58,375 nucleotides of DNA, from assembly GCA_032718475.1 (NCBI GenBank), contig JAUCBJ010003955.1, forward strand, positions 1 through 58,375. The letters run 5' to 3'. Shown piece after piece: positions 1 through 58,375 of the stretch. A program made the position numbers and the translations under genes. Position 1 is the stretch's first letter. Each line of letters begins with the position of its first letter. The notes below the pieces were generated by a model, which did no database searches, was not told where the DNA came from, and saw only the letters and a list, made by a program, of their open reading frames with translations. Origin of the DNA: Nemertoderma westbladi (Eukaryota; Animalia; Xenacoelomorpha).

Positions 1-2168
1 CCGCGGAGACGTTGCTTTAAACACGGTTTTACTCGCTATACTTACGGGAGTTTCGAGCGAAACTTGTTCGATGTATCACCTACGCTCGTTCGACTCAGAC
101 GATCCTTAAATAAACCAATGATCAGAGTTTCGGAATACTCGATCAGAACTCCTCATTCCCCAGTGAGACTTCAGACACTTGATTTGATCCTATTAGTATG
201 ACGGATCCTCCCGAGCTGTACTCACTGCTCAAAGATCTAGTGTTACCTGAACAATTAGTCGGTGGCACCCCAGTTGTGGGCTTCCTAGATACTAGCCCAT
301 TCTACCTAGCCGGATTGGGACGCGGACATTTAATATCGCCGTTTAACCCTTACCATCGTCCCGTCCCGGCTTAACACGATATAACCTGTCACCAAAGTGG
401 CGGAGAAAGTTGTACCAAACGAGTTAAACGCTATTCTACAAAGATCAGAAAGGAAACCTGCGTTTGTTCAGATAAACGTAAGTTGTAACAGCAAGTCCAA
501 GCGATAAACGAATTGTCTTTATCTCAGTTCGATTGTAAAATCCAGAATCTCTAAGAAGATATCGAACTTAGGCAACCCCATTCTCTGCGAGAGTTTTTGG
601 ATGAACGTATCCAGCTACGAGCGGAGGAAAATCAGCTCGAGGAGAAGCATATCGAAACGGCGGATACCCCGACCATAGTCCTACACCTTCTGATGCAATC
701 ATATTGCACCCTTCACCCAGGATTGGTGGCCCTCCTAGTAAAGTGGCTCGCCCCAAAGAGAAAAGGACTCTTGCTAGCCTCAAAAACTGCGTAAACGCCG
801 TCTGCGTAAGAAAGACTAACTGTTTAGAGTATCTTTATATTTTAGAAACTGTGATTTGTTATATTTTATAGACTTAAATCCCATTTTCTGGGAGCGGTGT
901 AAAAGCTTTTGCGTCATTAACCGGTTATTTTCCCTTAAAGTACTCTGTAGTTGGTTTGCCAGGCATAAAAAGGCCGTGTCCTTGCTGTACTGGTGTTTTA
1001 GAGGACATAAAAGTCATTTCTTCTGTATTTGAACTGTATTTGTACTTTAGAGGACATAATCTGCAATTTCATGACGTAAAAAGCTCGATACTCTTGAAAA
1101 CAGTGTCGCTACCATGACGACGGCTAACGGCTGATATTGCCACGTTGCAGCTTTCTGTATCTGCCAATAGAATTTGAGTTAGCTTTGATTTTGACCTATC
1201 ACAGAGCTACTGAACTGAAATTTTCCTATCTCACTGCTCTTTCTCTGTGTTGAACGGGAGCTTCGTGGAATAAGGGTAGTTGGTATCCTCGTATAGAGCA
1301 GTAGTCACGAGTTTTTCAAAGCCACGAAAGAACGGCTTTGTAGTGTTTTGTGCTTTCTGCTTTTTAGCTCAACACTAGTAGGTTTAATTATAAGGACATA
1401 TATCCTTTAACTCTCATGGAATCACTGATCTGTGAATACTGCTGACACACGGCTTTTAATAACTGCTGAAACTGCTAAAATTACCTGCTCAATCGATACT
1501 GTATATTGTTATTTGTTGTCGGTTATTCATTATATTTGTTGATGAATTATTATATTGGAATAACGAGAAATAACCCCGACACCCAATATTCTTGATATAC
1601 CGAAGGTAAGAGAGAAAGGTTACCAATAACGATTGTGACTTATGTTAAAGTGGTTTGAAGTGAATCTAATGTTATTTGATAGACCCTACATGAGTCAGTC
1701 TGTGTTCCTTTTATATGTGACTAAAATCAGTGAAGATTGGCAGATTAGTGTGCAGTATTGTGCAGCATTGTGTATGAGTGAGTCTGTTAAAGAAGCATTT
1801 CCTAAAGAATGCGCCATATATGTGAATTATAATTAAGCCATATCGTTGTGAGTAGTTTAAGTCATAACTCTGTTTATATAGATAAAGCGCCACGTCCTAA
1901 AGGAACTGTTAATATTCCCGAAGGTGAATAATATTGTCAGAGATTATATAATACTGTCAGTCGAATAATACATTAGGCTTACATAGCAATAAAATTAAAC
2001 CGTCGAACCCAATCTCCCGGGAATATCCAGCGGGTGAATGATCGCGCACAGATTGGTTTCGACTAGTGTAGTGAATCAAATACTTGTCATAGGCTAAAAA
2101 GCGATTTAATATCTAGAAGACATCTTAATTTGGCGGGTTAAACTGCCAAAGGTCTGAAAGCGCGAACA
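1..2168 (+). mobile_element. 3' end of a second, diverged BEL/Pao element of the same family as 30611-48911 (accessory ORF remnant, PPT, 3' LTR); truncated by the window start
   Basis: 1-365 aligns by eye to the reverse complement of ~35215-34860 (PRRRCFKHGFTRYTYGSFERNLFDVSPTL vs PRRRCAKHSFTRYTYGSFERNLFDVSPTL). 543-658 matches ~34848-34733 and 659-897 matches ~32003-31763. It has the same PPT-LTR junction CCCATTTTCTGGGAGCGG|TGTAAAAGC. Confidence 0.9.
898..2168 (+). repeat. LTR (~1.27 kb) of the second BEL/Pao copy
   Basis: Starts TGTAAAAGC right after the purine tract and ends GCGCGAACA, the same termini as the main element's LTRs. Internal blocks such as AAAGCGCCACGTCCTAAAGGAACTGTTAATAT and GGGTGAATGATCGCGCACAGA are shared. 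Confidence 0.88.
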
Positions 2169-4294
2169 CATGGTGACAGGATTGTAAACAAATTGAAATG
2201 TGAAATATTTCGATTGACCTTTATTACCTACTAAATTTTCAGATTAGCAGCATTCGCCGTCTTAAATTACATGTTGCGCAAAGTTTGAACATAACATGTG
2301 GTTTCCAGGAAGGAATATAATTACATTTGTATGAACCTTAGCCATGCTTAGTCATCATCTGATCATATTCACCAAACCAAAGGACCATGTATATAAAAAT
2401 TTGGAACCATATTAAAATTTATCCATACCGGTAGTACAGTAGTGTCTCAAAGAGCAGTATGGACTCACCACTAATATTTACATCTTGGCGTTCTGTAGGC
2501 CTACTAGTAGAGGAACCAAGCTGAGGTGGAGGGAAGCCTTTTACGGAACCCTTTTCTTTCTTCTTTTTGGTTTTTCTTCTCACATCCATAGCTAAAGAAA
2601 TGCGTTCGGTTTCCTTTAATATCTCACTTTCTACATCTCCTCTGCGCCATTTACATTATTACCGGTTATATATTTAGTACCATTCAATAAATAATCCGTT
2701 TAAAAATGGCACAAAAAGAACCCAAAAAGGGCATTGAAAAGGATTCAAAATAGTGTAGGATTTCTGGAGCTGACCGCACGATTAAAAGGGATCCATTCCC
2801 TCAGGCCCGAAGCCGGGATATAAAAAGGGGGGTTCGTTTATGATGGGAAGGGGGGGGGGGGGATTGTGTGGAATTGTTGGGTTAGAAGAAGTGGGTGGGT
2901 TTTTACGTTATGGAAGGTGGGTGTGGGTGGTGTAAGATGGGGGACTCGGGAACCATTGTTATGTGCACCCAAACACATTCCACCACACCCCGCCCCCCAC
3001 ACACACCGCGCCCCCCATGTTATAAAATATAAATTACAAATATATAATGAAATACACTGAATGAGTAATACCACTGTAAATAAACCAAGTATGTTGCGGT
3101 ATTAGCCCTCAAATGATAGTTCCTATTAAATTCCCAGTAATTCTTGGATTCTCTAACTAGGTATTACTAACAATCTAAATAGGGTTTTCTTATAAAATAC
3201 TAAAGCAAAGGCTAAAATATACATGCAAAAGAAAAAATCAAAATATTATTCTACACGAAGGTAGATAAAATATATTAATGTACAGTAGATACAGTATAAT
3301 AATATACGATAATAAAACTGTCCCTCCATATGTTCTAGTATACCCCCCCCCCCCCCCTCCCCCTCCCTTCCACACACCCCCCCCCCCCCACCCCCCCCCC
3401 TCCCTTCCACACACCCGACCTTTTCTTTGATGTCTGATTATATTATAATGAAAGACAAAGATAATAAAGATAAGAAGATAGTTCGAAGTAGCTAAATCTA
3501 GGTTTATTTAGTTTTTATTAAAATGGGAGACATAGAAAAAGATAAGAAGAAATATTAATAAATTTGTTTTATTACAAATAATTTACATTATAGTAGGCCT
3601 ACTGTATCACTAGTCCCTTATTTATTTTCAAATTCTAGATAACGTCTATTACTGAATAATTTAGCTGATGGATGTATATAGAAAAATATACGAAACGGTC
3701 CGAACAAATTTGTTATTATGTTTTTTTAGTATTGCACAAACTATATTGATTTGCTTTAGACTTCGATATCCCCCGGGACCACGATTAGTAATTAAGGTTT
3801 TACTACAGTATAATAGTGTAGGTTTATAACAATATATAAGTGATTCTAATGAAAATATAACTGTATGAAATCTGGCAAGACATTAATTTTTTATATATTT
3901 TATATCTACCAACGCGACTTAGACATTTTTATATTAAATAATGAGCCCTGTTAAACTAACTCAACTGAAACTAATACATTCCCCAACTGTAGACATATTA
4001 CCAGCTTGCCAGCGAGAACTGGCAATAATGGACGGATCCATTATATCAATATTGTCGTAATAAATTACGCGCCTCTGCATGCAGGGCAGCCTGAATAACG
4101 AAAAATGCAAAACGAAACATTGGCAAAGTACCGTCTGTACAATACATTTATTATTATTGTAATAAATTACACGCCTATTCAGGTAAGCCTAATAACGAAA
4201 AACGAAACATTGGGCAAAGTACACAATATAGTAAAAAAATATATTGTAAATTAAAAACACACTATTTGCAGGAAATGTATCTTCTTCTACAATT

Positions 4295-4760
4295 CTAAAC
4301 GAAATAAAGCGAAGTTTTGCAGAAACCATGTCCAATAGATGCTCCCTATGGGGTGTCGGCCAGAAACCATGTCCAATAGATGCTCCCTATGGGGTGTCGG
4401 CCAGAAACCATGTCCAATAGATGCTCCCTATGGGGTGTCGGCCAGAAACCATGTCCAATAGATGCTCCCTATGGGGTGTCGGCAGAATTTTGATTGAGTG
4501 AATTCTATGTACCACTGAACGATTATGATCGGTCATTCTAGAACTAATTTCACTGTTGCTAGGCAACCAATAGGACCCTCGCAACCAAAACCTTGCATAC
4601 CCAACTAAGACCTATAATGAACCTATCATCAAAGTTTCATGCAACTCCATCACCATTAAGTGCAAGAAAGTTGTCCGTACAAACAAACAAACAATCAAAC
4701 ACACAAACAAACAAGCACGCGTGAGAAATAAGGACATCCGTGATCCGTCCGGATTGAAAT
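4295..4760. mobile_element. Possible non-autonomous Helentron/HINE-like element containing the 41-bp repeat
   Basis: Internal tandem repeat, then CAAAGTTTCATG, an (AAAC)n-like microsatellite at ~4678-4715 and a short terminal hairpin (ATCCG...CGGAT). This layout is typical of DINE-1/HINE elements; boundaries are approximate. Confidence 0.4.
4320..4482. repeat. 41-bp tandem repeat, 4 copies
   Basis: Unit CAGAAACCATGTCCAATAGATGCTCCCTATGGGGTGTCGGC repeated head to tail. Confidence 0.95.
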
Positions 4761-5454
4761 ATGACAATTTTGAAAATTGATTGTTTGAACCTGTTTTTTG
4801 GGGTTCTGATTTCGATGGAATATATACGAGTTGCACCAGTTCAAAATTTGGTGCCAGCCTGAAATTTTAAAAATCATTCAAAAAATCAATCGAAAAATAC
4901 GCATAGCAATGATCTGGAAAATTAGAAATGTATTCCATTAGAATTAGTGCCCCAGAAAACGTAAAAATGTAAATTTAAAGTATCATATAAGTAAATTAAA
5001 ATTTTTATGTTCAATCTGAAAAGTCCTGGTTACTTGTTTTTTTTTAATTTTTGCCTACGTAATGGACTAAAACTGCTATTTATAGTAATCAGATAATTTT
5101 TAAATATTTTCCAGTGGATTCAACACGCCTGTATTAAAAACCTGAATTGAAAAAAGATTAGCTGAAAATTGTTCACTACTTGAAAATTTGGTGCTGCAAA
5201 ATAACCACCCCAGGAAATTAAACTATTAAAGTAAACTAATTTAGTAAACTAATTTTTAAGTTATTAAATAAGTAAACTAATTTGTTTTTCGTTCTGATTC
5301 AGACTAGTGCAATTTACTTACAAACAAAAAAATCACATGTTTTCCGTTAAAATATTCGAGGGAGGGGGGGGGGGGGGTAGAAACACACTAGTAGTAGGAA
5401 AACATCTTGAATTGGCGCCTGGGATTGGTTAATGAACTGTTTCTGTGTCAAATT

Positions 5455-5645
5455 TCATTGACGCAAATAACAGCTGTTTACTCCCAAAATAAAACTGCAA
5501 CCTGATCTATTGACTTTAGTTTATTGTTTCGGTTAGAATAACGTGCCACTGTAAACTGCTCCTTTCTCTAAATTGATAATTCAACATTGAGACGGGATAT
5601 TAATTCGCTGAGATGGGATTTAAGTCCAGATTCCACGCCCCCGCC
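5455..5645 (+). repeat. Dispersed repeat family, copy 1 (others at ~52165-52380 and ~54835-55010)
   Basis: Shared blocks ACAGCTG..TACTC..AAAAT..AA.TG, TTA.TGTTT.G.TTA.AA.AACGTGCCACT and ATATTAATTCG...AGAT in all three copies. Confidence 0.75.
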
Positions 5646-5834
5646 CTATATTTACGCTCATTTACAAACCCCATACATTGTACAGTCTCGGTACAGGCAA
5701 TGTAATTCAACCTAAATTAAGAACCAATCAGAGATCAGCAGTTGTAATAATTACCGAACATTATCTCACAGATAAAACAACCTCATTTATTTATAAATTT
5801 CTGGCTGCTCTATAAGTATTTATATCTCCAATAT

Positions 5835-5978
5835 ACATAGTACCATTCAGTCAGATAAATCATGCCTGAATAGAGAATCCCATTGAAACAAAATAGATCA
5901 CTGCGCTTTTTCTTACGAAAGTATATTTATTTTGTTACTTTCTGTTTCTATAATTAAATTACGTTAAATTTAATTAAG
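5835..5978 (+). repeat. ~140-bp dispersed direct repeat, second copy at ~10019-10165
   Basis: Near-identical ACATAGTACCATTCA..GTCAGATAAATCATGCCTGAATAGAGAATCCCATTGAAAC...TTAAATTACGTTAAATTTAATTAAG at both sites. Confidence 0.9.
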
Positions 5979-6723
5979 GTTAAGTCAGTATGGCAGACGT
6001 ACCTAAATATAGAATTGATGTCTTTTGGATGGTGTAATTTTAGGAAAAAAATTTACTTAAATAATAATAATGACTTTTTACCAACGGGGTCTAAAAAACT
6101 TTGCAATTGGTTTTCGTGGGGGGGGGGGGGGGGGGGGAGATTAGGGGTCCGTAGTTGTGACTGACTGCCGGGGGCCCGGTATTCAATAATCCGTCCTAGT
6201 ACATAGTTTGGGAATACACCACTTACTACAAATCCCAGGCGATGTCAGCACTTATTAAATGGAAAAGATATATTTATTTAACTTGAGAAGTACTTTGGGG
6301 GGTTATGTGGACAATGCTCAATGGGCGACGGCGTGCCGTGCAGACTGAAACACGAATTGGAGTGTACAGTAGGCCTACAGTAGATTAGCAGGAAATATAA
6401 TTATATAATATAATAAAAATGTTTTTTTTTCTAATAAATTATTATTGTCATTGTTAAGAATCGTATGATATGATCAAAATCAGGAATTGCGCCAGAACAT
6501 TTACACTAAAGCCAAAATCGGCGCACCAGTGGAAATGAAGAATAGACGCATTGATATCATATATGAATTGTGCAGATATTTATATAGAACCTAGGAAGGA
6601 AGCTATACAATAAATTATATTATTTAATTACAAGTTCAATCAGCTCAACCCTAATTAATTTATTTTTAATGCTACAGTATTACCTAGAAGTGTGTACTAA
6701 ATAAGTAGCCTATGCTAGTGCCC

Positions 6724-6795
6724 GGGGAATGTGGCTGAACTGGTTAGCGCTATTGATGAGGCTACTCAAGGTGCCTCAGGTTCAACCCTCGTCGA
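6724..6795 (+). mobile_element. tRNA-derived SINE head or degenerate tRNA-like sequence
   Basis: Pol III A-box-like TGGCTGAACTGG and B-box-like GGTTCAACCC at tRNA spacing; no convincing acceptor or anticodon stems. Confidence 0.45.
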
Positions 6796-8799
6796 CGTAA
6801 TTAATACCCAGAGGAAATTACTTTGTAAGAATTTAATTGCTAAATTTTAAGTGAAAATAATGTAGTTGTTGATTGTTAACACCGTTTTCAAGGAAAGAGT
6901 TAAAAAATAATTTTTTTATTCTAAAATAAAGAAAGTTATTAAGAAATTAACTTATACTCTGTAGACATAGACAACAGGCGTGCATCAGCTGGTGTATCAA
7001 ACTATTCTTTGAAGTTTTCTTACACTTTTGTCACAAATCAAAATCCGTCTGAGTTTTTGTTAGAAGGCGAACAGATTTAATACAAAGCAAAGGATTGAGA
7101 ATGTTTGCACAAAGAGATGAATAAAATCCTATATTTGTTTCATAATGTTTGCTTAAAGTCTCGGCATTAAGTATCCTTCCTCTTCTTAGTTATTAATCAA
7201 TTACAACTTTGCAGATAGGTGCTGGTTGACTCTTTATCTGATTCACCACAACACCGCGCTGCATATCCACATCCAGTCTGCAATAAACATATTTTCGAGG
7301 GGCCTTCGCGTATCACATAAGTTAAGATGAGCCTTTGCGTCGAAGTACCATTAATTGACCTAGTCGTTCGCCCTCTAGAGGTCGACAAATGTACTATCGA
7401 AGCCTGTCTGTGTGTAAAATTTCTAACCTTTTTATAGACTAGGCCTACATGTGTAGCACGTTTGGTTCCATTTCATTAAAGATTGACCGACTTATTAGCG
7501 TTACAACATTTTCGACCACGACGACAATGTCGACGGACGGGTCCACTAATTATACCACTAACTGTACGCTAAGACTCACACAAATAGTGGCATCATTATA
7601 ATATCCACCAAAAATAAATTTATATATTCATAATAATATATTCATTGATAAACAAAATATTCTAGAACATTGTGTTTTTATTAAATAGAATAAATGGCCT
7701 GCAGCGGAAGCAATTACATAAATACAAAAGATACATATTACGACCGAAATGGTAACTCCTCTCACATATTATTTGTAATATTTGTGTATAATATTAGTAT
7801 TACTATAGGCCTAATCATTTAACTGTATGTATATAAGCTGTAGGGCGAAGAAATATAAATATATATAATGTTATCTATATTTTCATTACAAACAACAAGT
7901 TTATGATATAAAACATTTTCTAGACACACAATAAGGTTCGACAACGTTTGTGTTTCCGCAAGGAAACCAAACACGTGTATTTTGGGACGATTGATTATCT
8001 CACGGAAAAACTTCCTAAGAAAAACGTCTCAAAAAAAGACACTAAAAATTAGCTTCGTGTTTCGCGAAGCGAAACCGGTAGTTCTTTAGTGGTTGCTATA
8101 GCAATAAATAAATATCAGATTTTTCTATCCAAAGAATCCGGTTGTTAATAATCAGAATAAATTCAATAAAAACATAAATTTAATCACATTTGACTTTCCG
8201 AAGAACTGAAAGTAGTTTGCCAATCAATCATCAGTATCCGAAAAGACCATCTTCGTCACATTCCTCCATAATCGTATAATAAGATAAATTAATGCAACCA
8301 TGTGCGCGCTAAAACACGTCAACAACCCGCAACATCGCGGGGTGTGTATAAAATATTATGACAATATAGTGAATATAATATAAATAATTAAGGCATAATA
8401 ATAATCATATAATCAACCGCAATTATACGATTATTTACATTAACTCCTCCCTAAAGGCCGCTTGTCGATTTTTATGTAACATTTCTCCTGGTCAAGATGA
8501 AATCAAAGCAATTCTACTCGGTTTTTTAATCTTCTCTACAAGTGTGTTATTAATTGTAACATTAATTTTACTGCAAAGTAAGCTTACTTATAAATGAATG
8601 AAAAATATTATTTTATGCTCAATAACCAAAGGAATGCTTGTTCACCACTGTGGGTGATCTTCCATAGCAAACAAACCCTTCCACTCTGACTCCCAAGTTA
8701 CCTTGGTTCCCATTTATCGACCAGTCAAGGATGAAAGCCTGGGTTGGGCTAGGCTGTAGTATTTAAAGTACTGTACCCAAACATTGCGCCCCACTGCAC

Positions 8800-9282
8800 T
8801 CACTTATAACTGCACTTGGCATCTAATCTACCGAGAGTTTCATGGAATAAGTCCTTTAATTTACGGAAAATGTTATATTTTCCTCTACATTTTGACTCCA
8901 GTGACGGCATATTATGATAAATAGTTTCCAATTTAGGCCAAAGTTGCTGAAGTTTGTACGGTTCATTGAATCCATGTTGAGCAATTGTGCACGCAAGGTG
9001 ACATGGGTGGTCGGAAATATGGTTTCCAGGTAACAGATACAATTGCGCTATGTTTACGGGGCGTAGACCAAACTTTTCACCGACCAGGCCAACATACACA
9101 TCGTCTAGATGCAACAGTTTTGTAATTCTAGAATAATTAGATAATAGATGTACAACGTCTACGGACAGGATATAAAATCCACCGGAACAGTAGGGTGGGT
9201 AAACATTGCGGGGGAATTTATATGAACTGATTTTGTATTTGTGGTTTATTCCTGTTGAATTCCGCATAGGTGCAGTTCCAAT
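8800..9282 (-). CDS. GT31 beta-1,3-galactosyltransferase-like gene, exon 3 (last coding exon)
   Basis: Acceptor TTTTATTTAG|ATT at 9283/9282, phase 0. Encodes IGTAPMRN...YPPYCSGGFYILS...LDDVYVG...HG, which are GT31 (Galactosyl_T) motifs. Stop TGA at 8800-8802. Confidence 0.92.
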   Translation of the reverse strand: MGTAPMRNSTGINHKYKISSYKFPRNVYPPYCSGGFYILSVDVVHLLSNYSRITKLLHLDDVYVGLVGEKFGLRPVNIAQLYLLPGNHISDHPCHLACTIAQHGFNEPYKLQQLWPKLETIYHNMPSLESKCRGKYNIFRKLKDLFHETLGRLDAKCSYK

Positions 9283-9711
9283 CTAAATAAAACAAAAACA
9301 GACGCGTTACTATAAATAACTAACTAACTAACATATTCAGATGATATACAAGATTTATGACATTGTAATAAGTCTAGTTTTTATGTACATATCTTCATAC
9401 TACGGCCCCTCCAACACAGTATATAATATTTCTGCTATTAAATCAATCTTGCGAATATATTTGCAACGAAATTACCATTATTAAAAATGCGCTATATAGT
9501 AAAAAAAGTAATTTATCATGGTGATAATATCCTGATAAAATTAGAATTATACAATAAATTATTGTGTATCGATTGATACAAAGTCAAGGATTTTCAATTT
9601 CCTTTCCAGTGAAAATATAAATAAAAGTTAAGGTAAAGAACTGCAGGATCGAACATACAGATGTCGGGCTTAAAAATCCATATATATCAATAATGTTATC
9701 GACCCACTTAC

Positions 9712-9924
9712 AACTGGATGTCCGCCATAGTAACCATTAGGTGTCCCCCAGTAGCGAAGGTAACTGCCGAGAAAATATGTATTAACTAATACATCCTGGT
9801 CCCCGGAAGCAACATACACTGTGTTGGGACAATGTGACACCACCCATCGCCAAGACAAAATTAGTTTCAAAGTCAGATGGCGGAAAGTTTCCGTAAAGTT
9901 ACCTTGAATAAGGTCACCGTATTT
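9712..9924 (-). CDS. GT31 beta-1,3-galactosyltransferase-like gene, exon 2
   Basis: Acceptor TCTTTCAG|AAA and donor GTT|GTAAGT, 213 nt, phase 0/0. Encodes KYGDLIQGNFTETFRHLTLK...HCPN...GDQDVLVN (DxD region). Confidence 0.92.
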
Positions 9925-10642
9925 CTGAAAGACAAGTTTAATTTTGTTAATTCAAATTTTGTTCTATATTACAGATTATATATTTGAAATAAAATAGATT
10001 ACATATATTATATACTGTACATAGTACCATTCATAGTCAGATAAATCATGCCTGAATAGAGAATCCCATTGAAACAAAATAGATCACTGCGCATTTTCTT
10101 ACGAAAGTATATTTCATTTTGTTACTTTCTTTTTCTATAATTAAATTACGTTAAATTTAATTAAGTTCCACCGAGATATACAATGTCCCATAGAATATTT
10201 AATAATGTTTAAAGTGTTTAAAAATTGTTTAAATTGTAAAGCAATGTTTAAGGAAACGTTACAGGAAAACGTTAGCAAAAAAGTCGATTTAAAATAATAG
10301 TAAATTATTACTGTCTTACAAATAACATAGTTGTGGCTGGCCATGAGAAAAGGGACCTTATGTCACCCGGGGCCGATTTTGAGTTAATAGGCCTATGAGA
10401 TGCAGAATTTTCCAGAGATTAAAAAAAAACAGTGTCTCAATATCTACTTCCAAAAAAAATTTATAGCGATTTATGTGAAGGTGAATCGGGTAGCTGTTTC
10501 TGTCTGCCAAACGCAGGGGTGAGTCGGGGTATGCCAAGCCACTATTATAGTAAATGTTTACATAGTATTTTGAAGCAATTGTGTTTAATGTATGATGTTC
10601 CATATTGTATTATTGCCCATATTGATAATCCATATTGTATTA

Positions 10643-13600
10643 TCTGAGTGCTGGGAATATGGTGAACGGCCTCAACAACCCTCGCACTTTGTCTGAGTGC
10701 CGGGAATATGGTGAACGGCCTCCCCAACCCTCACACTTTGTCTGAGTACTGGGAATATGGTGAACGGATCCCACAACCCTCGCACTTTGTCTGAGTACTG
10801 GGAATATGGTGAACGGCCTCCCTCAACCCTCGCACTTTGTCAGTGTGCTGGGAATATGGTGAACGGATCCCACAACCCTCGCACGTTGTCTGAGTGCAGG
10901 GGATATGGTGAACGGCCTCATCAACCCTCGCACTTTGTCTGAGTGCCGGGAATATGGTGAACGGCCTCAACAACCCTCGCACTTTGTCTGAGTGCAGGGA
11001 ATATGGTGAACGGATCCCACAACCCTCGCACTTTGTCTGAGTACTGGGAATATGGTGAACGGCCTCCACAACCCTCGCACTTTGTCTGAGTACTGGGAAT
11101 ATGGTGAACGGATCCCACAACCCTCGCACTTTGTCTGAGTACTGGGAATATGGTGAACGGCCTACCACAACCCTCGCACTTTGTCAGTGTGCTGGGAATA
11201 TGGTGAACGGCCTTCACAACCCTCGCACGTTGTCTGAGTGCAGGGGATATGGTGAACGGCCTCATCAACCCTCGCACTTTGTCTGAGTGCCGGGAATATG
11301 GTGAACGGCCTCAACAACCCTCGCACTTTGTCTGAGTGCCGGGAATATGGTGAACGGCCTCAACAACCCTCGCACTTTGTCTGAGTGCCGGGAATATGGT
11401 GAACGGCCTACCACAACCCTCGCACTTTGTCAGTGTGCTGGGAATATGGTGAACGGCCTTCACAACCCTCGCACGTTGTCTGAGTGCAGGGGATATGGTG
11501 AACGGCCTCAACAACCCTCGCACTTTGTCTGAGTGCCGGGAATATGGTGAACGGCCTCAACAACCCTCGCACTTTGTCTGAGTACTGGGAATATGGTGAA
11601 CGGATCCCACAACCCTCGCACTTTGTCTGAGTACTGGGAATATGGTGAACGGCCTCCACAACCCTCAAACTTTGTCTGAGTACTGGGAATATGGTGAACG
11701 GCCTTCACAACCCTCGCACGTTGTCTGAGTGCAGGGGATATGGTGAACGGCCTCAACAACCCTCGCACTTTGTCTGAGTACTGGGAATATGGTGAACGGC
11801 CTCAACAACCCTCGCACTTTGTCTGAGTGCTGGGAATATGGTGAACGGCCTCCCTCAACACTCGAACTTTGTCTGAGTACTGGGAATATGGTGAACGGCC
11901 TCCACAACCCTCGCACTTTGTCTGAGTACTGGGAATATGGTGAACGGCCTACCACAACCCTCGCACTTTGTCTGAGTGCCGGGAATATGGTGAACGGCCT
12001 CAACAACCCTCGCACTTTGTCTGAGTGCCGGGAATATGGTGAACGGCCTCCACAACCCTCGCACTTTTTCTGAGTGCTGGGAATATGGTGAACGGCCTCA
12101 ACAATCCTGCACTTTGTCTGATTTCTGGGAATATGGTGAACGGCCTCAACAACCCTCGCACTTTGCCTGAGTGCTGGAAACTTGGTGAACGGCCTCCCTC
12201 AACCCTGGCACTTTGCCTGAGTGCTGGGAATATGGTGAACGGCCTCCCACAACCCTCACACATTGTCAGTGTGCTGGGAATATGGTGAACGGCCTTCACA
12301 ACCCTCGCACTTTGTCTGAGTGCAGGGAATATGGTGAACGGATCCCACAACCCTCGCACTTTGTCTGAGTACTGGGAATATGGTGAACGGCCTCCCTCAA
12401 CACTCGAACTTTGTCTGAGTACTGGGAATATGGTGAACGGCCTCCACAACCCTCGCACTTTGTCTGAGTACTGGGAATATGGTGAACGGCCTACCACAAC
12501 CCTCACACTTTGTCTGAGTGCCGGGAATATGGTGAACGGCCTCAACAACCCTCGCACTTTGTCTGAGTGCCGGGAATATGGTGAACGGCCTCCACAACCC
12601 TCGCACTTTTTCTGAGTGCTGGGAATATGGTGAACGGCCTCAACAATCCTGCACTTTGTCTGATTTCTGGGAATATGGTGAACGGCCTCCACAACCCTCG
12701 CACTTTGTCTGAGTACTGGGAATATGGTGAACGGCCTACCACAACCCTCGCACTTTGTCTGAGTGCCGGGAATATGGTGAACGGCCTCAACAACCCTCGC
12801 ACTTTGTCTGAGTGCCGGGAATATGGTGAACGGCCTCCACAACCCTCGCACTTTTTCTGAGTGCTGGGAATATGGTGAACGGCCTCAACAATCCTGCACT
12901 TTGTCTGATTTCTGGGAATATGGTGAACGGCCTCAACAACCCTCGCACTTTGCCTGAGTGCTGGGAACTTGGTGAACGGCCTCCCTCAACCCTGGCACTT
13001 TGCCTGAGTGCTGGGAATATGGTGAACGGCCTCAACAACCCTCGCACTTTTTCTGAGTGCCGGGAATATGGTGAACGGCCTTCACAACCCTCAAACTTTG
13101 TCTGAGTACTGGGAATATGGTGAACGGCCTTCACAACCCTCGCACGTTGTCTGAGTGCAGGGGATATGGTGAACGGCCTCAACAACCCTCGCACTTTGTC
13201 TGAGTGCCGGGAATATGGTGAACGGCCCCAACAACCCTCGCACTTTGTCTGAGTGCCGGGAATATGGTGAACGGCCTCAACAACCCTCGCACTTTGTCTG
13301 AGTGCCGGGAATATGGTGAACGGCCTCAACAACCCTCGCACTTTGTCTGAGTGCTGGGAATATGGTGAACGGCCTCAACAACCCTCGCAGTTTGTCTGAG
13401 TGCCGGGAATATGGTGAACGGCCTCAACAACCCTCGCACTTTGTCTGATTTCTGGGAATATGGTGAACGGCCTCCACAACCCTCGCACTTTGTCTGATTT
13501 CTGGGAATATGGTGAACGGCCTCCACAACCCTCGCACTTTGTCTGAGTGCCGGGAATATGGTGAACGGCCTCCCACAACCCTCACACTTTGTCAGAGTGC

Positions 13601-16600
13601 TGGGAATATGGTGAACGGCCTTCACAACCCTCACACGTTGTGTGAATGCAGGGGATATGGTGAACGGCCTCGACAACCCTCGCACTTTGTCTGAGTGCCG
13701 GGAATATGGTGAACGGCCTTCACAACCCTCGCACGTTGTCTGAGTGCAGGGGATATGGTGAACGGCCTTCACAACCCTCGCACGTTGTCTGAGTGCAGGG
13801 GATATGGTGAACGGCCTCAACAGCCCTCGCACTTTGTCTGAGTGCCGGGAATATGGTGAACGGCCTCAACAACCCTCGCACTTTGTCCGAGTGCTGGGAA
13901 TATGGTGAAAGGCCTTCACAACCCTCGCACTTTTTCTGAGTGCTGGGAATATGGTGAACGGCCTCAACAACCCTCGCACTTTGTCTGAGTGCCGGGAATA
14001 TGGTGAACGGCCTCAACAACCCTCGCACTTTGTCTGAGTGCTGGGAATATGGTGAACGGCCTCAACAACCCTCGCACTTTTTCTGAGTGCCGGGAATATG
14101 GTGAACGGCCTCAACAACCCTCGCACTTTGTCTGAGTGCCGGGAATTTGGTGAACGGTCTCAACAACCCTCGCACTTTGTCTGAGTGCCGGGAATATGGT
14201 GAACGGCCTCAACAACCCTCGCACTTTGTCTGATTTCTGGGAATATGGTGAACGGCCTCAACAACCCTCGCACTTTTTCTGAGTGCTGGGAATATGGTGA
14301 ACGGCCTCAACAACCCTCGCACTTTGTCTGAGTGCTGGGAATATGGTGAACGGCCTCAACAACCCTCGCACTTTTTCTGAGTGCCGGGAATATGGTGAAC
14401 GGCCTCAACAACCCTCGCACTTTGTCTGAGTGCCGGGAATTTGGTGAACGGTCTCAACAACCCTCGCACTTTGTCTGAGTGCCGGGAATATGGTGAACGG
14501 CCTCAACAACCCTCGCACTTTGTCTGATTTCTGGGAATATGGTGAACGGCCTCAACAACCCTCGCACTTTTTCTGAGTGCCGGGAATATGGTGAACAGCC
14601 TTCACAACCCTCACACGTTGTGTGAATGCAGGGGATATGGTGAACGGCCTCGACAACCCTCGCACTTTGTCTGAGTGCCGGGAATATGGTGAACGGCCTT
14701 CACAACCCTCACACGTTGTGTGAATGCAGGGGATATGGTGAACGGCCTCGACAACCCTCGCACTTTGTCTGAGTGCCGGGAATATGGTGAACGGCCTTCA
14801 CAACCCTCGCACGTTGTCTGAGTGCAGGGGATATGGTGAACGGCCTTCACAACCCTCGCACGTTGTCTGAGTGCAGGGGATATGGTGAACGGCCTCAACA
14901 GCCCTCGCACTTTGTCTGAGTGCCGGGAATATGGTGAACGGCCTCAACAACCCTCGCACTTTGTCTGAGTGCTGGGAATATGGTGAACGGCCTCAACAAC
15001 CCTCGCACTTTGTCTGAGTGCCGGGAATATGGTGAACGGCCTCCACAACCCTCGCACTTTTTCTGAGTGCTGGGAATATGGTGAACGGCCTCAACAACCC
15101 TCGCACTTTGTCTGAGTGCCGGGAATAAGGTGAACGGCCTCAACAATCCTCGCACTTTGTCTGATTTCTGGGAATATGGTGAACGGCCTCAACAACCCTC
15201 GCACTTTTTCTGAGTGCCGGGAATATGGTGAACGGCCTCAACAACCCTCGCACTTTGTCTGAGTGCCGGGAATTTGGTGAACGGTCTCAACAACCCTCGC
15301 ACTTTGTCTGAGTGCCGGGAATATGGTGAACGGCCTCAACAACCCTCGCACTTTGTCTGAGTGCCGGGAATTTGGTGAACGGTCTCAACAACCCTCGCAC
15401 TTTGTCTGAGTGCCGGGAATATGGTGAACGGCCTCAACAACCCTCGCACTTTGTCTGATTTCTGGGAATATGGTGAACGGCCTCCACAACCCTCGCACTT
15501 TTTCTGAGTGCTGGGAATATGGTGAACGGCCTCAACAATCCTGCACTTTGTCTGATTTCTGGGAATATGGTGAACGGCCTCAACAACCCTCGCACTTTGC
15601 CTGAGTGCTGGGAACTTGGTGAACGGCCTCCCTCAACCCTGGCACTTTGCCTGAGTGCTGGGAATATGGTGAACGGCCTCAACAACCCTCGCACTTTTTC
15701 TGAGTGCCGGGAATATGGTGAACGGCCTTCACAACCCTCAAACTTTGTCTGAGTACTGGGAATATGGTGAACGGCCTTCACAACCCTCGCACGTTGTCTG
15801 AGTGCAGGGGATATGGTGAACGGCCTCAACAACCCTCGCACTTTGTCTGAGTGCCGGGAATATGGTGAACGGCCCCAACAACCCTCGCACTTTGTCTGAG
15901 TGCCGGGAATATGGTGAACGGCCTCAACAACCCTCGCACTTTGTCTGAGTGCCGGGAATATGGTGAACGGCCTCAACAACCCTCGCACTTTGTCTGAGTG
16001 CTGGGAATATGGTGAACGGCCTCAACAACCCTCGCAGTTTGTCTGAGTGCCGGGAATATGGTGAACGGCCTCAACAACCCTCGCACTTTGTCTGATTTCT
16101 GGGAATATGGTGAACGGCCTCCACAACCCTCGCACTTTGTCTGATTTCTGGGAATATGGTGAACGGCCTCCACAACCCTCGCACTTTGTCTGAGTGCCGG
16201 GAATATGGTGAACGGCCTCCCACAACCCTCACACTTTGTCAGAGTGCTGGGAATATGGTGAACGGCCTTCACAACCCTCACACGTTGTGTGAATGCAGGG
16301 GATATGGTGAACGGCCTCGACAACCCTCGCACTTTGTCTGAGTGCCGGGAATATGGTGAACGGCCTTCACAACCCTCGCACGTTGTCTGAGTGCAGGGGA
16401 TATGGTGAACGGCCTTCACAACCCTCGCACGTTGTCTGAGTGCAGGGGATATGGTGAACGGCCTCAACAGCCCTCGCACTTTGTCTGAGTGCCGGGAATA
16501 TGGTGAACGGCCTCAACAACCCTCGCACTTTGTCCGAGTGCTGGGAATATGGTGAAAGGCCTTCACAACCCTCGCACTTTTTCTGAGTGCTGGGAATATG

Positions 16601-19600
16601 GTGAACGGCCTCAACAACCCTCGCACTTTGTCTGAGTGCCGGGAATATGGTGAACGGCCTCAACAACCCTCGCACTTTGTCTGAGTGCTGGGAATATGGT
16701 GAACGGCCTCAACAACCCTCGCACTTTGTCTGAGTGCCGGGAATATGGTGAACGGCCTCCACAACCCTCGCACTTTGTCTGAGTGCTGGGAATATGGTGA
16801 ACGGCCTCAACAACCCTCGCACTTTGTCTGAGTGCAGGGGATATGGTGAACGGCCTCAACAGCCCTCGCACTTTGTCTGAGTGCCGGGAATATGGTGAAC
16901 GGCCTCAACAACCCTCGCACTTTGTCTGAGTGCTGGGAATATGGTGAACGGCCTCAACAACCCTCGCACTTTTTCTGAGTGCTGGGAATATGGTGAACGG
17001 CCTCAACAACCCTCGCACTTTGTCTGAGTGCTGGGAATATGGTGAACGGCCTCAACAACCCTCGCACTTTTTCTGAGTGCCGGGAATATGGTGAACGGCC
17101 TCAACAACCCTCGCACTTTGTCTGAGTGCCGGGAATTTGGTGAACGGTCTCAACAACCCTCGCACTTTGTCTGAGTGCCGGGAATATGGTGAACGGCCTC
17201 AACAACCCTCGCACTTTGTCTGATTTCTGGGAATATGGTGAACGGCCTCAACAACCCTCGCACTTTTTCTGAGTGCTGGGAATATGGTGAACGGCCTCAA
17301 CAACCCTCGCACTTTGTCTGAGTGCTGGGAATATGGTGAACGGCCTCAACAACCCTCGCACTTTTTCTGAGTGCCGGGAATATGGTGAACGGCCTCAACA
17401 ACCCTCGCACTTTGTCTGAGTGCCGGGAATTTGGTGAACGGTCTCAACAACCCTCGCACTTTGTCTGAGTGCCGGGAATATGGTGAACGGCCTCAACAAC
17501 CCTCGCACTTTGTCTGATTTCTGGGAATATGGTGAACGGCCTCAACAACCCTCGCACTTTTTCTGAGTGCCGGGAATATGGTGAACAGCCTTCACAACCC
17601 TCACACGTTGTGTGAATGCAGGGGATATGGTGAACGGCCTCGACAACCCTCGCACTTTGTCTGAGTGCCGGGAATATGGTGAACGGCCTTCACAACCCTC
17701 ACACGTTGTGTGAATGCAGGGGATATGGTGAACGGCCTCGACAACCCTCGCACTTTGTCTGAGTGCCGGGAATATGGTGAACGGCCTTCACAACCCTCGC
17801 ACGTTGTCTGAGTGCAGGGGATATGGTGAACGGCCTTCACAACCCTCGCACGTTGTCTGAGTGCAGGGGATATGGTGAACGGCCTCAACAGCCCTCGCAC
17901 TTTGTCTGAGTGCCGGGAATATGGTGAACGGCCTCAACAACCCTCGCACTTTGTCTGAGTGCTGGGAATATGGTGAACGGCCTCAACAACCCTCGCACTT
18001 TGTCTGAGTGCCGGGAATATGGTGAACGGCCTCCACAACCCTCGCACTTTTTCTGAGTGCTGGGAATATGGTGAACGGCCTCAACAACCCTCGCACTTTG
18101 TCTGAGTGCCGGGAATAAGGTGAACGGCCTCAACAATCCTCGCACTTTGTCTGATTTCTGGGAATATGGTGAACGGCCTCAACAACCCTCGCACTTTTTC
18201 TGAGTGCCGGGAATATGGTGAACGGCCTCAACAACCCTCGCACTTTGTCTGAGTGCCGGGAATTTGGTGAACGGTCTCAACAACCCTCGCACTTCGTCTG
18301 AGTGCCGGGAATATGGTGAACGGCCTCAACAACCCTCGCACTTTGTCTGATTTCTGGGAATATGGTGAACGGCCTCAACAACCCTCGCACTTTTTCTGAG
18401 TGCCGGGAATATGGTGAACGGCCTCAACAACCCTCGCACTTTGTCTGAGTGCCGGGAATATGGTGAACGGCCTCAACAACCCTCGCACTTTGTCTGAGTG
18501 CCGGGAATATGGTGAACGGCCCCCACAACCCTCAAACTTTGTCTGAGTGCCGGGAATATGGTGAACCGCCTCAACAACCCTCGCACTTTGTCTGAGTACC
18601 GGGAATATGGTGAACGGCCTCCCTCAACCCTCGTACTTTGTCTGAGTACTGGGAATATGGTGAACCGCCTCCACAACCCTCAACCTTTGTCTGAGTACTG
18701 GGAATATGGTGAACGGCCTCCACAACCCTCACACTTTGCCTGAGTGCTGGGAATATGGTGAACGGCCTCAACAACCCTCGCACTTTTTCTGAGTGCCGGG
18801 AATATGGTGAACGGCCTTCACAACCCTCAAACTTTGTCTGAGTACTGGGAATATGGTGAACGGCCTTCTCAACCCTCGCACTTTGTCTGAGTGCCGGGAA
18901 TATGGTGAACGGCCTCAACAACCCTCGCACTTTTTCTGAGTGCCGGGAATATGGTGAACGGCCTTCACAACCCTCAAACTTTGTCTGAGTACTGGGAATA
19001 TGGTGAAAGGCCTCCCTCAACCCTCGCACTTTGTCAGAGTGCTGGGAATATGGTGAACGGCCTCCACAACCCTCGCACTTTGTCTTAGTGCCGGGAATAT
19101 GGTGAGCCGCCTCCACAACCCTCAAACTTTGTCTGAGTACTGGGAATATGGTGAACGGCCTTCTCAACCCTCGCACTTTGTCTGAGTGCCGGGAATATGG
19201 TGAACGGCCTCAACAACCCTCGCACTTTGTCAGAGTGCTGGGAATATCGTGAACGGCCTCCACAACCCTCGCACTTTTTCTGAGTGCCGGGAATATGGTG
19301 AACGGCCTCCACAACCCTCGCACTTTGTCTGAGTGCTGGGAAAATGGTGAACGGCCTCAACAACCCTCGCACTTTGTCTGAGTGCCGGGAATATGGTGAA
19401 CGGCCCCCACAACCCTCAAACTTTGTCTGAGTGCTGGGAATATGGTGAACGGCCTCAACAATCCTGCACTTTGTCTGATTTCTGGGAAAATGGTGAACGG
19501 CCTCAACAACCCTCGCACTTTGTCTGAGTGCCGGGAATATGGTGAACGGCCTCAACAACCCTCGCACTTTGTCTGAGTGCCGGGAATATGGTGAACAACC

Positions 19601-22600
19601 TCCACAACCCTCGCACTTTTTCTTAGTGCTGGGAATATGCTGAACGGCCTCCACAACCCTCGCACTTTGTCTGAGTGCTGGGAAAATGGTGAACGGCCTC
19701 AACAACCCTCGCACTTTGTCTGAGTGCCGGGAATATGGTGAACGGCCTCAACAACCCTCGCACTTTGCCTGAGTGCCGGGAATATGGTGAACGGCCTCCA
19801 CAACCCTCGCACTTTTTCTGAGTGCTGGGAATATGGTGAACGGCCTCAACAACCCTCGCACTTTGTCTGAGTGCCGGGAATATGGTGAACGGCCTCAACA
19901 ACCCTCGCACTTTGTCTGAGTGCTGGGAATATGGTGAACGGCCTCAACAACCCTCGCACTTTTTCTGAGTGCCGGGAATATGGTGAACGGCCTCAACAAC
20001 CCTCGCACTTTGTCTGAGTGCCGGGAATTTGGTGAACGGTCTCAACAACCCTCGCACTTTGTCTGAGTGCCGGGAATATGGTGAACGGCCTCAACAACCC
20101 TCGCACTTTGTCTGATTTCTGGGAATATGGTGAACGGCCTCAACAACCCTCGCACTTTTTCTGAGTGCTGGGAATATGGTGAACGGCCTCAACAACCCTC
20201 GCACTTTGTCTGAGTGCTGGGAATATGGTGAACGGCCTCAACAACCCTCGCACTTTTTCTGAGTGCCGGGAATATGGTGAACAGCCTCAACAACCCTCGC
20301 ACTTTGTCTGAGTGCCGGGAATTTGGTGAACGGTCTCAACAACCCTCGCACTTTGTCTGAGTGCCGGGAATATGGTGAACGGCCTCAACAACCCTCGCAC
20401 TTTGTCTGATTTCTGGGAATATGGTGAACGGCCTCAACAACCCTCGCACTTTTTCTGAGTGCCGGGAATATGGTGAACGGCCTTCACAACCCTCACACGT
20501 TGTGTGAATGCAGGGGATATGGTGAACGGCCTCGACAACCCTCGCACTTTGTCTGAGTGCCGGGAATATGGTGAACGGCCTTCACAACCCTCACACGTTG
20601 TGTGAATGCAGGGGATATGGTGAACGGCCTCGACAACCCTCGCACTTTGTCTGAGTGCCGGGAATATGGTGAACGGCCTTCACAACCCTCGCACGTTGTC
20701 TGAGTGCAGGGGATATGGTGAACGGCCTTCACAACCCTCGCACGTTGTCTGAGTGCAGGGGATATGGTGAACGGCCTCAACAGCCCTCGCACTTTGTCTG
20801 AGTGCCGGGAATATGGTGAACGGCCTCAACAACCCTCGCACTTTGTCTGAGTGCTGGGAATATGGTGAACGGCCTCAACAACCCTCGCACTTTGTCTGAG
20901 TGCCGGGAATATGGTGAACGGCCTCCACAACCCTCGCACTTTTTCTGAGTGCTGGGAATATGGTGAACGGCCTCAACAACCCTCGCACTTTGTCTGAGTG
21001 CCGGGAATAAGGTGAACGGCCTCAACAATCCTCGCACTTTGTCTGATTTCTGGGAATATGGTGAACGGCCTCAACAACCCTCGCACTTTTTCTGAGTGCC
21101 GGGAATATGGTGAACGGCCTCAACAACCCTCGCACTTTGTCTGAGTGCCGGGAATTTGGTGAACGGTCTCAACAACCCTCGCACTTTGTCTGAGTGCCGG
21201 GAATATGGTGAACGGCCTCAACAACCCTCGCACTTTGTCTGATTTCTGGGAATATGGTGAACGGCCTCAACAACCCTCGCACTTTTTCTGAGTGCCGGGA
21301 ATATGGTGAACGGCCTCAACAACCCTCGCACTTTGTCTGAGTGCCGGGAATATGGTGAACGGCCTCAACAACCCTCGCACTTTGTCTGAGTGCCGGGAAT
21401 ATGGTGAACGGCCCCCACAACCCTCAAACTTTGTCTGAGTGCCGGGAATATGGTGAACCGCCTCAACAACCCTCGCACTTTGTCTGAGTACCGGGAATAT
21501 GGTGAACGGCCTCCCTCAACCCTCGTACTTTGTCTGAGTACTGGGAATATGGTGAACCGCCTCCACAACCCTCAACCTTTGTCTGAGTACTGGGAATATG
21601 GTGAACGGCCTCCACAACCCTCACACTTTGCCTGAGTGCTGGGAATATGGTGAACGGCCTCAACAACCCTCGCACTTTTTCTGAGTGCCGGGAATATGGT
21701 GAACGGCCTTCACAACCCTCAAACTTTGTCTGAGTACTGGGAATATGGTGAACGGCCTTCTCAACCCTCGCACTTTGTCTGAGTGCCGGGAATATGGTGA
21801 ACGGCCTCAACAACCCTCGCACTTTTTCTGAGTGCCGGGAATATGGTGAACGGCCTTCACAACCCTCAAACTTTGTCTGAGTACTGGGAATATGGTGAAA
21901 GGCCTCCCTCAACCCTCGCACTTTGTCAGAGTGCTGGGAATATGGTGAACGGCCTCCACAACCCTCGCACTTTGTCTTAGTGCCGGGAATATGGTGAGCC
22001 GCCTCCACAACCCTCAAACTTTGTCTGAGTACTGGGAATATGGTGAACGGCCTTCTCAACCCTCGCACTTTGTCTGAGTGCCGGGAATATGGTGAACGAC
22101 CTCAACAACCCTCGCACTTTGTCAGAGTGCTGGGAATATCGTGAACGGCCTCCACAACCCTCGCACTTTTTCTGAGTGCTGGGAATATGGTGAACGGCCT
22201 CCACAACCCTCGCACTTTGTCTGAGTGCTGGGAAAATGGTGAACGGCCTCAACAACCCTCGCACTTTGTCTGAGTGCCGGGAATATGGTGAACGGCCCCC
22301 ACAACCCTCAAACTTTGTCTGAGTGCTGGGAATATGGTGAACGGCCTCAACAATCCTGCACTTTGTCTGATTTCTGGGAAAATGGTGAACGGCCTCAACA
22401 ACCCTCGCACTTTGTCTGAGTGCCGGGAATATGGTGAACGGCCTCAACAACCCTCGCACTTTGTCTGAGTGCCGGGAATATGGTGAACAACCTCCACAAC
22501 CCTCGCACTTTTTCTTAGTGCTGGGAATATGCTGAACGGCCTCCACAACCCTCGCACTTTGTCTGAGTGCTGGGAAAATGGTGAACGGCCTCAACAACCC

Positions 22601-22954
22601 TCGCACTTTGTCTGAGTGCCGGGAATATGGTGAACGGCCTCAACAACCCTCGCACTTTGCCTGAGTGCCGGGAATATGGTGAACGGCCTCCACAACCCTC
22701 GCACTTTTTCTGAGTGCTGGGAATATGGTGAACGGCCTCCACAACCCTCGCACTTTGTCTGAGTGCCGGGAATATGGTGAACGGCCTCCACAACCCTCGC
22801 ACTTTTTCTGAGTGCTGGGAATATGGTGAACGGCCTCCAGAACCCTCGCACTTTGTCTGAGTGCCGGGAATATGGTGAACGGCCTCAACAACCCTCGCAC
22901 TTTGCCTGAGTGCTGGGAATGTGGTGAACGGCCTCCCTCAACCTTAGCACTTTG
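10643..22954. repeat. 49-bp satellite/minisatellite array, ~250 units, with higher-order duplications
   Basis: Consensus TCTGAGTGCCGGGAATATGGTGAACGGCCTCAACAACCCTCGCACTTTG in tandem. Variant series recur at offsets of ~542, 2647, 2892 and 2990 bp. Confidence 0.98.
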
Positions 22955-23373
22955 TTGGCAAACCGACTCGGCTGGACGAATCGATTCCTGAAGGCCAAGT
23001 TATCCTGTAGCTCACCGACGCCAAGGTGAGTTGCATCTCACCAGGTGCTCAGGTGGGTGCGTGGCTGGGTCGCCACCAATAATATCATATTCCTAGGTTA
23101 TTCCGGGTTTCTTTCCCGGATTCTTTGGTTTTGTAAATATTTGTACTTTAAATAAGCATTTACAATGGGAGTAACACAAATTTTGTTAAGTAAGTTATGA
23201 ATAATAGCAATAGGAAATTAGTAGCTTTACCTTCATAAAAAGGCCCATTGAATATCATGGTATGATCAGACACTACGGCTCTATAGTCTATGTAATATGT
23301 ATTCTCACAGTAGTATCTACACTGACTGTGCCTTAAGTTAATGAAGTAATTCTACTTGCTTATTGTTCATGAT

Positions 23374-23543
23374 GTGGGGCGAGCCACGAAGTGAGTGAGC
23401 CTTAGCGTAGTGGTACCATTAATCAACCTGTCGTTCTTGTTCAATTTTAAACGTTAATAACTCGGCCAATCTTTGATGAAATCTATCCAAACTTGGTACA
23501 CATGTTGTTTGGCAAAAGTTTAGAAATTTTCCAAGTTGAATTT
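23374..23543 (-). repeat. Dispersed repeat A; inverted copy at ~25502-25685, with its terminal ~60 bp duplicated at ~25695-25755
   Basis: GTGGGGCGAGCCACGAAGTGAGTGAGCCTTAGCGTAG.GGTACCATTAATCAACCTGTCGTTCT is the reverse complement of 25623-25685. Confidence 0.85.
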
Positions 23544-23899
23544 CCGTGTGGCTTTCGAGAAGCTAAGATAATAGCAGTTAATTAGTTAATTAAGTTGATT
23601 ACGGTAAAAACACCATTTTCAACCTGCCTTTTAAAGGAAATTAATTGTTTTACAGTATAAGATTTAAATAATTATACTTAAAAATTATACAGATGTAATC
23701 CACATACGCCATTCTATTATAGTTTTTAATTAGTTCAAGTGATTTGCTTTAATAAATGTGTCTTTAATTGATCTAAACGTAATTAAACGGCACAATTATA
23801 GAGTACAAATTTAATCCTTCCCATTATTGGTCAAGTCTCTGCTGGTGTGGAGCTAGCTGCTGGGAGTTGTGGCTGTAGACTAACCAGAGAGGAATAGTA

Positions 23900-24288
23900 A
23901 CACGTTCGTGGGGCCTTCTCGCAGCACGAGGCCCAGTTATGAGATACAAATTAAAATTGAGCGACTGTATCACAAAATCAGTATTTGAGAAATTTAACCA
24001 CACCGCCAATCAATCAAAGAAAGGGGGACAGTACGTGTTCAGCCCTTTTAATCTGCACCCCCCCCCCACCCCCCCCACCCTTCCCACCTACCAATACATA
24101 ACCACAACATCTACCACCCACGGAAGGGTAGCACGAACTTATTTCCAATCGCACGTTCAATATGCAAAGCCAGGTGGTTTATAGGAATATAATAAACGCA
24201 GTACTCATTTTCATTATAAGCCTCGTTGCGTTCGTCCTGTTTTGTATTTAAATATATTTCCTAAACGCAGACTGACGATCTTTATAAT
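23900..24288 (+). repeat. Dispersed repeat B (~390 bp); inverted copy at ~26401-26790, partial copy at ~26233-26385
   Basis: Near-identical reverse complements (ORF track 23939+ vs 26751- give the same spurious peptide). Terminal hairpin GGGCCT...AGGCCC. Confidence 0.88.
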
Positions 24289-27256
24289 GCGTTAAATAGG
24301 CGAAGCCAGGTATGGTTTTGGTTTATAGGAATATAGTCTACGCAGCACTCGTCCTCATGAGCCCGAGTTATAGTTTGGCAATGTAGATGCAGCAGTTGCA
24401 CCCGACCAGCCGGAAACTCGGAGCTATAGGCCAGGCCTACTGCTTGTACAATGCGTGTCAATTTCAACACCGCTGGGCACTGGGTGATGGCAGAGTGAGA
24501 TTAAAAAACCGGATTATTTCATCCTCGGTTACGGTTAGTCCAGTTTGCCCATAGCGGCGGCAATACCTAAACTCGAGGTCAACAGACAGAGGCGGCCTTG
24601 GTCATTGGTGGTGAGTTGTTTGATTTCAATTCCAACACTTTTCTGGGCAGCTGGGTACACTCTGGTAGTGGGTACCTGAACTTAGAATGCCGGTCAGCTG
24701 GTTAGTCCGCATAACTTCCATTGTTGCAGTTGCCGAGTCGATGGATGGTTGGTAGGGGTAGGCCTATTGCTATTGTTGTATCTTGGCAGATTGGTATGTA
24801 CATCTACATCTGATTATACCAGTTGCCGGTGCTGTCGGTCGTACCAATATAGTCTTTAATTAACATATTTAACCGAGGCTTAACCTTAGATTTAACCTAA
24901 GAGCAGAAACCGTAAATGAAGAAATTAATTATCTTTCGTCGCTGACAAGCTGACAGGAACGTGGAAATGCGGTAGTGCTGTCGTAGTTCAGTACCATACC
25001 GCAGTACCGGGAGTTATGTAGTTGGCAGTTGCTACCGGTCCGGTTGTACAGTCTGACAGTAGTAGGGCAGTACGGTGGACGGTGCCAACGGACCCTCTAA
25101 ACTAATTCAGGACCGCAGGAAAGCAGTCCGCACTGCAATGTATGTCTAATTACTGAATTAGGGCCTACATAATTAGGATTAGTATACAGGATTAGAATAC
25201 AGAATTAGTATACGTGATCTATAATCACTGCACCGGTACTGCAGTACCAGTCAGCCAGTACCGTAAAACACCGAATACAGTATGTTATTGCAGTATTGTC
25301 TGATTGGAGGATTCCAGATTCAGGGATTGAGTATAGTACCGGTACAGGCCTCAATGCTATTACTGTAATTTCGTAATTTGCCAGAAACCCAGCTGATTTA
25401 GTCTCCTAGCAACCCACAGATGTCAAGCGTTATAATTTTGGATAAATAAATTTATTATAACTGTAAGACAGTTACACTGGTGCTGCATGAAGGTCCCAAG
25501 CAAATTCAAGTTGGAAAATTTCTAAACTTTTGACAGACAATTTTCTACCAAGTTTGGTGCATTTCATAGAGGATTGATCGAGTTATTAACGTTCAAAATT
25601 GAACACTGCAAAAAAAGCGACAGAACGACAGGTTGATTAATGGTACCCCTACGCTAAGGCTCACTCACTTCGTGGCTCGCCCCACAGACCAACAGAACGA
25701 CAGGTTGATTAATGGTACCACTACGCCAAGGCTCACTCACTTCGTGGCTCGCCCCATAGGCAACCAGTATTGCTATTCCAGCCCAGACAGCATTCTTTAA
25801 ATCCAACATCCCAACATCCTTCCCGTATTCCAATTCCTATTGACTCTACTATAAATGTTGTATTGCTATCTCAGGTAAATGACAGATATAATAACATAAA
25901 TACTATCCATGGCATGGCTGTTGTAGGCTTCTGAAATAGTTTATTCCACAATGTATATGTCTGGTTATTTTTTAATTGAATTTTTGCAAAGTAGTAACAT
26001 TAATGTTCTTAAAAATAATATTATTATTTTATATGTAACCTAGGAAATTAGCTACATTTTTTCGGTGCAGCTTTAAGAGTGTACATTGATTTAATATTAT
26101 TTCAATACCCATATTACTACATCGGCATACGATGCGTTGGCGTTGTATCACACATCTCCACATATCACACATCTCCACATAGATGTATCAACAGTTACTC
26201 GCACAGTTTCGAAATTTCGCATAGTTATAACTGTATAAAGATCGTCAGTCTGCGTTTAGGAAAAATATTTTATGACAAAACAGGACAAGCGACGAGCGCA
26301 ACGAGCGCAACGAGGCATATAATGAAGACGAGTACTGCGTTGACTAAATTATTATATAAACCACCTGGCTTCACATATTGATCGCATCCCTAGTTATTAT
26401 TATTATAAAGATCGTCCTAGCCTGCGTTTAAGAAATATATTTAAATACAAAACAGGACGAACGCAACGAGGCTTATAATGAAAACGAGTACTGCGTTTAT
26501 TATATTCCTATAAACCACCTGGCTTTGCATATTGAACGTGCGATTGGAAATAAGTTCGTGCTACCCTTCCGTGGGTGGTAGATGTCGCGGTTATGTATTG
26601 GTGGTTGGGAAGGGTGGGGGGGGGGGGGGGGGGGGAGATTAAAAGGGTTGAACACGTACTGTCCCCCTTTCTTTGATTGATTGGTGGTGTGGGTAAATTT
26701 CTCAAAACCTGATTTTGTGATACAGTCGCTCAATTTTAATTTGTATCTCATAACTGGGCCTCGTGCTGCGCGAAGGCCCCACGAACGTGTACATAGTGTA
26801 GCTTACATTGTACAGTGTATGCAATCCTACTTACAGAGAGAAACTCATATAGAAAGCACCGTGGTCGATAATGAGATTGTCCTGGGAATTGTTAGAGTTG
26901 TTGTTGTTCTGTGTGACACCAGCATCATCAATGCTTATGGTACATGGGATATTATAGAGCCTGTTGCTACAGTAGGCTCTACATACACTACAATTCTATC
27001 GTTCCAAATCAATGACAACGAATTCTTGTGAATAATAAAGCACTATGCTCTGTGTATTTCATTCGTAGTGTTCTGTAATTTAACTACAAACTTAATGTCG
27101 TCATTAATTTATTTCCTTATCGGGTTTCTAATATTTATTTATTTTATTTTATTTATTTATCCTTTAAGACAATATATCAAATACACAAAATACACAAATA
27201 ATATATTTTGACCCACACAGTACGCAAATAATAGCTGTAAGATACTAGTGCCGCCT

Positions 27257-27406
27257 GATGTACTAGGGCGATCCGCCCGATGTACTAGGGCGATCCGCCC
27301 GATGTACTAGGGCGATCCGTCCGATGTACTAGGGCGATCCGCCCGATGTACTAGGGCGATCCGCCCGATGTACTAGGGCGATCCGCCCGATGTACTAGGG
27401 CGATCC
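27257..27406. repeat. 22-bp tandem repeat, ~7 copies
   Basis: Unit GATGTACTAGGGCGATCCGCCC. Confidence 0.95.
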
Positions 27407-27479
27407 TATAAGGATAACGAAGGGATAATGGGTTATTTTGATATTGGTAATTATGATGTTTCCACCTTCTGTTCTGGTA

Positions 27480-28022
27480 TCAGGTGAGGACCTTCGAATA
27501 CGTAAGGGAAAGGCATTGGCAGCCTTGAATAGGCTTTCCAGGATTTGGAAGTCACCGAGAATTAATCGGAAACTTAAGGTCCGATTATTTAGAGCAGCAG
27601 TAGTTCCAGTACTCCTCTATGGGAGTCCATGCTGGGCTCTAACTGCTGAGGAAACCAAATCTCTGGATGGCACATTCACAAGAATGCTACGCCGGGTTCA
27701 TTGTGTCAAGTACAATGCACACATCTCCAACCAGACACTATATAACATTGGAGGTGTCTCATTGGTTCCCCCAAGCTTGACACTAGAACAAATACGCCTC
27801 CGCTTTGCAGGACATTGCTTTCGCCGTGAGGACCAGCCAGTGCATAATCTTGTACTTTGACAGCCTCATGGAGTGAATAAGCATGGTGGACAGCCCATGA
27901 CTTTCTTGAGACGCATCTTCAAGGACACTGGCCTTGAAGATGCGGATGATCTAGCAAATGTCATGGGTGATAGGGAGTTGTGGTGGCGCAATTTTGTCGA
28001 CAAGCCGGCACAGCATTCTTAA
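27480..28022 (+). mobile_element. 5'-truncated non-LTR retrotransposon (RTE-like LINE), C-terminal part of the RT ORF
   Basis: RIRKGKALAALNRLSRIWKS...KVRLFRAAVVPVLLYGSPCWALT...LRFAGHCFR...W(TGA)QP...DRELW is a typical RTE-like RT thumb/C-terminus. One in-frame stop at 27858-27860. Confidence 0.85.
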
Positions 28023-28059
28023 AAATGCAGCTGCAATGCAGCATGCCGATACTAGTAGT

Positions 28060-28250
28060 ACCAGTGATGTAAACTGGATACCGTGTATCAGTGATGTAAA
28101 CTGAATACAGTGTACCAGTGATGTAAACTGGATACAGTGTATCAGTGATGGAAACTGGATACAGTGTACCAGTGATGTAAACTTATTACAGTGTACCAGC
28201 GATGTAAATTTATTACAGTGTGCCAGTCAAGTAAACTTGATACAGTGTAC
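28060..28250. repeat. 27-bp tandem repeat, ~7 copies
   Basis: Unit ACCAGTGATGTAAACTGGATACAGTGT with variants. Confidence 0.9.
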
Positions 28251-28375
28251 AAATTACTAATGAACAAAATTGTAAACTAAATTAAAATATAAACCAACAA
28301 ACAAATAAGCTTCATTCATAATTTTGGTTGTTGTAGAATTTAAATTAACATCTACCTGAGGCAGTTCTATGTATA

Positions 28376-29015
28376 ATGCATATCACATCCGTTCTGTTAA
28401 TAAGTTTAGTTCACACAACCATGGCTTATCTCAACATAACCTGTCCTAATGGACAGAGTTGGAATTTGACTTCTGACAACGCTGACTTACAAAAATATTA
28501 TGAAGAAAAGGTAAACAGGTTTGTAAAGAGTAACAACATCGTTCAAATGGGTAATGCAGTAGAACACAACTGTTCTATATGCTCAGTTACATACTTCCGT
28601 CAAGCTCACAGGATATTCCCAGGAATATGACGCGGAGATCACAATAGAGATAGGTCATTACTTTTGCAAGCACTACTCGGGTTGCGTCCCCCTCATTGAA
28701 GGCGGATGCACCTACATGCTCACAGTTGTTCTTCCTGAGGAGGGTCACAAGCATCGAGATGATAACACGGTCAGAGCTTTAGCTATAATCAACTGGCTGA
28801 AAGTTGATCTCTCAACAACATACGAAGTTTGCCAGTTTCGCTGTTGTTTCGATGGTCCGTGTTCCGAAATTCAATGGAACGAAAGAGTCACAGAATCGGC
28901 GACCACAATGGAGTCGACTACAACCCAATTGGCTACGGAGAGCGATTCCAACATTGTCGCTCCTTCATTGAAGTTGGTTGCGGTACTTATTGTACTATTG
29001 TACGGAGAGCGTTAA
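28376..29015 (+). pseudogene. Nested intronic gene or pseudogene for a secreted, probably GPI-anchored, Cys-rich Ly6/uPAR-like protein with one frameshift
   Basis: Signal-like MHITSVLLISLVHTTMA. The frame of ORF 28716 is open back to at least ~28584 (..FCKHYSGCVP..GGCTY..VCQFRCCFDGPCS), followed by a Ser/Thr-rich stalk and a hydrophobic C-terminus. A candidate acceptor TTGTTGTAG lies at ~28336. Confidence 0.55.
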
Positions 29016-29676
29016 ATATTATAAAACGCAGCACTACATTCCAAAATTATTGAAATGCACTTCAGTATTTACTTTGCAACTTTCTTTCACATTATTGTAA
29101 TTTCATCACAAAATTATAATATTAAAGTATTTAACATTATATCAAATTTATTATTGGTGCAACAAAAGAAAATTACTTTGCTAAATAGAGCAGCTGTATA
29201 TTTTTATTTTTTCGCATTGAGTACCATATAATACCATATTTAAATAACCCGTGGGAGTGGTAAAAGATTAAAATTAAAATATGAGATTTCTGTTACGGGA
29301 GCTATGTCTGAGAACACTTCGGCACCCAAAAACCAATATGTCACCATTATCAGTCGATAGCCAAAAATGGGAAACAATTAACACCTCTGTTTGTCAGCTA
29401 CAAAGGTCAAGCTGACAAACAGAAACTCTTGCGGCTCGAACTAAATTAGTAGCACGTGACTGCGCAATCTACAAGTTTATTACAGTAGAACCATTGTATT
29501 CAGTATTATTGTTGGTTGAGTGTATGTAGATAGATACCTACAGTGGTAACATCCCAATATCCAGTTACCACAATTAGGAGAGAGGGAGTCAACTTATTAG
29601 CTAACAACAAACAAACCCATCCAATCTGCTGTACTCAAACTAACGGATGAAGTGGTAGGCATTCACCAGCGGCAGC

Positions 29677-30545
29677 ATAGTGTAAAGATGATAGAAAAAT
29701 AAAGTATTGAGTGTCTTTAGCTGGTTATATTATATTAGATAAAGATGCAATAGTAAACGTTTTCGACCTACCGGTCTGCATCAGACTATGGACTGGCAAC
29801 TAACTGGAAAAGGTGGGGGTCTATATATATATATATATAAGTTTTAAAGCGGAATACCTGATAGGTGAATCCCAGAAAGGTTAACGTGTATGTATGTACT
29901 GTATAGCGTAAGGTAATTGCGATAGGGAAAATATACATCGAGTTAGTTGTAAGCTGTCAATCTATGTTCCAAAATACTGTACGTAGATACTCCAAAAACT
30001 ACGATCTTGACATCAACATTAATGCAGTCACGAAGAACCCCACATCACTAGGACAAATACTAACCAAAAATAAAACTCAATCGCAAACACACACAAATAA
30101 CACCACTAATGAGCCATGTAACTCTAGCCGCTGCCTTACATGCAAAACTATCACTAACATACAACAGACACCATGGGGTGAAAAGATAAAAGGACACTAT
30201 ACATGTAAGTCCCACACTGTATGTTACTTGGCCTGGTGCCACTGCCACCCTACTCTATACTACATAGGCCAAACGAGACAGAAACTTCACGAACGGTTTA
30301 ATGGACAGCGCAACAACATACGACACGAGCGACCCCTCACGAGCCAATGACGGAAAAACACACGAAGACATACTCCTAGCTAGGCACATATACGGTTGTG
30401 GTTTAGAAAATCTACGCACCGCACCGCAATTCACAAACATACCCAAACTACTAGCGTTAGCGACGGAAGCTAACCTAATCTATACATACAACCCCCCACT
30501 TAACGTAGCAAGACCAGCAATCTAAACCCAACGTTTTATATAATA
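29677..30545 (+). mobile_element. Penelope-like element fragment with GIY-YIG endonuclease
   Basis: PCNSSRCLTCK...YTCKSHTVCYLAWCHCHPTLYYIGQTRQKLHERF...E..LI...NPPLN follows the Penelope CxxC + GIY-YIG pattern. Frameshift near 30340. Confidence 0.85.
29758..29784 (-). ncRNA. Hammerhead-ribozyme-like motif (PLE pLTR type, variant core)
   Basis: Minus strand reads CTGATGCA-GACC-GGTA-GGTC-GAAAACG: CUGA core, 4-bp stem II and GAAA, but the core deviates from CUGANGA. Confidence 0.45.
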
Positions 30546-30610
30546 CACCCTATATTCTATATCTTTCACAACTACAGTGCCCTCTATAGCGAATTTCCGG
30601 GGTTTTTATG

Positions 30611-31762
30611 TGTTCGCGCTTTTAGACCTTTAGCAGTTTAACCTGCCAATTTTAGTTGTCTTCTTGTTTATAAATCGACTTTAGCCTAGACCAATTATTT
30701 AATGTACTGAAGTTACATCCGCCGAAGCCAGTCTGTGCGCGATCATTCACCCACAGTTAAGGGAGACTGGATTCGGGTGCTTTGAAGTTATTGCGGTGCA
30801 GACCTATGTGTATTATTCGATTGATCGTTACTATATAATCTCTGACAAATATATTTACTTTCGGGGAAATATTAACAGTTCCTTTAGGACGTGGCGCTTT
30901 AAGTATAAAAACAGAGTTATGACTTATACTAATCACAACTAGATGGCTACTGAGTTTCGTAAATAGCGCATTCTTTAGGAGATGCTTTATTATCTGTCAC
31001 ACTACTTCACACGACTTCACACTACTTCACACTACTGCACACTGATCTGCCGACCGTCACTGAATTTGATCATATATAAGGAAGATCGCAACTGACACTT
31101 GTAGGGATTATGAAATAGCATTTAATTCACACAAAACCACTATAATTTGAGTCGCAGTTGCTACCGGTAACCTGTTCCTCTCACCTTCAGTAATCAAGAA
31201 GATTGGGGGTTTTATGAGTATTCATCAGTATTATCCAAATATATCAGCAATATATATCCATATAACAACAATTAATAACAGAAGTAAAATAATGCAGTGA
31301 ACAATCAGTATGTGTTACTTAATGCAAAAACCGTAAGTTATAAATGCAGAGTTCAATGAGTCAGTATGTCGGTAGGTGCCGAGAGTTGTTCAGATAATAG
31401 ATTTACGTTCTTATAATCAAAGCCATCAGATGTTTAGGCCAAAGTCTGAAACTTCCGAAACAGAAGTACAGAATAATTCCAAGCCGGTTCTTAGGCTCAG
31501 AAAGGTAAACAAAGACCGTAATGCATTGCGCGGTTTTCCATAGGCCCCTGTTCAACATAAAGTGAAAATCGCTCTGATTGGCTGAGCAGAACAAAGAGGT
31601 TCCACGTCTACAGGAAATCAGCTGACAGATTTCGTCATCTGAGCTCCAATCTTTTAGAGTATTATGCGCATTGTGGCAAAAATGACTTGTTATGTCCGCT
31701 AAAGCACCTACACTGTGCATTGCGGGGAAAAATGACTTGTTATGTCCGCAAAAGCTTTTACA
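30611..31762 (-). repeat. 3' LTR (1152 bp)
   Basis: Direct repeat of 47820-48911; carries extra 50-bp and 10-bp duplicated units. Confidence 0.95.
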
Positions 31763-31772
31763 CCGCTCCCAG
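31763..31772 (-). promoter_or_regulatory. Polypurine tract
   Basis: CTGGGAGCGG immediately precedes TGTAAAAGC on the minus strand; identical in the copy at 888-897. Confidence 0.75.
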
Positions 31773-31840
31773 AAAATGGGATTTAATTCTATAAAATATA
31801 AAAAATCACAGTTTCTAAAATATAAAAATACTCTAAACAG

Positions 31841-32839
31841 TTAGTCCTTCTTACATGAACGGCGTTTACGAAGTTTTTTGAGGCTAGCAAGAGTCCTTTT
31901 CTCTTTGGGGCGAGCCACTTTACTAGGAGGGCTATAACTCCTGGGTGAGGGGTGCAATACAATTGCATCGGAAGGTTTAGGGTTACAGTCGGTGTATCCG
32001 CCGGTCGAGGTACCCGGTTGATCGATATCAACCTCAGTGGAACGAGGTCGAACAACCTTTAGAGCGCGTTTCAAGACAGCAGCTCTTACTGGTCCTTGAC
32101 GAGTCGTTTGCACGAGAGCGGTAGGTGGACCGTGAGTAGTGAGAAATTTCCTCGGTTTGATGGTTCTTTCTAACTCGCGTTCTTGGGCTCTATATTCATA
32201 GGGTCGTCTATGAACTTCCTGTAGTTCTGGATGCGAGTTGATGAACAAGTCACCATATTCCGGATCTTGACGGATGAAGTTGATCAAGTTATAGGAATTA
32301 AGATCATTAGGATTAATGTTCCTGAGATACTTGCGAATAAATTTGGTCGAAATATTCTCGCCAACACGCTTCATTAGTTCGTAACTCGGTGTGCGAGATT
32401 TTTGCTCAACGGAAGCAAAGAGGTATGGGTGAAACGCATAAACTCCTTCATAGGCACGTCCAGGGTAGTATCGATGACGTGACTCGCAATGGAGATCCGC
32501 GTTAGCTTCCCAGGCTCGAATGTAGCGCAGGGCAACCATTTCGTCTACGCTTTCCAGATCTCGGTTGAAAGGGCAATCAAAACATGCGTGTCCTTTAAAC
32601 TGGCAATGATGGCATTGAGTCATAAATTGAGGGCAGACTGCGAAGATGTGTAAGTTATTGAGTCTACAATACGCACAATAGATCTCCATTGTAGGTTGGT
32701 CTTGGAAGTAGGAGCAGGGTATGTTGGAGTCCACTGGGGTGAAGTGGTCTCGTGATGCGCATAATCGGCAACGTTTCCAGAAACATAATTGGCATGCCGA
32801 TAATCGTAGGCGGTGAGACATTGTGGACCTTGATACCAT
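31841..32839 (-). CDS. Accessory ORF, C-terminal segment: CCHC zinc-knuckle cluster and basic tail
   Basis: CRLCASRDH..., CAYCRLNNLHIFAVC and the canonical CX2CX4HX4C CHHCQFKGHACFDC; ends KKLRKRRSCKKD. Confidence 0.7.
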   Translation of the reverse strand: MVSRSTMSHRLRLSACQLCFWKRCRLCASRDHFTPVDSNIPCSYFQDQPTMEIYCAYCRLNNLHIFAVCPQFMTQCHHCQFKGHACFDCPFNRDLESVDEMVALRYIRAWEANADLHCESRHRYYPGRAYEGVYAFHPYLFASVEQKSRTPSYELMKRVGENISTKFIRKYLRNINPNDLNSYNLINFIRQDPEYGDLFINSHPELQEVHRRPYEYRAQERELERTIKPRKFLTTHGPPTALVQTTRQGPVRAAVLKRALKVVRPRSTEVDIDQPGTSTGGYTDCNPKPSDAIVLHPSPRSYSPPSKVARPKEKRTLASLKKLRKRRSCKKD

Positions 32840-33003
32840 TCCAGAACGTAATCGTTGTCACTGCTTCTGGGCTCTGTGGGTTGAATCTCCTCGGACTCTA
32901 AGCAAATTGGTTCGTCTTCTAATTGCATAGCTGAGGTAGGCATAGCTGTCTCCTCAAGCGAACCCACTGTCTGAACTTCCACGATAGAATAACCCGTGGG
33001 GAT

Positions 33004-34731
33004 TCAGGGTCTTTGTATAACAGAGGAATGTAAGTTCTGTATACAAACGTCCTTGAAAATGGCGAATCCAGCGCTGTCTAACTTCTCAGCAGCTGAGTCT
33101 CTTAGGCTGAGCTTAGTCAGAGCGCGGTCCTTGAACTGACTATCAACGTTACGGAATGGAGTCAGAAAGCGCCTAAAGCATTCGAATCGGATGAATTTAT
33201 TGTGTTCATCTAGCTTGGCGAGTTTGGTTCCAAGTAACAAGGGATGGGCGCGTATAGTACGACTGCACACATCGGCTAGCCAACCGGCAAGTGCGGCGTT
33301 CTCGAAGATAGTGTATATAGCTAATGACGGACGAAGTGGAACACTCATGAAGCTATAAACGACGCCAGGTGCGGTCAATGGTCCGTTGAAGTATAATCGA
33401 GAATAGTGATCTCCATATACTTGTTGATAGTTGATAGGGTTTCCGACTTTGAAATTCCATCCGTATTCTTGAAAGGCAAGATATCCGATGGAGGTTCGTT
33501 GTACTTTATTGATGCCGCTGGATGTATTGGCATACATAGTGCGGAAGAAACCTCGGCCTTCTGCCCAGGGAGCAATCAGCTGGGTGTCTACGAAAGGATA
33601 TGGGATATTCTCCATGTTCCTGAAGTCGTTTTGGAGATCTCCATAAACAGCTGAGCCGATTTTAAGCATTCTTTCGTTAAACAACATCTCGAGCACTGGT
33701 TGGGGTAACATCGATCCATCTATACCCATGGCCGGTTTGCGCACGGTATCGGTGACGTAGCGCTGTGCGAGTTCGAATTGTCCATGTCGGAGTTTCTTTT
33801 GGATCTCGGTGAGAGTCTCAAAAGAATAATCGATCACGTCGGAACACGCTCGGGTAAACACATGGGTAGAACCAGCTAGTCCACGTATGTGTATCATCCG
33901 CGTAGTTCCCAGTTCTCCAACCGGAACGCTACCTTCATTATCATAAGTGACAACTCCATGCATTTCGATAACGTTAAGAGTTTCGTTCCACTCTTTGGTG
34001 GTGTTTTCTATGGTCATATCCACCGGATGCCATAAGGTGGCGCGTTCGCTAGCATTAGGTAGATCGCTATACTTCAGATAATGTGTAGTATATGTCTCTA
34101 CATCTCCATATCGCTGTATTCTCTCTTCCTCGAATAATACGTCGAGATTCCAATGGACTATTCGAGTTTTAATAAATCCATCGAGATTATATGGGGGAAT
34201 TATATCCTTTATTATTCTAGAAACATTGTAAGGTTTTCTGAATGAGTTTACTTTCACTAACTGATCCAGATGTTTCTGTAGTTGTTCGAGTTCAACAAGA
34301 TCGAGGGGATTTATCAGTGGTAGAAACCTCAAACTGTGTATAGGATCTTCCGGTTTCACCATATAATATTGAGTTAGATTGACATAATAAGGGTGGTCTT
34401 TGATCCCATAAAATGAGTTTGGTAAAGGTCTAGCGCGTAGGTTGACCTCGTGTACCATACGACGGACAAGATCCGCTCGATTGTCCGGAGGTTCAATGAG
34501 TATACCGTCGACACGAGCGGCTTCGATTGGCGGATGTTGTAACATAGGAGCGTCAGCGATAAGGTCTCGAGATCTTAGGTTGATATCAACCAGTTGGGGT
34601 TGTACCGTGGCGAAGAGTTTGTCTCCGAAATGGGGAACCATCGAGGGATGAATGATGGTTTTGGAATAGAGATCAGTCATAAGGATTTGAGCTTCTGGTT
34701 TGGCTAAAGCTGCTTCCTCTCTTTCGTCCAT
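33004..34731 (-). CDS. Accessory ORF, middle segment: DEDDy (DnaQ-like, WRN/EXD/Mut-7-type) 3'-5' exonuclease domain
   Basis: ExoI VVTYDNEG; ExoII region LPQPVLEMLFNERMLKIGSAVYGDLQNDF...FVDTQLIA; helix SIGYLAFQEYGW; ExoIII-like PLRPSLAIYTIFENAA. Confidence 0.7.
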   Translation of the reverse strand: MDEREEAALAKPEAQILMTDLYSKTIIHPSMVPHFGDKLFATVQPQLVDINLRSRDLIADAPMLQHPPIEAARVDGILIEPPDNRADLVRRMVHEVNLRARPLPNSFYGIKDHPYYVNLTQYYMVKPEDPIHSLRFLPLINPLDLVELEQLQKHLDQLVKVNSFRKPYNVSRIIKDIIPPYNLDGFIKTRIVHWNLDVLFEEERIQRYGDVETYTTHYLKYSDLPNASERATLWHPVDMTIENTTKEWNETLNVIEMHGVVTYDNEGSVPVGELGTTRMIHIRGLAGSTHVFTRACSDVIDYSFETLTEIQKKLRHGQFELAQRYVTDTVRKPAMGIDGSMLPQPVLEMLFNERMLKIGSAVYGDLQNDFRNMENIPYPFVDTQLIAPWAEGRGFFRTMYANTSSGINKVQRTSIGYLAFQEYGWNFKVGNPINYQQVYGDHYSRLYFNGPLTAPGVVYSFMSVPLRPSLAIYTIFENAALAGWLADVCSRTIRAHPLLLGTKLAKLDEHNKFIRFECFRRFLTPFRNVDSQFKDRALTKLSLRDSAAEKLDSAGFAIFKDVCIQNLHSSVIQRP

Positions 34732-35929
34732 TTCGATGTGCTTCTCCTCGAGCTGGTTTTCCTCCGCTTGTCATTGGAAGCGTTCGTCCAAAAACTTTTG
34801 CAGAGAATAGGTTCGTCCAAGTTCGATGTCTTCCTCGAGATTCTATAGGGGTTAAACCGGGACGATTATACGGGCTAAACGGCGACATTAAATGTCCGCG
34901 TCCCAATCCGGCTAGGTAGGATGGGTGAATATCTAGAGAGCCCACTACCGGAGCGCCACCGATTAATTGTTCAGGCAACACTAGATCTTTGAACAGTGAG
35001 TACAGTACGGGAGGATCCGTGATACTATTAGGATCAAGAGTCTGAGGTTTCACCAGGGAATGAGGAGATCTGATCGAGTATTCCGGAACTCCCATCATCG
35101 GTTTATTTAAGGATCGTTTGAGCCGAGCGAGCGTAGGTGATACGTCAAACAAGTTTCGCTCGAAACTCCCGTAAGTATAGCGAGTAAAACTGTGTTTAGC
35201 GCAACGTCTCCGCGGATGCCCACGTCCTTCCATTTGTTGGTTGGGTCTAGGGCATTCATCGCAATAATACCAAAGACGCACGTCTTGTAGGGGAAACGCG
35301 GGTGATCTTTCTCCAGTTTTACAATATTCCTCCATCTGTTCGAAGCTATCCGGTACAACAGGTAGAGGTCGATCGGCGGTAAGATACATCATAGTGAAAT
35401 AGAGTCGTTTGAGTTCTATCATAGGGTCAGGATGTATACCTTGAGGATATCGAGTTTCTAGGTTTTGTTGACTGGCTATATTGAGATATGTTTCTCTCGA
35501 GAATTCCAAATAGTCGTTGAAGTCACTACGTTTATCCGGCTCTTCAACGTCTTCTCTTTCGAGTTGGTTTCGAATAGAATTTTCGTGTTCGATTCTCAGT
35601 TTATCGTTCCGACTCCGCTGGGTATGATATTTAAATAGGATCATTTCCCTTTCGGTGTCTACATCGTCCGTATCGTGTAAATCGATAGGATGACCAGTAG
35701 TTAAGAAGTCCATATACGTACCATTACGATGCGTATAGCGAGCGGTGAATTTTCTATAGTCCAATTCACGCGTGAGTTGTTCCTTTGACATTGGCGGTTC
35801 GATATAATGGCCATCGTCCTCCGTAGTAGTTTGACTAGCATCGCCGCGTATTAAACTATCAACAAACGCTTGCAATGGTAGGGTATATCACTCCCTGATA
35901 CCAAGATCATCTTCTATCAACTCAGTCAT
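34673..35929 (-). CDS. Accessory ORF, N-terminal segment; unknown function, possible CxxC...CxxH zinc site
   Basis: 400-aa open frame. An in-frame ATG at 35929 is separated from it by one TGA. Contains WYYCDEC...RRCAKH and is homologous to 1-365. Confidence 0.6.
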
Positions 35930-37661
35930 AGCTGCTATATGAGTTTATCGATATTATAATTAATTATAATTAGGCTAGCGGTCGTCGCTGCCTCCCCCTC
36001 AATGCCCCCGGACAGCGCAAGATCCTCAGCGCTGATGTACTGTCGTCGCTGTGCCTCTTGCCAACACAGTAGCTACACAACGACAACAATAACCAGCTCG
36101 AGTCACTCCACTGTCCGTCCCAAGGGCTTAGAATTACTTCAGGTTATTGCTACAGAGGTAGGGCAACTTTCACAACTGCGCCTCGCTACTGTAAACATAC
36201 TTTAGTAGTAACATTCACCCATAAACGCACAAATTCCACACAACTGTCTCAAATTGTACACATTCGGGCCATTTGTCCGTTAGTCAAGTGCCTTCCAGAA
36301 TGCCACGTTATTATTATGTATTCCTGGATACTAGCAGTGCGCTATTTATTCCGTATGCTATTCAATGGGGCAAGCTTTCTATTGTTCTTTTAACTCGCTT
36401 CTAATTCTAGCGTGGTTGTTGCCATGGTGACATTATGGAAAGCTAGCAGTAGAATTTGGGTAATTCTCATGCATACAGATCTGGGATGCTATTTAATAGT
36501 AATTCTTTAATTGTCAATATTCCCCCTTATACATGATTTTATGAATTTTATCGGCTATTGACTATATGTTGGAGATTCTCGCACACTAATATACTTAATA
36601 GGGTGAATCTCCGCTCCCATGATCTATTAATGAATGGAATTTTGGGAATGTTATAAATTGCATAAAATGACAATTTATCAAATTCATGAGAGGATATGAA
36701 TTTAAAATTTATTCCTGTAAATTTTATTATTTAATATTAAAATAGACACAATTTTATTCCAGAACATATCTGAGGACTAGGATCCTTAATTCTAGGAAAT
36801 TTGTCTTTTTAAGAGTATCGGTAAGTGCTACAATATCTTAATCGACTAGCATTTTAAAGGATCTGAATTTTAACAGATTTTGGATTTCTAGATTTTCTTG
36901 GTTTACAAACTCCTTAGAGTTTATTTGTATGCATTTTCTCTATTATAACATTTGTTTTAATAGATTTTTATAAATATTAAATATTTAATATTTAAGATGG
37001 GCACCGATTTATTCCAGAGCTTGTCTGGGGACGTTAACCACTGATTCTAGAATTTTGTCTTTCAAGTATATCGGTGGGTGCCGCGATATCTTAATCGACT
37101 AGAATTACAGATGGTCAAAGGGTTTAACAGATTTATTTTGCGTTCTACGCTACTGTTAAAGGGACATCACGCCACTATATGTATTATTTAATATACAGTA
37201 TGAGAGCAATATTGCAAGGAGCAATGTCAGTGAGAAGAGGCAAGTCGTTTCCAAGGTCTATCCAGAGCTTGGTTTAGCCGAGACACGAGGATCTGAACTT
37301 TGCATTCCTAATACTCTACTTACCAATAATACTTGAGTATAGTAGGAGCTTTATTGTACTTTAATAAGTAAGGACATTTCATCTTACTGTAGTCACGTAT
37401 TTATAATATGATACGGACAGTAAGGAAAGAGAAAAAGAATTATTTCTCGCCATTGCACTAAATATATAATGCTAAGTAATTAATTAATAAACACGAATAT
37501 ATATATTGCACTAATCTACTAAATAATCGCTAAAATAACATTCTACTAAATAAAATTAAAGAAAACGATTATAATAAAATTACATAATAATACATACATA
37601 AATATAAAAATAATAAAAACAAATATAAAATAATGTAGTCACACACCTACTCCGTATGCTG

Positions 37662-38893
37662 TTACGTTGGGGAGTCCCTAGATGTTGGTTGGATTAGGGA
37701 AGTGGTCGTCGGAAGAGTATCTTGCCTTCCATAGTTTCCGGATAGCTCTCTGTCTCTTTCCAGTAAACATAAACGACCAATTGGGCGATTGAGTTGCTGT
37801 GTTTCGAATACAATTCCAGGTTTCTTAAAGTTACGTCGCATGACGACGAGTTCTACCGATCGCACTAAACCATCATCGGATATATGAGTCTCGATGATAC
37901 GACCTGTCTGCCACCGCTTACGTGGAAGATCTGATTCCACAATAAGGACCATGTCTCCGGCGTTGACGTTTTCTTGCTGCGCAAACCACTTGGTTCGAAG
38001 TTGTAGCATAGGCAGATAATGTTTTTCGAAATGGTCAGCGAAATGACGGGATAATAACTGCATGAGTTGCCAAGTTTGTCGGCAGTATTCGTCTCCATCC
38101 GTGATTTCCGATTGTGGGAGCATGGCTACAGGTTTCTTCAGTAGGAAATGCGCGGGTGTTAGCGTTTCTAGGGAGTCGGGACTCGATGAGACTGGCATAA
38201 GTGGTCTCTCGTTAAGATAGGCGGCGATTTCTTCCATTAACGTCCGCAAAAGTTCGTCGGTGAGATACGCGCGGCAAGGCACTATAAAGTGAAATGCGGT
38301 CTTTACGCTCCTTATTAATCTCTCCCAACTTCCTACCCACCAAGGGGCGTCGGCGGCGTTGAAGGTCCAGCTAGATGCTGTTACCCCTAGCTGATCGTCC
38401 ACCTGTCTTTGGTTCCAATCTTTAACGTAAGCTTTGATCTCATTATTGGCGCCAATGAAGTTCGTTCCCCTATCAGATCTCATCGTGTTGCTAGTTCCAA
38501 AGCAAGCGATCTGTCGGTGTAAACTCAGTATGAAGCTGTTGGTAGATAGATTGTTCACCATATCTAGATGGATCGCTCTACAAGTCATACAGACAAAGAT
38601 GACACACCATCGCTTGACTATAGTCCTAGCACGATATACTTCAATAGGGCCAAATAAATCCACACCAGTATTGGTAAAGGGTGGTTCATAGAAGCATACT
38701 CGTTCCCTAGGTAATTCTGCCTCTCGCTGTGTTAAAGGCCTACTCTACTGAATGCTTTCCTACAGGGTATACAGTTCCTAAGAACTTGGTTCAAAGCTCT
38801 ACGGGGTTTATGGAAATAATAGCGAGTTCGAATTTCGCTAAGAACTCATTCTCTACCAGCATGGTAAAGCCTACTGTGAACATCTACAATCAT
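37662..38893 (-). pseudogene. pol: pol integrase (HHCC + DDE core + BEL C-terminal domain), disrupted
   Basis: VHSRLYHAG*..NCIPCRK zinc finger; DLFGP, RSDRGTNF, WERLIRSVK; LNERPL, LTPAHFL, RTKW. Confidence 0.93.
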
Positions 38894-41800
38894 CTTGATT
38901 TGTATTTCAAGATTTCTAATGAGATGGGAAACTTAGTGTCAAAGGATAATGGAGCATTAGTTAGTCTCCCTCCAACACGTATTAATCCATCTATCATGGT
39001 GCTAGAGAAACGATCCCTTAAGCGCATCTGTGGATTTCTCAACAACAGGAAATACTTATCGGAATCTTCATAGCATTGCAAGAGTCTCAGTATCTGCTTA
39101 TTGGTTTCTTCATGCTCCTGGTAAATGATCTTCTCCGTCAGAAACCTATCCGACACTTTGTATGTGGGAAGATCTTTAATAGCATGGACCTGCTCGGATG
39201 TCAGTGGAGCGGTATCACTAGCGATCTTCGTCCTGGAGTAGTGATGATGGAAGCATCGCTTCAAATACACGACGGCCTTACAAAGCCGATTCCAGGAGCT
39301 ATAGTGATTTATTGCTTTCTGCAGGAGAGGTGAGAGTCCTTGCGAGACATCTGGTGTTCCAGATTTCCAGTCTCTTTCTCTGATGTCTATAACAGATCTG
39401 TTCATGGTGGGGGAGTTTAGATCCACAGCGTCGTCCCTGGAAATGTGTAGTACAGACAGATCTATCACAGGTTTAAATAACTTTGATTTACTCGTACGGG
39501 TTTTAGGTTTGACTTTCTCCGCTCCCTTGGCTTGTCTAATCTCAGCCATAGTGAGATGAGGAGGCCATTCATCCTCTTCTTTACTTAGGAAGTAGGGTCC
39601 ACCCAACCAGTCCGGACTATCTATCAGTTCTTGAGGGGTTGCTCCTCTGGAAGCGATGTTGGCTGGATTAATCATCCCAGGGCAATGTCTCCATTGATCT
39701 ACATTACAGCGACTAAGTATAATGGCTACTCTGTTGGTAACGAAGACGCTGAACTGACAGACTTCATTGGTTATATACTCCAAAACGAGTAAAGCATCAG
39801 TCCAATAGACAGTTTTCTCCAGTGGATAGTCGATCTGTTCTGTTACATTCCGGCCGATGGCTGTAGCGTGTAGAGCCGCCTTTAACTCCGCTCGAGGAAC
39901 TCGTAGTTTGTTGTTTATCAAGGCCTTAGATGTGACCAAGGCAACTTTGATTCCATCTGTAGTTTCAACCCTCAGGTAGGCTACTATACGTATTCCCATA
40001 TCGCTGGCGTCTCCAAACACATGGAGTTGATAGGAATACGTGGGGAGAACGTGACCAAAATATGAACGGAAAATCGTAAAGTTCTCGATGGATGGTAGAG
40101 AATCTTCCCATTTCATCCACTTCTTTAGTAGTTCTCCCTTAAGTGGATCGTCCCACGAGTGGTTTTCAAGCCACATTTGTTGCACTAAGCTCCGAGCAAC
40201 CAATATAACTGGGCTAATAAATCCCAATGGATCGAAATAAGTGCTCAGGATACTTAGACAAATCCGTTTAGTTCGAACTGGATTATCTCGCTGTTTTAGC
40301 TGGAAAAACAATATATCTCTCTCCGTGTCCCATTTTAAACCAAGCGTCTTGGTTTCTGGAAGATCGTTCTTGATGAGGTCCAGATCTTTAACACCTCGGT
40401 CTTCTACCGGGATCGATTCCAGAAACTCACGGGAGTTACTAGTGAATTTGGTTAGTCGAAATCCACCGCGTCGCAAACGCTCTACCATTCCCTTGGCAAC
40501 ATCAATGGCTTCTTCCACCGATGGGAGGGACTTTAAATTGTCGTCCATGTATATATCCCGTTTGATGTTGTCGATAACCGCTTTAGAGAAGGCGTCTCGG
40601 TTGTCATCAGCAGTGGTACGCACTACTGAACAAGCATTCGAGGGGCTCGAGATGATCCCGAAAGCCTGGATGGTCATCCAGTACTCCACCGGTTTTTGGT
40701 TGAGGTCTCCTTCAGGCCACCACAGAAATCGTAGGCTGTCTCAATCCCTATCCAGCGCCTTGACTTGTAAGAACATGCCTTCTATATCCGAAGCGAAAGC
40801 GATAGAATATTGCCGCAATCTTAATAGTATTCCCAACAAGGATTGGAGTAAGTTGGGTCCCGGCAATAATTCCGAGTTCAGGGATTGGCCCATGTAAAGG
40901 GCAGAGCCGTCGAACACTACCCGGACTTTGTTGGGTTTACCGGGTTTGGGAACGTAATGATGTGTTAGATAATACGTTCTCTCGGTTATGGGTGTTTCTT
41001 CCGGTACTCGCTCCGCGTATCCCTTGTCGATAAATTTCTTCAGCTGGGTTTTGTACATTTTCCAAGCTGAAACATTGGCCGTAAGACGCCGATGTAGTTG
41101 CGCGATTCTCTTTTCTGCTAAGGGTCGGTTATTTATAAAGTTGGGTTCTCGCCGTCGGAACGGAAGACCAATCTCATAGCGACCTTGATCTTTAAGAAAA
41201 CGGGTAGTCGTTTCCTGAATCTGCTTGGCTCTCTCTTCCTCGACGGACAAGGACTTGTCGTAGGAATTAGGCTCTACGGCTTCTTGAGTAAAGAATCGTA
41301 CAGCGTGTTCATCGCGAATTTTATTGTTGTATCGATCTATCACCTCGTTTAATTCGTCGTTGTAGGTGAATTGTCCGCCAGGATTGATAAGATGGCACAG
41401 GTTTTCTTGGTTTAACCAAGCTTCACTTTCGGTGAGGAGATCGATTGTATTTTCCTCGTCGAATAATTGGTTAATATCGTCATTATCTGAGGAGTATGGT
41501 GTTCCCTCAGTTGTGGTTTCTCCCTCACTAATTTCTTCTTCCCATACACTCACCTGATGGATCCTCTCCTGAGGGAGTCTTTCCATTAGTGTTCTACGGG
41601 AAGGTCCAGTGAAGTACCAACCTACTCTCGTTCTTCCCGCGTACGTTTGTAATGGTTGCGGTCGAGCAGGCCGTTTTTCTAATGTCTCTAGCGCCTCGTG
41701 CGCATTTTGGCCGATCAATATCTGTACCCCTGGGTAGTTGGTGTTGAATCTAGGGATATCATGCTGCTGGGTAAAATGGTCTTCATCCCAGTTGTAAGGT

Positions 41801-42135
41801 TCCACTTGGCTGGTAGCAAAGTTCTTTATCGCCACCATTTTTACTGACCTTATGCTATGTTCTCCTAGTTCATCCTGGGGAGTGGACAACGCGCCTACAT
41901 AGTAATCTGTAGCTACTGTGGATTTACAAACCTGCATAATTCCTGAAAGGTTCAACTTAGTTCGGAACTTGGGTTGTCCAGCAAAGATGTCTTCGGCTAG
42001 TTCTTTGTCGATGAATGTACCTGTGCTGCCGGAGTCAAGGAGGGCGTTTACTATCAAACTTTCCCTAATCCATGGACTCTCAGCTGCACTACAGGGAATT
42101 CCTGGATTCCGACGTTGGAAGTCGGCGCTTTCCAA
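38890..42135 (-). pseudogene. pol: pol protease, reverse transcriptase and RNase H (Pao type), disrupted
   Basis: ALLDSGS protease; KVRVVFDGS, LLPGPNL, SDIEGMFLQ, YMDD RT; FGDAS, VPRAELKAA, YWTDA RNase H. In-frame stop at 40741. Confidence 0.95.
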
Positions 42136-45100
42136 GATGGTTGCCGGTCCAGAATAGTCAGTCGAGGGTCTTCCTCGCTGGTTTCAGTCTCATACGTAAG
42201 TGCTCGATACACTGCGGTGTTTATCATATAACAGGATTCGTTTTCGTCGGAGAATTCGTCCGTGTAGAATCCTTCCATCTCAGAGCTGTAGTCAGTGTCG
42301 TTCACATCACTGAATTGGACATGTAGTTCGGGCTCACTTACCTGACTCGTGCGGGTTCTGTCAAATTCTGTGTGCAGCAAGATATGATGGTTCGTGCCGC
42401 ACTTAGCACACCTCGCGTCTGAGTAACAGGTCCGCCGTTGGTGTCCTTGTCTGAGACAATTATAACACAACCGCTTATCCCACATGACATCTCGTCTATC
42501 CTTTAGGGACTTCTTCAAGAATTCATCACATCCACTCAAACGATGGGGCCCGTCGCACAATGCACATTTGGGTTTGATATTACTTACTTTAACCTGTGTG
42601 GTGTTGTGCACACTTGTTCTTTCCTTGGACTTTCTTCCATGAATTCTCTTAGGAGACGTAGGAGGAGTTGTTGTTACCTATTCTCTCCTGTCACTGGTTC
42701 GAGACTTAGATTTACTTACATCTTTCCTTGTTTTGTTGACATAATAAGATCTTTCGGTGTCTTTCCCGCTGTTCTCCTCGTGGGAGGTCTGGCTTTCGCC
42801 GTCGTCTGTATATCACACTGGTGTTACCTTTCTCCTAGAAATGGGTTTTTCACTCACCTTATTTTGCGGTGTCTTCTCTCGGGACTGCTTTAGGAGCTGT
42901 AATCTTACCTCTCCATTTAAGAATGACATGAGATCAACCATGGTAGGGTCTCTTTGTTGTTGGTCCATCATATAAAGAACTCTTTTGTCCCAACGAGTAC
43001 CTACTCCACCCTTTGGCAAAGTAGATGCTACGGCTCCAACAACCATGGAACTCTGATATTCATGAGACATACCTAACCAATCTAGTTGTCTACAGATCTC
43101 CTGAATCTCATCGGAAAACTCTATAATCCCGCTGCTAAGGAACTTTCGGGGCGCTACTAATTTCGCATACAAATACCTAGCTATGTTAGTCCTATTACCA
43201 TACCTGATGTTTAGTGTATCCCAAACTTGTCTTAATCCATCTGGATGTCCAATAAACTTTAACGCCATTAACTTGGGAGGTCCTTCCAAGCACTCGATGA
43301 GGAATCTAAGTTTCTCTCCGTTAGATAGTACAGAGTTCTGTATGTTATCTTTATAATATTCATTAAAAGGTAACCATTTCATCTCATCTCCATTAAACTT
43401 GACGATCTCTCCCACAAATTCCTCACCCATAAATTTCCCGGATTGTGATCAGGTCTATATGGAATATCATTATCAACAGGTTTATAATTATCCTTAATAG
43501 GGTTTACTATAGGAGTTTCTACTTCACTATCAGTATAGATGCGTGTAGGCTCCACACCTTGCGCATGAAATACTTCAGACCTAGCAGGTTGACACATTGT
43601 TACAGGGGGTGGTGGTATACCCTTTTGTATATTTACTAATTTATCACGCTCTAACGCGATACTCTGCTGCACTTCTTGCAACTCTAACCTACTCTCTCTT
43701 ACTGTTCCCTTTAACTGCTGAACAGTCCCTTCCAACTCCCGGACCTGCTGGGAGGAACGTATACGATGCTCCTCCAGCTGCCCGAGGAGGAGATCTATCC
43801 CCCGCCGTCCCTCGTCTACCCACTCGACCGTCGAAGCGGGAGCCGCCAACGTAGTAGCGGGTTGACGAGCAGGGACGATGGGCGACAAATCGGTGACAAA
43901 TTGCTCGGCGCCAGGACCAGGAGTGGTTCAGGGGCTGTTCTGCTGGGCACAGGTAGTTTAGTACTGTGCAAAGGGAATTTAGAGTTAGGTTCTGGAAGTA
44001 CAGGTGTCTCTATCACAGAGGGAGTTTCGAGAACAGGCCTAATTATTTCAGGCTCATCTACTATAGTAGGGATAGGGATTCTTTCTACTCTAATAATTTG
44101 GTCTGTAGGCTCAGGATTACTTAAATCTACCCTAGCTAGTTGCCTTCTCACAGCTGGAGGCAAATTAGGCAATTTCTGCCGGTGTGGCGCTCTTCTACGT
44201 CCGCTGGAACGAGATTTATTTCCTCTACCTTCAGGATCTGTTGTATTGCCTTCATCAGAGGATGTAAATCCCTGTCTCCTGGGAGTATATCGACTTAGCA
44301 GCTGCATCTGAGTAGCTGTTCTCTGTTTATTTAAGTAATCTTGCTTCGCTTGAAGATTTTCCAACTCTAGTTGGGTTGTCTCTTCAGACGCTCGTCTTTC
44401 TGCTTCAGCCACTGCCGCTTTTCTTTCAGATTATGCTGCTGCCGCTGCTGCCTTTCTTTCAGCTTCTGCCGATTTCCTTTCAGATTCTGCCGCAACCGCT
44501 GCCGCTTTTCTTTCAGCCTCTGCCGCTTTCCTTTCAGATTCTGCCGTGACCGCTGCCGCTTTTCTTTCAGCCTCTGCCGCTTTCCTTTCAGATTCTGCCA
44601 CGACTGCTGCCGCTTTCCTTTCAGATTCTGCCGCGACCGCTGCCGCTTTCCTTTCAGATTCTGCTGCGGCTGCTGACCTTCGGTCTTCTATTTGCTTTTT
44701 CTTTAGCTGCTCTTCTTGGTCCATAGCGATGAGGATGCTTTCATCAAATTTAGCCTGCTCCGCGGATACTATTTCCGCATCTAATGAGTCTAACACAAAT
44801 TTGGCTCCCTCACTATTAGGGTGAAGTCCAGCTAGCCGTCTCCTTAACTCTTTATCACCTATAAATTGTTGATAGTCCGACAGATAGATGTCAATAGCAT
44901 CCTTCTTCTGAGGTTTCTCTGATGTAACTTCGCTTTCCACCTGAGAAAAGGTAGCGTCTGTTGATTCTCCGTGGGTCATGCGCTCGGTTAGCTGAGCTTT
45001 CCATTGTGTCGTTCCCTGGACTTTAAGACTCACCCATTGGAACCAAGTCTTTACGGCCACTTGCAACGATGTGAATTGGCTTCTCTTCGAAGCTTCCTCA

Positions 45101-45854
45101 AAGGCTGAAAGGATTAGTCTGATCCGTAAAATTCGTTCTCGCACTTGATAAAGCTGCTCTCCCTGCTCTTGAGGTACTTGACGTTGTTGGAATAGGTGTT
45201 CTTCTAATCGCTCCAAAGAACTGAAGAATCCCTGGACATATCCTGCTGCCGACCTCTTCCACACAGCTGGATCTCGAGTGTCCCTTACTACTCCCATCCT
45301 GTATAAGTCCTCCCAGGCAGCTTCCGATAAGTTAAACGGAAGTCCGGGTCGGGGGAAGTTCCATTGCGTCTCGACAATAGACCTCAGTTCCTCCATCGTG
45401 TATCCCGCATAACTGTCCTTAGTCGATCGCTTACTTCTCGCCCAATCGATTTGATGTTCCTCCACAGCTATCAACACTCTAGTGAGTACAGCTCCAGGAA
45501 GAATTAGAAGTGGATCTGGATAAACCGCTTCTGCCATCTTTGCTCTGATCTCGGGTGTCAACTTACAGTGTCGGATCTACTGGAGTTATCGGGCCGCTGA
45601 GAAATAAGTTCCCGGTTCGGGTGCTGCTGCTGTTTAACAGCTGCCTCTTGGTCCCGCTTGACTTGAGCCCTAGTGCCTATGATAGACCTATGGTGCTTTA
45701 CTAGCCTAGGGTCTGATACTACTACTGTAGGGATGACCTTTCTCACAGTAGGAGGGGACTTGGACCTCGGTCTCAGATTTTCTATACTCCTATCTGAGTC
45801 ACAGACTGTTCTTTCTAGGAGACTATCTGACAGTGTTTGTTTTGTGTCAGCCAT
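42054..45854 (-). pseudogene. gag: BEL/Pao gag region, fragmented by stops and frameshifts
   Basis: IVKFNGDEMKWLPF...EKLRFLIECLEG (DUF1759-like); triple knuckles CALCDGPHRLSGC, CYNCLRQGHQRRTC, CAKCGTNHHILLH; N-terminal Ala/Glu coiled-coil repeat. Confidence 0.88.
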
Positions 45855-45992
45855 TATTGATTTTACAGTTGAATGCCTACTACTATAACGACAGTTAAAG
45901 CAAGTCTAGTAATTCAGTATCAACTGTAAGCCTAGTAATTAACTACCGATACCGTTACTTACTCAGTGTAACGTGATATATATATAATATAT

Positions 45993-46243
45993 TAAAATAC
46001 CGGTATACACTTATAGTATATGTATAAGTATTATTACAGACTAGGTTTAGTCACAGAATACCGGTATATAATTTCAGCATAAATTTATATAAATATATAT
46101 AGTAAGCCTACCGTAAATACCGGTATACACTTATAGTATATATAAGTATTATTATAGACTAGGATTAGTTACAGAATACCGGTGTATAATTTCAGCTTAA
46201 ATTTATAGAAATAAATATAATAAGCCTATCGTAAATACCGGTA
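45993..46243. repeat. ~120-bp tandem duplication in the retrotransposon 5' UTR
   Basis: AAATACCGGTATACACTTATAGTATAT...AAGCCTA.CGT repeated twice plus the start of a third unit. Confidence 0.85.
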
Positions 46244-47819
46244 ATGTCAATTATTGATAATAACTGAATTTCTGAATTTTAGGGTTACTTTCCTTTACTT
46301 TATTACTGTTATTAAGCAGTAGTCCAACTGATATTAAGACCTAATTGATGTATAACAGGCCTACTATTTTATAACTCGGTTTGAGTTGATTTATAATATA
46401 TTATGTACCCGTACAAGGGTTTTTGACAATATTTGAAATAAATGTTATTATTTCTGGGTAAGGAGTCACTACACAGAAGCTGAACGCTCTCAGTGGAGTG
46501 CTACTTGTTGGATACTAAAACGAATAATTATACTTTACTAAGTTACTTATCACTACAAATTACTTACAATTACAGTTTGAGATTACAATCTCTAAATAAA
46601 CACTAAAAAGTTACACATACAATTTTTTAGGGTAATTTTACAAGAAATCTACAAACCAGCCTAACAAGGAGTTAGAATTTCTGGTTCTTACAAACTGACA
46701 GGAAACTATGGTAATTGAAAACAATAAAGCAGTAGTAAGTAAATTGCGTTGTCCAGATAAGAAAATACCACCGTCTGACGACTTATAGTCTTAGCTCTAT
46801 AAGTACTACGTTATGTACCCGGAGTGTCCTTACCTAGAAGTTAATTACCGCAGCCAACCAGAGCTAACGTGCCTATTAACCACTTTACAACACAAATATA
46901 CTGCCTACACACTAATTACTTTCGGAAAGCACTGTACTCTAAACCCTAAATTAGGTACAAGTACTTATACAACAAATAACCAGCAGTTAAATATACTTGA
47001 ACAGCCAAAAGAACCATGGTATCTGCTGGAGTGACCGGAGCACAAAATCACCAGTCTTTACCTACGCCAAGCAGCCCTGATGTAGTACCGGGGTTAATTT
47101 AACTATAACGGTATGTATAACAAGCACAATTACTGTAGGAATAAACTTGGGGGGTTGTAGGTTGCGAATACTCGCATAGACTCTGAATAATAAATATTAC
47201 GCTACCCGTGCAGACTATACAAACAAAATACAGACCAAATGCTGGCAGACTACTGGCAAGCCTAAATAAACTACAGTATATGCAGACTCCGAAATGGTTA
47301 GTTAGTAGGCGTTCTAACCAAGTAGTACGACTTATTCTTTCGGGGGGATTTACCTTACAATACTGGATGCCCCCACCTTCCTATCTAGCACTTTATCGGA
47401 AAGACACTCTACACACACTGCAATCGCTTCAGACCTAACAACAGTCAGACAACAATCCGGCCTACAAATTATTTATACAATCTGAGCAGGCTTACACGCC
47501 TTCTGCTCAATATTACACTTATAGAAAAATAAAACTGACAGAAATAAATAAGCTCTAAAAGAAATAAGGGGTGTACAGTCCCTAATCTCTTAAACAGCCT
47601 ACCAATATACAATATGTCACAATCGAAATAATACTGGTACCGGTAAGTACTGGTTCGGGTGGTTAGGTAGTTAGGCCTACAGTTTACCGTCCGACCAGTA
47701 CATTCGAATTTATTGCCTACGGTGCAATAAAGAAACTACAAAACTATTAATGTTCTTACCAGAACAATAGACAAAACATATTTATTGACTACTGTGCAAT
47801 AAAGAACAAAATCTATTAT

Positions 47820-48911
47820 TGTTCGCGCTTTTAGACCTTTAGCAGTTTAACCTGCCAATTTTAGTTGTCTTCTTGTTTATAAATCGACTTTAGCCTAGAC
47901 CAATTATTTAATGTACTGAAGTTACATCCGCCGAAGCCAGTCTGTGCGCGATCATTCACCCACAGTTAAGGGAGACTGGATTCGGGTGCTTTGAAGTTAT
48001 TGCGGTGCAGACCTATATGTATTATTCGATTGATCGTTACTATATAATCTCTGACAAATATATTTACTTTCGGGGAAATATTAACAGTTCCTTTAGGACG
48101 TGGCGCTTTAAGTATAAAAACAGAGTTATGACTTATACTAATCACAACCAGATGGCTACTGAGTTTCGTAAATAGCGCATTCTATAGGAGATGCTTTATT
48201 ATCTGTCACACTACTTCACACGACTTCACACTACTGCACACTGATCTGCCGACCGTCACTGAATTTGATCATATATAAGGAAGATCGCAACTGACACTTG
48301 TAGGGATTATGAAATAGCATTTAATTCACACAAAACCACTATAATTTAAGTCGCAGTTGCTACTGGTAACCTGTTCCTCTCACCTTCAGTAATCAAGAAG
48401 ATTGGGGGTTTTATGAGTATTCATCGGTATTATCCAAATATATCAGCAATATATATCCATATAACAACAATTAATAACAGAAGTAAAATAATGCGGTGAA
48501 CAATCAGTATGTGTTACTTAATGCAAAAACCGTAAGTTATAAATGCAGAGTTCAATGAGTCAGTATGTCGGTAGGTGCCGAGAGTTGTTCAGATAATAGA
48601 TTTACGTTCTTATAATCAAAGCCATCAGATGTTTAGGCCAAAGTCTGAAACTTCCGAAACAGAAGTACAGAATAATTCCAAGCCGGTTCTTAGGCTCAGA
48701 AAGGTAAACAAAGACCGTAATGCATTGCGCGGTTTTCCATAGGCCCCTGTTCAACATAAAGTGAAAATCGCTCTGATTGGCTGTGCAGAACAAAGAGGTT
48801 CCACGTCCTCAGGAAATTAGCTGACAGATTTCGTCATCTGAGCTCCAATCTTTTAGAGTATTATGCGCATTGTGGCAAAAATGACTTGTTATGTCCGCTA
48901 AAGCTTTTACA
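47820..48911 (-). repeat. 5' LTR (1092 bp)
   Basis: Direct repeat of 30611-31762, flanked by TSD TTATG. Confidence 0.95.
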
Positions 48912-49774
48912 TTATGTGCTTTTCCCCTATCTTCCATTTTGTTTTTGTCTTGGTTTTTCTGTTTCTTGTGATTTCTTACTCTGTAAAAATTCCCCGGCAA
49001 CTCATCACCTTAACCAATATGTAGACAGCTATCATTATGTTGCATTCTACCTAACCATGCGCTTTAAGTAGATACCTCATAATCCTATGTAACCTACCTA
49101 ATCCAATTATACCATTCAGTATGTAGACACATGACCACTCCTGGGATTTCCCTATCAACTTCTCCCACCCTTTATATCCCAACCTGCAACCCTATATTTG
49201 TACTTTAGATTGACAGCTTACAACTAACTCGGTGTATTTTCCCTATGAATGAATTATTTAATTATCATCCAAACATTCGGATAAATAAGATGAAATATGC
49301 ATGTAGAATATACTGTTGGTAGCGCACAAACTAGGTAGGTTGTTAAGAGGTGGTTTACTAAATTATTAAAATAAATAAAGGTATTAAAATTATTATTATT
49401 ATTGCATATTATTATTAATAAAAGTATTAGAGTTCCAGGGTCATTAAAAATATTGCTTTCCGTAACGATGTGGTGTTTGGTGGGATCCCCTCGCAGATTG
49501 TATAATGTAAGTTCGTATCCGCAGCGCGGTGACACAGTTTGCATATGCAGGTATCAGTCGGTCGCCAGCATTTTGGCGTGTCGCAGCATCGTTGGTGGCA
49601 GCCGTTAACGATCAGCTGAGCGGCCGCGCGACGCCTGAACCCGTATAGGGGCTCGATGTCTAGGCCAGTGCTGCCCGTACCGTTATTATCGAAAACTTCG
49701 AGTAAGTCCGTTGAAGAGGAGTACTTTGAGATACTTCCCTATCACAATTACCTTACGTTATACAGTACATACAT

Positions 49775-50458
49775 GTGTTTTTCCGTCATTGGCTCGTGAG
49801 GGGTCGCTCGTGTCGTATGTTGTTGCGCTGTCCATTAAACCGTTCGTGAAGTTTCTGTCTCGTTTGGCCTATGTAGTATAGAGTAGGGTGGCAGTGGCAC
49901 CAGGCCAAGTAACATACAGTGTGGGACTTACATGTATAGTGTCCTTTTATCTTTTCACCCCATGGTGTCTGTTGTATGTTAGTGATAGTTTTGCATGTAA
50001 GGCAGCGGCTAGAGTTACATGGCTCATTAGTGGTGTTATTTGTGTGTGTTTGCGATTGAGTTTTATTTTTGGTTAGTATTTGTCCTAGTGATGTGGGGTT
50101 CTTCGTGACTACATTAATGTTGATGTCAAGATCGTAGTTTTTGGAGTATCTACGTACAGTATTTTGGAACATAGATTGACAGCTTACAACTAACTCGATG
50201 TATATTTTCCCTATCGCAATTACCTTACGCTATACAGTACATACATACACGTTAACCTTTCTGGGATTCACCTATCAGGTATTCCCCTTTAAAACTTATA
50301 TATATATATATAGACCCCCACCTTTTCCTGTTAGTTGCCAGTACATAGTCTGATGCAGACCGGTAGGTCGAAAACGTGTACTATTGTATCTTTACCTAAT
50401 ATAATATAACCAACTAAAGACCCTCAATACTTTATTTTTTCTATCATCTTTACACTAT
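49775..50458 (-). mobile_element. Penelope-like GIY-YIG fragment, inverted near-identical copy of 29677-30362
   Basis: Reverse complement match; the 128-aa ORFs differ at one residue. Confidence 0.88.
50350..50376 (+). ncRNA. Hammerhead-ribozyme-like motif, second copy
   Basis: CTGATGCAGACCGGTAGGTCGAAAACG. Confidence 0.45.
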
Positions 50459-51308
50459 TGCCCTATTATATAATTACATATTCATTTATGTATTATTACA
50501 TTGCTACATTCTTAGCTACATTGCTTACAGTTTTCATGGTCATTTCTGATAGTTTCTGAAAGTGTCACAAAAGTTGTAACTTTTATTCTGTTTGATACCT
50601 CAACTTTTCAACTCGACTGCTGTAAATCCGACTAAATTATTAGCATGCCAAAATCGGAGCGATGACGATGACAACAATTTGACTAAAAGTGCCAATTCGA
50701 TAAAGCTCCGCCATCTTCCTGGCTCGCCCCACAAATACATTAGACCGTTTGCATTCTCGGGCGGAAGCAACACATTTGTCAAAATTATAAAATAGGGAGG
50801 AAGATGTGAAGAAAAAGAATACCAGGTTTTCACTTTTCGGCCGAAATTCTACTGGCATTTTATATGAAGAATTTGTATTTTTACAAATTTCTCCTCATTA
50901 AGCGTTTAACCTGTGTAGATAATAATTATTCATTAATTATTTTGGTTAGAATCAGCCCTTCTGAAAAACCTGTGGTTTTAGTGAAAACCTGGTATTCTTC
51001 ACTACAAACACTTCAATGCAAGGGGTACAAAGTGAAATATAAGAGCAGAAACTCTAGTTATATTGGTGTTGTAAGGAGCCACGATTCTAAATAAAACAAA
51101 TTCCTTTTATCATATGGTTAACACACGTCTTCAGTGATATAAATATATATTAAAATGTTTACATAATTTACATATTAACATTAATATGTTCACGGTTAAA
51201 TTTAATTGAATAATATAAATCGATAAATTCGATATTTTTACTCTGTAACAATACTAATACATAACTATATAAATATGATATGACAATATTAATTATTATT
51301 AACCTCAC

Positions 51309-51683
51309 CTGATATTCCTTTTCGACAATAAGCTGAGATATGTTGTCATGGTATCCCAACGCGAATATGACTTTAATCCCGTTAATTTTCTCGAATTTTC
51401 GATGCCCCCAGGTTTCCCTTATCACTTTCCGCTTTTCATATTCATCGCTTCTCGATTTCACTATAACAACGGCTAGAAGTTGATTCGTAGATCTACATCC
51501 ATCAGGATTCTCTATAAGATAACTGTATGGGAACGGAACTGTATCACTATTATTAGAATTATCGTTAGTTTCACTTCCAGTACCTCTGTAATACTGAATT
51601 AACGTGTAGATTGAAACCAACACCGCTACGGATGTCAGAATAGATTTAGTTTTATATCGATTGAGGTACCAGTCAAATCTCAT
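51309..51683 (-). CDS. GT31 beta-1,3-galactosyltransferase-like gene, first coding exon
   Basis: ATG at 51683; type II TM anchor; YLIENPDGC..LLAVVIVKS...KRKVIRETWG...VIFALG...EKEYQ|GTGAGG donor, phase 0, joining KYGDLIQ of exon 2. Confidence 0.88.
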
Positions 51684-52391
51684 CGCTTCGCAATAAAAAT
51701 GTAAATGTAAAAAAAGTATGTTAGAAAACACAAAATATCATATTTTAAATAATAAAACAATTAATTAATTACCTATATAATTAATAATTTATACAATGTA
51801 CGACTGAATTATTTTTACTTAGTCTACTGACTCCTAGTAAACTACGAAATATTTTAAGAGTTGTTATTGACTAACAAATAATTGTAGGTGATACTAACTG
51901 TATATAGTTGGCAAGCTATTGAGTATGCAGTTTAGTTCTACTATACGGCACTTTGTTAAGGCCTACTGGAAATAATTTGGCACATGTGCCAAAAGTATTA
52001 GACGATTTTTAGTTATCAGGTTTTCGGTATTCAGAATAAAGTCCAATGTTGTAGTTATTGGGGTTAGTGAAGGAGCAGGTTATACAAAGAGAGAGAGGGA
52101 GTTTAGCATCGGGTCAAACCATAATACTATAACAATAAAATCGACAGATCGACGCAATAAAAATTCATCCCTCTCCAGGGGAAATTCGTCGCAAATATTA
52201 CAGCTGATTACTCTCAAAAATAAAACTGTAATCTGTTCTATTGTGTTTAGTTTATTGTTTCGGTTAAAATAACGTGCCACTGCAATCTGCTCCTTTCCCT
52301 AAATTGAGAATTTAACATTAGGGCGGGATATTAATTCGCCAAGATGAGATTTGCGTTCAGTTTCCTGTCCCACCCCCCCACCTCCACCCCT

Positions 52392-52590
52392 GTGTCCCAA
52401 TGGGACACCTCCAATGTTATATGTCTGGTTGGAGATGAGTGCATTGTACTTGTCACTGTGAACACGACGTAGCATTCTTGAGTATGCCATCCAGAGATTT
52501 GGTGTCCCCAGTACAGCAGTTAGACCCCAGCATGGACTCCCATACAGGAGTTCTGGCTCTAATGCTGCTCTAAATAATCAAACCTCAAAT
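52392..52590 (-). mobile_element. Degraded second fragment of the RTE-like LINE
   Basis: Reverse complement matches ~27580-27770 (CTCCT.TATGGGAGTCCATGCTGGG, AAGAATGCTACG, AACATTGGAGGTGTC). Confidence 0.8.
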
Positions 52591-52996
52591 TGATTGACAA
52601 TAAAATTTAAACATATAAACATATCGTTTTATTGTCTAGTATAAACGCAATATTTACTATTATACCACCACTTATAATCTTTCTACTTAAATTGCATATT
52701 ATTAACAAATTGAAGTCTAGAAATTATATTATTATTATTGTACGTGAACTACAAAACATTATCACTAAAAATAACCGAACATTATAATATGAGCACCGAA
52801 TATGTAACACCCGAAAGGTTATTGTCCAACATCAGGGTTACATACTCATTAAATGCGTTCGGGGGGACCCCATTACCATCTACCAACCCAACACAGTAGC
52901 ACAAATATAATTAATAGCGAAACTAAATGATACGCCTTATACCGTCACCACAACAACTGTTCAAAGCTAATAAAGATATGTCGTCTTATTGAGTAA

Positions 52997-53256
52997 AGGG
53001 CCGTTCATAAATAATATCACGGTTTTTCTACATAATTTTGTCAAGCGCCTCCCACGTCACAGTCTGTCAGAAAATTATAGACTTACCTCAGCAACATAAT
53101 GGGTAACCATTTCAAATTGTCAACAAAAAAAAAAAATTCGCCTAAAGAAACATTTTATCACAAGTCGCAGTCACAGATTTTAAAATAATTTTTTATTTAC
53201 CCTACCCCCTCACCCCTACTCTTCAAATAACCGTGACGTTATTTATAAAAGGCCAT
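52997..53256. mobile_element. MITE (PIF/Harbinger-like)
   Basis: Imperfect TIRs GGCCGTTCATAAATAATATCACGG / CCGTGACGTTATTTATAAAAGGCC with TAA/TTA-like flanks. Confidence 0.6.
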
Positions 53257-53367
53257 TTATGGATTTATTTAATCGATTTTTAAATACCGTAACTATAGAA
53301 CAGTATCCCTTAGTAAAAAATAGAATTATTGATATATTATTGATTCAATAAGGGGCTATCCATTCAA

Positions 53368-53900
53368 GGCCCCAAGCGACTACCGTATTTTATTAGACAT
53401 CGCACTTTTATTTGATATAACATGTCAATTCGACACTTTATCCTTTACACATGTCAGTATATCAAAATGTCATATACAAATTTACATTTTTGACATAGAC
53501 ATGTCATAACATCAAATTTAAACTTTTAAATTGACATTTTAAAAAAATTCGTACTTGTCAGAATGTCATTTTCAAATTGACATTTAATATTGAGACATGC
53601 CAGAATGTCAAAATGTAATTTTCAAACTAAGAAAATTGGACATGTAAATATGAAAATAAAATTTTTCTTATGTCAAAAAGCCAAAATCTCAATAAAAAAA
53701 TGTTTTAGACATTTTGACAGTCTTTTTTAAATGTGAAGTTAAACACATTTGGAAATTCGGACATGTTTGAATGTAAATTTAAAAATGTCATTTGACGTCC
53801 GGCATGTCTAAATTCAAAAGGTCGATTTGATTTCCTATAGCAAATAAGATAAATAAAGTTTGCTCTCTAAAAGATGCACGGTGGTCGCCGCTATGGCCAT
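53368..53900. mobile_element. Possible MITE with internal GACAT/ATGTC motifs
   Basis: Ends GGCC..GCGACTACCGT and ACGGTGGTCGC..GGCC are inverted; many short internal inverted motifs. Confidence 0.45.
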
Positions 53901-54403
53901 TCCTTCAAATATTAAAATATCAAAAGTATTTCCTATTCAAGTAGTTTAATGGGTAATTAAATTATTAGATTCAGAAAGCTTTCATGACGACCCACACAAA
54001 TAATATGGTAAACTTAACCTAGATAAAAGTGTACTTCACCTGAAATTGATTCTAGATCTGTCGCATGGCTGTTAACAAAATCTATTTATCTATGAATGGG
54101 GTTCAATAATATTCATTATTATTTTATAGCTATGCCGCTACTTTCACACAATAATTAGATACAGGTGTTGACACTTAAATATTTAAACACTAACAGAGTG
54201 AACACTTAATAAAGTGCCGATATCAATAATGACATTTCATATTACCCTGGAGGCAGCGTCGATATGAAACAGCTTCCAGAGTAATAAGAAATCGCCAGTT
54301 ACCAGGACGCGCACTACATTTCAGAACATTGAAATTCTAGCCTGAATATATTATCAGAATCATATGAATGAAACTGGCCAGGTATATAAATTCCTTTTCT
54401 TGG

Positions 54404-54470
54404 GGGATATAAACCCTGACAAGGGATATAAACCCTGGCAAGGGATATAAACCCTGGCAAGGGATATAAA
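54404..54470. repeat. 19-bp tandem repeat, ~3.5 copies
   Basis: Unit GGGATATAAACCCTGGCAA. Confidence 0.85.
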
Positions 54471-55420
54471 CACGGACATATAAACCTAATTAATATACAT
54501 TTTTGATGTACAAAATTGCAATAACAACTAATTAAACTGTACACAGCGGAGAGAAAATTAACAGAAATTAACTTAAAACAAAAATTAAATTAATACCGAT
54601 TCAAAAACCCTGAATATAACGCCATTATACATAAATACTGGCGTTTCACACAACAACTGTCAATGATAACAACTGACCTGTAATTAAAGCATCTTGAGAA
54701 TTGTTTAACAAACTTTATTGATAAACTGGTAAACCTCCCTGAAAATTCACTGGTGAAATAATTCAATTACTTGATAAATACATAAATAATTTTAAATGGA
54801 ATTTATAACAACATTTACGGGATACAATCAAAATTAATCCCTCTCCAGGGGCAAATCGACGCAAACACACAGCTGATTACTCTCGAAAATGAAAGTGTAC
54901 CCTGCTATACGTTTACATTTGTTTACTGTTTTGTTTAGAAAAACGTGCCACTAGACAAGATATTAATTCGTTGAGATAGGATTAGCGTCCAGTCCCCCCC
55001 CCCCCCCCCCCCCTCTATCTATATTATCTTGGCTATACTATTATAGTAAACATCGTATATACGGTTCAGGGAGCTGGAGCGGTTGTTGGAGCTGAAAGTG
55101 AAGAAGAATGTTTGCAAAAAATTACCGAACTGCATAATTAATTAATTACACACGATATTTAGCTCATTTAGGGCATTGAATTAACACTCAACTACTTGAT
55201 CCGTTTTAGAGAAAACCAAGTTCACTGCACTACATAATATAAAGAAAGAATCAAATAGCTATATGAAACGAACGCTCTTAAAATTCTATCAAAAATAAAG
55301 TTGAACGACATTTATGGTAAAACACGTGATTTAAATGAAACTCAAAAGTGTTTGGCTGTGCTTTATTAACTAATATTTAATTGAAACGCTAAATTGATCT
55401 AATCTCACTGAGATGTACAT

Positions 55421-57321
55421 TCATGATACTTCCTCTTCTATGTAACCAGGTTTAGCTACTACAGGTGGTGTGACGTCACCGGCCCCTGGCAACCGAGTGA
55501 CGTCACCACGCACCCGGGAGGTGGGACTGACGCTGGAGGGGGGGCCGCCGATAGCGGCGCCCGTTAGGACGCCCAACCCAGCGGCGGCGCCCCCTAGCGA
55601 CTCCTTCTCGCGAGCGGGGGACGACGCGAACATGTACTCGTTGGTTACCATGCCGACCGGGAGCGCCTCCGAGGAACCCGGCGACGACACGGTCGCCCCT
55701 AGCAACTCGGCGCCCCCATCGATAGCGGGAGCGGCGATCTCCACACCGCCTCGCTCGTTAGACGCTCGCTTCGCTCGTTCACTCTCCTTCCCTTCGTTCA
55801 ACGCCTCCGATAAACTCGACAACTCCTCGGGAGAGAGTCGGATGACGCTGAAGATGTGGACACCGTTGAGAGAGTTAAGGAAGTCGACGACGTTGCTATG
55901 CGGGGGCGGAGTGAGTTTAAGAGGAGTCACACCACCGCGGCTCTGAGCCGCCGCCGCCCCCCGAGTGTGGCACACCTCGTTGATGGTCTTCTGCAGCCGC
56001 ACCGCTTGGGCGGTTAGGTGTTTAAGTTTCTCGGAGCTGTCGCGAGTTTTAGGATGGGCGTCGCCGTATTGCCCTTTATAGATCGCGAACGCCTCCCGTT
56101 CGTGCAGCAAAGCGGTGCGAAAGTCGCCCTGACACGAGTAAATACACGCGAGTAGATGGAAGGCGAACGCCACGCGGACGCTCTTAGCCCCGAAGTAAAC
56201 CTTAAACATATCGAGGGAGTGTTCCAAGAACTTAATAGAAGTCTCGAAATCGCCCGCGAAGGAGAGTATACAACCGATAGAACCATCTATGACTGCCAAC
56301 TCTGGGTGACTATCACCGTGTAAAAGCAACACGAGGTAGCGAGCTCGGTACGCGAGTCGTAAAGACTGCGAAACATTCCCGGTACTGAAGGTGTACAGAG
56401 ATAGAAGTCGGTAGTCTTCCACCACAGAGGGATGGTCCACCCCCAGACACCTCTCGGCCATTAGACAGGCTTTCTGCATGTTGGTAACCGCCTCGGCGAG
56501 GTCCCCCAGTATGTAGGAGAGATGGGCGAGCTTCCTGAGGCAGCGGGCGATGTCCTCGTGGAGGGGTCCGTAGACGTTGTTGAAGACGTTGAGCGCTTCC
56601 GCGATGCATTCGAAACCCTCGCGGATGTTCCCCTGACTCGTCTTCATCTCTCCGGTCTGCAACAGAAGATTGCCGTCCGCGCTCCTCGGGTTGATGTGTT
56701 TAACGAGCGGGAAAACGTTGAGAATGTCGTCTTCCGAGAACGGGGGTTTAATCTTTGACTCGAAGTTGTAGTTTTTAAGTTGAATTTGAACTCCAACAGT
56801 CGCGCTAATATGTCGGAGGAGGGAGATCTTCTGTAGTCCGGAAGATTCAACGAGTTCCTCTATGGAGGAGCACGGGGTATCCTCACTAACCGCGAAGTAT
56901 TCGCGACATTCCCGGCGGATATCCGCCCACAACCCAGCGGGTGTTAGTTGCGTCCACGATAGATCCACGCTCATCGCGGACCCGTTCCGCGCCCCTCCGC
57001 TTCGCTTCTTCCCGCGGGATTTCTTCGCTTTGTGGTTCCCGTTGGTCGCGGGGGCGCTCCCGTTGCTACCGTTACCAGCGGTCTCCTCGGTGCCCTCGGG
57101 CGCGCGGGGGTGGGGCCCCGGACACGCGCCCAGGTAGCAGTTGAGGAAGTGGCTCAGCGCGGCCGCGGTGTTGCCCATGTCCAGGTGCTGCACGTAGGCC
57201 CGGAGGATGTGTTTGGTGCTGCGACTCACCAGGTCTTCTAACGCCAGCGCCCGCACGTGGCGTAACTCCGGTATGGCGGCAGCGAGGCCGGCAATAACGC
57301 CAACATAACGCGAGTTTATAC
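55421..57321 (-). CDS. CLUH: Clustered mitochondria protein (clueless/CLUH), last coding exon with TPR region
   Basis: Acceptor CCTAG|GT gives GINSRYVG...SRSTKHILR; ALSHFLNCYLG, LQKISLLRHIS..VGVQI, PFSEDDILNVFPLVKH, NNVYGPLH, ERCLGVDHP, DFRTALLHER..GDAHPKT are CLUH-type motifs. Upstream exons were not identified. Confidence 0.92.
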
Positions 57322-57742
57322 CTAGGATGTGAAATAGTAACGAAAATTAAAAATTCAGCTGAATAAAGTAAAACATTATTTCACTTTCACTTTATATTTT
57401 ACTATTTATATTACAGTATGTTATAATAATACTAAATTAATTGAATAAGAAGTTAGGCATAGAGTCATGGCAGGACCATGGCCATGGCAGGACGCAGTAC
57501 CGGACCGGTACAATACAACATGCAAACTCTTTCACTTTCAGGTTCAGCCTATTTCCGAATAGTTTCGCAGACCTGCAAGATGCAATTAACGGCTTGTCAA
57601 ATAAAACCCAAATATTTAAAAAATAATGGGGAAATTCTGAAATTCAGATAAATTTGGTGAATAATGAATATGTTACCTGAATAACCAATGAATAACTAAT
57701 GAGACTGTTCTCATTATTTTTTAATATTTTCTGTACCAAACA

Positions 57743-58336
57743 CATGTGTTAACTTTCTTTTAATGATTTTGTTCTCCCAACACGCCTCGGTAACCTGCTC
57801 GTTTACTAACCTGTTCCTTTAAATGGCAATGGGACCTAACGCAGTATGGGACCTAACGCTCTTTGGGACCTAACGCTCTTTGGGACCTAACGCTGTTTGG
57901 GACCTAACGCTCTTTGGGACCTAACGCTCTTTGGGACCTAACGCTGTTTGGGACCTAACGCTCTTTGGGACCTAACGCTCTTTGGGACCTAACGCTCTTT
58001 GGGACCTAACGCTCTTTGGGACCTAACGCTCTTTGGGACCTAACGCTCTTTGGGACCTAACGCTCTTTGGGACCTAACGCTGTTTGGGACCTAACGCTCT
58101 TTGGGACCTAACGCTCTTTGGGACCTAACGCTGTTTGGGACCTAACGCTCTTTGGGACCTAACGCTCTTTGGGACTTAACGCTCTTTGGGACCTAACGCG
58201 ACTTTACCCTCTTTGTTTTGTACAGGTCCCAAAGAGCGTTAGGTCCCATTACCATTTAAAGGAGCTGGTTAGTAAAGGAGCAGGTTACTGAGGCGTGTTG
58301 GGGGAACCAAAACAATAAACAAAAGTTAACACATGT
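57743..58336. mobile_element. Foldback/MITE with ~110-bp TIRs enclosing a 17-bp tandem array
   Basis: ACATGTGTTAACTTT...CCAACACGCCTC.GTAACCTGCTC...CCTTTAAATGG.AATGGGACCTAACGC is mirrored at 58224-58336. About 21 copies of GGGACCTAACGCTCTTT at ~57831-58199. Confidence 0.85.
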
Positions 58337-58375
58337 TACAAGATTATGTAGGTTACTTAATTGGGTCTTAGTTTT

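Follow-up and report, generated by a model that had tools for sequence, protein, structure and literature searches.

What occupies the env position of a giant BEL/Pao retrotransposon, and does it serve the element that carries it? BEL/Pao elements are metazoan. The window analyzed here, 58,375 nucleotides of Nemertoderma westbladi contig JAUCBJ010003955.1 (assembly GCA_032718475.1), contains one such element, in which a first-pass annotation had seen a DEDDy-type 3′-5′ exonuclease in place of an env-like gene. We examined the boundaries of the carrier, the ancestry of the predicted nuclease domain, the evolution of the frame among copies of the family, and the functions that would fit.

The carrier element and its cargo

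The element was delimited by its LTR pair, its target site duplication (TSD), and its Pfam domains. Its parts, in window coordinates, are as follows.

30611..48911 (−), full BEL/Pao LTR retrotransposon, 18,301 bp, a decaying copy
30606..30610 (+), 5-bp TSD, TTATG; the other copy is at 48912-48916
47820..48911 (−), 5′ LTR, TGT...ACA; 11 mismatches to the 3′ LTR in 1,092 aligned bases
42054..45576 (−), gag region with a coiled/repetitive part, DUF1759, and zinc knuckles, in several broken frames
38890..42183 (−), pol with protease LLDSGS at 42042, RT YMDD at 40551, and a Peptidase_A17 region, in two broken frames
37662..38744 (−), integrase and DUF5641, a further frame
35930..37661, AT-rich noncoding spacer of ∼1.7 kb from pol to cargo, with a diverged repeat of 253-bp period
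34673..35887 (−), cargo frame A, 404 codons, without a known domain
33004..34731 (−), cargo frame B, 575 aa, bearing the predicted exonuclease domain; ATG at 34731, open from 34770
32620..33003 (−), extension of frame B past its stop (33006-33004), 127 more in-frame codons
31841..32857 (−), cargo frame C; it has a basic tail and two, perhaps three, CCHC-like zinc knuckles (the two from 32677 and 32614)
31763..31770 (−), polypurine tract GGGAGCGG, just before the 3′ LTR
30611..31762 (−), 3′ LTR; close to its start, a short stretch is duplicated internally

The LTRs are 1,093 and 1,152 bp long and have diverged by 1.0%. The empty site, in which position 30605 is joined to 48912, is present in the contigs of three of the four public runs. 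Frames of the element matched Peptidase_A17 (E value of 1.5e-35), DUF5641 (2.4e-21), and DUF1759 (1e-12), all above the Pfam cut-off, and the protease, YMDD, and integrase motifs stand in the BEL order, Gag being followed by PR-RT-RH-INT with Pao-type domains. Among the features by which BEL/Pao elements (Belpaoviridae) are recognized, the following were found: LTRs of 0.2 to 1.2 kb bounded by TG...CA, the order Gag-PR-RT-RH-INT, a TSD, and a polypurine tract. The gene order, the Pao-specific domains, the ∼1.1-kb LTRs, and the polypurine tract agree with the ICTV Belpaoviridae/Semotivirus profile, which gives a size of 4.2 to 10 kb and lists only env-like third genes (PMC8742986). The window element differs in its length of 18.3 kb, nearly twice the listed size, and in having a predicted nuclease as the third gene. 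No TGG start of a tRNA-Arg/Gly primer-binding site was seen next to the 5′ LTR (window positions 47760 to 47819); the site may have decayed or be atypical. With gag and pol split over several frames, the window copy is decaying and is probably inactive. Its leader between the 5′ LTR and gag is ∼2.2 kb long, and the N-terminal gag frame contains tandem ESERKAA(A) repeats (44354-44700, minus strand), by eye a predicted long coiled coil. An Rfam search of positions 29000 to 51000 gave no match, and the window contains no tRNA gene.

Beyond the integrase and the spacer, in which a promoter of its own or a splice acceptor for the cargo may lie, come ∼4 kb of coding sequence made up of frames A, B, and C, a larger cargo than the first-pass annotation had described. 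Frame B sits on the same strand between the integrase (38744-37662) and the 3′ LTR (31762-30611), so that the LTR pair, the Pfam domains, and the integrase together bear out the first-pass placement of the gene in the env slot of a BEL/Pao element. The 575-aa frame itself was recovered on the minus strand, with all four of the motifs quoted for it within a few bases of where they had been placed. The exonuclease domain lies ∼3.6 kb past the integrase stop and is not fused to pol. An env-like third gene was rejected: the four cargo frames contain no transmembrane helix (highest 19-residue hydropathy, 1.2), and the viral fold matches, where named, are exonucleases and DNA polymerases. Nor is the cargo likely to be a separate nested element. 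No internal terminal repeats were found, ∼80 bp separate the end of frame C from the 3′ LTR, and in a second copy of the family (window positions 1 to 2171) the LTR is linked to both frame A and frame C. The linkage of cargo and integrase is that of the window copy, as no contig spans both. The cargo frames may represent a single broken gene or more than one gene. An ESM Atlas search with frame C returned only leads below 0.9 (DUF8363 and zf-CCHC).

The element is itself flanked by a 98% identical inverted repeat (29677-30362 and 49774-50458), and a frame at 29907-30350 (+) resembles by eye the end of a GIY-YIG endonuclease, with no Pfam match. Given these two features, the BEL element may have inserted into, or next to, a Penelope-like or foldback element.

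A predicted DEDDy exonuclease domain

Residue numbers below refer to P0001, the 588-aa stop-to-stop version of frame B. Its motifs were ranked with matrices built from reference sequences only.

33241..34035 (−), predicted DEDDy-type 3′-5′ exonuclease domain, residues ∼246-510 of P0001
33931..33954 (−), ExoI, VVTYDNEG, with D277 (33942-33940) and E279 (33936-33934); matrix rank 2 of 580, nearly tied with ranks 1 and 3
33622..33708 (−), ExoII, LPQPVLEMLFNERMLKIGSAVYGDLQNDF, with K370 and D378 (33639-33637); matrix rank 1 of 569
33580..33594 (−), RNase D-like DTQ motif (FVDTQ), with D395; matrix rank 1 of 580
33301..33339 (−), probable ExoIII, PLRPSLAIYTIFE, with Y486 and E490 replacing Asp; matrix rank 3 of 572

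A single homologue, P0002 (648 aa), was found among 1.84 billion representatives (E value of 1.6e-4). In this protein all four sites rank first with the same matrices, in the correct order. P0002 aligns with frame B from ExoII through ExoIII (pairwise E value of 9e-13) and, separately, with frame C across the knuckles (5e-5), so that a layout of exonuclease plus knuckles is common to both. In P0002 the exonuclease is followed by the CCHC knuckles, and ExoIII reads Y-x3-E-N as in the window frame. D277, E279, D378, and Y486 are kept in the two proteins at 26% identity. A homologue search with P0001 gave none at an E value of 0.001, and searches with P0002 and with a two-sequence profile (word-limited, the profile search covering longer proteins only) gave only P0002. 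No related loci were found in viral, metagenome, or prokaryote contigs, and tblastn against phages and plasmids gave nothing meaningful. Among the metagenome contigs, 21 loci fitting the ExoII pattern were discarded as chance matches (best E value of 0.12, no retroelement hits).

Three remote-homology tests pointed the same way. In an ESM Atlas feature search, 24 of the 30 neighbors carry PF01612, at a score of 0.91 that shuffled sequences approach (0.9 in 4 to 10 of 100 cases); 156 of 256 features are common, which is in the distant-relative range. In hhalign, where the match spans the ExoII-DTQ region only, the two-sequence profile matched 12 bacterial RNase D sequences with a probability of 89% (score of 46.7; best of 40 shuffles, 19.1) and all 58 references with 91% (46.8 versus 18.4), the best shuffle scores being 18 to 25 across reference sets. 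The probability was 10% against 10 WRN/EXD2-like sequences, which are bacterial proxies, and 2% against eight PolA sequences. These references are 58 of 60 stretches, L111 and L121 being left out, and 50 of them entered alignment A2. The third test was the motif matrices, which placed ExoII and DTQ first, ExoI second, and ExoIII third in the window frame. Direct matches were weak (TIGR01388 RNase D, E value of 0.013; PF01612, 0.2 for P0002). At the Pfam gathering score the window frame had no match, and P0002 reached 11.9 bits against a cut-off of 23.6. In sequence searches of the PDB, frame B had no match and P0002 matched CCHC knuckles only. When the window frame was added by itself to the reference alignment, it reached four of six invariant columns with ExoIII misplaced. 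Four columns were also reached by an unrelated pol frame and by 7 of 151 shuffles; P0002 reached five of six, as no shuffle did.

Fold prediction of frame B as a single sequence had a pLDDT of 33. A model from a mixed alignment had a pLDDT of 70 overall and ∼80 to 90 around the motifs, with a pTM of 0.66, but 50 bacterial DEDDy sequences in that alignment supplied the fold, and the model is therefore taken as a sign of compatibility, not as independent proof. Its top matches were tied (RNase D, Klenow exo, diDNase/NrnC, WRN, Egl, and EXD1; Z of 12.6 to 13.8), and the wider matches, including Nibbler and RRP6, had Z of 11 to 14 and an rmsd of 3 to 5 Å over 160 to 185 residues. In a quick tree with bacterial references only, P0001 and P0002 formed a long-branched pair outside the four groups. 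Taken together, the language-model neighbors, the profile-profile match, and the motif matrices, with the partly circular agreement of the model, uphold the first-pass proposal of a DEDDy/DnaQ-like fold, which the domain of frame B can be predicted to adopt with little doubt. The WRN/EXD2/Mut-7 subtype named there found no support: bacterial RNase D profiles scored 89% against 10% for the WRN/EXD2-like bacterial proxies, the fold matches being tied, and the domain seems closer to RNase D than to WRN/EXD2. It resembles the PF01612 domains of RNase D, RRP6, WRN-exo, EXD1, Nibbler, and Egalitarian in predicted fold, motif order, ExoI DxE, ExoII K..D, and DTQ. It differs from them in its low identity (10 to 17%, below the Pfam cut-off), in two insertions of ∼30 residues, and in YxxxE for YAAxD.

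The tied matches to Klenow exo, WRN, and diDNase could also suggest a role on the DNA side, in which the enzyme would trim cDNA ends before integration or proofread an oversized genome, by analogy with nidoviral ExoN. The 18.3 kb of the element, against 4.2 to 10 kb for the family, would fit such a role, as would the cDNA-end function proposed for Dada DEDDy domains in the accessible part of PMC3706591. However, the domain is separate from pol, PolA-exo profiles match poorly, and the 30-kb Burro elements have no listed exonuclease in the portion of PMC6431247 available. We regard a DNA-side role as distinctly unlikely, and the proofreading idea of the first-pass annotation found no support.

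The least certain motif is ExoIII, whose register is the weakest link of the predicted site; an alternative register at Y472 (matrix rank 2 of 572) would place Ser at the last Asp. Across the 52-sequence alignment, which is weak evidence when taken alone, D277, E279, K370, D378, and Y486 do not vary; the last-Asp column is Glu in P0001 and P0002 and Asp in 50/50 references. The ExoI DxE and ExoII Asp expected of PF01612 are therefore present (D277, E279, and D378), whereas the canonical ExoIII YxxxD is YxxxE, in an uncertain register in the window frame, and for this reason the domain is best described as DEDDy-like, not as a canonical member. Glu at the corresponding Asp may leave the Klenow exonuclease partly active, but a literature search found no paper on this, and it is not used as evidence here.

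This substitution raises the alternative of a catalytically dead RNA-binding scaffold, which would package or localize the RNA of the element in the manner of EXD1 or the exonuclease-homology domain of Egalitarian. The Glu shared by both proteins, or the Ser of the alternative register, would suit a dead site, and the CCHC knuckles would suit RNA binding. Egl is among the top fold matches (Z of 13.0), and its putative catalytic residues lie ∼15 Å from RNA and are dispensable, according to the part of PMC13186709 available. Against this, the other four residues are conserved between distant proteins and the fourth site still holds a carboxylate, and the rotifer ORF3 proteins discussed below, which also exchange an Asp for Glu (DEED), were judged intact (PMC5408684). 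A dead scaffold thus appears somewhat improbable, and we lean toward residual catalysis despite the Glu at ExoIII.

Copies of the family and selection

The frame might be a neutral captured host fragment, or its likeness to exonucleases a matter of chance. Such an origin would be consistent with the lack of a curated family match, with a motif alignment that is by itself near chance, and with a copy broken in several frames. To set against these are the open frame of 575 codons, the homologue with the same two-part layout, the three concordant remote-homology tests, and the substitution pattern among copies.

The family is large. In run X1, 110,204 contig records fall on the element, and the exonuclease stretch alone is found in 1,084 contigs of run X3 and 37 of run X4 (two studies with the same organism label) at 80 to 100% identity. 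Among the best-supported 40 of 207 differences, 26 are synonymous in frame B, compared with 11.7 expected; read in the two remaining minus-strand frames, 6 and 8 are synonymous. None of 100,000 simulations reached the value for frame B, and pN/pS is ∼0.22. Within the same 40 differences, none changes D277, E279, D378, D395, Y486, or E490. The one difference listed in the E490 codon is synonymous, from which it follows that Glu at 490 is not a lesion of the window copy. The first-pass reading of the last catalytic Asp as Glu is accordingly supported, here and by P0002, at the motif whose register is least certain. The ratio of synonymous to nonsynonymous differences in this set is 16:6 for those that vary between copies and 10:8 for near-private ones, the latter as expected if the window copy now drifts. 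No indel in the exonuclease domain reached 5%. Contrary to the main trend, five of the six frame B differences listed in the whole-element comparison are nonsynonymous. Compared with the decayed second copy, frames A and C look close to neutral (14 synonymous and 26 nonsynonymous; 7 and 13). From these comparisons of sequence, the exonuclease frame is very likely under purifying selection across copies; it is present family-wide and not only in one neutral copy. A neutral fragment or chance likeness, already largely refuted, is very unlikely.

The same abundance and variety could instead point to an antisilencing factor, a nuclease-knuckle protein that would trim or sequester host piRNAs, siRNAs, or their precursors and so let the family amplify. 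Nibbler and EXD1, which are small-RNA factors, are among the neighbors of the predicted structure, and the existence of exonuclease-deleted copies is compatible with a factor acting in trans. On the other hand, change in the domain appears purifying and not diversifying, whereas proteins in an arms race may often change fast, and the rotifer DEDDy ORF3 does not clearly track copy number (PMC5408684). We therefore consider antisilencing rather unlikely.

Deleted forms of the element were observed in several places. The second copy in the window (1-2171) is decayed, lies in the opposite orientation, and is 75 to 88% identical; its frame A is fused to frame C and the LTR, the exonuclease being deleted. 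A nearly identical junction, from 31995 to 34724, is present in contigs of three runs, and several contig joints also lack the exonuclease. In all four runs, a joint skips ∼1.76 kb including the RT core (window positions 39705 to 41470), likely reflecting a nonautonomous subfamily.

Proposed function and related elements

An RNA-binding 3′-5′ exonuclease reads best, because three acidic residues, the Tyr, a carboxylate at the fourth site, the DTQ motif, and the knuckles are all present. We tentatively propose that the accessory gene encodes a divergent RNase D-like DEDDy exonuclease with CCHC knuckles, which binds the RNA of the element and trims RNA 3′ ends. Antisilencing and a dead RNA-binding scaffold are the strongest rivals to this proposal. 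A separate accessory unit between the integrase and the 3′ LTR would yield the enzyme, whose knuckles and exonuclease domain would work as one protein, as in P0002. Through its nucleocapsid-like knuckles, the protein would bind the element's own RNA, and 3′ ends would be trimmed during particle assembly or reverse transcription. RNA is probably the substrate; that the target is the element's own RNA is plausible, at slightly less than an even chance.

Accessory nucleases of this kind have precedents. Juno and Vesta are Ty3/gypsy-type elements of bdelloid rotifers. In these LTR elements and in Terminons, an RNase D-like DEDDy ORF3 replaces env; its DEDD site has become DEED, and RNA 3′-end processing or silencing was proposed as its role (Rodriguez, Kenefick, and Arkhipova 2017, PMC5408684). 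The cargo described here is similar in that an RNase D-like DEDDy domain follows pol in the env slot, has no transmembrane part, carries one Asp-to-Glu exchange, and invites the same proposed roles. It differs in the position of the Glu, which is the third in Juno and Vesta and the fourth here (DEDE), in its BEL/Pao carrier, in its ∼4 kb of cargo with CCHC knuckles, and in its evident selection, the likeness being one of description. The word BEL is absent from the rotifer paper (PMC5408684), and none of the rotifer ORF3 proteins came up in the homologue searches. A DnaQ-like domain is termed a well-known accessory of LTR transposons in the part of PMC6338049 available. As far as the accessible parts of PMC3706591 and PMC9587614 describe them, Dada (DEDDy) and KolobokD (DEDDh) are likewise mobile elements with DnaQ-like exonucleases, but they are DNA transposons, and the Dada domain lies within the transposase and keeps all four acidic residues.

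For BEL/Pao elements, no report of exonuclease cargo was found in the literature searched, which consisted mostly of titles and abstract openings; Repbase, GyDB, the full ICTV report, and subscription journals may hold some. The word exonuclease is absent from the available main text of four BEL/Pao surveys (PMC3118150, PMC13524379, PMC8556966, and PMC6238403), whose supplements may differ. The first-pass annotation knew of no exonuclease at this position in BEL/Pao elements, and the literature searched gave none; for LTR elements at large, an env-slot DEDDy protein was published in 2017, with the same two functional proposals (PMC5408684). Systems of this kind are already known, but a BEL/Pao carrier, a DEDE site, and a layout with knuckles do not seem to have been described before.

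With this locus, predicted exonuclease cargo in the env slot reaches beyond the LTR elements of rotifers into another LTR superfamily, and the signature of purifying selection among copies is a type of evidence lacking for the ORF3s in the 2017 rotifer paper. This favors the view that retroelements have recruited DEDDy nucleases repeatedly, as a general strategy. Since the domain is compact and two distant members share its Asp-to-Glu exchange, action on the element's own RNA, action against piRNAs, and binding only could be told apart directly. A more speculative scenario, which we consider improbable, is that a giant BEL/Pao lineage took its DEDE exonuclease and knuckles from a pool shared among superfamilies and uses it as a suppressor to trim or destroy host piRNAs, which would explain its very high copy number.

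Three features of the window lie outside the element. A GC-rich satellite at 10500-23000 has a 49-nt unit in ∼240 copies with higher-order structure. At 23373-26790, nested inverted repeats ∼2 to 2.5 kb apart probably represent a foldback or MITE-like element. A single GC-rich frame of 641 codons at 55421-57346 (−) contains eIF3_p135 and TPR repeats, in what we take to be a Clueless-like layout; mobile elements or giant viruses can carry domains of these types in animals.
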